Source: Anaerolineales bacterium
GTDB lineage: Bacteria; Chloroflexota; Anaerolineae; Anaerolineales; DRKV01
Assembly (NCBI GenBank): GCA_020061145.1
Contig: JAGUYX010000088.1
Coordinates: 1 to 45,869 of the forward strand
Length of the DNA stretch: 45,869 nucleotides
Reading direction: 5' to 3'
Within the stretch, counting starts at the first letter, position 1. Every line of letters begins with the position of its first letter. A program made the position numbers and the translations under genes. This document shows positions 1 through 45,869 of this stretch, piece after piece. The notes under the pieces were generated by a model. The model was not told the DNA's origin and made no database searches. It was given only the letters and a program-made list of their open reading frames with translations.

Positions 1-375
1 CAGCACCTGCCGGAATACGGCGCGTATCATGCGACGCTGATCGCTGACCCTGCGTTGCCTGGAAAGTGGCAGCCGGGTGAGGACGTGATTTACCTGCTTG
101 TATTCAAAGATGAGCTAGTTGATGGATCGACGCCGGAGGCCCAGGCTCGACGCATGCTTGCTGCTCGCCTGTCAGAAACATTGCCAATCCCTATTCTGGA
201 CGAATGGAATGAATACCTCTGGGAGGCCAGGCAGATGGAGAACTTGATCGTTGGGTTGGAAACCGGAGGCGATTGCCAGGTGGGATACCTGATACAGTTG
301 ACCGAGACTTTGTGGAAGGAGGTGATTACCAGATTATTGAAAGAACGAAAGATTCGCATTTCCAGTGGTCAATGA
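1..375 (+). CDS. hypothetical protein, C-terminal part (5' end outside the window)
   Basis: Frame 1 is open from nt 1 to the TGA at 373-375. The track ORF 55..375 starts at an internal TTG. I recognise no motif. Confidence 0.45.
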   Translation, partial: QHLPEYGAYHATLIADPALPGKWQPGEDVIYLLVFKDELVDGSTPEAQARRMLAARLSETLPIPILDEWNEYLWEARQMENLIVGLETGGDCQVGYLIQLTETLWKEVITRLLKERKIRISSGQ

Positions 376-379
376 GAAA

Positions 380-424
380 AGCCATAACAGGAAGGGATCA
401 ACTGGTTCCCCTCCTGTTATGGCT
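380..424 (-). terminator. hairpin terminator between convergent genes, closing the long minus-strand cluster
   Basis: Inverted repeat agccataacaggaaggg (380-396) / cccctcctgttatggct (408-424) with one mismatch and an 11-nt loop. On the minus strand it is followed by TTTTCTC. Confidence 0.5.
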
Positions 425-503
425 AACTCGATTAGGTCAGATTTGGGACTTTAGTAAAAGGATTCATCGATCTCATAGCAATTTTCTGGAAACAATTCGC
501 AGG

Positions 504-1208
504 TTAGGAACGATCTGGCAAGATATGGATAGAGCTCAAGCGTCCATTCTCCATCACAAATTCTGCATCACAAAGTTCATCGATTTCCTCTCGGCTATGG
601 CTGGTCAACAGGATCGTAACCCCATCAGCTCTCAGTTCTTTCAACAGTCGATGCACATCCTTTATCCCTTCCCGGTCCAAACCGTTTGTGGGTTCGTCAA
701 GAAGTAAGAGCCTGGGGTTCTCCATGATTGCCTGGGCAATTCCTAGACGCTGGCGCATTCCGGTCGAATAAGTGCGTACGGGCTTGGGTTCGTTTGGGTC
801 CAGACCAACCAGCCGTATCGTGTCTGCAATATCTTCTCTAGAAATCCTGTTCCGAATCATAGCCAATAACTGCAAATTGCGGGAGCCGCTGTAATGTGGT
901 AAAAAACCCGGAGTTTCGATCAGGACACCTGTTTCGCCAGGAAATTCCACGTCTTTCCCAATTTCTCTCCCAGATACCCAGACCCGCCCCCGAGTCGGAC
1001 GTACCAGCCCACAAATGACACGCAACAACATACTTTTACCCGATCCATTTGGACCGCTGATGCCGAAAATCTTGCCAGGCGGCACGTTCAAGCGGATTTC
1101 ATCCAGGATGAGGCGATCTCCAATTTGTTTGGAAACCCCTTCTACGGCAATGGCTAACTCTGCCTTGCTTGTGGTTTGTTCAATAAATTCTGATTTCATT
1201 TTCTCCAT
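504..1208 (-). CDS. ABC transporter ATP-binding protein, ABC-2 / immunity (LanF/BcrA-like) type
   Basis: Walker A GPNGSGKS, signature YSTGMRQRLG, Walker B LLLLDEP and H-loop LTSHS are present. Glu replaces the Q-loop Gln (GVLIETPGF). The ATG is preceded by GGAAGGAAAG. Confidence 0.9.
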   Translation of the reverse strand: MEKMKSEFIEQTTSKAELAIAVEGVSKQIGDRLILDEIRLNVPPGKIFGISGPNGSGKSMLLRVICGLVRPTRGRVWVSGREIGKDVEFPGETGVLIETPGFLPHYSGSRNLQLLAMIRNRISREDIADTIRLVGLDPNEPKPVRTYSTGMRQRLGIAQAIMENPRLLLLDEPTNGLDREGIKDVHRLLKELRADGVTILLTSHSREEIDELCDAEFVMENGRLSSIHILPDRS

Positions 1209-1231
1209 AGCTCAATCTTTCCTTCCCAATG

Positions 1232-2092
1232 TCAAATCGCGGGGCCATAGATGTCCATTCGTCGCACGTACCATGTGCCAAGACCAAACACGATTAGAAA
1301 CAAAGTGGTGTTATAGATGAGCGACCATTCCATTGAAAATCCGGGCACATTCGGATCAAAGAACGTGTGCCGTAACAGCATTGATTGAGATCCAGGTAGC
1401 CAACGACTCAAATATGGGTTGTCGATTCCCAAAAGCCAGGAAATAATCGTCACAACCGAAACCGCACTAAAGCCATAGAAAGAGCGCCTGCTGATAAGTG
1501 ATAAGGTCAACTGCATAGAAGCCAGCGCGTATAGGGTGCTGCTGAATAAGATGAAAATCCACCCCAGAAGTGTTCCAATCTCCATACCCTTCGGCACAAC
1601 CCACATCTCACCAGAGATCATCAGTTCACTTGGTTGCCAGGACCAGGGAAGGATAATCGATCCTCCGGCTAAGACGGCAAGAACGGTTATAAGTACATAT
1701 CCGACCGCAAAGATCAATAGAGCAACTTCTTTTCCAAACCACCAGCGGAGTCGGGATCCAACCAGGGGAACAACTGCGTATCCCCTATACAGCAATTCGT
1801 CGATGGCGATGTCACCGAACAGGTAGAAGAAAAGGATATGGGATATAAGCCAGGGCAACGCCTGTACCAAAGAATAACCCCAAACGCCTGGCCCGGAAAA
1901 CGAAACGAAGAAAGCATCCCAAAGATTGGCTGTCATTACGCTCTGGAAGGAACTTAACTGATCTACAACTTGTATTGCACTGCGCCACCCCGTGAATCCA
2001 AAGAGAACAAATATTCCGGCGAGGGAATGCCATCGAAGCGATGTACGCAGGTTCCAGCGCATCATGGTAAAAAATCGAGCATTACTCATCAT
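1232..2092 (-). CDS. polytopic membrane protein, putative ABC-2-type permease component
   Basis: 286 aa with several long hydrophobic segments. It has a 4-nt ATGA overlap with the upstream gene and lies 23 nt upstream of the ATPase gene. The function is inferred from context only. Confidence 0.55.
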   Translation of the reverse strand: MMSNARFFTMMRWNLRTSLRWHSLAGIFVLFGFTGWRSAIQVVDQLSSFQSVMTANLWDAFFVSFSGPGVWGYSLVQALPWLISHILFFYLFGDIAIDELLYRGYAVVPLVGSRLRWWFGKEVALLIFAVGYVLITVLAVLAGGSIILPWSWQPSELMISGEMWVVPKGMEIGTLLGWIFILFSSTLYALASMQLTLSLISRRSFYGFSAVSVVTIISWLLGIDNPYLSRWLPGSQSMLLRHTFFDPNVPGFSMEWSLIYNTTLFLIVFGLGTWYVRRMDIYGPAI

Positions 2093-2907
2093 TGCTCTCT
2101 ATGAATAAAATCTTGTTTGTGGGCAAACTTGAATCCAATGATCAGCAAAATGGAACACCATAAAAGCCAGTAATATATTGAAGTCGGTAGAGATGGATAC
2201 TGATTTGTTACGTCGCCAAAGGAGTGGAGGTTAAATAACAAGTGTTGATGGATAGACAGGTAAGCATAGGGAAGGGGTAAGTTCGCCCTTAAAGCGACCA
2301 GCCCGCTAAAGTTAGCAATGACGCCGGCGTTAAACCCAACCAGATGGTGATTAGAAAGCAGGGTGAAGCACATGACCAACATTCCCATGCCAAACCACCC
2401 AAGCGATAGTAGAAGAAGAAGCCAGCGAATGGCGGATGCGGATGAAATGATTAATGCATCTGGGTTAAGATTAAATTCCTGTGGATATTGTAGAACTGCC
2501 TGGCTCCAGGAGTTTTCCCAGGGAAGGACAAACGTGGCAACCATTGCGACGATCCCAACATTCAAACCTGCATAACAAAGCACCGCTAATCCTAAAATCA
2601 GGACTTTACTCAACCACCAACGCCTTCGCGAGCCCAGGCGTAACAAGGCGAGTTGACCAATCCCCGACTCGAGAAACAGGTCGCTGACCAGGTAGAGATA
2701 AAGCGGATTAAGCACAAAAAATACCAGATTGCCATTGCCGAAAACGCTAAATAAGACATCCCATGAATTGCTGCTCAAATCGTAATTTCTGGCACGAACC
2801 AGTACTCCTCCAACAACAATATACGAAACAAACAGAATTGTAGGGACCGGCAACAACCAGCGCACGCGCAGCAATTTTTGCTCAATTTGGAAGTACAGGT
2901 AGCGCAC
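2089..2907 (-). CDS. polytopic membrane protein, putative permease component
   Basis: 272 aa and strongly hydrophobic. GTG start with AGAGG about 10 nt upstream. Translationally coupled to the next gene. Confidence 0.55.
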   Translation of the reverse strand: MRYLYFQIEQKLLRVRWLLPVPTILFVSYIVVGGVLVRARNYDLSSNSWDVLFSVFGNGNLVFFVLNPLYLYLVSDLFLESGIGQLALLRLGSRRRWWLSKVLILGLAVLCYAGLNVGIVAMVATFVLPWENSWSQAVLQYPQEFNLNPDALIISSASAIRWLLLLLSLGWFGMGMLVMCFTLLSNHHLVGFNAGVIANFSGLVALRANLPLPYAYLSIHQHLLFNLHSFGDVTNQYPSLPTSIYYWLLWCSILLIIGFKFAHKQDFIHREQ

Positions 2908-2945
2908 AGGGATTAACCTCTGTCATTGCTTCTTTGTTAATTTTC

Positions 2946-3779
2946 TCAAATTCTATTTTTCACCTTGTGTGCCATTACGAAGTACAGCGCGGTGCTGATG
3001 GAAAATACGCCTCCTAAACTGGTTATTACTTGGACCCATGTGATATTCTTCAGCCAATGGGGAACCAAAGTTGAGACAGGCGACCAGGCCGGTATCCCCA
3101 GAATCGCCAGGCCGTAATGGATCACATTGTAAAGGACAAAGGGCGTTGCCAGGACAACATAACGATTTTCTGTAAGCGTAGAAAGCGATAATCCAAAAAT
3201 CGCGTAAGTTGCCCCAAATATAAAGCTTAATGCGATCAGGGACAAGATGTACAGACCAGGTGCTGAGTCATATAGAGTGCCAAACGGTCCAAGCGCCTCA
3301 CTTGGTTGTATACGTGCTTGAAAAGGATCTGGATTCAAACCCCTGGGCAGTATGATTACCGAAAATAGGAAGCATAAGGACATTGGTATGGATACTGCGA
3401 AACCCCCGGACAAGAATGAAGCGAAATATTTCCCCGCGAGGTACCGACGGTAGGTAGTCCTGGTCAGCACAAAACGCAGATAGCCCAAAACGCGATCGTG
3501 TGCGAATGAATCAGCGAAAGGTAGAACTGCTATTAGAGGACCGATGAGCCCGATAAGACCACTCTGAGCCCAGATCACGGCGTCATATGCGTTGTTGTAA
3601 TTTTGAGGCAATCTGGCAAGATATTCAGCATCACCCCACCAGGAGGGACCTGACATATAATCAGCGAGACCTTGAGCTAATGCAAGAATTCCCAAAACAA
3701 CTGCCAAGATAAACGGACGGCTAATGAAAGCTCGATTAATTTCTTCGCGTAACATAGCATTTGTCCAGTCACTCACCAT
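2946..3779 (-). CDS. polytopic membrane protein, putative ABC-2-type permease component
   Basis: 277 aa with about six hydrophobic helices. It is the first of three membrane genes preceding the ATPase. The start is uncertain, with an alternative ATG at 3755. Confidence 0.55.
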   Translation of the reverse strand: MVSDWTNAMLREEINRAFISRPFILAVVLGILALAQGLADYMSGPSWWGDAEYLARLPQNYNNAYDAVIWAQSGLIGLIGPLIAVLPFADSFAHDRVLGYLRFVLTRTTYRRYLAGKYFASFLSGGFAVSIPMSLCFLFSVIILPRGLNPDPFQARIQPSEALGPFGTLYDSAPGLYILSLIALSFIFGATYAIFGLSLSTLTENRYVVLATPFVLYNVIHYGLAILGIPAWSPVSTLVPHWLKNITWVQVITSLGGVFSISTALYFVMAHKVKNRI

Positions 3780-3807
3780 TGGGATTAGACAAAAAGTAAT
3801 ACGAGTA

Positions 3808-3843
3808 ACTGCGCGGACAGAGCAAACTCACTGCCCGCGCAGT
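3808..3843 (-). terminator. intra-cluster hairpin (attenuator or partial terminator) between secreted-protein genes and transporter genes
   Basis: actgcgcgg (3808-3816) pairs with ccgcgcagt (3835-3843), and 3 more bp follow an A/C mismatch. On the minus strand it is followed by TTACTCGTATTACTTTTTGTC. Confidence 0.45.
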
Positions 3844-3871
3844 CGAGTTAAGCCTCAAGCCTTTGGGCCAA

Positions 3872-4285
3872 TTAGAAGCCGCAACCTCCAGGATTGTCTG
3901 GACTCCACTTTCCAATTGCCTGAACATCAACAGGTGTGTACCAATAAGTGGCGATGCGTGCATGGTATTGCTGGCCTGCTGTCGAAGGATTTAAGGTGTA
4001 CTCTCTTCGTTGATTGTCATTTATCGATTGATAATCTGCAGCCACGCTGTTATTAAGGATCTCGATTCTGGCTCGCAGAGTATAGTCACCTCCCACAGCC
4101 TGGCTACAAACGACCGCTTTATCAGGCGAGCTCACTTTCGTTTGGTTGTTTGTTGACGTTGAACCGCCAAACTTGGGGATCGTGAGATTATAGTTATAAA
4201 ACGAGCCCGCCGCAAGCGCCTCCCCAACGACAAAAATGCCGAGGAGTGTTACGAGAAGTACTGATAGGATCACACGTGTTTTCAT
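3872..4285 (-). CDS. small secreted protein (137 aa precursor, two Cys), unknown family
   Basis: Signal peptide MKTRVILSVLLVTLLGIFVVGEALA. A perfect GGAGGA RBS lies 5 nt upstream of the ATG. The mature part is Asn/Ser/Thr-rich with two Cys (VVCSQ, GGCGF). Confidence 0.75.
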   Translation of the reverse strand: MKTRVILSVLLVTLLGIFVVGEALAAGSFYNYNLTIPKFGGSTSTNNQTKVSSPDKAVVCSQAVGGDYTLRARIEILNNSVAADYQSINDNQRREYTLNPSTAGQQYHARIATYWYTPVDVQAIGKWSPDNPGGCGF

Positions 4286-4419
4286 TTTTTCCTCCAGCGC
4301 ATTTCTTATCTCAACTTTCCATATGACTGAAAAGTTGTTTCCAGATAGATCAGATGGGTGTATGCGGAGTAATCGAGAAAATGCTTATCAATCACCTCCT
4401 GGTAATTTTTATTGAGGAA

Positions 4420-4842
4420 CTAAGGACAGGTCCAATTACTCGCATCCGTGTATTTCGTGCCTGAGAAGAAGTTCGACCAGTGAGCTCCAGTTTCATCCCA
4501 GGTGCCGCTTCGGTAACTTGTCTGGTTATGAACCAAGGCATTACCCGATGAACCTGTATCTGTAGCATTGCCCTCCGCCATCTTCACCCATTGACTGCCA
4601 TTCCAATACCATAATTTCCCATTCGTCCAGCCTTGTGCTGAAGGTGAATAGCCACTCCAGTTCAGCCAGGAATCACCCCGCGGATATCCGGAGGAACAAT
4701 TTCCCTGGCTGCGAATATTCCAGGAAGCGGCCACCGCTGTAGAGACCCCGAGAGTGAACAGCACGATCAACACCATTAGCGCAGTCAACGAGGAAAAGAG
4801 TCTTCTCCGGTTGTTTGCATTTGCCTGTATGCTCATTTTCAT
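4420..4842 (-). CDS. small secreted Trp-rich protein (about 100 aa mature, two Cys near the termini), unknown family
   Basis: I prefer the internal ATG at 4842 (AAGGAGA RBS) over the track start at 4920. The signal is NRRRLFSSLTALMVLIVLFTLGVSTAVA-AS. The mature part has 10 Trp and Cys near each end (GNCSS ... WTCP). Confidence 0.7.
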   Translation of the reverse strand: MKMSIQANANNRRRLFSSLTALMVLIVLFTLGVSTAVAASWNIRSQGNCSSGYPRGDSWLNWSGYSPSAQGWTNGKLWYWNGSQWVKMAEGNATDTGSSGNALVHNQTSYRSGTWDETGAHWSNFFSGTKYTDASNWTCP

Positions 4843-4954
4843 TTCTCCTTTATCACATAGAGGGCAGGGTCTTAATATCAACTCTGGCTGGTGATCGTGG
4901 AAGAGCTTCAGGATGGGCACTGCACTCCAAACATCTTTGAGAGATTTAAAACTC

Positions 4955-5545
4955 TTAATTAGAGATTTCCACTTGCTGCGCCAATTCTATTAGTCGGTCT
5001 GGCGGGAGATTCCCGGCAACGGTGACAATGAGATTGTTCTGTTGAAACAAGATGCGATTGTGATAATCGCCGCCCATGTCCTGAGATAACCAGGCAATGC
5101 CAATGCCGGGCAACTCAACTTTTTCTTCTCCAAGCGCGTTGATTTGTTGAAGTGCCCCTGGAGAAGGTTCCGTCAGAGTCACCAAAACGGAAAATTCTTC
5201 TCCGTTATAACGCAGGCTTGACAGCACTGCGTAAGCCTCCTGGTTTGGATCTTCCCATGACATGATCTGAGGCAGATGGATTTCGGCCTCTGGATTAATG
5301 TAAGTAGGGACCTGGCGAAGCCGGGCTATGGGCCGGTTTGATATGTCACCAGACGGAATCGGTGAGTAAGAAACGGAATCGGGTGGCGCCAATAACGGGG
5401 GTGGAGCTTCCGGCTTGGCAACCTCTTGAAGCAGAAGCGGGCTTGATTGTAGACTCATATTTGCACTGACCCCAATAGCTCCGATCAGACTAACTGATAG
5501 GGCTAAAATTAATCCACCCACGATAAACACTTTTCGACCATTCAT
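4955..5545 (-). CDS. secreted or membrane-anchored protein with a DUF4367-like C-terminal domain
   Basis: N-terminal hydrophobic signal/anchor. AAGGAGA RBS. The C-terminus NNLIVTVAGNLPPDRLIELAQQV resembles the end of anti-sigma-associated DUF4367 domains, recalled from memory. Confidence 0.65.
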   Translation of the reverse strand: MNGRKVFIVGGLILALSVSLIGAIGVSANMSLQSSPLLLQEVAKPEAPPPLLAPPDSVSYSPIPSGDISNRPIARLRQVPTYINPEAEIHLPQIMSWEDPNQEAYAVLSSLRYNGEEFSVLVTLTEPSPGALQQINALGEEKVELPGIGIAWLSQDMGGDYHNRILFQQNNLIVTVAGNLPPDRLIELAQQVEISN

Positions 5546-5677
5546 GTTCGTTATCTCCTTTCATCTCATATGGTATTTGATCGTGGTTTTACAGGTGATG
5601 TCGTATCAAGATCCTTTCAACTTTTTCAGACCCTTTAACCACCTCTCTCTCAAAATATCCATAAGCATTAAGCTACA

Positions 5678-6835
5678 TCATCGTCGCGGCAGTGACTGAG
5701 CGATCGTTCGCAACTGCTCCTGTGTAAGCATCTGCCCCGCCAGATGAAATACATCTCCATTACTTTCCCAAACCAGGTTTCCCCATTCCGGATTGCTGCT
5801 CCATTCACCGCTAGCGTTCCATGTCCCCGGATACCACCAGGCGGATATATCACCAATCGTGGTTTCTGATAACTCAACAGGACCTACCAAGAATACTGGT
5901 CCCGCCTGTTCTTTATCGGATTGGATCACGAGACCAAATTTGGTCTCACCAGCGTGGAAAACCTGGAATACCAGCCCTTGATCAGGAGGAGCTTGTATTT
6001 GCGTAAGAACCAGCAGATGGTCTGTGGGGTCTCCACCAACCAGGTAATTGATACTTAGCTGATAAGGTGGCATCGGCGGCCCGCCACCTGCCCAACTTTT
6101 GCTCGCCAGGGACGGAAACCCTAATTGCCTGACATCTCCTTCCATCACTGTCAGGTCCTGCCAGACAAAACTTTCAGGCAAATCACTGGGAACCGGGAAG
6201 CTATTCCCATCGGAGAGAATGATTAGGCTGCCCGGTACAGGAGCACTGAAACCTTCCCGACTGATTAGTTTCCATCGCTCTTTTGGATACTCGATCGTAT
6301 AGATCTCATAACCGACGTTATCCGAGCCGGCTAAAGGAGATTGCCAGTCGTGTTTCACTGCATTGACCACCAACGGCTGTAGTTTTTCTTGACGACTGAA
6401 GGAGAAACCCAACCAACCTGCCAGTACCGAACGCGTCTGTGGGATTGCAAGCAGTATACCCAAGAAGAAAATCAGGGCAAGCACACCCGCGAGACCAAGT
6501 CGCCATCCACTCGACAAGCTGTGTTCCCATTTCAAACGTAATCTGGATGAGATGTTTCTCCACCATCGAATCCCCTGTTGTGAGGAAGAAGTAACCTTGA
6601 TAGCTTTCTCCGCCTCCAAATCACCCGCTAAACTAGCTTGCATGCTCTTGACCAGGCGATCTCCCAGTTCCTGCTGAAACTCTGGCCTGGCCTGAGGTAC
6701 CGTCTCGGCAAGGTGACTGCAAAACCCGAGAATAGACTGGGCTTCTACTTTCCGATTCCCCCCCTCTTCTAGGATCTCCTCAACTTTTTCGATCAGTTCC
6801 CGATCTAAATCTGACAATTGATTATTCTCGTTCAT
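5678..6835 (-). CDS. single-pass membrane protein, putative anti-sigma factor
   Basis: It lies immediately downstream of the ECF sigma gene, and its AAGGAGGAG RBS overlaps the sigma gene's stop region. It has a cytoplasmic N-terminus, one TM (LGLAGVLALIFFLGILLAI) and a large outer domain ending LAGQMLTQEQLRTIAQSL. There is no zf-HC2 motif. Confidence 0.55.
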   Translation of the reverse strand: MNENNQLSDLDRELIEKVEEILEEGGNRKVEAQSILGFCSHLAETVPQARPEFQQELGDRLVKSMQASLAGDLEAEKAIKVTSSSQQGIRWWRNISSRLRLKWEHSLSSGWRLGLAGVLALIFFLGILLAIPQTRSVLAGWLGFSFSRQEKLQPLVVNAVKHDWQSPLAGSDNVGYEIYTIEYPKERWKLISREGFSAPVPGSLIILSDGNSFPVPSDLPESFVWQDLTVMEGDVRQLGFPSLASKSWAGGGPPMPPYQLSINYLVGGDPTDHLLVLTQIQAPPDQGLVFQVFHAGETKFGLVIQSDKEQAGPVFLVGPVELSETTIGDISAWWYPGTWNASGEWSSNPEWGNLVWESNGDVFHLAGQMLTQEQLRTIAQSLPRR

Positions 6836-6847
6836 GATGTCTCCTCC

Positions 6848-7441
6848 TTACCCCCCTGTTCGGTTTAAATGGTTAATGTATTTTCGATGCAGGCTCACCA
6901 ACGCCCTGGAAAGATGTGATGCTACAGTTCGTTCATCCAGTCCCAGGACTGTTGCGATCTCTTTATTGCGCAACCTGCCAAAAAACTTTAGCAGGATCAC
7001 TTCCTGGCGCCGTGAAGGCAACTCAAAAATCAACCGGCGGAGTTGTGCGAATTTCTCCTTTCGAAGCAGCGCATCTTCCGGAAGCAGAACACTCGCCCGC
7101 AGTTCAGGGAGTTCTTCCAGAGAAATAGGTTCATTTACTGTATTATTCTTCCGGTAGTAATCGTTCACCGTATTATGGGCGATACGAAAGATCCAGCTGG
7201 CGAATGAATTCTCGTGCTGCCACTCCAAACGAGTAATCCCTTCCATCGCTTTGAGAAAAATCTCTGAGGTCATATCTTCAGCGTCTTGAATTCGACCAAC
7301 CCGATAACTGACGTAAGCGTACACCCTGGAAAAGTAGGAATCGTATAAGTGCCTGAAAGCCAGCGGGTCGTTTTGAGCTTTCTCGACCCACTCCCGTTCA
7401 TAGGATACAGTTATTAATTGTTCCTGATAGCCCTTTTCCAT
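6848..7441 (-). CDS. ECF-type RNA polymerase sigma-70 family factor
   Basis: Region 2 reads FRHLYDSYFSRVYAYVSYRVGRIQDAEDMTSEIFLKA. The region 4 HTH reads NKEIATVLGLDERTVASHLSRALVSL. The size (197 aa) is typical of group 4 sigmas. Confidence 0.9.
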   Translation of the reverse strand: MEKGYQEQLITVSYEREWVEKAQNDPLAFRHLYDSYFSRVYAYVSYRVGRIQDAEDMTSEIFLKAMEGITRLEWQHENSFASWIFRIAHNTVNDYYRKNNTVNEPISLEELPELRASVLLPEDALLRKEKFAQLRRLIFELPSRRQEVILLKFFGRLRNKEIATVLGLDERTVASHLSRALVSLHRKYINHLNRTGG

Positions 7442-8158
7442 CTATCTATTACCATCCACATGCTGTTTTATAAACCAGCCTCTCCAAGAAGCTCCTAAGG
7501 CCAGTGAGATGATCGTTATTTCAATTAATAATCTCCAAAGTGGGTTAGTCCTCCCAGAATATGGAATCCCCAGTATCAAAAATGCTGATAAGAAGCGATC
7601 ACCCGCATACATCAGTAAGGCAGGTAGACATAGAGCCCATCTTTTATTTCCTGAAAGACTTCGCAGATTCTTTCCGATCCAATATCCATATATTGTATAA
7701 ACGCCTAAATCACACAGGTAAACAACCAGGAAGAAATAAGGCACTAATAGTACAAGCTCAATCCGGGCAATTCCCCATAATAAACCTGCCAATCCGGAAA
7801 CAATAAAGATAACGTACAAACTTCTTAACCGAAAATTTCCACTCAGCCCAATCAAAAAAATGGTTACCCTCCTACTGCACCCAAGAACCACCTTGGCACT
7901 ATGTATACCAATATGGCGGCATGGTACTTTTGAATGCACAGGACTTGTTCCATTTTCCACCAGGCTCCGCCCGAAAAGTTGCTGTTGTCCGATGCCATAT
8001 CTGGAAAATATTATGATCGTATGTTCCCTTAACAGAAAGGTAAACAACAGATGGGCCATAGAAACTCTTCGTTTTTGTACAGCTGATAAGATACCAACCA
8101 GTTCCAGATCTCCACTGTTCGGAAGACTCAGTATTGCCTCTGGCTTATCTATATCCAA
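7442..8158 (-). CDS. membrane protein: soluble N-terminal about 110 aa plus a C-terminal multi-TM part
   Basis: TTG start. The stop abuts the sigma ATG (TAG/ATG at 7442/7441). The C-terminal half is hydrophobic. The start is uncertain. Confidence 0.5.
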   Translation of the reverse strand: MDIDKPEAILSLPNSGDLELVGILSAVQKRRVSMAHLLFTFLLREHTIIIFSRYGIGQQQLFGRSLVENGTSPVHSKVPCRHIGIHSAKVVLGCSRRVTIFLIGLSGNFRLRSLYVIFIVSGLAGLLWGIARIELVLLVPYFFLVVYLCDLGVYTIYGYWIGKNLRSLSGNKRWALCLPALLMYAGDRFLSAFLILGIPYSGRTNPLWRLLIEITIISLALGASWRGWFIKQHVDGNR

Positions 8159-8159
8159 G

Positions 8160-8387
8160 TCAAGTCTTAAGGTAAGTTTCCATTTCTTCTTCCGGGGTGA
8201 TTTGCGGCATATCTAGATGCGGCTCCCGCCCATCGCTTCCTGTGTTTACCTTATCCAGGAAGCGGTAGAGTGATTCCAGGCGGGTGTGCAGCATTTCGAC
8301 TTCCCGCGCCAGGGCCAGGACCGCCATGCCCAACCCCATCACCAGCAGCCATAAGACCACATAACCGATCATCCACATGCCGCTCAT
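8160..8387 (-). CDS. small membrane protein resembling only the N-terminal TM segment of MauD-type redoxins
   Basis: 75 aa. WLLVMGLGMAVLALAREVEMLHTRLESL resembles the MauD N-terminus (LAL.RQ.GVL.ER). It has an ATGA overlap with the MauE-like gene. No thioredoxin CxxC is present. Confidence 0.5.
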   Translation of the reverse strand: MSGMWMIGYVVLWLLVMGLGMAVLALAREVEMLHTRLESLYRFLDKVNTGSDGREPHLDMPQITPEEEMETYLKT

Positions 8388-8989
8388 TGTTTTTGCTCCG
8401 TAGGTGTAAGGATAACCAGGCGCGCCATCTGCCAGATGATGCGAGCCAGCTGGTACAGGCCGGTGACGGCCAACGCTATTGGAAGCAGGTTATCAAGAAC
8501 ATAGATGTCAAGAATGAGTCGTTGGGTAACCTCCGGTAGGCCATCGAATGTCAGAAGGCCGCCGCCCCACAAAATCAGTGGAAAGACCATTATGAGGAAG
8601 GCAACGTTGCGTGCAATGATCTTGTACCCAATGATATGGCGGTGATGGCTGCCTGAACACCCGCAATCCAGGTCCGTTCGTCCGCGAGCCAGGTTGACCA
8701 CAATGGCGAACAGGAAGAGGAGCAACAGCATAGCACTAATAATGGCAGCCTCCCGCGTACGCCAGCCCAGGAGCAACATCAGGCCGAGGGCCAGTTCCAG
8801 CCAGGGGAGGGTGTAGACGAAGGGGCGTACCCAGCTCCGCGGCAGCAACCTGTAAGAAGCCACCGCCCCAGTAAAATAGCGCAGATCGCGGATTTTCCGG
8901 ACTGCTGACAAGAGAAATACTGCCGCCAATACGCTGCTTGCCAGCCTCAAAAACAACGGATCCCAAATTTGCGCAAGGATATTGCCCAT
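8384..8989 (-). CDS. MauE/DoxX-family membrane protein
   Basis: Four hydrophobic helices and the characteristic DLDCGCSG motif. I prefer the ATG at 8989, because the track start at 9109 would overlap the preceding gene by 85 nt. Confidence 0.7.
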   Translation of the reverse strand: MGNILAQIWDPLFLRLASSVLAAVFLLSAVRKIRDLRYFTGAVASYRLLPRSWVRPFVYTLPWLELALGLMLLLGWRTREAAIISAMLLLLFLFAIVVNLARGRTDLDCGCSGSHHRHIIGYKIIARNVAFLIMVFPLILWGGGLLTFDGLPEVTQRLILDIYVLDNLLPIALAVTGLYQLARIIWQMARLVILTPTEQKQ

Positions 8990-9024
8990 GTAGAAAACCC
9001 CGATATTGGCCGCGTCAGCCTCTG

Positions 9025-10473
9025 CTAAGGCTCGATGACAAACAGCGCTTCCTGGCCTGATTCCATGTGTGATCCATAAGTGACCAGGCGACTCCCATCC
9101 GGTGACCACCAGAGACGGTCAAGCCAGTAATTTGGGGCCTGCCACCGACTGAGCAACCGCCCTTCTGGAAAGCTGACGATCAGAACAGTGCCCTGTCGAA
9201 AGAAGGCCATCAGCTGTCCGTTACTCGACAAACCGCCAGAGCTTGCCTGGTCAGCAATCTTGACCGGAGCACTGCTGGGTGGATCCACCGCGCGCAGCCA
9301 GTAATCCATCTCACCGTTTCCTACCGGAGTATCGCTCAGAAACAACAACCATTTTCCGTCGGGTGAAAAGCTTCTCCAACCACCCGAGCCATCAGCGAAT
9401 GACCCTGGATAGAAGTGAAGCTCCTCGGTCTGATCGAGTTCGCTGTGGAAGAGCAGCGCCCCTTGATCCGACATCCCAAGCAGAATATGGTACTCTCCAA
9501 AGGTGGGATCGGCCTGGACTCCAATGGTCGAGACATTCTGCTCATCGTTCATCGCAAGCCCCAACAGATCAGGGAACACGTTGCTCACCCTGTCATCAGA
9601 CACAGAATAATAGAGGATACCCTTATCGACCGTCATACCAATTAGATATAACTCGTCATTGAGCCATCTCGGTCCCCCATAGACAAAATGCGGGCTATCG
9701 ATATAGGGAACCGAAACAATCGTCCGGCCGGTTCCAACTTCGGTAACCCTCAACTCAGTGTGGAAAGCCTGTTCTTCCAACTCGAGGATTATCCTTTCAG
9801 CCAAATGGCGACCATCCGGCGAGAGGTCTACCCTCGTATAAGGATTTGGCAGAGAAACGTTATCAACCGGTGCGAACGCCTCACAGGGCACTCCGCCAAT
9901 CGCCTTCCCCTCTCGATTCAGGATCGCGATCGCGCTCCCGTCCTCCTGCCAGACGACCCGGCCGCTCCCGAGGTCCTGGGCTTTCACGTCCTCGTATTGG
10001 CATGTCTCGCCAGAATCGACATTGGCAAAGGCCAGGGAGACAAGATTCTCCTCGCTCTCTCCAAGCCAGTAGGCGAACCACAGGTTTTCCGGCGCCCAAC
10101 TGTCGAAGCGCAATCGCAATCCGTCTGCGGTGATGAACGGTTCTTTGCTGGTGAGAGGAGCAGATGCAGTTGACGGGGTTTCCGTAACAGGAGCAAGGGT
10201 CGCAGTGGGCTGCGGCTCCATCTGTGTGCCGGTTGTCTTGGCCGGAGTCTTCGAGGCCTTCGCTGGCTCGACGGTTGCTTCGGTCTCCGCAGGGGCTGAG
10301 GAACTGGTGGGCGAGACTGCTGGTGAAGCCGGGGAGGCGCAGGCGACGAGGGCTAAAGCGAGTATCAGATAAATACTCAAGGAGTTCAGATAAATACTTA
10401 GCCGGAATGACTCGCTCCTGGCGCGACGAAACCTTTGGGAGGGAACAGTGATGAATTTTGGGATTTCCATCAT
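9025..10473 (-). CDS. lipoprotein with a TolB/PD40-like beta-propeller
   Basis: Lipobox LALVAC followed by an Ala/Pro/Thr/Ser-rich linker. Blade motifs LSPDGRHL, FSPDGKWLLF and WSPDGSRLV are present. Confidence 0.75.
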   Translation of the reverse strand: MMEIPKFITVPSQRFRRARSESFRLSIYLNSLSIYLILALALVACASPASPAVSPTSSSAPAETEATVEPAKASKTPAKTTGTQMEPQPTATLAPVTETPSTASAPLTSKEPFITADGLRLRFDSWAPENLWFAYWLGESEENLVSLAFANVDSGETCQYEDVKAQDLGSGRVVWQEDGSAIAILNREGKAIGGVPCEAFAPVDNVSLPNPYTRVDLSPDGRHLAERIILELEEQAFHTELRVTEVGTGRTIVSVPYIDSPHFVYGGPRWLNDELYLIGMTVDKGILYYSVSDDRVSNVFPDLLGLAMNDEQNVSTIGVQADPTFGEYHILLGMSDQGALLFHSELDQTEELHFYPGSFADGSGGWRSFSPDGKWLLFLSDTPVGNGEMDYWLRAVDPPSSAPVKIADQASSGGLSSNGQLMAFFRQGTVLIVSFPEGRLLSRWQAPNYWLDRLWWSPDGSRLVTYGSHMESGQEALFVIEP

Positions 10474-11045
10474 TTATCTGCCGATGCTGGACAATAAGCA
10501 TGGGGAGTAAAGGTCCAGGAGTAGATATTCGTCGAGGTTGTTACTCCTACTGCGCAACACGGAGCGATTGTTGAGCCTCCCGAGCGTTCCATATGCGAAT
10601 GTCGCCCTGTATAACAACCGCCACAAGCACCTGCTGGGACTGTCCCGAGCCACTTTGATGATGAGGTAAGGTTATACACCGTATTATTCGATACTTGAGG
10701 GTTATCAACATGCGCATACATCACAGAACCAATGTAATATATGGCATTTGGACATTCATATAACTCGACTTTTATTGTCCGCCGATACTGGTTTGCACAG
10801 CCAGGGCAACACCTAAGCTCCACAAAAGTCTTAATGCTTCGAATAGTTGGGTAATTAACTCTTAGATATAAATCTAAACTACCACTTATATAGGCGATAT
10901 CAACTGGTGAGGTCCCTCCTGCGCATGTACCATGAGCGCCACAAGAGCCGTTGCAAACGTCACCGTCACAGACACCGCAGCAATACTGAGTTTTTCCCGA
11001 AATACAACCGTTGCTTATTGGAGATCGAACGTATGCGGTAGCCAT
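10470..11045 (-). CDS. cysteine-rich (16 Cys) protein with a LytM/M23-like C-terminal motif and no signal peptide
   Basis: ATG at 11045 with a GGAGG RBS. The N-terminal cluster reads CISGKTQYCCGVCDGDVCNGSCGAHGTC. YAHVDNP...GTVP...YTGRHSHME parallels the M23 pattern YaHl....G.vG.TG..tGpHLHFE. The usual HxxxD appears as TSPVD. Confidence 0.6.
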   Translation of the reverse strand: MATAYVRSPISNGCISGKTQYCCGVCDGDVCNGSCGAHGTCAGGTSPVDIAYISGSLDLYLRVNYPTIRSIKTFVELRCCPGCANQYRRTIKVELYECPNAIYYIGSVMYAHVDNPQVSNNTVYNLTSSSKWLGTVPAGACGGCYTGRHSHMERSGGSTIAPCCAVGVTTSTNIYSWTFTPHAYCPASADK

Positions 11046-11073
11046 TAGAACCTCCAGAAAATTATATTTGTGC

Positions 11074-11805
11074 CTACCGATGCAGCGAGGTCTCAACGAG
11101 GTACTTCACAATTTCCTCAGAAGCTTCTCGTTTTTGGTCGTGCTCAACCACCAGCGTATACAAGATATCTTGTTTTATCCAGTGAAGAAGAGATCCCCGT
11201 TCGGTTGGTAGCATAACGCCGGGTGTGGGTGTGAAGTCAACTTTTTCTGCAGTTACCAAAACCATTTCCTCTTGCTCCCGGCTTGACAAACCTATTGACC
11301 GAAGGGGTAAGTTAATTGGCCAAATCGGGTATGGATGTGGAAATATTGGCCGTGCCGACACACTAATAAGAGGCTGGTTTCCATGAACCGAACCATAATC
11401 TATACCCACTGCAAATATCTTACCGGATTGGGTGAACCGAATTAAATTTCCTTGTATGAATTTCATGTAGGAGGGCAATGAATTCGGAACATAAGTTATA
11501 AAAGGGGCATGGCTAATCAATTCCGTAAGGTCATCGAACCAAATTGTTTCTCCTCTTATAGCCAAGGCGTCCGGATCCAGCCCATCATCCACCTGGCCTA
11601 ATATCGGAGCCGATGCGCATTGAACAAAGGGCGGTATAGGTGCTCCCTCTGGCAATAACACAAAACCGGAATATAGTTCCCCCTCCACTTCTTCATCGCG
11701 AACGTCTAAATCTATCCCCAACCGACTCCCAAGTCTTTGAAAGGGGTTTAGTACCACGCCTCCCACCAGGCTCATGAATTTGATGAAATCTCTCCTGGTT
11801 AACAT
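11074..11805 (-). CDS. Tat-signal extracytoplasmic protein, unknown function
   Basis: MLTRRDFIKFMSLVGGVVL contains a twin-arginine motif plus an h-region. A GGAAGGAGGAA RBS lies 7 nt upstream of the ATG at 11805. Confidence 0.75.
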   Translation of the reverse strand: MLTRRDFIKFMSLVGGVVLNPFQRLGSRLGIDLDVRDEEVEGELYSGFVLLPEGAPIPPFVQCASAPILGQVDDGLDPDALAIRGETIWFDDLTELISHAPFITYVPNSLPSYMKFIQGNLIRFTQSGKIFAVGIDYGSVHGNQPLISVSARPIFPHPYPIWPINLPLRSIGLSSREQEEMVLVTAEKVDFTPTPGVMLPTERGSLLHWIKQDILYTLVVEHDQKREASEEIVKYLVETSLHR

Positions 11806-11946
11806 CACCCATTCCTCCTTCCCATGCTATGCAAAAAGAGTAGAGGTTTATTTCTCCATCATTCCTTTTCGTCGGCTAATCTTCGTCAATCGCTCAACAA
11901 AAGAACCCATGACGCGTATACTTCTAGTTCTGATTTTGATAGTTCA

Positions 11947-12048
11947 TCCCTTATCCATAATAACGGGAAAGATCCCAAAATACTGCACGCAGGCAAGGGA
12001 AATCTTAAACTCTTAATCCAATTTCAAAGATGTGGATTCCATACACCT
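11947..12048. repeat. copy A of a roughly 100-bp repeated intergenic element (candidate shared promoter or leader)
   Basis: About 90 percent identical by eye to 13915-14016. It lies 142 nt upstream of the ATG at 11805, the first gene of the long cluster. Confidence 0.8.
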
Positions 12049-12647
12049 CCCCTCCACCTCTCATCTAACTTGGTGTACAGACGCCGTTAATAATCTGGCC
12101 TTGCCTGAAGAACAGAGTTGGCCAGGCGGATGCAAAAGACGATCTTTCCTTTCTGCAACAAGATCACAGCCGGCAGTATTCTTAGCGTGTTCGTTATAAG
12201 CAGAGTCCACCAGCTGTACCTGGGCCAATGCCCAGGCCTTTTACAGCATAAATAACGGCTATCTGAACCAGTATCGCGTGAATACAGTGCTGGTGCAGGT
12301 CTCCGCGAACCTGGACTGCTTGTTTCCTAATGAGGTACCGGAAGTGATTGTTACAGAGAGGGGATGCGCGGAGATACGTGTATTTACTCAGTAATGGGTA
12401 AATCGTGACTGCTCACCCATCCGAGGAAATAGAACACTGATTTTGCCGATTCAGCGAATGTTCGCGGATAAACCTTTATCGGCTCTCTCCAATCTTGGTT
12501 GGCTGGGATTTACTCTTTTCACCACCACCAAGTCACGAATAACCGCTAGAAATCCGCTCAGATCCGCAAAGTCCGCGTGATATGCGTTCTATCCGGGGCA
12601 AGAACAGGAAGGAGCCTGAGTAGTAACGTTTTTCAATCGATCTGCCC

Positions 12648-12694
12648 GCGCTTCAGCCGCACGCTTCGCTGTGCTCCGCGCGTGGCTGAAGCGC
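12648..12694 (-). terminator. long imperfect hairpin downstream of the 13863-12740 two-gene operon
   Basis: gcgcttcagccgcacgc (12648-12664) pairs with gcgtggctgaagcgc (12680-12694) with one bulge. It lies 46 nt after the stop at 12740. No clear T-tract follows. Confidence 0.35.
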
Positions 12695-12739
12695 CGGTTG
12701 GGCGTCACTGCCATAAAATGCTGGCGAGCAATACCGAGT

Positions 12740-13201
12740 CTAGGGGACCGATACCGGCATAGGTTGATCTGGATAGTAGGAGCCCATCCAGATTAGGTCT
12801 CCGGTGCGAGCGTCAAGTACGACAGTGATGTTATCATAGCGCTCTGGCGAATCTTGACCTGGTCTGGGCAAACTCACCCCTCGCCACTCAACATCCCCCT
12901 TGATTGCCAAAATAAAAACCGGAATGTCAGATGTGAGTCCGAATTTGGCTGCATCCGCTCCCAGGTCTATTCCAATTAGCGCATTCCATTCAGCTAGATC
13001 CATCCGAATAGCTTTTTGGGCCTTTGGCGCGTCTATCAATCCGGCTGCACGGGCTTCAGTAAGTGCCTTTGCAGTGAGGATCTCGTCGTCGAGCACAGGC
13101 GTAGGTAATGCTCTCCCAGCTGAGACGAGGGCAAAGGTCAACATTAGAAACAGCACCAAAATGCCAGCAAAGAGCAGACTTCTATTTCTGCGCTTCATCA
13201 T
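12740..13201 (-). CDS. secreted or membrane-anchored protein, unknown function
   Basis: N-terminal signal/anchor RRNRSLLFAGILVLFLMLTFALVSA. An AAGGAGGA RBS is present. Confidence 0.7.
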   Translation of the reverse strand: MMKRRNRSLLFAGILVLFLMLTFALVSAGRALPTPVLDDEILTAKALTEARAAGLIDAPKAQKAIRMDLAEWNALIGIDLGADAAKFGLTSDIPVFILAIKGDVEWRGVSLPRPGQDSPERYDNITVVLDARTGDLIWMGSYYPDQPMPVSVP

Positions 13202-13215
13202 AATAATCGTCCTCC

Positions 13216-13863
13216 TTAACTGTGTCCGTCTCCATCGTCATAAAATGAGTTTGAGCCATTGTCAGTATTGAAGTAAGGAGCATCATCTGCGTAGTTTACA
13301 TGGCCGTTCCAAGACACAAATACAAATGTTCCATCAGGATTTCGCTTCGAGTAGCGTAGATCCCAAAGCTTGGTGTGCCCCATACTTTCGACACCATAAG
13401 CTACTTCGCCTCCGCCAATCACCGCATCTCCATCAGAGAAGTTGGCATTAACATTCGCAACATTGCCGCCATCTACGTAGAACCAGTACTTCCCTGTATT
13501 AGGATCGTACTGCATACTGTACCGGTGAGTAGCGGCTGAGATAACTACATTCATCTGTTTAGCGCCACTCCCATCATTATACCCAATGGCACCGCGAATA
13601 CCTGCTGTTGTCTTTTGCCACCCGAATTCCACGTAACGCCATGGGTCCCACTGAACTACCCCTGCACGATTGTAAACCCACTGGCCACCATCTCCCGTGT
13701 CCAAGTCGGGGTTCGTCCAATTGATATACGCCCATGCTCCCCACGCTACGATGTCCTTTTTCTCAGTAGCATTGTGGAGAGCGCCAGTATGCGCCTGCAC
13801 CTCTGTGGAGACTCCTCCGATCAGGATAATTGTTACTAAAACAACTAAAGCTAACTTCTTCAC
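13216..13863 (-). CDS. secreted beta-rich protein (possible LamG/ConA-like jelly-roll)
   Basis: I prefer the GTG at 13863 (GAGAGGAGGA RBS 6 nt upstream) over the track start at 13956, which lies inside the repeat element. The signal is KKLALVVLVTIILIGGVSTEVQA. THRYSMQYDPNTGKYWFYVDG is LamG-like, which is a fold guess only. Confidence 0.65.
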   Translation of the reverse strand: MKKLALVVLVTIILIGGVSTEVQAHTGALHNATEKKDIVAWGAWAYINWTNPDLDTGDGGQWVYNRAGVVQWDPWRYVEFGWQKTTAGIRGAIGYNDGSGAKQMNVVISAATHRYSMQYDPNTGKYWFYVDGGNVANVNANFSDGDAVIGGGEVAYGVESMGHTKLWDLRYSKRNPDGTFVFVSWNGHVNYADDAPYFNTDNGSNSFYDDGDGHS

Positions 13864-13914
13864 ACTGATCCTCCTCTCTTGACAAATTCGAGCTAACCTT
13901 AACTTGTGACCAAT

Positions 13915-14016
13915 TCCCTTATTCATAATAACGGGAAAGATCCCAAAATACTGCATGCAGGCAAGGGAAAATCTTTAACTCTTAATCGATTTCTTTGATG
14001 TGGATTCCATTCACCT
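13915..14016. repeat. copy B of the roughly 100-bp repeated intergenic element
   Basis: It aligns with 11947-12048 and shares the core cataataacgggaaagatcccaaaatactgca(c/t)gcaggcaaggga. It lies 52 nt upstream of the GTG at 13863. Confidence 0.8.
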
Positions 14017-14243
14017 GTCTCCCGGCGGGCCAGGTCAACCCAACCTATCCTTCGGGGGCCATCGAAGACGGGTTGCTGAAAAGCCATCAACCGTCCGCCC
14101 TACGAACAGGTGGCTATGACTTTGGTTCCAATAATATTATCCGATCCTCGTGGAAAAGAAGCCAGCAGGCGGGGAGCAGGATCATCGAAACGCAGCGTGT
14201 AGAGCCGGGCGCTGCGATAGTAAACGAAGTCCTGGTCGATTTG

Positions 14244-14942
14244 CTACACCCCAACCAGGTAGTCGATACCCATCCGGTCGGGGTGCGGGTAGACCAGGTA
14301 AGCCTGACCCGGCAGGGTGACAATCCGCTTAGAGGAAAATTGGTCCGTTGGACTGGCAGCAAACAGCCGGTCGCTGGGCCGGGGCAGCCGTCCGGTCAAT
14401 TGGTTCCGGACGCGTAACCGGGACAGGGGTAGCTTAGGATCCTCTCGTGTGGCGATGACCAGGTGCATCTGCGGTGGCAGGTGCTCGATCAGAAATGTGA
14501 GTGCGTTGTCTACTTGTTTGGAATCAATCACGTGGTAGTCGTCAAGGACAAAGATGAAGTTGTCGGGGATGGTAGTGATTTCATTGATCAGGGTTGTCAG
14601 AATCGATTCGGTTGTCGGTGGTTGAGGGGATTGGAGCACAGCCACCAAGCCCTCGCCAATTCCCGCCTTGATAGTCCGTAATGCCGCTACCAGGTAAGAG
14701 ACGAAACGCACCGGATCGTTGTCCCCTTTATCCAGTGACAGCCAGGCGACCCGCCTATCGCAGCCAGCGATCCATTCGCTGACCATTGTGGTCTTGCCAA
14801 ACCCGGCAGAGGCTGAGATGAGGGTCAGCTTGCAACCTGAAGAGAGACCCTCATTCAGCCGCTCGATCAGGCGGTGGCGTAGCACAATTTTAGCCCGGGG
14901 TGGAGGGAGATACAGCTTCGTGGCTAAAATTGGTGCAGACAT
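14244..14942 (-). pseudogene. truncated LAL (MalT/LuxR-family) regulator: N-terminal NTPase part only, fused to unrelated sequence
   Basis: The first roughly 183 codons are homologous to the two full-length paralogs (Walker A SAGFGKTT, Walker B FVLDDYH). Homology stops after RLRVRNQLT. The TPR and LuxR HTH parts are missing. Confidence 0.8.
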
Positions 14943-14948
14943 AGCTCA

Positions 14949-14954
14949 ATTATA
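14949..14954 (-). promoter_or_regulatory. TATAAT -10 box 6 nt upstream of the ATG (leaderless-type) for the truncated LAL gene
   Basis: The minus strand reads TATAATTGAGCTATG. No Shine-Dalgarno sequence is present. Confidence 0.45.
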
Positions 14955-15063
14955 TTACGCCCCTCTTGTTTCCGGTCTTCCTAGGGAGGAACTGACTGGA
15001 CAGAAACCAATCTCCACCGATCACTTCTTATAGAGATAAACGACGATACCGTAAGACAAATAG

Positions 15064-15423
15064 CTAAACACCTATCTGAGATCTTTGGAACAGCAGAATA
15101 ATTAGCGAAATTGCGTAACACAGAGAGACAATCATAAAGGCTGACAACAATCCGTATTGGAGACCTGGAACCAGTGAACCTTGCGGGTAAATAAGCTGAA
15201 ATGACGACCTCGTCAGCCACAAAATACAGGTTGCAGCCAGCATTACAATGATTGAATATCGATTTGCTTTGCCTCCAAGGACAAATAGCATATTCAATAA
15301 TCCAAACAATACCTGGGATAGAGAGAAGAACACGTTAATCGCTCTCACAGCCGTTACCAGCTCTGTCGCATTGACATCAATATAGGAGTACCAATTCCAT
15401 AGTTTCGGTACAAAAAGTGCCAT
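15064..15423 (-). CDS. membrane protein, probably the 3' part of a frameshifted gene starting at 15485
   Basis: The 119-aa hydrophobic ORF has no RBS. A strong GAGGAG RBS and an ATG at 15485 open a 43-codon ORF in another frame (MDPLVKIFVMLGSSASIGFGIW...). Confidence 0.5.
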   Translation of the reverse strand: MALFVPKLWNWYSYIDVNATELVTAVRAINVFFSLSQVLFGLLNMLFVLGGKANRYSIIVMLAATCILWLTRSSFQLIYPQGSLVPGLQYGLLSAFMIVSLCYAISLIILLFQRSQIGV

Positions 15424-15505
15424 ATTCCAAAACCAATTGAAGCGCTGCTGCCTAGCATCACGAAAATCTTAACCAGTGGATCCATAAGATCTCCTCAAAA
15501 TGATC

Positions 15506-16123
15506 TTATTCAACCTCGATGCGATCCACCTGGACCTGCGAGCCGTTGTAGTCAGGCACATTGCTGAATAAAGTACCATAAAGATGGACAATCTTGCCGC
15601 TGTCGCGCAGCGCTTCGATTTGGGACCTTACTGCCGGGTCCATTGAATCGATACCAAAATATATGACTTGCCCCAGGTCCTGACGCTCGAAGTAGTCATC
15701 ATACTGTGCGCCGGGTTCCGTACTCTTGATGACGCCCCACCAGTCAGCGATTTCTTCTGTAGTACCTGGCGCCATGTAACCACCCGAGGCATTTCCTCCT
15801 GAGTTATTAATTCTTCCTGGACCACCCTCACTTGCTTCGGTGGTCGCCTCAATCGTTGATTTTTCTGTCAAGCCGCACTCCCCACGGAAATATGCCCACT
15901 CGTCACAGATGCTGCCGTCTGGAAAAACACACACACCGGATTGGCTGCCATCGTCCGCGGTACGGATTTCATATTCATAGCCGTTCTGCTCGCAATAGGC
16001 TGCGGCAGGATTTGGCATATTCACCTGAGAATCATCTGTCGCAACCGGCTCTAAATTGACCCGGAAAATTGTGCAAGCTGTCAATGCCAGCATAATGATT
16101 GTGAATGTAATGATCCTTTTCAT
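15506..16123 (-). CDS. lipoprotein with a DUF333 (putative hemolysin-like) domain
   Basis: Lipobox LALTAC. NMPNPAAAYCEQNGYEYEI...GVCVFPDGSICDEWAYFRGEC matches the four-Cys DUF333 pattern as I recall it. Confidence 0.7.
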   Translation of the reverse strand: MKRIITFTIIMLALTACTIFRVNLEPVATDDSQVNMPNPAAAYCEQNGYEYEIRTADDGSQSGVCVFPDGSICDEWAYFRGECGLTEKSTIEATTEASEGGPGRINNSGGNASGGYMAPGTTEEIADWWGVIKSTEPGAQYDDYFERQDLGQVIYFGIDSMDPAVRSQIEALRDSGKIVHLYGTLFSNVPDYNGSQVQVDRIEVE

Positions 16124-16301
16124 TTTTTACTTCTTTCTGTGCTTCTAGATATTTAATAGCTCTCTTATTCCTTTATTTCCCGCGCCTTTGCACAGGTCAG
16201 GAGGATGGCTAAACTAAACTTCGTTTCTTATGCCTTGATGGGATGCTAATATTCCGGCGAAGATTATGTTGTGGAGGTGATTTCCGTCACTTGCTCCAAT
16301 T

Positions 16302-17072
16302 CTACATTCCTTGGTATTTCGAATCATCCAACCCTTGGCGGATATTCTCTTCATCTTTCATCTCGCTGAACTGTGGCGCACCGTGCGCCTGCGCCCAGGC
16401 AGCCTCTTCGGCAATGCACAGGTCGTCTATTGAAGCCCTCCTCCCAATGAACCAATTTCCGCAGTTCGGGCAGCGGACCAATTTCCCCACCAGCAGGTTA
16501 GGTGAAAAGAGATTCAAGGCAAAAGGATGGACGCAGCGTGGGCAGATCGTTCCACCAATGACACCATAATTGTGTCCGCTAGGAGGCAGGAGTTCGCCTT
16601 TCTTGCGCCCCCTGCTCAGGGTACGGACGACTTTAGAAAATAGAACCCAAATCAAGACCAAAGTGAGGATAAGCACGGTTATCTTCAATCCCCTCTGCCG
16701 GCTCTCCTCCGCGGTCATATAGTTGAATGTCATTTCACGAGTGCGTAGTTCGCGCCCATCACTCGTATATCCAATTGCATGCATGGTGTGCTTGCCGGGA
16801 GTGTAATCATCGGTGACGAATTGAACCTTGAATGGCGGTTCGGTATCCTCGGCGATCATGGTGTTGTCAATATAGAACTGGACCTTCACCAGGTTGGACG
16901 GACCCGTTACCTTCATACTGAATGTGCCCTGGATGGCACCTGTGCCGTCGGATGAACCGAAATCGCGTGAAACGCTCAATTCCAGTTCTTCCTCCGCCTG
17001 GGCACGAGCAGGAGTTACAAACCCCAGGATTGCCAGCAAAACTAGAAAAACATATAAGCAGTTCCTTTTCAT
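16302..17072 (-). CDS. single-pass membrane protein: extracellular Ig-like domain plus a cytoplasmic zinc ribbon
   Basis: ATG at 17072 with a GGAGA RBS. Signal KRNCLYVFLVLLAILGFVTPARA, a beta-rich domain, a TM (LKITVLILTLVLIWVLF), then CPRC...CPNC. Confidence 0.65.
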   Translation of the reverse strand: MKRNCLYVFLVLLAILGFVTPARAQAEEELELSVSRDFGSSDGTGAIQGTFSMKVTGPSNLVKVQFYIDNTMIAEDTEPPFKVQFVTDDYTPGKHTMHAIGYTSDGRELRTREMTFNYMTAEESRQRGLKITVLILTLVLIWVLFSKVVRTLSRGRKKGELLPPSGHNYGVIGGTICPRCVHPFALNLFSPNLLVGKLVRCPNCGNWFIGRRASIDDLCIAEEAAWAQAHGAPQFSEMKDEENIRQGLDDSKYQGM

Positions 17073-17243
17073 GAGCTTATCTCCATCTGGTCTGGATCGA
17101 CTCGCGCTGGAAAAAAGGTACAACCAGGTAGATCAAAAAGGTATCCAGCGCAACGATTGTCGTTATTATCAGTAGGCAGAAATCTTTTCCCTTTTCGATA
17201 GCCAATCATGGCATACAGCACTTATGGACGACCATCTGAGAGT

Positions 17244-17780
17244 CTAGATTTTCAACAAAGCAATTATCGGCAACAGCAGTGCAGAAATGAAACCCACTAA
17301 CAAGATGACATGGATGCGTTTACTCTTTGGGTGATTTACCCAGTACGTGAGAATGACTGATAACAACAATGTCTGTGAAAACACCTCCGGCCAACCTACT
17401 ATATGATCCCATAAGGGGAATTTGAAAAAAATCATTCCCTCAATTCCTCCCCAACTGGCTGAAAATGGCGTAAGAATCCCTAAAACGACAAGCATACACC
17501 ACATGATCAGCCAGCCTTTTCGATTACTGAATAAGACATCTCGTAACAAGTAAAACACAATTGCCAATAATGCAGCCCTAAATGGCTGAAATAGAGGGCT
17601 GGCTATCAGTATCGGATCCGTAATATTTCGAATGATCGGGGCTACATCTGGCCGGATCATTCGAGTTGTATATCCAAGGAGAATAGCAGCGATTACGCCC
17701 ATAGCGAAATAAGTGACAGTATGAGTAATAATCGTCCGATACAGAATTGACAGGAAAGAAGGTTGTGGGTTATCCATCAT
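17244..17780 (-). CDS. polytopic membrane protein, unknown function
   Basis: 178 aa with about five hydrophobic helices. Confidence 0.6.
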   Translation of the reverse strand: MMDNPQPSFLSILYRTIITHTVTYFAMGVIAAILLGYTTRMIRPDVAPIIRNITDPILIASPLFQPFRAALLAIVFYLLRDVLFSNRKGWLIMWCMLVVLGILTPFSASWGGIEGMIFFKFPLWDHIVGWPEVFSQTLLLSVILTYWVNHPKSKRIHVILLVGFISALLLPIIALLKI

Positions 17781-17852
17781 TATTTTTTCCTTTTCGTCTC
17801 AATCAGACCGCGCCCAACCACCAATATCTTGATGTTCGTTTTCTATCGTTTC

Positions 17853-18539
17853 TTATTGAATAGCGGTATATGCCAACGCGGAAGGTGTACGGCAGCCGAC
17901 GATGGCAGGGGCTTCATGGATGAGCGCGTCGTTCTTGAGAGCCTCGACCATGAACAAGGCATAGTCCACGCGACGCGTGAGGTTGCTGGCGAGAATGGGA
18001 TCGCCTACATGCCGACTCCATACCGGCAAACCCTGGCTCTCTCCCTCCTCAAGATCGCTTCCGCGCACGACCGTCCAGCGGGTTGCGCTGGCAAAGATCC
18101 GACGGCACGCCTCCACTTGGTCGTCAAGGTCAATGAAGGGAATGATCCTCGTAAGCCAGCGGGTGATCTTCTCCTCTCTTTGCAGGGAAGATGGGTGCAC
18201 ATCTTTGCCATCGCGGGAGATATGCCATCCGCAAGAAAAAACGAGGCGCGCACCTGGAGGCGCAAAGTCGAGCACCGCCTGGGCTGTACCAGTCGAATAG
18301 TTCTGATTGCCCCATGGAACCAGCACAGTGAGAACTCCGTCACAATCGCAAACAGCTTTCTTGATGACCTCACGGTCGTTCGTCGCACCGGGCATGATCG
18401 TGATGCGCCCCTTGAACGCGTCGAGTTTGCTAACACTGCGCTCCCGACAGACACCAACCACTTCATAGCCCCGGTCCAGCGCGAGCTGCACCATATACTT
18501 GCCAAGTTTTCCAGATGCGCCCACAATGCAGATTTTCAT
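17853..18539 (-). CDS. NAD(P)-binding protein (NmrA / atypical SDR-like)
   Basis: The N-terminal Rossmann motif reads MKICIVGASGKLGKYMV. An AAAGGAGAA RBS is present. Confidence 0.8.
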   Translation of the reverse strand: MKICIVGASGKLGKYMVQLALDRGYEVVGVCRERSVSKLDAFKGRITIMPGATNDREVIKKAVCDCDGVLTVLVPWGNQNYSTGTAQAVLDFAPPGARLVFSCGWHISRDGKDVHPSSLQREEKITRWLTRIIPFIDLDDQVEACRRIFASATRWTVVRGSDLEEGESQGLPVWSRHVGDPILASNLTRRVDYALFMVEALKNDALIHEAPAIVGCRTPSALAYTAIQ

Positions 18540-18587
18540 CTTTTTCTCCTTTCTCGATTTGTCTTGTTTTGCGAACTCATTTGAGTT

Positions 18588-19247
18588 TTACGCTGTCTTG
18601 CTCGGATCACCGCGCAGCAACACAATTCCCAGCCAGAGGAACCACACAATATGGAGCAGTCCGAAGACGATACCCGCATCCGCAAGCGATGGCACAACTG
18701 AGACGAGACCCGCAGAAGCGATCACAAATCCAAGCCAGTTGAGCGGTTTGGGAAGCGCATTCGTTCGAGAAGCAGCCCAACTTACAAGCAAGAGCCACAA
18801 CCCGCCCAGGAGTTCTCCACCAGCTCCACCCAAGCCTTGGGCTACCGTTTCAAGCACTTGCCAGGCCCACACGGCTTGAGGCGGATCAATGGCATACAAC
18901 CCAACGATCGCTTCCATGCCATAGTTGAACACCATGCTGCTTGCCAAAAGAAGGCAAGCCCAGATGATGGCGATAGCAGTCGCGACCTGAGCTACTATCG
19001 TTGCGCCGACTTTCAAGCGGTGGTAGAGGGCCAACCCCAACACAACCAGACTAAGCGCAACAAACTCATAGACAATCACGTGCATCGCGAACATGCTCGT
19101 GTAGTTATCCCTGAGTAAAATGACCTTTTCGGTGGGGTCAACGACAGCGGGATAGTTAACTACGACAAGGAAATAGGGTATCGCCACAATGTAGGCCAAG
19201 GCCATGTAAAGTGCAGCGACACCGCCAGATATCTGCCAGGTTTTCAT
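18588..19247 (-). CDS. polytopic membrane protein, unknown function
   Basis: 219 aa and hydrophobic, with an AAGGAG RBS. Confidence 0.65.
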   Translation of the reverse strand: MKTWQISGGVAALYMALAYIVAIPYFLVVVNYPAVVDPTEKVILLRDNYTSMFAMHVIVYEFVALSLVVLGLALYHRLKVGATIVAQVATAIAIIWACLLLASSMVFNYGMEAIVGLYAIDPPQAVWAWQVLETVAQGLGGAGGELLGGLWLLLVSWAASRTNALPKPLNWLGFVIASAGLVSVVPSLADAGIVFGLLHIVWFLWLGIVLLRGDPSKTA

Positions 19248-19273
19248 GATTTGCTCCTTTTATTTCAAATAAG

Positions 19274-19684
19274 TCAGGCTTCGATGTTGCGCCAGGTCCA
19301 TGCCAACCCGATAATCAGCAGCAAGCAGAGGGTCTCGACCATGGCGATGAATGTGTAATGGGGGTATGACGCCGCCCCGCCCCAGATATAGGCAATGTTG
19401 ACGATGGCCACGACGATGTTGCCCCAGCGATTGATTCCGTGCTTCAACACGCGCGACAGGATGATCATGGCAATGCCGAGTTGCCCCATGATCGCCCCGA
19501 TCAACATCAATTGGGGAATGGATGCGCCAGTGCTGGCTGCGGTTCTCGCCACCTCTTCCGCCGAGCCGGGGATGTTCAGCGAAAAGATGTCCGCTTTCAG
19601 CATGTTGATCATGACTGCGATCCACAGGCTGGAAAGCAGGACTTTGGTGTCGATCTTTTTTGTGGGGGTTGCGCTTGTATTCAT
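19274..19684 (-). CDS. polytopic membrane protein (136 aa), unknown function
   Basis: I prefer the ATG at 19684 (AAAGGAGAA RBS 5 nt upstream) over the track start at 19720, which lies inside the conserved leader. Confidence 0.65.
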   Translation of the reverse strand: MNTSATPTKKIDTKVLLSSLWIAVMINMLKADIFSLNIPGSAEEVARTAASTGASIPQLMLIGAIMGQLGIAMIILSRVLKHGINRWGNIVVAIVNIAYIWGGAASYPHYTFIAMVETLCLLLIIGLAWTWRNIEA

Positions 19685-19689
19685 TTTTT

Positions 19690-19723
19690 CTCCTTTTTGA
19701 ATGATATTGATGAGTTTCATTGA
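19690..19723 (-). promoter_or_regulatory. conserved 34/35-nt leader element, copy 1
   Basis: The minus strand reads TCAATGAAACTCATCAATATCATTCAAAAAGGAG. 31 of 35 positions match 25155-25189. Confidence 0.5.
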
Positions 19724-19818
19724 TTAAAAATGGTGTTGCCACCCGGTTCCCCGGGGCTGAAACAGGCTGGAAATATCATCAAAGGCAGACCTCCTTTCCA
19801 ATTAGCGATTACCGTTTA

Positions 19819-20088
19819 CTATGTTTCGCTTGACTGATCTGCCTGGTCGGGTTTAACGGGACAGACCGAGACCAGCGTCAGACCAAGGTCCCGTACTTTT
19901 TTAAGCAAACCATGCAGCGCGGCTTGATCGACCACCGGGCCGGTCAGAACATTCATGCCATCTTCTTCCAATGTAATGACCATCCCGTCAAACCAGTCCG
20001 TCCATTGGTTGTCCAGGTGGTTTTTGACCCGGATCTGATAGATCAGGGGCTGCAATGGTTCAGGTTTGGGAGTGGGTTTGTTTGACAA
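19819..20088 (-). CDS. small conserved protein (89 aa) of unknown function, paralog 1
   Basis: TTG start with GAGGT upstream. About 60 percent identical to the product of 23950-24249. The shared core reads HQWTDWF ... TGPVVDQAALHGLLKKVRDLG. Confidence 0.7.
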   Translation of the reverse strand: MSNKPTPKPEPLQPLIYQIRVKNHLDNQWTDWFDGMVITLEEDGMNVLTGPVVDQAALHGLLKKVRDLGLTLVSVCPVKPDQADQSSET

Positions 20089-20236
20089 TGATTTTTACCT
20101 CGACGGAAAGTGAGATTGGCCTGTGCATCTTGCTTTGTACACAGACAATATACATGCGCCACAGTGTCACCGGTAGACACTTTGGTGTGGGGCGGAGTGT
20201 TGTTTTGGATTGTCGAAAAGTGTGTAGGGGGAAGGC

Positions 20237-22888
20237 TTAGATCAAGCCCAGCTCATGGGCGCGAGCGATGGCTTCAGTGCGCCGCTGAACTTGTAGTTTT
20301 TCGAAGATCCGACGGTTGTGGCCTTTGACGGTGTCCAAGGCCAGGAATAACCTTGCGCAGATTTCCTGGTTGGAAAGACCCTCGGCGATCAGTCCCAGCA
20401 CTTCCAGCTCGCGTGGGGTGAGGGGTTCCACCAACCCTGTATGATTGGGAACGGAGGCTGTCAGTCTTTCTTCCTTCGTCTCCGCCTTGAAGGCAGCCAA
20501 CAACTTGTTGACATAATCCGGCTGGATACCCTGCGCTGCTGCTGCGGACAGGAGTTCCGCCATCGCAGGCCCTTCGTCCAGGAAGAGACGGATGAAACCT
20601 TCCGGTTCGGCACGCGTCAACACCTCATCCAATAGGTGCATAGCCTTATCATGTTCACCAAGTGCATAAAGCGCGATAGATTGCACAGCCATTACCCTGA
20701 ACAACCTATCCAACAAGCCTTCTGTTTCCGCTTGCTGGTGCAATAGTTCCAGGATCGCCAGCGCTGAAGAGGGGTCTTTTTGGGCGAGGAGCACGCGTGC
20801 CTGCATGAGTGGAAGGTTATTATGACGTACCAGTTGAGCGGCTGCATCTGTGTTGCCCTGCTGAAGGTGGAAATACACCCTGGTGAAGGCGATATGCGGC
20901 AGGCGTAAAGCGTAGTGCTTTTCACGCATGGTGTGTTCAGCCTGCGATAAATATTGTGCTGCGCCGGCCACATCTCCCCGGGCTAATTTAAGGTGAACCA
21001 TGAACAATTCGCTCGATATTAATCTATCAATGACTTGATCATACTGCCGCGCCAGTTGAACGCTTTGTTCCCCATACTGCTCCGCGAGGTTCAAATCGTT
21101 CCACTCATAGAATATCCGCGCCAGACCAATAAACACCAAAGGGGCATTATAAGGGGAATAAACATCAACCATATTCATAACTTGCTGGTAGGTCTCGGCT
21201 GCCAGGCGAAGCTGGCTTTGTTCTTCCTGGAGCTGGCTCAAACGGATCGAAGCCAATGTGGCGTCGATATCGTCGCCGGCTGCCTGGGCGAGAGCCAGGG
21301 CTTCGGCATATGCCCGACCGGCCTCAGCTAGGTTATTCTGGGAATAATAGGCAAACCCCATCGCCCGGGTGGCCATGGACCGGTCAGCCAGGTTATCAGG
21401 GTGCAGATACTCCAGGGCGCGGCGTGCTTGAACAAAGATGAGTTCTGTCTGATAATTCAGTTGCGCCAGGTTTGCCCGGGCGGCAGCAATCCTTCCGATC
21501 AGGTCACGAGTCTTTTCGTCCTGTCCGGCGCCCGGCGAAGATGTGGAAGCCAACGCTGCTTCGATCGCCTGGAGTATCTCTTCCACGCCAGTGAACTGAC
21601 CGATAACCAGCAGCATCGCAGCCTGCCCCCACCACAACATGGGCCTGGAATCCAGCACGGTCTTTGGCAGCGACTCCAGCCAGTGAAGGATCGTCGTGGC
21701 TGCGCCGCGCAGGTGGATGGGCATCTTCTTGCTTTCCATCAGGCGCTCGGCGCGCTCGATATCATTGGCTGCAGCCGCATGGCGGAAAGCCTCCAGCAGG
21801 AGGTCGTTGTGTTCATACCATTCGCTGGCATGGATGTGCAGTCCGGCGATCCCTTCAAGGGAGATGCTTTGTCCCAGCCGCTTGCGCAGAAGATCGCCAA
21901 AAAGGTGGTGATAGCGGTACCAGCCTCGCTCATTATCCTGCGGGACGGTGAACAGGTTGGCGCGTTCGAGATATTCCAGGGTCCCCTGCCCGGGGACAGT
22001 TGGGTCGAGCAGAACAGCGTCGCAAAGCGAGCCGCACATACGCTCGAGCACAGAAGTACGCAGCAAAAAACTCTGGATCCCGTCAGGCTGCTGGTGCAGG
22101 ACCTCTTCTAGCAAATAATCCACCACGAAGCGATGGCTGCCGGTGAAAGATTGGATGAAACCAGCGGTGTCTTTATGTCCCTGCATGGAGATCGCGGCTA
22201 ATTGCAGACCAGCGATCCAGCCTTCGGTGCGGGTCTCTAATGCAGTAACATTCTCTGCCGAGAGGTTCAGCCCCATCATCTGGTTGAGGAATTCGACGGC
22301 TTCGGCAGGGGTGAAGCGCAGATCGGCGGCGCGCAGTTCGGTCAGTTGGCCGCGGGCGCGCAGGCGCGCCAGCGGCAGGGACGGGTCTTCGCGCGTGGCA
22401 ATGAGCAGGTGCATCTGCGGCGGCTGGTGTTCGATGAGAAAAGCCAGGGATTGATCGACCGGTTGAGAATCGATTAGGTGATAATCATCGAGTACGAGCA
22501 GAAAGTGCTCAGGGATCCCCGAAATCTCGTTGAGAAGGGTGATCAAAAAGGTTTCGATTTGCAGTGGTTGGGGGGATTGAAGCGCGGCCAGCAATCCGTC
22601 ACCAATTCCAGCTTTGATCGTCTGTAACGCCTTCACAAGATAAGAGATAAAACGCGCCGGATCGTTATCCCCTGCATCCAGCGACAACCATGCCACCCAC
22701 CTACCGCAACCAGCGATCCATTCGCTGACCAGTGTGGTTTTGCCAAACCCGGCAGATGCTGAGATGAGGGTCAGCTTGCAACCCGAAGAGAGACCCTCGT
22801 TCAGCCGCTCGATCAGGCGGGGGCGTAGGACTATTTTAGCCCGGGGTGGAGGGATATACAGCTTCGTGGCTAAAATTGGCGTAGACAT
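20237..22888 (-). CDS. LAL-family regulator (MalT-like STAND NTPase + TPR region + C-terminal LuxR HTH), 883 aa
   Basis: Walker A SAGFGKTT and Walker B LLVLDDYH are present, followed by a long helical repeat region. The C-terminus reads LTPRELEVLGLIAEGLSNQEICARLFLALDTVKGHNRRIFEKLQV. Confidence 0.9.
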   Translation of the reverse strand: MSTPILATKLYIPPPRAKIVLRPRLIERLNEGLSSGCKLTLISASAGFGKTTLVSEWIAGCGRWVAWLSLDAGDNDPARFISYLVKALQTIKAGIGDGLLAALQSPQPLQIETFLITLLNEISGIPEHFLLVLDDYHLIDSQPVDQSLAFLIEHQPPQMHLLIATREDPSLPLARLRARGQLTELRAADLRFTPAEAVEFLNQMMGLNLSAENVTALETRTEGWIAGLQLAAISMQGHKDTAGFIQSFTGSHRFVVDYLLEEVLHQQPDGIQSFLLRTSVLERMCGSLCDAVLLDPTVPGQGTLEYLERANLFTVPQDNERGWYRYHHLFGDLLRKRLGQSISLEGIAGLHIHASEWYEHNDLLLEAFRHAAAANDIERAERLMESKKMPIHLRGAATTILHWLESLPKTVLDSRPMLWWGQAAMLLVIGQFTGVEEILQAIEAALASTSSPGAGQDEKTRDLIGRIAAARANLAQLNYQTELIFVQARRALEYLHPDNLADRSMATRAMGFAYYSQNNLAEAGRAYAEALALAQAAGDDIDATLASIRLSQLQEEQSQLRLAAETYQQVMNMVDVYSPYNAPLVFIGLARIFYEWNDLNLAEQYGEQSVQLARQYDQVIDRLISSELFMVHLKLARGDVAGAAQYLSQAEHTMREKHYALRLPHIAFTRVYFHLQQGNTDAAAQLVRHNNLPLMQARVLLAQKDPSSALAILELLHQQAETEGLLDRLFRVMAVQSIALYALGEHDKAMHLLDEVLTRAEPEGFIRLFLDEGPAMAELLSAAAAQGIQPDYVNKLLAAFKAETKEERLTASVPNHTGLVEPLTPRELEVLGLIAEGLSNQEICARLFLALDTVKGHNRRIFEKLQVQRRTEAIARAHELGLI

Positions 22889-22894
22889 AGATCA

Positions 22895-22900
22895 ATTATA
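22895..22900 (-). promoter_or_regulatory. TATAAT -10 box 6 nt upstream of the ATG (leaderless-type) for the LAL regulator
   Basis: The minus strand reads TATAATTGATCTATG. No SD sequence is present. Confidence 0.45.
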
Positions 22901-22924
22901 ATGCCGCAACCTCCGTCTTCCGAT

Positions 22925-23914
22925 TTATGATGATGACACCGTGATAACGACATTGCCTTTTTTATGCCCTTGCTCGACATAGCGGTGCGCCTCGACGATA
23001 TGCTTCAACGGATAAACCCGGTCTATGACCGGTTTTATCTTTCCCGCCTCGATCAGTTCTTTGAGGAAAAGTAAATCTTCAGTCTTTTGGTTTGCCGCCC
23101 CAATGATTACTTTCTTGCTGCTTCTCATAGAAGTCCATCGCCCTCGAACCATCTGGGTCAGTCCGGCGTTCCCTAATAGATAGCGTCCATTTTGTTTAAG
23201 CGATCTGACACTGCCTGAAAACGAACTCTTGCCCATCACATCAAAAATAACATCATAGGTCTCAGCGCTTTTGGTGAAATCTTCTTGAGTGTAATCAATG
23301 ACATGGTCTGCGCCAATCGATCGCAGCATGTCCAATTTGCCTGTGCTGTCCACACCGGTCACTTCTGCCCCAAAGTACCTGGCAAGCTGTACCGCAAAAG
23401 TACCGATACTTCCGCCGGCGCCGATAATCAAAACCTTTTGTCCGCTCTGGATATTTCCTTTGCGAAGAAAATGCAATGCCTCAAGACCCCCAGTAGGGAC
23501 GGCGGCAGCTTCCTCGTAGGTCATATTGGTCGGTTTCTTTGCCAACACCCCCATTTTGGGTTTTTCAGGCAGACATTTGTACTCGGCGTAAGCGCCAAAA
23601 CCAAAACCGGTCGTGGCAAAAACCTGGTCACCTTTCTTGAACAGCTTGACATCTTTGCCAACTGATTCAATTTCCCCGGCTAACTCCTGCCCTAGTATGG
23701 TAACTCTTTGGGGTTTTTTGATCCCTGCATAGATCCGCATGGGGAGCGACAACCAGACAGGGAATTTGAGATTTCGCATCTCGCAGTCCCCTGCGGTTAC
23801 GGTTGTCGCATAGATTCTTATCAGTACTTCAGTCTCTTTTGGGGCAGGTTTTGCCGCATCTCTAAGCTGAAGGACCTCCGGTGGTCCGTATTTTGTCCAA
23901 ACAATTGCTTTCAT
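22925..23914 (-). CDS. MDR-family NAD(P)-dependent oxidoreductase (quinone oxidoreductase / zeta-crystallin-like)
   Basis: It has a GroES-like N-terminus and the Rossmann motif [19 protein letters not shown] see no catalytic-zinc Cys/His pattern. Confidence 0.85.
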
Positions 23915-23949
23915 AAATTATCCTTCATTAGAACGTAGATTGCCTCAAT

Positions 23950-24249
23950 TTATAGCTTGGCATCTTGCATATCTGCCTGGCCTTTCCCTGGCGTAGTCGA
24001 GGGATCGGGTTCAACACCATTGACCGAGATCAATGGCATTCCTAAATCCCGCACTTTCTTTAGCAATCCATGCAACGCGGCCTGATCGACTACTGGGCCG
24101 GTTATAAGAGTATCGCCGTTGTCTTCCAGAGTGAAAGTCGCTTCTCCAAACCAGTCTGTCCATTGATGACCCAGATGGCCCTTGATCCTGATTGCATAGA
24201 TCACTGGTTGGAGATCCGGATTACTTATTGGGATGAGTTTGTTTGACAT
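23950..24249 (-). CDS. small conserved protein (99 aa) of unknown function, paralog 2
   Basis: ATG at 24249 with an AGAGGT RBS. It is homologous to 19819-20088. Confidence 0.7.
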   Translation of the reverse strand: MSNKLIPISNPDLQPVIYAIRIKGHLGHQWTDWFGEATFTLEDNGDTLITGPVVDQAALHGLLKKVRDLGMPLISVNGVEPDPSTTPGKGQADMQDAKL

Positions 24250-24331
24250 AACGTATACCTCTTTGTGGCCAGCCGTCACTGTCCGTGCCACTTGCTCCAT
24301 GTAAAAGAGTTAGTTTATCTATAAGAATGAA

Positions 24332-24355
24332 ACAAGCGGCCGTATGGCCGCTTGT
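24332..24355 (-). terminator. rho-independent terminator after the 258-aa membrane protein gene
   Basis: A 10-bp GC-rich stem, acaagcggcc / ggccgcttgt, with a 4-nt loop. On the minus strand it is followed by TTCATTCTTAT. Confidence 0.6.
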
Positions 24356-24370
24356 CCACTCCAGCGAACC

Positions 24371-25147
24371 TTAATCGGCTCCAGCTTGGCTGAGCTGGGG
24401 GCTTACCGTGACAGGTAAGGGTTCAGTGACTTTCACTCGCCGTTCTGACAGGAGCGAATATCCCAGCCAGATCAGAGCTAACCCCATCGGCACCGCCATA
24501 ATCCGATCGAGCGGGTGTGGGATCACAGCTCCTGCGAGGACCAACACGGCTGAAAAAGAAAGCAGGACGGCTGCCCAACGCGGCAGGACCCGGGCGCGGA
24601 TCGTTGCGATGCCAAACAGCAGACCGCCGAGAATATACCCCACAAACCCTGCTAGCGAATATAGCACTGCAAGGGCCCCGAGGTTCATCCCGCCGGCGGC
24701 CCCACTGGCCAACCCCAAGATGCTCTCCACAAACTTCGGCGACTCGGTCGCCAACAGCGGCAAGATAAAGGCTTCGGCGAAGGCAAAGGGCAATGTGAGC
24801 GCAAAGAAGAGGCTAAACAGGAGATAGCCAGCCAGACCCAGCCAACCAGCCTTTTCCGCTTGCCTGGCGTAGAGCCCCGTAATGCCGAGCAACCCGAGGA
24901 GGCACATAGCCGTCTTCAATGCGGTGACGATTGCCCATGTGCCGGTGGTGACTGACGAAAGAACGTCGGGTGGATGGATCGGCTGGATGGCTAAAAAAAT
25001 GATCCCTGCCGCCATAGCTGGTAAACCTGCCCAACGGATGAGTTTCGAGGTTGTTATCTTCATTTTGCTCTCCTTGACCGCGGTCTGGCGGTTGGTGTTC
25101 GCAAGATTGTCTGCTTTACTGATTGTGGTCTTACTATTGACGTTCAT
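24371..25147 (-). CDS. polytopic membrane protein (258 aa), unknown function
   Basis: Hydrophobic throughout. The ATG is preceded by AAAAAAGGAGA. Confidence 0.7.
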   Translation of the reverse strand: MNVNSKTTISKADNLANTNRQTAVKESKMKITTSKLIRWAGLPAMAAGIIFLAIQPIHPPDVLSSVTTGTWAIVTALKTAMCLLGLLGITGLYARQAEKAGWLGLAGYLLFSLFFALTLPFAFAEAFILPLLATESPKFVESILGLASGAAGGMNLGALAVLYSLAGFVGYILGGLLFGIATIRARVLPRWAAVLLSFSAVLVLAGAVIPHPLDRIMAVPMGLALIWLGYSLLSERRVKVTEPLPVTVSPQLSQAGAD

Positions 25148-25154
25148 TGTCTAT

Positions 25155-25189
25155 CTCCTTTTTTGAACGATACGGATGAGTTTCATTGA
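25155..25189 (-). promoter_or_regulatory. conserved 35-nt leader element, copy 2
   Basis: The minus strand reads TCAATGAAACTCATCCGTATCGTTCAAAAAAGGAG and matches 19690-19723. Confidence 0.5.
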
Positions 25190-25207
25190 ATTGGACTTGA
25201 GCGACCT

Positions 25208-25310
25208 AGGCCAATGGTATTTCTAAACCATGCACTTTTTTGAGCAATCCATATTACCGTGCACCTCTTGTGGTCGGCCATCACTGTCCGTGCCACTTGC
25301 TCAATATGGA
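25208..25310 (-). pseudogene. internally deleted remnant of a third copy of the small conserved gene
   Basis: 25208-25252 aligns with 24027-24072, the 3' end of paralog 2, and still reads LLKKVHGLEIPLA-stop. 25253-25310 aligns with 24248-24303, the 5' UTR and upstream region. About 175 bp between these two segments is missing. Confidence 0.65.
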
Positions 25311-25492
25311 TATAGTCTACCTTTAAGGTAGTATTAAAGGATAGATACTTAAGTGTTGTTTGGGGGTATTGTTTTTGAGGGATTGAGAGGAGGAGAAGTT
25401 CTCAAGCTGTGGCTTTATGGACCGCTGGCTAAAGCCCCCTTTAGGGTGCGAGCAGTCATGTTACCAGGTTTACGGGCAAATGGATATTTCGT

Positions 25493-28231
25493 TTACAACA
25501 GATCCAACTCGCGGGCGCGGGCGATAGCTTCAGTGCGGCTTTGTACTTGTAGTTTGCTGTAGATTTTCTGGTTATGCCCTTTAACCGTATTCAAGGCCAG
25601 GAAAAGCCGCTGGCTGATCTCACGATTCGAGAGACCCTGGGCAATGAGTCGGAGTACTTCCAACTCGCGCTGGCTCAATGGTTCGATCAGAGACTGGGCA
25701 GGAGGCAGATTAGACTTGCCATCGTTCTTCTGCTCCTCTGCTTCAAATACAGCCAGCAGCTTACCGATATAGTCTGGCATAATTCCACGAGCAGCAGCTT
25801 CGCGAAGCAGTTGCTCCATGAGTGGACCTTCGTCTAAAAACTTTCGAACGTAGCCCTCCGGCTCAGCCAGCCTCAGGGCTTGGTGCAGCGGCAAGAGAGC
25901 AGCAGGGATGTCGCCCTGTGCCTGGTGAGCAAGCGCCTGCAATTCCAGAATTTCGATCGCGCTGCCTGCCCTTCCGCCTTCATCCGCTTCATTAAGGAGG
26001 CGCTCCAGCAGTCCCATTACCTCAAGAATGGAGCGGTCTGCATGGTCACTCTTGTACTGGGCCAGGAGTATTCTGGCCAGGGTGATGTGCTCGAACTCGC
26101 GCAGGTAGTCGATGTTATCATCGATGGACAGGCCCTGCTTTTGCGCCCAGTCGAGGGCTTCCCCCAACCTGCCCTGCACGACCCACACCCTGATCTTCGA
26201 CGCCGCGACCGGATGCACATTGGGGGAGAAGTCACTCACATACAGGCGCTCTGCCTCATCCAGCAGTTCGAGAGCGCCGTCCAGGTCTCCTCGGGCCTCC
26301 CGTATGCGAGCCATCGCAACGTGCCAGCGATACCGGTTTTGCGGTAACCCGGTGAGTTCACCCAGTTCCTGGCTTCTCAACAGGTGCTGCGTGGCGGCAC
26401 CCAGATCGTTGTGCTCACGTTTGAGCACGCTCATTCCTACGTACGTATCTGCCGTTCCACGCACGGCAAGCGCCGGTGTGCCCTGTTCCGTTGCCAGCTG
26501 CAGTGCTTGCTCGTAGGTACGCATGGCCTCGTGGAGACGGCCTTGCGCAATCCGTATATCCGCCATGGAGATGGCGCACCCAATGGCGTCAGATATGTAC
26601 CCCGCCTTCAGTAACCTCGCCGTGCCTTCGGTATACGACCGGTGCGCTGCCTCGAGATCCCCGCTTGCCCAGGAAGTGAGCCCCAGGAATCCCGCTGCCG
26701 CTCCGTGCAAGAGATGATCGTCCTCAGATGCGAGGTCGAGCACCCGCCGGGCGTATTTCACGGTCGCAGGCGCATCGCCCTGAGCTAGTGCAATTGCGGC
26801 ACGGTACATGGCGATCGCACCCGGTAGACGGTGAAACTCCTCGTTGTCCACTACGACCATCTCAGCCGATGAGGCTTCCGGTCGTTCACTTGTGTCCGCC
26901 GTTGGTTCCAGCCACCGTTCGGCGTCCCGCAGCCGGGCCTCCACGCTCTCGAGTTGGCCGCCAAGTAGTAATGCCCCGGCATAGTGAACGCTGAGTACAG
27001 GCCTGAAGCGAAGCAGATCGTCGGGGAGCGCTTTAAGCCAGCCAAGCAGCGTGGCCTCCTGTCTACTCTTGCGCATGGCTGGCACTGCCATCTCGACCAG
27101 GTCCGCCGTTCGCTTGAAATCCTCGGCGGTCAGCGCATGGCGGATCGAATCGGCTTTCGAACCATTGTGCTCGTACCACTCGCTCGCACGCCTATGTAAA
27201 GCAGCTACCTGATCGGGTTGCTCTGCCATCAAATGCAAACGGAGAACTTCGGCAAAAAGGTGGTGATAGCGATACCAGTGGCGCTTATCATCCAGCGCGG
27301 AGACAAACAGGTTGCTTCGCTCCAGGGCTTCCAACAGCACTTTGCTTTCCTCCTGGTCCGTGACGGCATCGCACAGCGGGCCACTCAGCCAGTCGAGAAT
27401 GGAAGTCTGGAGCAAGAAGCTGCGGACTCGTTCGGACTGACGCTGCAGGACCTCTTCGACCAAATAGTCCACGATGTAGCGGTTGTCTCCAGCGAAAGCC
27501 CGTATGAACTCGTGAACGTCCTGTCGCCCCCGCGTCGAGAGTGCTGCCAGCTGGAGCCCCGCAATCCAGCCTTCGGTACGGGTTTCCAGAATGGCGATAT
27601 CTTCCGCTGAGAGGTTCAAGCCCATTACCTGGTTGAGGAAGTCGGCGGCTTCGCTTGGGGTAAAGCGCAGGTCGGCGGCGCGCAGCTCGGTCAATTGGTC
27701 CCGGGCGCGCAACCGGGCCAGGGGTAGATTTGGATCCTCGCGGGTGGCTATGATCAGGTGCATCTGTGGAGGCTGATGTTCGACGAGGAAGGCCAGGGCC
27801 TGATCTACTGGTTTGGAATCAATCACATGGTAGTCGTCCAGGACAAAGACAAAATAGTCCGACATGGTGGTGATTTCATTGAGTAGGGCCGTTAGAATCG
27901 CTTCGGTGGAGGGTGGCTGAGGGGATTGGAGAAAAGCCAATAAACCTTCACCAATACCCGCCTTGATGGTCTGTAAAGCTGCTACCAGGTACGAGATGAA
28001 ACGCACCGGGTCGCTATCCCCTTCATCCAGCGAAAGCCAGGCGACCGGTCGCCCACATACAGCAACCCATTCGCTGACCAGAGTGGTTTTACCAAAGCCA
28101 GCAGAGGCAGAGATGAGGGTAAGATTGTGGTGCAGGCCCTCGTTCAGCCGCTCGATCAGGTGATGACGGAGAACAATTTTTGCTCGAGGTAGGGGGATAT
28201 AAAGTTTTGTAGCCAAAATAGGCGTAGACAT
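25493..28231 (-). CDS. LAL-family regulator (MalT-like STAND NTPase + TPR + LuxR HTH), 912 aa
   Basis: Walker A SAGFGKTT and Walker B FVLDDYH are present. The C-terminus reads [45 protein letters not shown]. Confidence 0.9.
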
Positions 28232-28237
28232 GGCTCA

Positions 28238-28243
28238 ATTATA
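28238..28243 (-). promoter_or_regulatory. TATAAT -10 box 6 nt upstream of the ATG (leaderless-type) for the LAL regulator
   Basis: The minus strand reads TATAATTGAGCCATG. No SD sequence is present. Confidence 0.45.
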
Positions 28244-28476
28244 AAGTATTCACCGAATCTACTCCGCGATCCGTTTCCCTCAATCCTCAATGGCTCGTGC
28301 CTGGATACCATTAGGCGCGACTGAATAGATTACAGACGGACGGAAGGGAACATTGGTGACAATGGAGAAGTGAAAGGACAGATAGCGACCGAAGTCAAAA
28401 TCGCCCTCCCGATGTCCCACAATGTCTTGACAATCGTCGAAGAGTACGTACTAATGAAGGAGTATCGCTTAAAAGT

Positions 28477-28506
28477 GAGATCGCCCAGCTGTCACTGAGC
28501 GATCTC
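28477..28506 (-). terminator. hairpin downstream of tRNA-Ser
   Basis: gagatcgc (28477-28484) pairs with gcgatctc (28499-28506). On the minus strand it is followed by ACTTTTAAG. A second small hairpin lies at 28508-28524. Confidence 0.4.
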
Positions 28507-28602
28507 GGGCGTGAAGATCACGCCAAAGCGTAAAACCTCGTTCTTTGACATCCGTTTTTCAACAGATCGAGAGCCGGTAGGCTCACAAGACTTTACGCTC
28601 AG

Positions 28603-28690
28603 CGGAGAGGGTGGGATTCGAACCCACGGTGGCCCAAAGGACCACAACGGTTTTCGAGACCGCCCCGTTCGTCCACTCCGGCACCTCTCC
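28603..28690 (-). tRNA. tRNA-Ser (anticodon CGA)
   Basis: It folds by hand: acceptor GGAGAGG/CCTCTCC, 3-bp D stem, anticodon loop CUCGAAA, long variable arm GUGGUC-CUUU-GGCCAC, and T arm GTGGG-TTCGAAT-CCCAC. Length is 88 nt. CCA is not encoded. Confidence 0.92.
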
Positions 28691-28741
28691 TGTTTTGCGG
28701 GGGAAATTATAGCATACCCGCTGCGTTTCACCTTCCGGATT

Positions 28742-29902
28742 CTAGCGGCGGCGGTATGTTTTGCTCAGTACGCCCAGCAGCGAATCGCCAAAACGCACAT
28801 ATCGTTCCGGCACGTCTTTCAACAGTGATTGTAGCTCTTGCTCGTCACGCGGCGCCCGAGAAACCACTTCCAGCAGCAGATCCCGCGGCAAAACCACGTC
28901 CGATTCCACCCCCATTTTTTGCGCCTGTTCCTTGCGCCAGGTACGCAGCAGGTCGAGCCGGGTGAGGTAATCCTGGTCGGGACGCAACGGGGTTTCCGGC
29001 TCAATCGGCGGGGAGTTCAAGCCATCCATGACGGCTTTTAATAACGCCGGGCCATGTTTGCGCGCCTGGCGCTGGCTGATCCCCGGCAGGCTTTCCAGCT
29101 CAGCCTGGCTCACCGGGCAGGCGCTGGCAATGCTGACCAAGGTGCTGTCGCTCATTACCTTAAATACTGGACAATTATAAAGACGGGCAATTTCCTCCCG
29201 GTACCGGCATAATTCACGTAAAATCGCCATTTGTTGAGGATTGAGATCCCGCGTGCCGTTAATCCGTTCCCAACAGTCCGGGTGATTGCCATTCAGGTTC
29301 TCGCGGGCGTACAAGCGCTCCATCCGCTGAAAATCTTCCTGGGCCAGCTCCCATCGCCCGCTCGAAACCAGCTCGTCATACAGCTGGTTACGCAAGGGAA
29401 TCAGGTAGTGAGTATCCAGGCGGGCATACTCCAGCATCTCTTTTGGTAAGGGGCGTTTCCCCCAATCTGCACGCTGAAAGCGCTTATTGGTACTGACCCC
29501 AAATTCGCTCTCCAGCAGAGCGCTCAGGCCTATCGCCTCCCTGCCAGCCACCCGCGCCGCCCACATCGTATCAAACAGGTTGGCAAAGACAAAGCCAAAA
29601 TCACGCCGCATACATATCAGGTCGTACTCGGCGGCATGGAATACCTTTTCGATCTGCCGGTTTGCAAAGATGGCAGCTAAGGGTTGTAAATCCACCAGGG
29701 CCAGGGGGTCCACCAGAAAATCCGCTGCGGTGGTCGAAAACTGGACCAGGCAGACCTGCTCCTGGTAGGCATACAGGCTGTTCGACTCAGTATCCACCCC
29801 GATAACGGGTTCTGCGAGCAGCAACTCTACCAGTGCTTCGAGATCTTTCGGGCGGCTGATTAAGTCGGGTAATGAATGGCTGCGGACAGGCATAAGCTGC
29901 AA
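28742..29902 (-). CDS. rnd: ribonuclease D (3'-5' exonuclease + HRDC domains)
   Basis: DEDD motifs VIGVDTESNSLYAY and HAAEYDL are present, plus an HRDC-like C-terminal half. TTG start, with an alternative ATG at 29893. Confidence 0.85.
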   Translation of the reverse strand: MQLMPVRSHSLPDLISRPKDLEALVELLLAEPVIGVDTESNSLYAYQEQVCLVQFSTTAADFLVDPLALVDLQPLAAIFANRQIEKVFHAAEYDLICMRRDFGFVFANLFDTMWAARVAGREAIGLSALLESEFGVSTNKRFQRADWGKRPLPKEMLEYARLDTHYLIPLRNQLYDELVSSGRWELAQEDFQRMERLYARENLNGNHPDCWERINGTRDLNPQQMAILRELCRYREEIARLYNCPVFKVMSDSTLVSIASACPVSQAELESLPGISQRQARKHGPALLKAVMDGLNSPPIEPETPLRPDQDYLTRLDLLRTWRKEQAQKMGVESDVVLPRDLLLEVVSRAPRDEQELQSLLKDVPERYVRFGDSLLGVLSKTYRRR

Positions 29903-30421
29903 TTATAGCCCTTTTCGTTCCAACCGGCGGATTTTCTCCATGACCAGCGCGTCTTCACCGTCCTGGTAATAACCTGCCCAGATCTCTTTCACCCCATACC
30001 CCAACACCCGGTACATTTCCTGCGCAGCCTGGTTGGAAACCCGCACGCACAGGCGGATCACATCCAAACTGATTTCATTTTCACACTGCTCCATCAGCGC
30101 CCGGCCAATGCCCATACGCCGGTAGCCGGGAAGCACACCCACGGTGGCAATCCAGGCCACACCCTCCCGCAGCCGGCAATCGGCGGCAATAAAACCCACC
30201 ATTTCCCTTTCCGCCAGAGCCTTCAAACGCACCATGTTAGGCAAGGTGAGCACTCCGATCAAATCCCAGATGGGCCAGACATCCTTGGGGAAACATATTT
30301 GTTCCAGGGTGCGCAATGCCCCCAGGTCACGCCAGGTAGCCGGTGTAATCAGATACCGGCTGCCTGGCATGCTGGAAGTAGATGGGGATTTCAGGCTACG
30401 GGTTTTGGTGCCGCCTGCCAT
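29903..30421 (-). CDS. GNAT-family N-acetyltransferase (RimI-like)
   Basis: The acetyl-CoA motif reads VLPGYRRMGIGRALM. The start is uncertain, with an internal ATG at 30370. Confidence 0.8.
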   Translation of the reverse strand: MAGGTKTRSLKSPSTSSMPGSRYLITPATWRDLGALRTLEQICFPKDVWPIWDLIGVLTLPNMVRLKALAEREMVGFIAADCRLREGVAWIATVGVLPGYRRMGIGRALMEQCENEISLDVIRLCVRVSNQAAQEMYRVLGYGVKEIWAGYYQDGEDALVMEKIRRLERKGL

Positions 30422-30426
30422 AGGAC

Positions 30427-31338
30427 TTATTCAGCGTCCCCCTCACCGGGCTTGCGGTTGGAAAGGAAATTTTCCAACACACTGGTGAACTCCAGGGGGA
30501 AGATATATTTTGTGGAAGGCGAAGCGCCCAGTTTGCTGAGGGTATCGAAGTATTGCAGCGTCATCGTCTTCTGGTCGATTCCTTTGGCCGCGTTAAAAAT
30601 GGCGGTCAGTGCCTGAGCAAAACCTTCCGCCCGCAGCAATTGGGATTGGCGATCACCCTCGGCGCGCAGAATGTTGGATTGCTGTTCGCCTTCCGCTTTG
30701 AGGATGGCGCCCTGTTTATCTCCCTGCGCCACGTTAATGGCAGCATCCCGCTGGCCGGTCGATTCAGTTACCAGGGCGCGACGGATACGTTCGGCAGTCA
30801 TCTGGCGGTTCATGGCATCGGTAATCTCGCGCGGCGGCACAATTTCCCGGATTTCCACATTGGTAACCTTGACGCCCCAGCGTTCCGTCACTTCATCCAG
30901 GCGGGTACGTAACATGCTGTTGATATGCTCGCGCTCGGAGAGCACATCATCCAGCTGAATACCACCGATCACCGCGCGCAAAGTGGTGGTTGCCATACCC
31001 TGGGCTGCAGCCTCAAAGTTACCCACCTGAAGGACGCTCTCCATAGGATCGAGCACTTTGTAATACCAGATAAAATCTACTGAAATGGAGGCGTTATCTT
31101 TGGTGATCGATGTCTGGTGCGGGATTTCACGTACCTGTTCCCTCAAATCAACCATCACCGCCCGGTCGATGAAGGGGATAAGGATGATCAATCCCGGGCC
31201 GCGCGCCCCGATTGCCCGGCCCAGGCGAAAAACCACCAGTCGCTGATACTCGGGCACGATGCGGATCGCAGTTGCCAGCAAGGCGATGGCCACCAAAACT
31301 ACCGCGCCGATTGCACATAAAATGGTCGTCTCGATCAT
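30427..31338 (-). CDS. SPFH/band-7 (stomatin-like) protein
   Basis: An N-terminal TM is followed by RIVPEYQRLVVFRLGR and a typical PHB domain with a coiled C-terminus. It has an ATGA overlap with the NfeD gene. Confidence 0.9.
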   Translation of the reverse strand: MIETTILCAIGAVVLVAIALLATAIRIVPEYQRLVVFRLGRAIGARGPGLIILIPFIDRAVMVDLREQVREIPHQTSITKDNASISVDFIWYYKVLDPMESVLQVGNFEAAAQGMATTTLRAVIGGIQLDDVLSEREHINSMLRTRLDEVTERWGVKVTNVEIREIVPPREITDAMNRQMTAERIRRALVTESTGQRDAAINVAQGDKQGAILKAEGEQQSNILRAEGDRQSQLLRAEGFAQALTAIFNAAKGIDQKTMTLQYFDTLSKLGASPSTKYIFPLEFTSVLENFLSNRKPGEGDAE

Positions 31339-31997
31339 AAGTCAGCCTCCTGAAGTTGGTCTGAGTTGTTTCCTGTGCCGGACTCTGCGGGTTGTGGGGT
31401 TGTAGAAGGTATGGCTTCTACAATTAAAGTAAATCCTTCCCGGCCAACAATCCGGACATTTTGATTGGGCGCAATGGGCACCTCGCTGCGTGCGCTCCAC
31501 TCTTCACCTGCAACATATACCGTCCCGTCGTCGTGCACGTAAGTGCGGGATTCCCCCTGACTACCGATCAGATTTTCCAGCGCCTGGGCGGGTGGAGAAA
31601 TAAAGGCGTTCACCACTTTGCGGGTGATCACCCACAATACACTGCCTTCTGCAGCCGAGACAATCAGCACCAGCCAGATATTCACGCCAAATAATTGCTC
31701 TTCGCCACGGTAAATCAGTGCTGCGCCCGGCAATATCAACAGCAGGCTGGCGGCGAGAATACGCGGCTCACCCCGGCGTAACACAGCCAGCACATACACA
31801 AGACCCCCCACCAGAATAAAACCTAAAGCCCAGAGATTGATCGGCAGGTTAAATAATTGGATGGCGACCAGGGCCAGAACAATCACTGCTCCCAATTCAA
31901 GGATGCCTGTTCCCGGGGTTAGTAACGCCAGCAGGGCGAACAAAATCCCCCCCATCAGAAGCAGGTACCCCAGATCGGGATTAAGCAGCAATTCCAT
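31335..31997 (-). CDS. NfeD-family membrane protein (short form, C-terminal OB fold)
   Basis: Several TM helices are followed by VYVAGEEWSARSEVPIAPNQNVRIVGREGFTLIVE. This is the classic pairing with a stomatin gene. Confidence 0.8.
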   Translation of the reverse strand: MELLLNPDLGYLLLMGGILFALLALLTPGTGILELGAVIVLALVAIQLFNLPINLWALGFILVGGLVYVLAVLRRGEPRILAASLLLILPGAALIYRGEEQLFGVNIWLVLIVSAAEGSVLWVITRKVVNAFISPPAQALENLIGSQGESRTYVHDDGTVYVAGEEWSARSEVPIAPNQNVRIVGREGFTLIVEAIPSTTPQPAESGTGNNSDQLQEADL

Positions 31998-32124
31998 GAA
32001 ATAACCTCCGCCTTATCTTGCGTTGATACCGGGTCGTGCTGTATGCGGGAAATGCTAACTACAAATTATAATATACAGGGTATGGGAAAAACCGGCTACT
32101 CATTTTGCAATCTGGACACGCTGG

Positions 32125-32886
32125 ATGACGAACCTGGGATTTAGCCTCGCCCTGGGTCTGAGCGCCACGCTTGGCCTGATCTGGTCGGTTTTGCGCAGCC
32201 CTCCTGCGCGTACCCACCAACTGGTCAATGCCGGATTGCTGTTGTTATTTGGGATGTATGCGGGGGGCAGGCTGGCTTTCATTTTGCTAAACCCGGTTTA
32301 TTTTCAAAACCATCCCGCAGAAGCCTGGCGATTTCCACTGGCTGGTTTTGACTGGTACGGCGCCCTGGCTGGAGGCTTGCTGGTTTTCGTGGTTTATGGG
32401 CTGGTTCGGCGTGTTCCACTTGGCGAGCTGGCGGACGACCTGCTTCCCTTGCTGGCGGTGATTACAATCGGTAGCTGGCTGGCCTGCTGGTTCGGCGGCT
32501 GCGCTTATGGCCCTCCGATCGCCGCCTGGTGGGGGCTGCCGGCGAGAGATGAATGGGGAGTTGTTACCCGGCGTTGGCCGGTGCAGATCGCAGGAGCCAT
32601 ACTTTCGTTGGTCTTCGTCTGGCTGATCGATCTCCTGCCCGCCAAACGGCTCTTCCCCGGGGTAATTTTTGGACTGGGAATTTTTAGCCTTTCTTTGGTG
32701 CATTTTATCCTGAGCTTTGTGCGCGTCGACCCGGTGCCTTACTTCGGTTTATTTAGAGCAGACACCTGGGGCGCGGCAATTTTTATGATCGGCTCTCTGC
32801 TCAGTTTGAGTTTGATCTGGCTGGTAAAGCGCATCAAACAACGATTATTAATCCGCAACGAGACTCAAACCCAGGAACTTCTATGA
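32125..32886 (+). CDS. Lgt-family (prolipoprotein diacylglyceryl transferase-like) membrane protein, divergent
   Basis: It aligns by eye to E. coli Lgt blocks: GGRLAFILLNP..., WYGALAGGLL in place of FHGGLIG, GSWLACWFGGCAYG in place of GRLGNFINGELWG, and SFVRVDP in place of EFFRQPD. Confidence 0.5.
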   Translation: MTNLGFSLALGLSATLGLIWSVLRSPPARTHQLVNAGLLLLFGMYAGGRLAFILLNPVYFQNHPAEAWRFPLAGFDWYGALAGGLLVFVVYGLVRRVPLGELADDLLPLLAVITIGSWLACWFGGCAYGPPIAAWWGLPARDEWGVVTRRWPVQIAGAILSLVFVWLIDLLPAKRLFPGVIFGLGIFSLSLVHFILSFVRVDPVPYFGLFRADTWGAAIFMIGSLLSLSLIWLVKRIKQRLLIRNETQTQELL

Positions 32887-33761
32887 ACAAACTCACGCTG
32901 GCGTTGGCTCAAATCAATACCCATCTGGGTGATGTCCAATCCAACCTGGAAAAGCATTTGCAACTGGCGCAAGAAGCGCACGCATCCGGCGCCGACCTGC
33001 TGGTCTTTCCTGAGCTTTCCCTCACCGGTTATGTTTTGCAGGACCTGGCTTCCACCGTTTCCAACCGGCCCACAGCCGATAACCCGGTTTTTAAACCTTT
33101 GCTGGATGCCAGCCGCCAGCTCGATCTGGTGGTGGGGTTCGTGGACGAAGATAGCCGTTCCCGCTTTTATATCGCTTCCGCTTACCTTTCCGGCGGTGAA
33201 GTGTTGCACGTGCATCATAAAGTGTATTTACCCACGTATGGTCTGTTCGACGAAGGGCGTTTTTTCGCCTGGGGGGATTCCATCCAGGCATTTGATACCC
33301 GCTTTGGACGGTTGGGCATCCTGATCTGCGAGGATTTCTGGCACGCCTCGCCGCCGTATTTGCTCTGGCTGGATGGAGCAGATCTGATGTTGTTCGCCTC
33401 CGCCTCACCCGGCAGAGGCCTGAACCAGGCGCCAGAACTCGAATCGGCGCGTTGGGTTGAACATATCAATAAGGCGTATGCCAGCCTGTTTACGGTTTAC
33501 GTGGCGCACGCGAACCGGGTTGGTTACGAAGATGGCCTGAATTTTTGGGGGGGCTCCACTGTATATGATCCCAATGGCGAACTGCTGGCCAAAGGGCCTT
33601 ATCATATGGAAACCCTGACCCTGTGCGAAATCGACCTGCAGCAGATTCACCGCACGCGCACGCGCCTGCCATTGCTGCGCGATGAGCGTACTGCCCTGGT
33701 GATGCGGGAATTACAGAGAATATTGTCCGATGGGCGCTCTACTCAGAAGGGAATCCGATAA
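32883..33761 (+). CDS. carbon-nitrogen hydrolase (nitrilase superfamily), probable glutaminase subunit of NAD synthetase
   Basis: The catalytic triad context is FPELSLTGY, HHKVYLP and ILICEDFWH. It abuts nadE (TAA ATG). Confidence 0.8.
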   Translation: MNKLTLALAQINTHLGDVQSNLEKHLQLAQEAHASGADLLVFPELSLTGYVLQDLASTVSNRPTADNPVFKPLLDASRQLDLVVGFVDEDSRSRFYIASAYLSGGEVLHVHHKVYLPTYGLFDEGRFFAWGDSIQAFDTRFGRLGILICEDFWHASPPYLLWLDGADLMLFASASPGRGLNQAPELESARWVEHINKAYASLFTVYVAHANRVGYEDGLNFWGGSTVYDPNGELLAKGPYHMETLTLCEIDLQQIHRTRTRLPLLRDERTALVMRELQRILSDGRSTQKGIR

Positions 33762-34583
33762 ATGACCGACCTGACGATCAATACCGACCTGGCGCGCACG
33801 ATCCTCACCGGCTTTATCCGCACCGAAATCACCCGGGCCGGCTTCAAACGGGCTGTCCTGGGGCTTTCCGGCGGCATCGATTCAACCCTTTCCTGTTTTC
33901 TCACCGCCGAAGCGCTGGGAGCGGAAAACGTCCTGGTCGTGCGCATGCCTTATCGCAGTTCCTCACCAGACTCGTTGAGCGACGCCCAGATGGTGATCGA
34001 TAGGCTGGGAGTTCAGGCCCTCACCATTCCCATCACAGATATGGTCGATCCGCTGCTGGCGCAAATCCCGGCAGAAAACCAGGTGCGCCGTGGCAATGTG
34101 ATGGCGCGCATGCGGATGATCATCCTCTACGATCAATCCGAGGCATTTAAAGGGCTGGTGGTGGGTACCGGCAACAAGACCGAAATCCTGTTAGGTTATA
34201 CCACCCTGTACGGCGATGCGGCCTGTGCACTCAACCCGCTTGGCGATCTTTACAAAACCCAGGTACGCCAGCTGGCGCGGGCAATGGGAGTGCCAGAAAG
34301 CATCATCAATAAACCGCCTTCGGCAGATTTGTGGGCAGGGCAAACAGACGAAGGCGAACTGGGGTTCACCTATGCCGAGGTCGACAGGCTGCTTTACCTG
34401 CTGGTTGACCAACGATACAGCCCGGATGACTGTATTCAAGCCGGGTTCGAGCCGCGCTTCGTTCAGGAAGCGGTGCGCCGTATACGCAAATACCACTATA
34501 AACGCCTGATGCCGCCAATTGCCAAGCTCAGCAACCGCACCATAGGATACGACTTTCTCTATCTGCGGGATTGGGGAACGTAG
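33762..34583 (+). CDS. nadE: NAD+ synthetase (PP-loop ATP pyrophosphatase)
   Basis: The PP-loop reads GLSGGIDSTL, and the rest of the protein also looks NadE-like. Confidence 0.9.
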   Translation: MTDLTINTDLARTILTGFIRTEITRAGFKRAVLGLSGGIDSTLSCFLTAEALGAENVLVVRMPYRSSSPDSLSDAQMVIDRLGVQALTIPITDMVDPLLAQIPAENQVRRGNVMARMRMIILYDQSEAFKGLVVGTGNKTEILLGYTTLYGDAACALNPLGDLYKTQVRQLARAMGVPESIINKPPSADLWAGQTDEGELGFTYAEVDRLLYLLVDQRYSPDDCIQAGFEPRFVQEAVRRIRKYHYKRLMPPIAKLSNRTIGYDFLYLRDWGT

Positions 34584-34648
34584 CCTCCTCTCAAATAAAC
34601 AGGGCAAAAATCACTCCAGAGTCTTAGATAAATACCTAATAGTGGGGG

Positions 34649-34654
34649 TATAAT
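34649..34654 (+). promoter_or_regulatory. possible -10 box (TATAAT) for the MFS gene
   Basis: A perfect TATAAT lies 58 nt upstream of the ATG at 34712. There is no convincing -35. Confidence 0.3.
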
Positions 34655-34711
34655 GGCAGACGCGCCGCTTGATGGCAAAATCAACACACTCGTGGAGTAT
34701 TGTCTTCGATT

Positions 34712-35974
34712 ATGCGTGTTCACATCCCCCCTGCTCTACACCACCACCGGTTTCGCTTGCTGTGGATCGGTTTAGGCATCTCGATAGCCGGCTCCCAGAT
34801 GCAATTATGGTCCTTATTCTGGCATATACGCGAGCTGACCGACCAGCCCATCGCTCTGGGAGGTATCGGTCTGGCGCGCATCCTGCCGCTGATCGTCTTT
34901 TCACTGATCGGTGGGGCGATCGCCGATGTTGCCAACCGGCGCAAGGTGATGTTTCTCACCCAGGGAAGCATGGCCCTGGTTGCTGTGGCATTGGGGACGT
35001 TGACTTTGAGCGGCGACATCCAGCTATGGCATATCTATGCCCTGACTGCGATCCAGGCGGTGGCGGCAGCTTTCGACCTGCCCGCACGCCAGGCATTGGT
35101 GCCCAATTTACTGCCGGCGCGTGATCTGCCAAACGCCTTCAGTATGACCTCGATTGCCTTTCAGACGGGCTCGATCGTTGGCCCGGCTTTGAGCGGGATT
35201 GTCATCGCCAGCCTGGGTCTGGAATGGGTATATTTCCTCAATGCGCTGACCTATATCGCGGTACTCTGGGCATTGATTGCCATGGGAAGCGTTCCCCAGT
35301 CGGTGGTCCGGCGGAGCGCCAACCCGGTCAGCCTGGAAGCGATCCAGGAAGGCATCCGCTTTATCTGGAGCCATCCGATCATCCTCTCCACCATGTTAAT
35401 GGACTTTATCGCCACCTTCTTTTCGTCCGCCAATACTTTGATGCCGATTATCGCCAGAGATGTTTTGCATGTGGGCGCTCTAGAATATGGCTGGTTGTCC
35501 TCCGCCCAGGCAATTGGCGCTATGCTGGCAGCGGTAATCATCTCCCAGATGGAGTCCATACGCCATCAGGGGTGGACATTCTTGCTGGCTGTAGTAGTAT
35601 TTGGGCTGGCGACCGTGCTGTTTGGGTTTGCGCGCTCGGTGCTTGTTGCCATGCTGGCGCTGATCCTGGTTGGGGCGGCAGATTCGGTCAGCACAATCAT
35701 CCGCAATACCATCCGCCAGCTACAAACCCCGGATTATATTCGCGGTCGTATGGTAAGTGTGAACCAGATTTTCTTTGCGGGGGGCCCGCAATTAGGGGAA
35801 ATCGAAGCCGGCGTGGTAGCACAATTCTTCGGCGCACCTTTTGCAGTGATCAGCGGCGGTATCGCCTGTGTGCTGGCGGTGGGTGCAATTGCTCGAAAAT
35901 GGCCGGTGTTAAAGGCATACAATGGCGATGAACCGGTTCTCGCCGGGCAACCCGTCAGTAGTGGAGCGGATTAA
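34712..35974 (+). CDS. MFS transporter
   Basis: About 12 hydrophobic helices, with the motif GAIADVANRRKVM after TM2. I prefer the ATG at 34712 over the TTG at 34700. Confidence 0.85.
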   Translation: MRVHIPPALHHHRFRLLWIGLGISIAGSQMQLWSLFWHIRELTDQPIALGGIGLARILPLIVFSLIGGAIADVANRRKVMFLTQGSMALVAVALGTLTLSGDIQLWHIYALTAIQAVAAAFDLPARQALVPNLLPARDLPNAFSMTSIAFQTGSIVGPALSGIVIASLGLEWVYFLNALTYIAVLWALIAMGSVPQSVVRRSANPVSLEAIQEGIRFIWSHPIILSTMLMDFIATFFSSANTLMPIIARDVLHVGALEYGWLSSAQAIGAMLAAVIISQMESIRHQGWTFLLAVVVFGLATVLFGFARSVLVAMLALILVGAADSVSTIIRNTIRQLQTPDYIRGRMVSVNQIFFAGGPQLGEIEAGVVAQFFGAPFAVISGGIACVLAVGAIARKWPVLKAYNGDEPVLAGQPVSSGAD

Positions 35975-36010
35975 TCCAGAGGGCGTACAAATCGAAGACA
36001 TATACGCTGA

Positions 36011-36664
36011 TCAACTGCGCAGGTCATCTGCGGAAAAGATGACTTCATCTTTTCCGGTCAGCTTTTCTTCGATTTTTTGGCGAACCAGCTCCAGGTGTGC
36101 GTTATGCGCCACATAATCCAGGTCGTCAGCGGGAATACTCAATACCGGGCATAAATTAAAGCTATTGATCCAGGTTTCATACAACTGGTTGAGCTGCGCC
36201 AGGTATTCGGCGGTGATGTGCTGTTCGTAATCACGCCCGCGCTGACGGATACGCCGGATCAGAGTATTTTCGGAGGCGCGCAAATAAACGACCAGATCGG
36301 GTGGGGGTAGAAATTCTGAAAGCACCTGGTATAAGGCGCGGTAAGTTTCATAATCTCGACCTACCAGCAAACCCTGGCGCGCCAGGTTGGCAGCAAAAAC
36401 CTCGGCATCCTCGTAAATGCTGCGATCCTGGATAACCGAAGTGGGATGGTCGAGCAACTGGCGATGTGTTCGCAAACGGCGGGTGAGGAAAAACACCTGC
36501 GATTGAAACGCCCAGGTACGCATATCCTGATAGAAATCCGCCAGGTAAGGATTTTCTCCCTCCGGTTCATAATACGCACGCCAACCCAGCTTGGCGCTTA
36601 ACAGGGATACCAGGGTCGACTTTCCCACACCGATATTCCCTGCCACAACCACAAATTTTTTCAT
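36011..36664 (-). CDS. deoxynucleoside kinase
   Basis: The P-loop reads GNIGVGKST. YYEPEGENPYLADFY, the DRSIYED motif and an Arg-rich lid (RIRQRGRDYE) are also present. Confidence 0.85.
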   Translation of the reverse strand: MKKFVVVAGNIGVGKSTLVSLLSAKLGWRAYYEPEGENPYLADFYQDMRTWAFQSQVFFLTRRLRTHRQLLDHPTSVIQDRSIYEDAEVFAANLARQGLLVGRDYETYRALYQVLSEFLPPPDLVVYLRASENTLIRRIRQRGRDYEQHITAEYLAQLNQLYETWINSFNLCPVLSIPADDLDYVAHNAHLELVRQKIEEKLTGKDEVIFSADDLRS

Positions 36665-36720
36665 TTTGCGGTTCCTTTTTAAAAACTCGTTTGGCTGTCT
36701 CTACGGACGCTCATACAGGA

Positions 36721-39111
36721 TCAGCCTTCGTCGCTGTGTAACCCGATCTGGTGGGCATCTGGCTCCAGGAAAGCGACCGCTTTATTTTTACGTTCATCCA
36801 TGATCAGCTCAAGATGGTGACCCGGTAAAAAGTCACTGACCTGGATCAGGCGTAAGCTATCCATCAACTGACTTTCATTTGGCAGGTAATCCAGCAGGTG
36901 ATTGGGAGTTTGATAAAAGAATGGCCGATTGAAAACTGTCTCTTCGTCGTCCAGAAACACCCCCAGTGGATAAATCTGCGCTTCGACCAGATCCTGAAAA
37001 AAATGGGTGCCAAAAGAAGGTTCTGGCGCGCCAACTCCAATATCCCTACCGGAGAGCTCGATCAGCGCACGTGTATTATAGATATCACCATACCCGATAT
37101 GGACCCCCAGATCCGGATTATTGGTGCCCCAACGTCCCGGGCCTACGCAAATAAAGTCTTTACCTGCCAGGGCTTTATTCAGGCGACCCACTGCCCGGCC
37201 TAGATCTGCGCGTGCTGAAGGGGTAGGCAAACGATAGTACCCTTCAGGGGTAACAAACAACACGTAACGGATATCGCTAACATGCCCTTGCGGCACCATC
37301 CAATGGGTAGAAATTACAATATCATCTTCGGGCAGGTTGCGAGGAATTTCAACCTGGGTCTCCTGAAAATGACTTTGTGGGCGGCACTGTAACAGGCAAA
37401 TCTCTACCTCGGGATGCAGATCGCGAGGATTGAGGATGCGCAAAGTGAATTCCGTATCTACCGGCGTCTGGTAGTGGGTTTCCAGCAAGCGTAAAATCGT
37501 ACGCATCCGCTCGGCAAAAGGTGTGCGCCGTAAAAACTCATCAAAGGTGATCACCAGGTCTTCCGGGGTACCATCCAAAACCGAAGTGCGCACCGGAGCC
37601 AGATAACCTCCACGATCCTTGTGTACCAGGTAGCGTAAGAGCGGGTAATCCAACCCCATTACCTCAGGCACCGGTAAGGTGGTGAACTCATTGGCGGCAA
37701 GGTCGATCACGTCCACATATTGTTGAGAATAACGGCGAATTTCTTTAGGCGTGGCTTCCGGGCGCAAAAGCGGGTGGCTTAAGGCCACCAGGCGGGGATA
37801 ATCGTGACCGACACGTTCAACAGCCCGGGTGCCAAGCCCCCATACCAACCGTAAGAAGCCATCCTCGCGCTGAATCTGCGGCGACCAACGGTACAGGTTG
37901 CGGCTGAAACCCACACCAGCCCCATGCGGGAAATAATAATTATCGTATTGTTCCCCTTCAACTACCTGGATCAAGATCGCCATGCGCTCGTCGTAATCCT
38001 GCAAACCCCGAGCGCGGCGATATAACAAGGCGTCAGGGTTCAAAGCGCTGGCGTACACAATCCGGATGGCCCGGCTTAAGGACTGCATGTTTTCTTCCGG
38101 CGTTCCCTGGTTCGGTACGAAAACGCTATCGTACTTGCCGGCAAAAGAAGTGCCCAGGTTATCCTCCAACAGGCTGGAGGAGCGCACGATCAGCGGTTTG
38201 GGGCCAATGTGATCGAGCAAATGGCGCAGTTCCTGCAGGATATCTGCGGGAAATTCACCCTGTAAAAACTCGTTGACAATTTGCGGGTATTCCGCCCGGA
38301 TTAACTCTTCATGTTTATATTTCTGATCGCCCCATGGCAAAAGCTGGTTGCTTGCCATGAAGGTGTACATCAAATCTGCGCCGAGGAAATAAGATTCCGG
38401 GATGCGCAGGCAGTTCCGAATATCCTCGTCCGCCACCTGGCTGAGAATGCGGGCAGCCAGTAACATACCCGCTGCCTTGCCCCCGATTTTCCCCTGCCCT
38501 ATTTTTCGTCGCCGGATCTCCAACAGATCGGCGACGCCAAACCATTCTTTGGCTATTTTGATATATGCCAGCTGGTCTGAAATGATGGTGCGGATCAGGA
38601 CGACCTTGATTTCCTGCAGACGGGCTTCCGCCTTCTGGCGTTCCTCCGGCGACATTTTTTCAATCGCAAAAGCCTGTTCGAACAGCATATCCTGAGGAGC
38701 CAGCTCCGGATTAAACGATACCAGCAGCTCATCCACATCTGAAATTCGCTCTTGCAGGGTTTCGCGGATGATCTGATCGAATAACTCGTATGGCAGGTTA
38801 TAGGCAAAATAAAAATCGGTCAGGTGGTCACGCAGGCGGGTCAGGCGTAATTCCCATATAGATTGGGTCTCCTGCCCAAATGGATCATGTAAACCTTCAC
38901 GCGCCTGCGAGCGGATAGCCTGCTCACGCGCTTCCGACTCAAACCGTTGAGGGGTAATTACCCCTCGGGCAAATAACTCCTTACGCATGCGGGCGCGAAT
39001 CCGCGTGCTCAAAACAGGGTATTGAGCCAGTGTAAGGTAGATATTGAGCACCCGATCGGTTGAAGCCTGGGGTAAGGTCATATCCTTCCGATCCCCGGAA
39101 ATACTGGCCAT
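36721..39111 (-). CDS. PEP/pyruvate-binding (PPDK N-terminal ATP-grasp) domain protein, 796 aa
   Basis: GGKAAGMLLA and VRSSSLLEDNLGTSFAGKYDS are hallmarks of the family. I see no phosphohistidine swivel motif (TSH). Confidence 0.75.
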   Translation of the reverse strand: MASISGDRKDMTLPQASTDRVLNIYLTLAQYPVLSTRIRARMRKELFARGVITPQRFESEAREQAIRSQAREGLHDPFGQETQSIWELRLTRLRDHLTDFYFAYNLPYELFDQIIRETLQERISDVDELLVSFNPELAPQDMLFEQAFAIEKMSPEERQKAEARLQEIKVVLIRTIISDQLAYIKIAKEWFGVADLLEIRRRKIGQGKIGGKAAGMLLAARILSQVADEDIRNCLRIPESYFLGADLMYTFMASNQLLPWGDQKYKHEELIRAEYPQIVNEFLQGEFPADILQELRHLLDHIGPKPLIVRSSSLLEDNLGTSFAGKYDSVFVPNQGTPEENMQSLSRAIRIVYASALNPDALLYRRARGLQDYDERMAILIQVVEGEQYDNYYFPHGAGVGFSRNLYRWSPQIQREDGFLRLVWGLGTRAVERVGHDYPRLVALSHPLLRPEATPKEIRRYSQQYVDVIDLAANEFTTLPVPEVMGLDYPLLRYLVHKDRGGYLAPVRTSVLDGTPEDLVITFDEFLRRTPFAERMRTILRLLETHYQTPVDTEFTLRILNPRDLHPEVEICLLQCRPQSHFQETQVEIPRNLPEDDIVISTHWMVPQGHVSDIRYVLFVTPEGYYRLPTPSARADLGRAVGRLNKALAGKDFICVGPGRWGTNNPDLGVHIGYGDIYNTRALIELSGRDIGVGAPEPSFGTHFFQDLVEAQIYPLGVFLDDEETVFNRPFFYQTPNHLLDYLPNESQLMDSLRLIQVSDFLPGHHLELIMDERKNKAVAFLEPDAHQIGLHSDEG

Positions 39112-39139
39112 GCCTGGACAAACAAAATAGTTTTAAAGA

Positions 39140-39175
39140 TCTGCAGGTTGCGAATACCGCAGCGCAACCTGCAGA
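39140..39175 (-). terminator. rho-independent terminator after dnaN
   Basis: A 13-bp stem, tctgcaggttgcg / cgcaacctgcaga, with a 10-nt loop. On the minus strand it is followed by TCTTTAAAACTATTTTGTTTG. Confidence 0.7.
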
Positions 39176-39196
39176 CAGAAAAATACAGGCAAGTTT

Positions 39197-40330
39197 TCAG
39201 TTGCCAAGGTGCATGGGCATAATTACATGGGTGAAATTATCCTCGCCAACCGGACGCACCACACCCGGGCTGGTTTCGCTGGTTGTCTCTAAAGCCACAT
39301 TAGGAGTCTGGATAACATCCAGCACTTCACGTAAAAAGCGCACGTTGAAGGCGATTAACATGGGTTTGCCGTCAATATTGGCTTCCACCACATTCTGGTT
39401 GGAGCCGGTTTCTTCTGATTGACCGGAGATTTCGACCGTTCCGGGTTGCAACTCCCCGCCGGGATTAATCTGGATACGGGCGATCAACGAGCTCTCCCGT
39501 GCAAAAATCTCAGCCTGTTTGCAGGCTTTGAGAAACGATTTGGTGTTCAACACCGTCCGTGTCTGATAATTACGCGGAATAATCTGGTGCACATCGGGAT
39601 AAGCGCCTTCAATCAGTTGTGAAATCAACTCAACGTCTTTCAAGCGGAAGATGACCTGGTTCCTGCCGGGTGGGAGCAGCATGGTGACTGCCTGACCTCC
39701 ATCACTGGCGATACGCGCCAGCTCACTCAGAGCCCGCGCCGGGATAATTGCTTCCACGCTGCGCGGCGCCGGGCTGGAGAGCGGAGCAGTGCGCAAAGAT
39801 AAGCGGAAACCATCCGCTGCGGAAAGGGTGATGGTGTTTTCCTCCACGCGGAGCTGCACGCCGGTCAACACGGGGCGCGCTTCGTCCACCGAGGCGGCAA
39901 AGACCACCTGGTAAATCATCTCCTTTAAATCGGCAACGTTTATCTGGATCCCCTCGGAGGTATCCGGTACGGGTAAGGGCGGAAATTCCTGGGCATCGAT
40001 ACAATTAATGGTGGTATCCGAGGCTCCACTGCGCACATTCAATTTCTGAGTGCGCACATTCAGCTCAAGGTCCACGCGTTGATCGGTAAGCGTGTTCACC
40101 AGATCGGTTAAGGTGCGGGCCGGAACTGTCGTCGAGCCCTCCTCTTCGATTTTTGCGCCAATCCAGCAGGTAATACCCAGCTCGAGATTGGTGGCAGACA
40201 GACGCAACCGTCCATCATCGGTGGCGATCAGAACGTTGGCAAGCACCGGTAGCGTGCTGCGCGGCGAAACGGCGCGCGAGACGATGCTCAACCCGTGCGC
40301 AAGATTCTCTTGCAGGACGGAGACTTTCAT
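39197..40330 (-). CDS. dnaN: DNA polymerase III beta subunit (sliding clamp)
   Basis: ATG at 40330 with an AGGAGGA RBS. MKVSVLQENLAHGLSIVSRAV...LPVLANVLI and the three-domain length of 377 aa fit. The track start at 40432 adds an implausible 34 aa. Confidence 0.9.
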   Translation of the reverse strand: MKVSVLQENLAHGLSIVSRAVSPRSTLPVLANVLIATDDGRLRLSATNLELGITCWIGAKIEEEGSTTVPARTLTDLVNTLTDQRVDLELNVRTQKLNVRSGASDTTINCIDAQEFPPLPVPDTSEGIQINVADLKEMIYQVVFAASVDEARPVLTGVQLRVEENTITLSAADGFRLSLRTAPLSSPAPRSVEAIIPARALSELARIASDGGQAVTMLLPPGRNQVIFRLKDVELISQLIEGAYPDVHQIIPRNYQTRTVLNTKSFLKACKQAEIFARESSLIARIQINPGGELQPGTVEISGQSEETGSNQNVVEANIDGKPMLIAFNVRFLREVLDVIQTPNVALETTSETSPGVVRPVGEDNFTHVIMPMHLGN

Positions 40331-40550
40331 TGGCGTGGATCCTCCTGTGGGATGACTATCCCAGATTGTACATTGAGAAGGCCGATTTTTCCAGTCTGGT
40401 AAGCAATTTTGCATCCAGAAAACAAATTTCAAGACCTGCCTACCGGTTAACAGGCGGAAAATCGATTAATCAAAATCACAGGCTGAGTCTGATGGTGTCT
40501 CGAGTTAAGCGCGGTGAATAGCATTCAGCAAGTCTACCCCCAGTAATGCC

Positions 40551-40586
40551 AGGAAAAATCAAACGCCGCCCCTCGCGAAGCGGCGT
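40551..40586 (-). terminator. rho-independent terminator after gdh
   Basis: Stem acgccgc (40563-40569) / gcggcgt (40580-40586). On the minus strand it is followed by TTGATTTTTCC. Confidence 0.65.
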
Positions 40587-40607
40587 ATACAGAATAGGTT
40601 TTCCGGA

Positions 40608-41894
40608 TTATATCCAGCCACGCAATTCCATAGCCTGGACGACTTTATTGATGGCGACCATATAAGCTGCATCACGCATAAATACGCCATGCCGTTCGGC
40701 CATCTCCCGGACATCTTCAAATGCCTGGGTCATCTTGGTGTCCAGACGTTCCAGCACTTCGGTCTTCGTCCAATAATAATTCATATCATTCTGGACGCCT
40801 TCAAAGTACGAAGTCGTCACGCCGCCAGCGTTGCACAGAAAATCCGGGATGACGAATACACGGTTACGCTTGAAAACTTCATCCGCTTCGGGGGTGGTGG
40901 GGCCATTGGCGCCTTCCGCCACCAGCTTGACCCGGTCGGAGACCTTCAGCACCGACTCAGCATTGATCTGTCCTTCGAGCGCGCCGGGGATGAGCACATC
41001 CACATCCTTTTCAATCCAGGCATCGGCGTCTTCGATGGTATACCCGGCCTGAATGGCTTTATCTTTATCGATAGTGCCGTACTGGTCGGTTATGGATTGC
41101 AGATAATGCGGGTCGATCCCACCTGCTTTACTCACTGTATACGCCATGCGGTCATCCCGGTCCCAATAGGAAACACAGGCGACTTTGCCGCCCAATAAAT
41201 CCACGAACCCGATGGCGGCATATTGGGATACATTGCCAAAACCCTGTAAAGCAGCCCAGGAATTTTCCGGATCGAGTTTGAGGTGCTTCATAGCCTCGCG
41301 CACGGTGTAAATCACCCCAAACCCGGTGGCTTCCGTACGACCGAGAGAACCGCCGCCGCCGACCGGTTTGCCGGTAATCACGCCAGGGCTGTAATGACCC
41401 ACCAGTTTGGAATACTGGTCCATCATCCAACCCATCATCTGGGGGGTAGTACCCACGTCAGGGGCGGGCACATCCTGGCGCGGACCAATATTGCGCCACA
41501 TCTGATCCACCCATCCGCGCACCAGACGTTCCTTCTCCGAGGTGGAAAGAGTCGCCGGATCAACCGGTACGCCGCCTTTACCGCCACCCAGAGGGATATC
41601 GGCGACCGCGCATTTCCAGGTCATCCACATCGCCAGGGCGCGGACGGTATCCAGCGTCTCCGCCGGGTGAAAACGAATCCCACCTTTGGACGGCCCACGG
41701 GCATCGTTATGTTGCACCCGGTAACCAAAGAACGTGCGGATACTGCCATCATCCATGCGGACCGGGATCATAAATTTGAATTCGCGCATGGGCCAACGAA
41801 GCATTTCGGCAACCTGGGGATCCAGGTTGAGCAAACCGGCGACTCGGTCGAACTGCGCCTGAGCCATTTGGAATGCATTGACAGTGATTTCCAT
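40608..41894 (-). CDS. gdhA: glutamate dehydrogenase
   Basis: KGGIRFHP, the catalytic Lys region PLGGGKGG and the dinucleotide fold GFGNVSQYAA are present. Length is 428 aa. Confidence 0.9.
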   Translation of the reverse strand: MEITVNAFQMAQAQFDRVAGLLNLDPQVAEMLRWPMREFKFMIPVRMDDGSIRTFFGYRVQHNDARGPSKGGIRFHPAETLDTVRALAMWMTWKCAVADIPLGGGKGGVPVDPATLSTSEKERLVRGWVDQMWRNIGPRQDVPAPDVGTTPQMMGWMMDQYSKLVGHYSPGVITGKPVGGGGSLGRTEATGFGVIYTVREAMKHLKLDPENSWAALQGFGNVSQYAAIGFVDLLGGKVACVSYWDRDDRMAYTVSKAGGIDPHYLQSITDQYGTIDKDKAIQAGYTIEDADAWIEKDVDVLIPGALEGQINAESVLKVSDRVKLVAEGANGPTTPEADEVFKRNRVFVIPDFLCNAGGVTTSYFEGVQNDMNYYWTKTEVLERLDTKMTQAFEDVREMAERHGVFMRDAAYMVAINKVVQAMELRGWI

Positions 41895-41954
41895 TCGTTG
41901 AGATCTCCTGAAAGGGTATTAAATAAACAAATAGGTTGTCCGATTAAGAACTAT

Positions 41955-41981
41955 AGCGGGCACTCCGGTATGGTGCCCGCT
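41955..41981. terminator. hairpin in the gatB-gdh intergenic region
   Basis: A 9-bp stem, agcgggcac / gtgcccgct. The plus-strand side is followed by ACAAATTTTTGG and the minus-strand side by ATAGTTCTTAAT. It probably ends the gatB transcript. Confidence 0.45.
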
Positions 41982-42137
41982 ACAAATTTTTGGTAGGGTT
42001 GGATATATGCCAGTAAGCGCATAGGGAAATTCCCGGTACCGGTTCCAACACACTAACGATAACAGAGGCTCGCCTTCGGGTCAAGTGATGAAGCTCACCC
42101 AGGTGTGCATGACAAAAAACCTTCAACCAGTTGCCTT

Positions 42138-43607
42138 TCAGCGGGTTGTAGAAAGGACTTTCAACTGGCGGTTCAACTCCTGGCGCACCAGACTGGGGTT
42201 CGCCTGCCCTGCTGTCAGGCGCATCACCTGGCCAAATAACCAGTTCTGCAAACCGGTCTTTCCGTTTAAATATTCCTGTACCTGGGCGGGATTTTCATCC
42301 AGTACCTGGCTCACCAAACGGGCGATGGCGGTCTCATCCGAGATCTGGGTGAGGCCACGATCCGTCACGATCTCGGTTGCGCTGCGCCCGGTCTCAAACA
42401 TTTCTGCCAGTACGGTTTTCGCCGTATTCTGGTTGATCTGACCGGTCTCCACCTGCCGGAGCAACCCGGCGAACAGCTCCGGGGTGATGCGCGTGGTTTC
42501 GATACTCTTACCGCTCAGGTTCAGCAGTCCAAACAGGGAGCCGGAGATCCAGATAGCCACCTGGCGCGCCGGTACTTCCGGGGCCAGCTTGACGGTGTCT
42601 TCAAAAAAGTCGGCCACTGCTCTTTCGGCTACCAGCACCGCGGCTTCCTGGCTCCCTAAACCGTACATCTGTTGCAGACGCTTCCAGCGCGGATAAGGCA
42701 GTTCAGGTAAACTGCGCCGGATTTCTTCGATCCAGCTTTTCTCTACGACCAGCGGCGGCAGATCGGGCTCGGGAAAATAACGGTAATCGTCTTCGGTTTC
42801 TTTGTAACGCTGGGTGAAGGTAACCTGCTTTACGTCATCCCAGCCGACGGTTTGCTGCCTTACTTCCCCACCGGATTCCAGCAGCGCGATCTGGCGCTCA
42901 ATTTCGTATGCGGCGGCGCGTTCCAATGCCCGGAAGCTGTTCAGGTTTTTCACTTCGGTACGCGTGCCCAGCTTTTCATCGCCCAGCTTGCGCACCGATA
43001 TATTCGGTTCGATTCGCAGGACACCTTTCTGCATATCACCGGAATTAACCCCCAGGTAGCGCAATACCGAACGCAGACCTTCGGCATACGCGCGCACTTC
43101 ATCGGGAGAATGCAGATCGGGTTCGGTCACGATCTCCAGCAAAGGGATACCGGCGCGGTTCAGGTCTACCAGAGAGTAGGCGATGCCGTTATCCTCGACA
43201 TGCGTCAGTTTGCCGGTATCCTCTTCCAGGTGAACGCGGCGGATACGGACAATCTTCTCGCCGGCAGAGGTAATTACCGGCAGGTACCCATTGCGCGCCA
43301 GCGGAAATTCATACTGAGAAATCTGATATCCTTTGGGCAGGTCGGGGTAGAAATAATTCTTGCGGGCGAAGATGCTGGTTTCGAAAATCTCACAATTTAA
43401 CGCCAGCGCCACGCGGAGGGCATATTCCACCGCTTTTTGATTGATGACCGGCAATACCCCCGGCATCCCGGCGCAGACTGGACAAACGGCACGGTTGGGT
43501 TCGGCTTCGGTCACATCCAGAACCGGGCAGGCGCAAAACATCTTCGAGGCGGTCAATAACTCGGCGTGGATTTCCAGGCCGATGACGGGTTCGTAACTGG
43601 CATTCAA
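42138..43607 (-). CDS. gatB: Asp-tRNA(Asn)/Glu-tRNA(Gln) amidotransferase subunit B
   Basis: The N-terminus reads [13 protein letters not shown], and [12 protein letters not shown] and the C-terminal GatB/YqeY-like tail are present. TTG start. Confidence 0.9.
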
Positions 43608-43645
43608 AACAAACTCATCCTTCAGTCAATGATATTCTTCTCAAC

Positions 43646-44827
<1,182 letters not shown>

Positions 44828-44848
44828 AGGTTTATCGCCCTCCAGGGA

Positions 44849-45859
44849 TTATGCGCCACGACCCAGGCGCACTTTTGAATTCTCGCCAATATCCAATTTG
44901 CTTACCTGCCCAATCACTTCTGCCTGATCGCCGATCAACGAGGCCTCCAGGATAACATCCGTGACCCTGGCATCCTTGCCTAAAATGGAGTTCGTCACCA
45001 CACTGTTGTGCACCACACAACCGGGCCCGATCGAGGCATAAGGCCCAATCACCGCATTGGAGATGTTTGCAGTGGGGTCGACATATACCGGTGAGATGAT
45101 CGCCACATCTCGCTGCGTTGGCAAGTCTGGGCTGTTACCGCGCCCATGGTCCAGTAAATAACGGTTGGTTTCCAGCATGGTGGCGGGCACGCCGGCATCC
45201 AGCCAGATATCGACCTTTTGGGTGCGCATTTTCAGGCCTCTTTCGAGCATGATATTGACGGCATCCGCCAGGAAATATTCACCCTTGAGCTGGATTCCCC
45301 GGCGCATCTGCTCCTCAATGGCAGAAACCAGCGCCTCGGCAGAATTAAAATAATAAAATCCGACCACGACCAGGTTATTACTGGTGTCTTGAGGTTTTTC
45401 GACCAGGCGCGTGACCCAGCCATTTTCATCGGTGACTGCCACACCAAAACGCCGGGGGTCCTCCACCGGCTTTACCCAGGCGATTGCCTCAGTTTTTTCA
45501 TCCGCCAGCACGGATAAATGGGTGTCGATCAACGTATCCGCAAAGACCATCAGCATCGGGCCGTGCAAAAATTCCTTTGCCAGGTAAATAGCGTGCGATT
45601 GGCCGCGCATTTCCTGCTGCTCAACATAATGCACCTGTAGATGCGGATAGTGTTGCTCCATGTAAGGTTTAAAGTGCCCTCCCAGGTACCCGACAATAAA
45701 AACCAGCTCGATATTTTCCGGGTCTGGAAGAGTTTGCAACAACTCTAACACATAGTCCAGCACCGTTCCACCGGCAATGCGTAAGAGGGGTTTTGGCTTG
45801 CTCCAGGTATGAGGCCGTAAACGGGTGCCATACCCCGCCATAGGAATCACTACCTTCAA
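44849..45859 (-). CDS. sugar-phosphate nucleotidyltransferase with a C-terminal left-handed beta-helix
   Basis: The N-terminus reads VIPMAGYGTRLRPHTWSKPKPLL, and the C-terminal half has hexapeptide-like repeats. TTG start with an AGGAG RBS. Confidence 0.8.
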   Translation of the reverse strand: MKVVIPMAGYGTRLRPHTWSKPKPLLRIAGGTVLDYVLELLQTLPDPENIELVFIVGYLGGHFKPYMEQHYPHLQVHYVEQQEMRGQSHAIYLAKEFLHGPMLMVFADTLIDTHLSVLADEKTEAIAWVKPVEDPRRFGVAVTDENGWVTRLVEKPQDTSNNLVVVGFYYFNSAEALVSAIEEQMRRGIQLKGEYFLADAVNIMLERGLKMRTQKVDIWLDAGVPATMLETNRYLLDHGRGNSPDLPTQRDVAIISPVYVDPTANISNAVIGPYASIGPGCVVHNSVVTNSILGKDARVTDVILEASLIGDQAEVIGQVSKLDIGENSKVRLGRGA

Positions 45860-45869
45860 AGTCTCCTGG

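Follow-up and report, generated by a model that had tools for sequence, protein, structure and literature searches.

Peptidases of family M23 are defined by an H(x)nD motif, an HxH motif, a histidine about 30-40 residues ahead of HxH and a tyrosine (PMC9662197). Among them, the M23A beta-lytic metallopeptidases (LasA, Lysobacter beta-lytic protease, pseudoalterin) have a catalytic domain of about 180-190 aa with a beta-sheet core and 4 Cys, and need a pro-region of about 200 aa and thiol-disulfide oxidoreductases for their production; for beta-lytic protease, the propeptide and the BdbDC oxidoreductases are required (PMC8715609). MauE, which substitutes for DsbB, has a CXC active site (bioRxiv 10.64898/2026.03.05.709764), and in the maturation of the methylamine dehydrogenase small subunit MauA, a Tat-targeted Cys-rich extracytoplasmic protein, it is encoded beside its client and followed by MauD. 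Export without a signal of one's own is found in the Tat hitchhiker pairs (HybOC hydrogenase, DmsAB, PaoABC, the FAD-GDH hitchhiker subunit), redox enzymes with complex cofactors encoded by two adjacent genes of which only one carries a twin-arginine signal; precedents for such pairs are known (PMC4273604, PMC10924467). In GerS-CwlD, a LolA-like Sec lipoprotein is the allosteric activator of a zinc-dependent peptidoglycan amidase. Finally, ECF sigma/DUF4367 anti-sigma pairs combine an r2 + r4 sigma factor with a single-pass membrane protein encoded downstream, and LanFEG/ABC-2-type exporters combine a DrrA/ABC-2-type ATPase with paralogous permeases.

Here we analysed the window, a stretch of 45,869 nucleotides from an Anaerolineales bacterium, in which positions 504-11805 hold a block of minus-strand genes that, as a set, matches no characterised system, as the preliminary description had already concluded. 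That description counted sixteen genes in one self-regulated module; we found 15, as its own list also gives, and consider the block to be probably a juxtaposition of separately inherited cassettes rather than one system. Two or three unrelated cassettes meet at a rearrangement scar: cassette A (g1-g5, 8160-11805, minus strand) and cassette B (g6'-g11, minus strand: sigma factor, anti-sigma factor and secreted proteins), to which the ABC-2 transporter g12-g15 possibly belongs. The features, in minus-strand order, are:

11947-12048, minus strand: repeated 103-nt element about 140 nt upstream of g1, with a copy at 13915-14016
11074-11805, minus strand: g1, 243 aa, twin-arginine signal MLTRRDFIK, mature domain weakly LolA/RseB-like
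10470-11045, minus strand: g2, 191 aa with 16 Cys and no signal peptide; H38(x)10D49, H112, H149xH151, Y175
9025-10473, minus strand: g3, 482-aa lipoprotein with LVAC lipobox, Ser/Pro/Thr linker and PD40-type beta-propeller
8384-8989, minus strand: g4, MauE-family membrane protein starting MGNILAQ, with CGC motif and conserved Lys and Glu
8160-8387, minus strand: g5, 75-aa Cys-free single-pass membrane protein, like the MauD N-terminal membrane anchor without the thioredoxin domain
7872-8114, minus strand: truncated pseudogene, stop-interrupted remnant (final 80 codons) of a gene whose secreted product is full-length in L043 and L041
7442-7855, minus strand: g6', small membrane protein of 137 aa, TTG start codon preceded by the RBS GGAGGG, directly abutting the sigma gene
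6848-7441, minus strand: g7, ECF-type sigma factor (Sigma70_r2 E 3e-16, r4_2 E 8e-14)
5678-6835, minus strand: g8, putative anti-sigma factor, single-pass (span at about residues 113-131) with an extracytoplasmic domain
4955-5545, minus strand: g9, 196-aa secreted protein with signal peptide and weak DUF4367-like C-terminus (PF14285 E 0.13)
4420-4836, minus strand: g10, small Trp-rich protein, secreted and containing 4 Cys, start revised
3872-4285, minus strand: g11, 137-aa secreted protein with signal peptide
about 3807-3844, minus strand: G+C-rich 14-bp hairpin between g11 and g12 (-34.4 kcal/mol, z -3.1)
2946-3779, minus strand: g12, polytopic, about 6 hydrophobic spans, putative ABC-2-type permease component
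2089-2907, minus strand: g13, polytopic membrane protein, weak paralogue of g14 (25% identity, E 2e-9)
1232-2092, minus strand: g14, polytopic membrane protein
504-1208, minus strand: g15, ABC ATPase of DrrA/ABC-2 type (ABC_tran E 5e-31)
382-424, minus strand: intrinsic-terminator-like hairpin, 18-bp stem followed by UUUUCUC (-42.4 kcal/mol, z -4.84)

We compared synteny across 46 related contigs, and found that the block splits at the pseudogene scar. We fetched 42 Chloroflexota loci that have g1-g5 together (cassette A), about 25 of them distinct, and in no case are g6-g14 within 10 kb; the sigma, anti-sigma and secreted-protein genes occur without g1-g5 in three loci, L043, L044 and L045 (50-95% amino-acid identity). 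L043 keeps g6'-g11 in the same order behind unrelated upstream genes, with 87-95% amino-acid identity for g6'-g10, and its homology to the window begins at 8116, within the truncated pseudogene. The intact counterparts of the latter lie at 4348-5151 in L043 (267 aa) and 2252-3061 in L041 (269 aa). The pseudogene thus marks the scar between the cassettes, which were likely joined by the rearrangement that truncated this gene. Furthermore, MauE and g5 follow g1-g2 in about 10 distinct loci, and in L036 a tandem double g1-g2-g3 precedes a single MauE.

Much of the layout given in the preliminary description was recovered: all credible ORFs of the block are on the minus strand, with ATGA overlaps of 4 nt at 10470-10473, 8384-8387 and 2089-2092, a TAG/ATG abutment at 7442/7441, larger gaps at 3780-3871 (with the 14-bp hairpin), 4286-4419 and 5546-5677, the repeat upstream (the two copies being 90% identical) and the terminator hairpin with its U-run downstream. 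The gene identities also hold for the Tat motif TRRDFIK, the 16 Cys, the PD40 lipoprotein, MauE, the ECF sigma factor and the ABC ATPase. The scar region had been misread: the 238-aa polytopic ORF at 7442-8158 is partly an artefact, since the pseudogene lies in another frame and the real gene is g6' (counterpart in L043 at 5168-5578, 136 aa, about 91% identity), and the supposed 1-nt junction after the fifth gene is really about 300 nt of pseudogene remnant. Gaps said to be mostly under 40 nt include one of about 118 nt rather than 34 between g9 and g10, because the g10 start is most likely at 4836, as indicated by its RBS and the point where L044 homology begins.

The g2 protein is part of a family without annotation, about 214 representative clusters in size and almost exclusively from Chloroflexota MAGs; none of 34 close homologues has a Pfam domain, and the few named in their source are "hypothetical protein". 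In 81 diverse family members D49, H112, H149 and H151 do not vary, and H38 and Y175 hardly do. As these residues fit the M23 definition (PMC9662197), we read g2 as an M23-like enzyme with predicted zinc binding and peptidase activity. Its length and its predicted beta-sheet core match the M23A catalytic domain, and the H(x)nD, the catalytic His, HxH and the downstream Tyr share order and have similar spacing (H-x12-D in LasA, H-x10-D in g2). In searches with the AF2 model (pLDDT 95.3), M23 peptidases made up most of the top 35 Foldseek matches in the PDB (LasA 3it5, BLP 8af1, pseudoalterin, LytU, Csd1/2, LytM, lysostaphin), the M23A enzymes being the best, and BFVD returned chiefly M23 domains and endolysins. 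The predicted fold thus appears to resemble M23 peptidases, though weakly, at E 0.004-0.1 and TM-scores of only 0.38-0.46. By hhalign (P 0.0028 against M23A, 0.0022 against M23B) YAH112 of g2 is in register with YYH81/YMH82, and HSH with HLH. However, g2 has no significant sequence similarity to the M23A enzymes, no PF01551 match and no Pfam or PDB sequence match that would place it in M23, and Peptidase_M23 was detected in only 2 of the 81 family members (E 0.16). The preliminary description had missed the M23 likeness of this protein.

Unlike the M23A enzymes, g2 contains 16 Cys, with good conservation of about 9 in its close homologues, and has neither a signal peptide nor a covalent propeptide; conservation of the protein starts at residue 1, without a leader. 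Lipoprotein signal peptides are present in the distant family members P0127 and P0176 themselves, so some export route is needed for g2. The pre-pro role would here fall to a separate gene, g1, whose product has a Tat signal in place of a Sec signal, and a LolA/RseB-like fold. We found g1 directly upstream of g2 in all 38 testable loci, making it the obligate upstream partner of g2. Its Tat signal is assigned from the motif (Pfam TAT_signal E 0.23), in which R4, R5 and F7 are invariant among 24 homologues. Pfam and NCBIfam domain searches of g1 gave no match, the AF2 model (pLDDT 85.7) is weakly similar to RseB/MucB as the best Foldseek matches (E 0.005-0.1, TM about 0.27), and hhalign gave no link to the DUF4367 proteins g8 and g9. 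In Thermoflexus-like loci lacking MauE, a redox link comes instead from g1, which has an N-terminal YDxGCxxC domain with a weak match to DCC1-like thiol-disulfide oxidoreductases (E 0.003), and the RR motif is internal, a poor fit to a classical cleavable Tat signal. The putative g1-g2 complex would differ from the known hitchhiker pairs in its predicted cargo, a zinc hydrolase, and its LolA-like carrier. With GerS-CwlD it would share the pairing of a LolA fold with a zinc-dependent cell-wall hydrolase, whereas both protein families differ and g1 is only weakly LolA-like.

The remaining genes of cassette A encode a lipoprotein and two membrane proteins. The g3 propeller (Pfam PD40, E 3.5e-7) has homologues in L003/L004/L007, L014, L036 (twice), L037/L038, L040 and L041/L042, and in distant loci large lipoproteins likewise follow g2, the one in L027 being a WD40/PD40 beta-propeller. 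The g4 protein matches MauE (PF07291, E 1.8e-29), and CGC(F/S)G with the conserved Lys and Glu is present in every cassette MauE. A short ORF 39-59% identical to g5 follows MauE in every locus with sequence beyond it. That g5 is a MauD-like stub, as previously described, finds weak support in an N-terminal match to TIGR02661 (positions 4-58 of 189, E 0.004-0.016); as in the Mau system, a gene like the MauD N-terminal anchor thus follows a Cys-rich protein and MauE. In contrast to that system, there is no MauA, MauB or MauG, g2 resembles M23 enzymes and not MauA, the Tat signal is on the partner g1 and not on the Cys-rich protein, and g5 lacks both the thioredoxin domain and Cys, leaving no thioredoxin-fold partner for MauE within cassette A. 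The redox maturation proposed for the whole block holds for cassette A, where a CGC-motif MauE lies beside a Cys-rich protein, and for no other part.

Cassette B is more likely than otherwise an ordinary ECF sigma/anti-sigma pair, accompanied by small secreted proteins that vary from locus to locus. The sigma factor scores 102 bits against a TIGR02937 cut-off of 42.9, and g8 always follows it immediately in L043, L044 and L045. Cassette B differs from known ECF/DUF4367 pairs in having no recognised anti-sigma domain: the extracytoplasmic domain of g8 ends in a sub-threshold DUF4367 match (PF14285, E 0.022), with PF14285 carried by its homologues. The g9 gene is conserved beside g8 in L043 and L045 and lies two genes further on in L044, g10 is 75-95% identical in L043 and L044, and g11 is identical over its first 46 aa up to the end of the L043 contig, with only a C-terminal remnant in L045. 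Spacers of 118-134 nt precede each of g9, g10 and g11, and the hairpin at 3807-3844 is a possible attenuator or terminator. Upstream of cassette A, the 103-nt repeat is a candidate shared promoter or operator, its second copy lying upstream of a secreted-protein gene (13216-13956); its RNA structure is not significant (z 0.19) and it is missing from all 46 related loci. At the other end of the block, a convergent plus-strand ORF lies opposite the hairpin at 382-424, which closes the block. Among the transporter genes, g12 has 82% identity in L045 and no Pfam match.

The model of the preliminary description, in which the 15 genes form one self-regulated operon that places redox maturation, an immunity-type exporter and secreted proteins under the ECF sigma factor, has in its favour the shared strand, several tight junctions, and L041, where homologues of g6' and of the 269-aa gene lie about 5 kb from cassette A. 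Furthermore, no strong terminator was found between g5 and g6' in this genome, the only strong terminator-like hairpin being at 382-424, and the two presumed transcription units could be co-transcribed by read-through. We nevertheless regard this model as very improbable. The genes are not co-conserved in related genomes, the point on which that description had itself made the model depend: A is found without B and B without A, and their junction is a truncated pseudogene. Co-directionality, although real, is not special, with minus-strand genes running unbroken past the block through unrelated genes to about 32 kb (over 30 kb). Cassette B is itself interrupted by its spacers and hairpin, and elsewhere GerE/LuxR-type regulators, with no ECF sigma factor, precede cassette A.

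A somewhat less remote alternative, still unlikely, keeps the separate inheritance and makes cassette A a class III bacteriocin-like weapon, functionally coupled to the neighbouring ABC-2 transporter and ECF system for self-protection and regulation. Exoenzymes with antibacterial action include lysostaphin and the M23A group (PMC9662197, PMC8715609), the top NCBIfam match of g15 is a lantibiotic-protection family (TIGR03740), and the region is rich in rearrangements, with a G+C content below that of the window's right half. However, g15 reaches only 170 bits against a cut-off of 309.75, so that "immunity-type exporter" remains a label; the permeases have no match at all, no bacteriocin or RiPP genes are present (the lack of RiPP enzymes having been reported before), and none of the other cassette A loci has an ABC transporter or recognisable immunity gene. 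More serious, though still doubtful, is the reading that g2 is inactive, a degenerate LytM-like or Zn/Cys-rich binding protein (e.g. a hydrolase regulator or a metal or redox protein), with g1 an independent Tat substrate adjacent to it through a shared process. Consistent with this, g2 falls outside M23 at the sequence level, EnvC, NlpD, DipM and many other LytM-domain proteins act as activators without being catalytic (PMC9662197), with 7qrl among the g2 Foldseek matches, and the high, variable Cys content could bind metal. Yet all four catalytic and zinc-binding positions are invariant or nearly so in 81 divergent members, whereas degenerate LytM domains have typically lost them; the export route that g2 needs would go unexplained, and the constant g1-g2 adjacency, with duplication of g1-g2-g3 as a unit, argues against independence.

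Taken together, we favour separate cassettes, A an M23-like enzyme kit and B an ECF pair, as the reading with the better chance of being right. The enzyme would be g2, about 190 aa with a predicted M23-type zinc site and no signal peptide, and g1, with the only export signal, would bind folded g2 in the cytoplasm and bring it out as a hitchhiker on the Tat pathway. Once exported, g1 may be the chaperone, inhibitor or activator of g2, as the covalent propeptide is for M23A enzymes. MauE with its small partner g5 would introduce disulfides into g2 extracellularly, and the g3 lipoprotein probably serves as a tether or regulator of g2 at the envelope. Cassette A would thus be a production kit, mostly confined to Chloroflexota, for a secreted Cys-rich M23-related enzyme whose substrate is likely peptidoglycan or another Gly-rich peptide, of the cell itself or of a competitor.

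The minus-strand genes between 504 and 11805 had been described as one self-regulated module of sixteen genes centred on an ECF sigma factor. We found that the observation is partly confirmed, and that what remains is a lesser finding than had been claimed, and of another kind. The tight minus-strand packing stands, with a count of 15 credible genes instead of 16, and so do its landmarks, namely the ATGA overlaps at 10470-10473, 8384-8387 and 2089-2092, the TAG/ATG abutment at 7442/7441, the hairpin in the 3780-3871 gap (14-bp stem, z -3.1) and a strong, terminator-like closing hairpin with a U-run at 382-424 (z -4.8). The repeated element at 11947-12048 was also borne out by a 103-nt copy, 90% identical, at 13915-14016. 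The block does lie on a single strand, but nothing in this is peculiar to it: minus-strand genes continue unbroken to about 32 kb through MalT-like regulators, dehydrogenases, RNase D, a GNAT enzyme and SPFH/NfeD proteins, and because this run extends over such unrelated functions, co-directionality is uninformative on the block. Only four products reached significance in the family libraries (Pfam, NCBIfam): the lipoprotein g3 (PD40 repeat), g4 (MauE, E 1.8e-29), the sigma factor g7 and the ABC ATPase g15. The same scans showed no RiPP genes in the window, in line with the earlier description, which had recognised no RiPP maturation enzyme. The only Rfam match in the window is a distant tRNA, and a scan for consensus promoters and terminators gave counts no higher than in shuffled sequence.

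For synteny, 46 related loci were fetched using g2, g1 and g8 as queries, and all window proteins were mapped onto each. The block falls into two cassettes that recur separately among these loci. Cassette A (8160-11805) comprises the Tat-signal protein g1, the 16-Cys protein g2, g3, g4 and the small membrane protein g5. Cassette B comprises g6', the sigma factor g7, the putative anti-sigma factor g8 and the secreted proteins g9-g11, possibly with the ABC-2 transporter g12-g15. In cassette A, g1 is directly upstream of g2 in 38 of the 38 loci where the contig permits the test, MauE and g5 follow g1-g2 in about 10 distinct loci, and g3 is kept in the closer relatives; one locus carries the g1-g2-g3 triplet twice in tandem, followed by a single MauE at the contig end (L036 5744-11397). 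No homologue of g6-g14 was found within 10 kb of cassette A in the cassette-A loci mapped, even in the closest ones (L037, 73% identity in g2; L041 and L042, 75%), and the genes that follow g5 elsewhere are unrelated (SRP54, spermine synthase, a META-domain protein, response regulators). All genome matches to cassette A come from MAGs of Chloroflexota (Anaerolineae, Thermoflexus and unclassified members of the phylum).

Conversely, cassette B occurs on its own. The locus L043 (87-95% amino acid identity) has g6'-g7-g8-g9-g10-g11 in window order with unrelated genes upstream and no cassette A; L044 has g7-g8, two other genes and then g9-g10 (about 50-58% identity for g7-g9, 75% for g10); and L045 (about 80% identity) has g7-g10, a 3.2-kb insertion and then g12-g13, also without cassette A. 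This 3.2-kb segment (L045 2294-6000) replaces the 3' end of g10, whose residual part is frameshifted, and most of g11, and carries a GerE-type regulator and three secreted or membrane protein genes. Co-conservation is thus absent across the fetched relatives, an outcome that the preliminary description had itself named as refuting, and the single-module reading is not supported for the block as a whole.

The place where the two cassettes meet contains two features:

7872-8114, minus strand, truncated pseudogene in a frame other than that of the 238-aa ORF, comprising the last 80 codons with an internal stop
7442-7855, minus strand, g6', 137 aa, with a TTG start behind GGAGGG, equal to the 136-aa gene of L043

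The translation of 8114-7872 reads 'WRSGTGWYLISCTKTKSF...YWYT*CQGGSWVQ*'. Its parent is a secreted, Trp- and Cys-containing protein that is intact in L043 (4348-5151, 267 aa) and L041 (2252-3061, 269 aa), and we found no paralogy of this parent with neighbouring secreted proteins or with g9-g11, except for one protein of L043 (L043_299) matching one of L044 (L044_306). Homology between the window and L043 begins at 8116 which, with the pseudogene at 7872-8114, indicates that the cassettes meet at a rearrangement scar. The 238-aa ORF described as a polytopic protein (7442-8158) is accordingly spurious in part, as it overlies the pseudogene remnant in another frame, and since the real g6' reaches only to 7855, with the pseudogene between, the apparent 1-nt junction after g5 is an artefact. 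In L041 (2252-5291), the gene for the 269-aa secreted protein and the homologue of g6' are separated by an inserted IS66-family transposase; this stretch is about 5 kb upstream of that contig's cassette A, and is a further sign of a rearrangement-prone neighbourhood. The left 20 kb of the window, which takes in the two cassettes and numerous genes for small secreted proteins, has a lower and more variable G+C (0.44-0.56) than positions 20000-45869 (mostly 0.53-0.61), which fits an accessory, often rearranged region. In this genome, tight packing on one strand is no mark of a functional unit, and a rearrangement scar can lie concealed beneath a long ORF.

Within cassette B, g7 is an ECF sigma factor by its domains (Pfam sigma70 r2 and r4_2 only; TIGR02937, 102 bits against 42.9), and no ECF subgroup cut-off was reached. 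It forms a conserved sigma/anti-sigma pair with g8, which directly follows it in L043, L044 and L045. Homologues of g8 carry DUF4367, which the window's own g8 and g9 match weakly. Both g9 and the Trp-rich g10 travel with g7-g8, as does g11 where contigs permit the test, while further small secreted proteins come and go around the pair. The start of g10 is most likely at 4836, so that g9, g10 and g11 are each preceded by a 118-134-nt spacer; inspection by eye of the regions upstream of g6', g9, g10 and g11 in the window, L043, L044 and L045 gave no convincing shared ECF-type promoter motif. The region upstream of g10 (4837-4954, with counterparts in L043 and L045) hardly differs among three relatives in which the flanking proteins share only 76-89% identity, and may serve as a conserved leader or in regulation, unless a GTG-extended ORF from 4920 is real. 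We found nothing by which to assign a function to g9, g10 or g11. An RNase T1-like toxin was considered for g10 and rejected, as the alignment (phmmer E 0.064) begins in the signal peptide and leaves H40, E58, R77 and H92 unaligned.

A hairpin stands between g11 and the ABC-2-type transporter, whose polytopic proteins g13 and g14 show weak paralogy. The transporter is linked to the sigma unit in L045, the sole locus allowing the test. The transporter had been proposed as an immunity-type exporter, and this does not hold for a LanFEG-type system: the best NCBIfam match of g15 is the lantibiotic-protection subfamily TIGR03740, at 170 bits far below the cut-off of 309.75, and the permeases have no family match.

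We turn to cassette A and its second gene. None of 34 close homologues of g2 has a Pfam domain and the few named by their source are called "hypothetical protein"; an exhaustive profile search gathered an unannotated family of 214 representative clusters at 50% identity. Its members are nearly all 170-200 aa long and begin at the first profile position, and hence have no leader. Among 81 diverse members D49, C80, H112, H149 and H151 are invariant, and H38, C22, C144, C164 and Y175 reach 90% conservation or more; the conserved Cys of g2 comprise 22, 31, 41, 79/80, 144, 163/164 and 185. The motifs that define M23 peptidases are H(x)nD, HxH, an oxyanion Tyr and a further catalytic His that precedes HxH by about 30-40 residues (PMC9662197). 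All of these have counterparts in g2, namely H149xH151 with H112 upstream and Y175 downstream, and H38-x10-D49, a segment that hhalign against M23 did not align correctly; the corresponding spacing in LasA is H(x)12D (PMC9662197).

The AlphaFold model of g2 is confident and all-beta (pLDDT 95.3, pTM 0.90), and its Foldseek matches in the PDB are almost exclusively M23 peptidases, with weak scores (E 0.02-0.4, TM 0.3-0.43). Whole-length alignments were obtained with LasA, Lysobacter beta-lytic protease and pseudoalterin; LytU, Csd1/2, ShyA, LytM and lysostaphin rank next. An independent viral library agrees in returning phage M23 domains and endolysins, and the best matches in the two libraries, nearly all of them M23 domains, are again weak (E 0.004-0.1, TM 0.38-0.46). 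Furthermore, we compared the family profile by hhalign with profiles of M23A and M23B sequences drawn from the PDB search output (P 0.0028 and 0.0022, respectively), and found H112 and H149-S-H151 of g2 in register with H81 and H120/H122 of LasA and with the YMH and HLH of lysostaphin. At the level of direct sequence search, PF01551 does not match g2 and is found in only two of the 81 members (best E 0.16), Pfam scans of 25 and of 81 members gave no significant M23 link, and a PDB profile search with g2 returned no sequence match at E up to 10. None of the sequence methods is significant taken alone. As PF01551 and PDB sequence matches are absent, we filed g2 as a distant M23-like family and not as a PF01551 member; the motifs and the predicted fold hint at this placement, under which zinc binding and catalysis would be expected. 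Two homologues (P0223, P0034) appear to be gene calls that are chimeric or truncated, with g1-like or PD40-like parts joined to the C-terminal part of g2.

The gene preceding g2 encodes a candidate export partner. The Tat motif of g1, sought as an N-terminal S/T-R-R-x-F-L-K ahead of a hydrophobic stretch, is T-R-R-D-F-I-K, with R4, R5 and F7 invariant in 24 homologues, and the Pfam TAT_signal match is weak (E 0.23). The g1 model (pLDDT 85.7) has a weak likeness to the half-barrels of the RseB/MucB and LolA type; a DUF4367 relationship with g8 and g9 was not supported (hhalign P 0.27 and 0.42). In turn, g2 has no export signal, and it and most relatives begin at the conserved domain. The distant relatives P0127 and P0176 each come with a lipoprotein signal peptide and a linker, which argues for an extracytoplasmic role of the g2 domain. 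Tat "hitchhiking" is already known for other enzyme pairs, and the simplest reconciliation of the missing signal would be that g2 is exported while bound to g1, with the evidence for such a carrier and cargo complex consisting of strict gene adjacency. In one Anaerolineales lineage (L003, L005, L006, L007), genes for TatA and TatC are found on the opposite strand at about 3-5 kb upstream of the cassette, a closeness that may be coincidence. Four g1 paralogues (P0050-P0052, P0055) have their first 50 or so residues, including the signal peptide, close to or nearly identical with those of the window's g1 and mature domains only about 37% identical to it, which points to a family of paralogous carriers, or to gene conversion, among close relatives; P0050-P0052 were not placed in any related locus fetched.

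The fourth gene links the cassette to thiol-redox chemistry, and the extracytoplasmic redox maturation earlier proposed for the whole block is right for cassette A only. To our knowledge, MauE has no known natural clients or partners outside methylamine dehydrogenase. Its role as a DsbB-like disulfide catalyst came to light only with a 2026 preprint, according to which it can replace DsbB and has a CXC active site (bioRxiv 10.64898/2026.03.05.709764). We identified MauE by PF07291 (103 bits for g4 against a gathering cut-off of 27), a CXC in the loop after the third membrane helix and a conserved Lys and Glu: the motif is DLDCGCSG in the window, and CGC(F/S)G occurs in 11 of 11 cassette MauEs, together with a conserved K (SAVRK) and E (WLELA). 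Unlike methylamine utilisation (mau) clusters, which have MauA, MauB and MauG genes, the window has none of the three among its genes scanned with Pfam and NCBIfam. MauE is always followed by g5, which has 75 aa and no Cys. It resembles MauD (TIGR02661) at positions 4-58 of 189 only (E 0.004-0.016; 15-17 bits against a cut-off of 188.6), and we rejected its identification as MauD, as the likeness is confined to the N-terminal membrane anchor and there is no thioredoxin domain or CxxC.

Thermoflexus-like loci have no MauE. Their g1 homologues (L008 8946-9953, L010 4190-5185 and L027 8968-9942, also in L012, L024 and L028) have an extra N-terminal domain of about 100 aa with YDxGCxxC and a weak match to DCC1-like thiol-disulfide oxidoreductases (E 0.003), an extension that leaves the RRRLLQQG motif and hydrophobic stretch internal. 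A large lipoprotein again follows g2, that of L027 being a WD40/PD40 beta-propeller. In both lineages, therefore, g1-g2 is accompanied by a thiol-redox component, be it MauE or the DCC1-like domain, and by a large lipoprotein encoded downstream.

Regulation of cassette A may involve LuxR-type proteins. Other loci have a GerE/LuxR-type regulator ahead of the cassette, in the form of a small HTH protein or of a response regulator, and in the window this position upstream of g1 is taken by the 103-nt repeat. The related features of the window are:

13915-14016, second copy of the 103-nt repeat, upstream of the secreted-protein gene 13216-13956
14244-14942, MalT/LAL-type regulator paralogue (AAA_16 + TPR_MalT + GerE family), cut to the N-terminal 232 aa
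20237-22888, full-length paralogue of the same type, further upstream
25493-28231, full-length paralogue of the same type, further upstream

The second copy lies just downstream of the truncated regulator gene, and the true start of 13216-13956 is probably an internal VKKLALV. Repeat families D1-D4, D7 and D8 indicate segmental duplication of the MalT/LAL regulators along with parts of what lies downstream of them. For the 103-nt repeat we rejected a structured RNA or riboswitch (folding z 0.19, no Rfam match, absent from all related loci). The element may serve both sites as an operator or promoter of LuxR type, and LuxR-type control of cassette A through it is a plausible candidate lead. In this genome, read-through from cassette A into cassette B may also occur.

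In our proposed model of cassette A, the pre-pro function of an M23-like lytic enzyme would have moved to the separate, Tat-targeted g1, with MauE as a dedicated disulfide catalyst. A more specific version, less likely than not, takes g1 plus g2 as a "split pre-pro-enzyme", in which g1 would be a LolA-like chaperone that carries folded, zinc-loaded, signal-less g2 across the membrane. MauE would then lock g2 with disulfides, acting with the thioredoxin-less MauD remnant g5 and possibly directly on its client g2. The g1-g2 complex, its export route, zinc binding, catalysis and the action of MauE on g2 are all elements that we infer. GerS, a LolA-like protein that activates a cell-wall amidase, is a precedent for a LolA-like g1 beside an M23-like g2. 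Production of beta-lytic protease strictly depends on a propeptide of about 170 aa and also requires the BdbDC oxidoreductases (PMC8715609), which fits the separate g1 and MauE of cassette A.

Taken together, these results define cassette A as a conserved five-gene set, largely confined to Chloroflexota, that encodes an unannotated M23-like enzyme, a putative separate export partner and its own MauE. It provides a compact, conserved candidate MauE-client pair that is testable in E. coli, along with a MauD-like anchor shorn of its thioredoxin domain. If true, the split pre-pro-enzyme would be the first Tat-hitchhiking cell-wall hydrolase and the first dedicated MauE client outside methylamine dehydrogenase, and the hitchhiker model, if it holds, would widen the cargo range of the Tat route. 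Chloroflexota are filamentous bacteria, abundant in wastewater and sediments, whose envelopes are poorly understood. The g2 family keeps the full M23 catalytic signature yet is missed by every profile library, which matters for the annotation of cell-wall hydrolases in this phylum.

What the first reader, a model, noticed from the sequence alone, without database searches (positions are those of the whole stretch)
7442..11805. MauE/DoxX with a MauD-like stub, next to a beta-propeller lipoprotein, a signal-less 16-Cys LytM-like protein and a Tat-signal protein
Seen: 10470-11045 encodes 191 aa with 16 Cys, including CCGVCDGDVCNGSCGAHGTC. It has no N-terminal hydrophobic signal. Its C-terminal YAHVDNP...GRHSHME mirrors the M23/LytM YaHl...GpHLHFE block, but the first zinc-ligand motif HxxxD reads TSPVD. 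It sits 28 nt after a gene with a clear twin-arginine signal (TRRDFIKF) and overlaps the start of a PD40-type propeller lipoprotein. Next come a MauE-like protein (DLDCGCSG) and a 75-aa ORF that looks like only the TM head of MauD (LALAREVEMLHTRL) without a thioredoxin domain. The following ORF begins LSLPNSGDLELVG...LLFTF, reminiscent of the start of a thioredoxin fold, but the CxxC position reads LLREH. Established: in mau clusters, MauE and MauD are needed to mature the disulfide-rich small subunit of methylamine dehydrogenase, whose large subunit is a beta-propeller. Tat can co-export signal-less partners (hitchhiking). Inference: this may be an analogous but distinct system for maturation and export of a Cys-rich, possibly metal-binding, extracytoplasmic protein complex.
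Basis: partly seen in the sequence, partly recalled or inferred. Interest (0 to 1): 0.65.

Follow-up and report, generated by a model that had tools for sequence, protein, structure and literature searches.

The report
Signal-less Cys-rich M23-like enzyme cassette
A conserved Chloroflexota gene cassette encodes a very divergent, disulfide-rich zinc peptidase of the LytM/LasA (M23) type with no export signal. It always sits next to a partner carrying a twin-arginine signal, a lipoprotein and often a MauE disulfide-forming enzyme, which suggests piggy-back export followed by oxidative folding.

Summary
On the minus strand, 11808-8160 carries five tightly packed genes:
- a protein with an invariant TRRDFIK Tat signal;
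- a signal-less 191-aa, 16-Cys protein;
- a PD40 lipoprotein;
- MauE with a CGC motif;
- a 75-aa single-TM protein.

The Cys-rich protein belongs to an unannotated family of about 222 clusters at 50% identity. Its AlphaFold model (pLDDT 95.7) matches M23 peptidases first in both PDB and BFVD, though weakly. The zinc ligand is not lost. The family keeps H38-(x)9-13-D49, H112 and H149-x-H151 almost invariantly, which is the LasA-type (M23A) spacing.

Cys numbers are even in 27 of 31 close homologues, and Cys pairs are gained and lost together, so the Cys form disulfides rather than a metal cluster.

The Tat partner lies directly upstream in every signal-less member examined. The trio of Tat partner, enzyme and lipoprotein is tandemly duplicated in two loci, and MauE follows in seven loci. 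A homologue with its own lipoprotein signal has neither.

The "thioredoxin remnant" ORF is not supported and the MauD-stub likeness is weak.

Best reading: Tat hitchhiking, then MauE-driven disulfide formation. This is inferred, not shown.

The parts
11074..11808 (-). Tat-signal partner (243/244 aa; MMLTRRDFIKF...). The mature domain is mostly beta and of unknown family.
   Evidence: R4 and R5 are invariant and F7 nearly so in 24 homologues. 17 of 24 give weak TAT_signal hits, best E=0.0011. No other Pfam or PDB sequence hit. AF2 pLDDT is 84. The best Foldseek matches are RseB/LolA-like but weak (E about 1e-2, TM about 0.26). It lies directly upstream of the Cys-rich gene in all signal-less loci examined.
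10470..11045 (-). Signal-less, 16-Cys, divergent M23 (LasA/LytM-type) metallopeptidase-like protein, 191 aa.
   Evidence: 34 close homologues and 222 cluster representatives at E<=1e-3, with no Pfam or NCBIfam hit. AF2 pLDDT 95.7, pTM 0.90. Foldseek top hits are M23 peptidases in PDB (2gu1, LasA 3it5, beta-lytic protease 8af1, LytU, ShyA, LytM) and in BFVD. D49, H112, H149 and H151 are in 116/116 sequences and H38 in 111/116; the two HxH histidines were a selection criterion for that alignment. The broad profile's only PDB hit is LasA, E=0.13. hhalign against a LasA-family alignment gives E=1.1e-3 over 44 columns.
9025..10473 (-). Lipoprotein (lipobox LVAC) with a Pro/Thr/Ser-rich linker and PD40-type beta-propeller repeats, 482 aa.
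   Evidence: PF07676 PD40, E=3.5e-7. SPDG-type motifs occur at about residues 217, 370 and 457. Hydrophobic segment at residues 24-54. Homologues follow the enzyme gene in L004/L008, L022 and L023, and PD40-like lipoproteins follow it in L014 and L021. lgt is present in the window at 32125-32886.
8384..8989 (-). MauE-family membrane protein with the CGC motif (DLDCGCSG). The likely start is M41 of the ORF that opens at 9109.
   Evidence: PF07291, E=1.8e-29. Multiple hydrophobic segments. Homologues are in the cassette in L001, L004/L008, L010, L014, L020 and L023. MauE complements an E. coli dsbB deletion and needs its CXC motif (bioRxiv 10.64898/2026.03.05.709764).
8160..8387 (-). 75-aa single-TM protein translationally coupled to MauE (ATGA overlap). 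Its N-terminal 50 residues are conserved.
   Evidence: tblastn finds homologues right after MauE in L001, L004/L008 and L010 (43-57% identity over about 50 aa). Weak hit to the MauD N-terminus (TIGR02661, E=0.016, window copy only).
7442..8158 (-). 238-aa ORF of doubtful extent with a hydrophobic C-terminal half. Probably not part of the system.
   Evidence: No profile hit. No homologue in any related locus. The region has low G+C, 0.44.
6848..7441 (-). ECF-type sigma factor directly downstream on the same strand; a possible regulator.
   Evidence: Sigma70_r2 E=3e-16 and Sigma70_r4_2 E=8e-14. TIGR02937 E=2.6e-29. Other loci carry a GerE/sigma70_r4-type regulator just upstream of the cassette (L001, L004, L023).
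5678..6835 (-). 385-aa single-TM protein after the sigma factor; a putative anti-sigma factor.
   Evidence: Position, one hydrophobic segment at residues 107-139, and a weak DUF4367 hit, E=0.022. This assignment is inference.

Best explanation
The core is a three-gene unit: Tat-signal partner, signal-less Cys-rich M23-type zinc peptidase, and PD40 lipoprotein. It is served by a dedicated MauE plus a small TM subunit.

Proposed mechanism:
1. The enzyme folds around its zinc site in the cytoplasm and binds the partner.
2. The pair crosses the membrane through the Tat pathway on the partner's twin-arginine signal (hitchhiking).
3. Outside, MauE, a DsbB-like quinone-linked CXC oxidase, drives formation of up to eight disulfides. 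It may act directly or through its small TM subunit, since no thioredoxin-fold MauD is encoded nearby.
4. The lipoprotein propeller holds or directs the complex at the cell surface.

The enzyme probably cleaves peptide bonds in peptidoglycan or another envelope or prey substrate.

Shown here: gene identities, conservation of the Tat motif, conservation of the M23 catalytic residues, disulfide-type Cys statistics, and synteny.

Inferred: the physical complex, the Tat route, MauE as the oxidant, the substrate, and the role of the propeller.
For: - M23 identity: fold matches. H(x)9-13D, a His 31-45 residues before HxH, and HxH are conserved, matching the M23 definition and LasA's H(x)12D given in review PMC9662197. 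LasA is the only PDB sequence hit, and hhalign gives E=1.1e-3.
- Extracytoplasmic and disulfide-bonded: Cys number is even in 27/31 close homologues (p=1.7e-5) and in 78/119 distant ones (p=4e-4). C83 co-varies perfectly with C141/142, and C23 with C35 in 6 of 7. Rare homologues carry their own lipoprotein signal peptide (P0105, P0148).
- No signal: only 3 of 164 family members pass the N-terminal hydrophobicity threshold, and one further member (P0148) has a lipoprotein-type signal by eye.
- Partnership: the Tat partner is directly upstream in the window and in L001, L004/8, L006/12, L009, L010, L011, L014, L019, L020, L021, L022 and L023. The RR motif is invariant. The triad is tandemly duplicated in L022 and L023.
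- The homologue with its own signal (L016) has no Tat partner and no MauE within 1.3 kb upstream or 6 kb downstream.
- MauE co-occurs in seven loci. MauE functions as a DsbB substitute through its CXC motif.
- TatA and TatC lie 3 kb from the cassette in L004.
Against: - Similarity to M23 is weak at every single test: Foldseek E about 1e-2 with TM 0.3-0.5, hhalign probability 20%, and no PF01551 hit in 0/31 members.
- No complex prediction could be run, so binding of enzyme and partner is untested.
- Tat normally carries folded, often cofactor-bearing proteins. A protein that needs eight disulfides might not reach a transport-competent fold in a reducing cytoplasm.
- MauE was not found in some loci (L009, L011, L012), and L009 has a DsbD_2-type protein instead.
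- The Tat partner has no obvious signal-peptidase site, so it may stay membrane-anchored.
- One third of distant homologues have an odd Cys count.
Confidence: 0.55

Rival explanations
1. Secreted lytic enzyme with a trans-acting inhibitor or propeptide. The Tat-signal protein is mainly a latency or immunity factor that blocks the M23 groove. It would be the separate-gene counterpart of the N-terminal propeptides of LasA, lysostaphin and LytM. Export of the enzyme could occur by another route or by the same hitchhiking.
For: M23 enzymes commonly carry propeptides that occupy the active groove (PMC9662197). The partner's mature domain (about 200 aa) is encoded immediately upstream, as a propeptide would be. 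The partner evolves faster than the enzyme: L022 and L023 carry two partner subtypes at 35-61% identity to the window's, next to enzymes at 53-68% where tblastn detected them (the second L022 copy was below detection). A highly conserved segment, GELYxGFxLLPEGAPxP, follows the signal. The Bacteroidota-like homologue sits among secreted peptidase-like genes.
Against: There is no sequence or fold similarity of the partner to any known M23 propeptide or inhibitor. This reading does not by itself explain how a signal-less enzyme leaves the cell. It is compatible with the best explanation rather than exclusive of it.
Confidence: 0.25
2. A methylamine-dehydrogenase-like redox enzyme. The Cys-rich protein would be the small cofactor-bearing subunit, the propeller the large subunit, and MauE with the stub the maturation factors, as in mau clusters.
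For: The overall cast resembles MADH: a propeller, a small disulfide-rich protein and MauE. In L009 a true MauA-like gene (PF02975, E=1.5e-8), a MauB-like gene (PF06433, above cut-off) and a DsbD_2 gene lie just downstream of the triad.
Against: The Cys-rich protein has an M23 fold and M23 metal and catalytic residues, with no PF02975 hit. prop482 has PD40 but no MADH heavy-chain hit. No MauA-like sequence is in the window (tblastn), and no MauG-type or haem protein is among the 36 window ORFs scanned with Pfam. The MauA/MauB pair is present in only one of 13 loci. The preprint reports that MauE is mostly unlinked to MauA.
Confidence: 0.05
3. A cytoplasmic, metal-binding or non-catalytic LytM-like protein. 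The Cys would bind zinc, iron or copper inside the cell, and the neighbouring Tat, lipoprotein and MauE genes would be functionally separate.
For: There is no signal peptide in about 98% of members. Cys-rich CxxC-like runs could bind metal. Degenerate LytM domains that act as regulators are well known (PMC9662197).
Against: Even Cys counts and pairwise gain and loss of Cys fit disulfides, not clusters. The catalytic residues are invariant, unlike degenerate LytM factors. Synteny with exported partners and a disulfide-forming enzyme is strict, including tandem duplication of the whole triad. Some homologues have their own lipoprotein signals.
Confidence: 0.1

Closest known systems
M23A metallopeptidases: LasA/staphylolysin of Pseudomonas aeruginosa and beta-lytic protease of Lysobacter
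   Same: Both have a mature domain of about 180-190 aa and a long H(x)n D spacing (LasA n=12; here n=9-13, window n=10). Both have a catalytic His about 30-40 residues before HxH, a Cys just before HxH, and disulfides. They are the best sequence-level and near-best structural matches.
   Different: There is no detectable Pfam PF01551 match. This family has 9-26 Cys per protein, against the few in LasA (two invariant Cys in the A5 LasA-family alignment; two disulfides from memory). It has no signal peptide and no fused propeptide. Instead a separate Tat-signal protein is encoded upstream, and the family has a conserved N-terminus, M-x-x-x-Y-V-Y-A-P.
Tat hitchhiker export (for example hydrogenase-2 HybO/HybC, DmsAB, PaoABC)
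   Same: One subunit carries an invariant twin-arginine signal. The adjacent, always co-encoded partner has none.
   Different: Known natural cases are cofactor-bearing redox enzymes (from memory; PaoABC in PMC4273604). Here the cargo would be a zinc hydrolase that needs many disulfides after export. Nothing has been tested experimentally.
MauE/MauD of methylamine utilisation clusters, and MauE as a general DsbB-like oxidase (bioRxiv 10.64898/2026.03.05.709764)
   Same: A MauE family member with the CGC motif between TM helices, encoded next to a small disulfide-rich exported client.
   Different: The partner is only a 51-75-aa TM peptide without a thioredoxin domain. The client is an M23-type protein rather than the TTQ-bearing MauA. 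After the CGC motif the window reads SG rather than the usual FG.
LolA/RseB-like periplasmic beta-half-barrel proteins
   Same: They are the best structural matches of the Tat partner's mature domain.
   Different: The match is weak (TM about 0.26, E about 1e-2). There is no sequence-profile similarity, including to the neighbouring anti-sigma-like proteins.

Membership tests
Peptidase family M23 (MEROPS M23; Pfam PF01551) | First motif H(x)nD, which supplies two zinc ligands. | tested here: met
   H38 is in 111/116 sequences and D49 in 116/116. Spacing is n=9-13 in 95 of 111, and 10 in the window. The review gives H(x)nD with n=12 in LasA and n=7 in gp13. Spatial proximity could not be checked because no coordinates were available.
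Peptidase family M23 (MEROPS M23; Pfam PF01551) | Second motif HxH. | tested here: met
   H149-S-H151 in the window. 109 of 119 full-length representatives carry H.H[MFLIV], and it is invariant in the 31 close homologues. In A4 its invariance is partly by selection.
Peptidase family M23 (MEROPS M23; Pfam PF01551) | Additional catalytic His about 30 residues before HxH (LytM H260, LasA H81). | tested here: met
   H112 is in 116/116 sequences, mostly 31-45 residues before H149. It aligns with LasA H81 in both hmmsearch and hhalign.
Peptidase family M23 (MEROPS M23; Pfam PF01551) | M23 beta-sheet core fold. | tested here: met
   The model has pLDDT 95.7. M23 enzymes fill the top of the Foldseek lists in PDB and BFVD with probability up to 1.00, but E is only about 1e-2 and TM 0.3-0.5. 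The feature is met weakly.
Peptidase family M23 (MEROPS M23; Pfam PF01551) | Match to the family sequence profile. | tested here: not met
   PF01551 is not hit by any of 31 members, even at E<=10. The close-family profile finds nothing in PDB. The broad profile finds only LasA at E=0.13. hhalign against the LasA family gives probability 20%.
Peptidase family M23 (MEROPS M23; Pfam PF01551) | Zinc content and endopeptidase activity. | not testable with these tools
   This needs purified protein.
MauE (PF07291), DsbB-like disulfide-forming membrane protein | Family profile match, several TM helices, and a CXC motif in the loop between TM3 and TM4. | tested here: met
   PF07291, E=1.8e-29. Hydrophobic segments. 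DLDCGCSG in the window and DLECGCFG in L001. The motif's role is described.
MauE (PF07291), DsbB-like disulfide-forming membrane protein | Disulfide-forming activity, shown by complementation of a dsbB deletion. | not testable with these tools
   It has been shown only for two other MauE proteins, in the preprint.
MauD (TIGR02661) | Thioredoxin-fold domain with CxxC after an N-terminal TM anchor. | tested here: not met
   The 75-aa protein ends after the TM helix and a short tail. There is no CxxC thioredoxin ORF in any frame of the window and no redoxin hit among the neighbours.
MauD (TIGR02661) | Similarity of the TM head to the MauD N-terminus. | tested here: inconclusive
   E=0.016 for the window copy. 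There is no hit for three homologues.
Tat substrates and hitchhiker pairs | S/T-R-R-x-F-L-K motif followed by a moderately hydrophobic stretch, conserved in homologues. | tested here: met
   T-R-R-D-F-I-K in the window. RR is invariant in 24 sequences. 17 of 24 have weak TAT_signal hits.
Tat substrates and hitchhiker pairs | A signal-less partner that is obligately co-encoded. | tested here: met
   The partner is adjacent in 13 of 13 signal-less loci. It is absent where the enzyme has its own signal (L016).
Tat substrates and hitchhiker pairs | A physical complex and Tat-dependent co-export. | not testable with these tools
Experiment is needed.
Methylamine dehydrogenase (mau) cluster | MauA light chain (PF02975), MauB heavy chain (PF06433) and MauG. 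| tested here: not met
   None is in the window. MauA-like and MauB-like genes occur only in L009.

The most novel reading that the evidence does not exclude
This would be a natural 'split pre-pro-enzyme'. The signal peptide and a chaperone or propeptide-like domain are on one gene, and a cofactor-free zinc hydrolase is on the next. The hydrolase would be exported by Tat hitchhiking and then oxidised into a protein with up to eight disulfides by a dedicated MauE. That MauE would work without any thioredoxin-fold relay, using only a 50-75-aa TM subunit. If so, it is both a new class of Tat cargo and a new mode of MauE action.
Probability: 0.3. Interest if true: 0.75.

Novelty: new variant of a known kind. 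Interest (0 to 1): 0.6.

Why it matters
- The cassette defines an unannotated protein family: about 222 clusters at 50% identity, all labelled 'hypothetical', with no Pfam or NCBIfam model. The family is a far-diverged branch of the M23 peptidases.
- It offers a testable natural case of Tat hitchhiking by a non-redox hydrolase.
- It gives the newly proposed MauE disulfide pathway a specific, genetically linked client outside methylamine metabolism, in Chloroflexota, where oxidative protein folding is poorly understood.
- Disulfide-rich M23 enzymes from partly thermophilic lineages could also be of interest as stable lytic enzymes.

Tried and rejected
- Pfam and NCBIfam on the 16-Cys protein and on all 31 close homologues gave no hit.
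- phmmer and the close-family profile against PDB gave nothing relevant.
- hhalign of the close family against the lysostaphin catalytic domain aligned only 16 columns around HxH, which is not significant.
- I asked whether the Tat partner shares the DUF4367/RseB-like sensor domain of the neighbouring anti-sigma-like proteins. hhalign gave E=0.11 and 0.21, and Pfam gave no DUF4367 hit, so the idea was rejected.
- Three homologues of the 75-aa protein gave no MauD hit.
- tblastn found no MauA-like gene in the window.
- A six-frame scan found no thioredoxin CxxC ORF; the only hits were spurious frames and the 16-Cys gene itself.
- prop482 and the 527-aa lipoprotein that occupies the same position in L009, L011 and L012 have no significant similarity beyond the signal and linker region.
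- The promoter and terminator scan was not above shuffled expectation.
- Rfam found only a tRNA-Ser far away.
- prop482 against PDB sequences gave nothing useful.
Cys-Cys distances and the position of H38 at the metal site could therefore not be measured.


Full report
**1. What is in the window**

All genes of the finding lie on the minus strand and are tightly packed.
- 11808-11074: a 243/244-aa protein that begins MMLTRRDFIKF.
- 11045-10470: a 191-aa protein with 16 Cys. It starts 28 nt after the previous stop and has a GGAGG Shine-Dalgarno sequence.
- 10473-9025: a 482-aa protein with an ATGA overlap onto the previous gene, lipobox LVAC, a Pro/Thr/Ser-rich linker and a PD40 repeat hit (E=3.5e-7).
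- About 8989-8384: MauE (PF07291, E=1.8e-29), with DLDCGCSG.
- 8387-8160: a 75-aa single-TM protein, again with an ATGA overlap.
- 8158-7442: a 238-aa ORF with no hit.
- Downstream: an ECF sigma factor (7441-6848) and a single-TM, anti-sigma-like protein (6835-5678).

The rest of the window is ordinary chromosome: dnaN, gatB, gdh, nadE, lgt, LuxR/MalT-type regulators and one tRNA-Ser. Related loci come from Anaerolineae and Thermoflexus MAGs, that is, Chloroflexota.

**2. The 16-Cys protein**

*The family.* It has 34 close homologues, all unnamed or 'hypothetical' and none with a Pfam domain. A profile search of 1.84 billion representatives finds 222 clusters at E<=1e-3. Almost all are 160-230 aa and align from residue 1. 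Only 3 of 164 members of at least 150 aa pass the N-terminal hydrophobicity threshold. Two of those are chimeric-looking (P0020, P0034) and one (P0105) has a clear lipoprotein signal. P0148 also has a lipoprotein-type signal by eye.

*The fold.* AlphaFold2 with the family alignment gives pLDDT 95.7 and pTM 0.90. In PDB, Foldseek puts M23 peptidases in essentially all of the top 24 places: Vibrio 2gu1/ShyA, LasA, beta-lytic protease, LytU, Csd1/2, pseudoalterin, lysostaphin and LytM. The viral BFVD library gives the same family independently. The scores are weak, with E about 1e-2 and TM 0.3-0.5.

*The catalytic residues.* In a 116-sequence alignment spanning the whole family, D49, H112, H149 and H151 are invariant. 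H38 is present in 111/116, C22 in 106, C80 in 112 and C144 in 109. Sequences were pre-selected for an H.H motif, which 109 of 119 full-length representatives have.

The spacing between H38 and D49 is 9-13 residues in most members and 10 in the window. A review of the M23 family defines the motifs as H(x)nD and HxH. It gives n=12 for LasA (subfamily M23A) and n=7 for phage gp13, and describes a further catalytic His about 30 residues before HxH (PMC9662197).

This family has the long-spacer, LasA-like arrangement, and all five M23 active-site residues are present.

*Sequence-level support.* The broad profile's only PDB hit is LasA (E=0.13), aligned from YYHM (H81) to PHLHF. hhalign against an alignment of true LasA relatives (PF01551-annotated) gives E=1.1e-3 over 44 columns at 20% probability.

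My conclusion is that this is a real but very divergent M23-type protein that current profile libraries miss.

**3. Disulfides rather than a metal cluster**

- Cys counts are even in 27 of 31 close homologues (binomial p=1.7e-5) and in 78 of 119 distant ones (p=4e-4).
- Variable Cys come and go in pairs. C83 is present exactly when C141 or C142 is. C23 and C35 co-occur in 6 of 7 cases. An inserted Cys after position 80 co-occurs with one after 142 in 4 of 5.
- Together with the homologues that have their own lipoprotein signals, this points to an extracytoplasmic, disulfide-bonded protein.

**4. The Tat partner**

- In 24 homologues the twin arginines are invariant and the motif is T/S-R-R-D/x-F-I/L-K. 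17 of 24 give weak TAT_signal hits.
- A strongly conserved segment, GELYxGFxLLPEGAPxP, follows the signal.
- The model (pLDDT 84) is mostly beta. Its best structural matches are RseB/LolA-like proteins, but they are weak. No sequence relationship to any known family was found.

**5. Synteny**

- *Tat partner.* I mapped the window's proteins onto 13 distinct related loci by tblastn and gene calls. In every locus where the enzyme lacks a signal, the Tat-partner gene is immediately upstream. These loci are L001, L004/L008, L006/L012, L009, L010, L011, L014, L019, L020, L021, L022 and L023, and they include members only about 30% identical to the window's enzyme.
- *Lipoprotein.* A large lipoprotein follows the enzyme. 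It belongs to the prop482 family or is PD40-like in the window, L004/8, L014, L021, L022 and L023. A different 527-aa family occupies the same position in L009, L011 and L012.
- *Tandem triads.* In L022 and L023 the whole triad of partner, enzyme and lipoprotein is tandemly duplicated. In L023 the two triads are followed by MauE at the contig end.
- *MauE and the small TM protein.* MauE is in the cassette in the window, L001, L004/8, L010, L014, L020 and L023. Where tested (L001, L004/8, L010), it is followed by the small TM protein.
- *Natural control.* The Bacteroidota-like homologue P0105 has its own lipoprotein signal. It has no Tat partner and no MauE nearby. It sits between a T9SS-tailed protein that by eye looks like a cysteine peptidase (no profile test was run) and a C39_2 lipoprotein.

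**6. MauE**

A 2026 preprint shows three things (bioRxiv 10.64898/2026.03.05.709764).
- Two MauE proteins restore motility and PhoA activity to an E. coli dsbB deletion.
- Both Cys of the CXC motif are required.
- MauE is mostly unlinked to MauA, so it is a general DsbB-like oxidase that probably works through a thioredoxin-fold partner.

The window's MauE has the CGC motif. However, no thioredoxin-fold protein is encoded in the 45.9-kb window. The only candidate companion is the conserved 51-75-aa TM protein. Its likeness to the MauD N-terminus rests on one E=0.016 hit that its homologues do not reproduce.

**7. Most likely mechanism**

The comparative pattern has four parts.
- The enzyme is obligately signal-less.
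- Its partner is obligately Tat-signalled.
- The Cys behave like disulfide Cys.
- A dedicated disulfide-forming membrane enzyme is linked to the cassette.

This pattern is best explained as follows. The partner and enzyme are co-exported by Tat (hitchhiking). MauE then drives oxidative folding outside the cell. The lipoprotein propeller completes or anchors a surface complex. The partner may also act as a trans propeptide or inhibitor, as fused propeptides do in LasA, lysostaphin and LytM.

Every step beyond gene identity and co-occurrence is inference. I put this at 0.55. The substrate is unknown: peptidoglycan remodelling in filamentous Chloroflexota, or lysis of other cells. The nearby ECF sigma and anti-sigma pair, and the GerE-type regulators in other loci, suggest envelope-linked regulation.

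**8. Rivals**

- A MADH-like redox enzyme is unlikely. The small protein has an M23 fold and M23 residues, and there is no MauA, MauB or MauG in the window. Even so, L009 places a true MauA/MauB-like pair and a DsbD_2 gene next to a triad.
- A cytoplasmic metal-binding or degenerate LytM-type regulator is disfavoured by the Cys statistics, the invariant catalytic residues and the synteny.

**9. Novelty**

Each ingredient is known: the M23 fold, Tat hitchhiking and MauE. The family itself and this combination appear undescribed. Three literature searches found nothing on it. I class it as a new variant of a known kind, with interest 0.6.

Noticed in passing
L009:10226-12834: In an Anaerolineae MAG the triad is followed by three further genes: a true methylamine-dehydrogenase light-chain-like gene (149 aa, PF02975, E=1.5e-8), a DsbD_2-type membrane protein (207 aa), and a heavy-chain-like propeller (429 aa, PF06433, above cut-off). 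Here two different disulfide-rich clients sit side by side with no detectable MauE.
   Followed up: partly
L009:6946-7953; proteins P0049 and P0204: In some homologues the Tat-partner reading frame runs about 110 residues upstream of the RR motif. The extra stretch forms a domain with a CxxC motif (FDSGCSQC / YDAGCSLC). It may be a separate start, or a cytoplasmic redox domain fused ahead of an internal Tat signal-anchor.
   Followed up: no
L022:33-5356 and L023:5744-11674: The triad of Tat partner, M23-like enzyme and PD40 lipoprotein is tandemly duplicated. In L022 the second copy is of a much more divergent subtype. In L023 both copies share one downstream MauE.
   Followed up: yes
proteins P0050 and P0052 versus window 11074-11808: A second subfamily of Tat partners is only about 37% identical overall. 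Yet its signal peptide is almost identical to the window's: MLTRRDFIKFTSLVGGVVLNPFQRLGSRLGI, 30 of 31 residues. This suggests domain swapping or conversion between paralogues.
   Followed up: no
L001:7237-7961 (the same in L002 and L003): The Tat-partner gene is split into overlapping 81-aa and 160-aa ORFs in different frames. This is seen in three independent assemblies of one organism. It is either a real frameshift or pseudogene, or recoding.
   Followed up: no
L012:8832-15634, 13957-14064 and 16326-16484: The Thermoflexus locus has four tandem paralogues of the 527-aa lipoprotein after the enzyme gene. It also has a fragment matching the enzyme's HxH region and the start of a second Tat-partner gene.
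   Followed up: no
L016:302-2739: The homologue with its own lipoprotein signal (P0105) is flanked by two genes. One is a T9SS-tailed protein whose sequence looks by eye like an NlpC/P60-type cysteine peptidase. The other is a Peptidase_C39_2 lipoprotein. Together they may be a secreted lytic set.
   Followed up: partly
window 14244-14942: This is a 232-aa ORF with only the AAA_16/NACHT N-terminal part of the MalT/LuxR-type regulators. Those are encoded in full at 20237-22888 and 25493-28231, so this is probably a truncated paralogue.
   Followed up: no
window 11809-12739: About 930 bases upstream of the cassette have no ORF of note, no Rfam match and no enriched promoter or terminator signal. 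This is an unusually long gap for this gene-dense window.
   Followed up: partly
window 7442-8158: This is a low-G+C (0.44) ORF with a hydrophobic C-terminal half, no homologue in related loci and a TTG start. Its real extent is doubtful, and it may be a recent insertion between the cassette and the sigma factor gene.
   Followed up: partly
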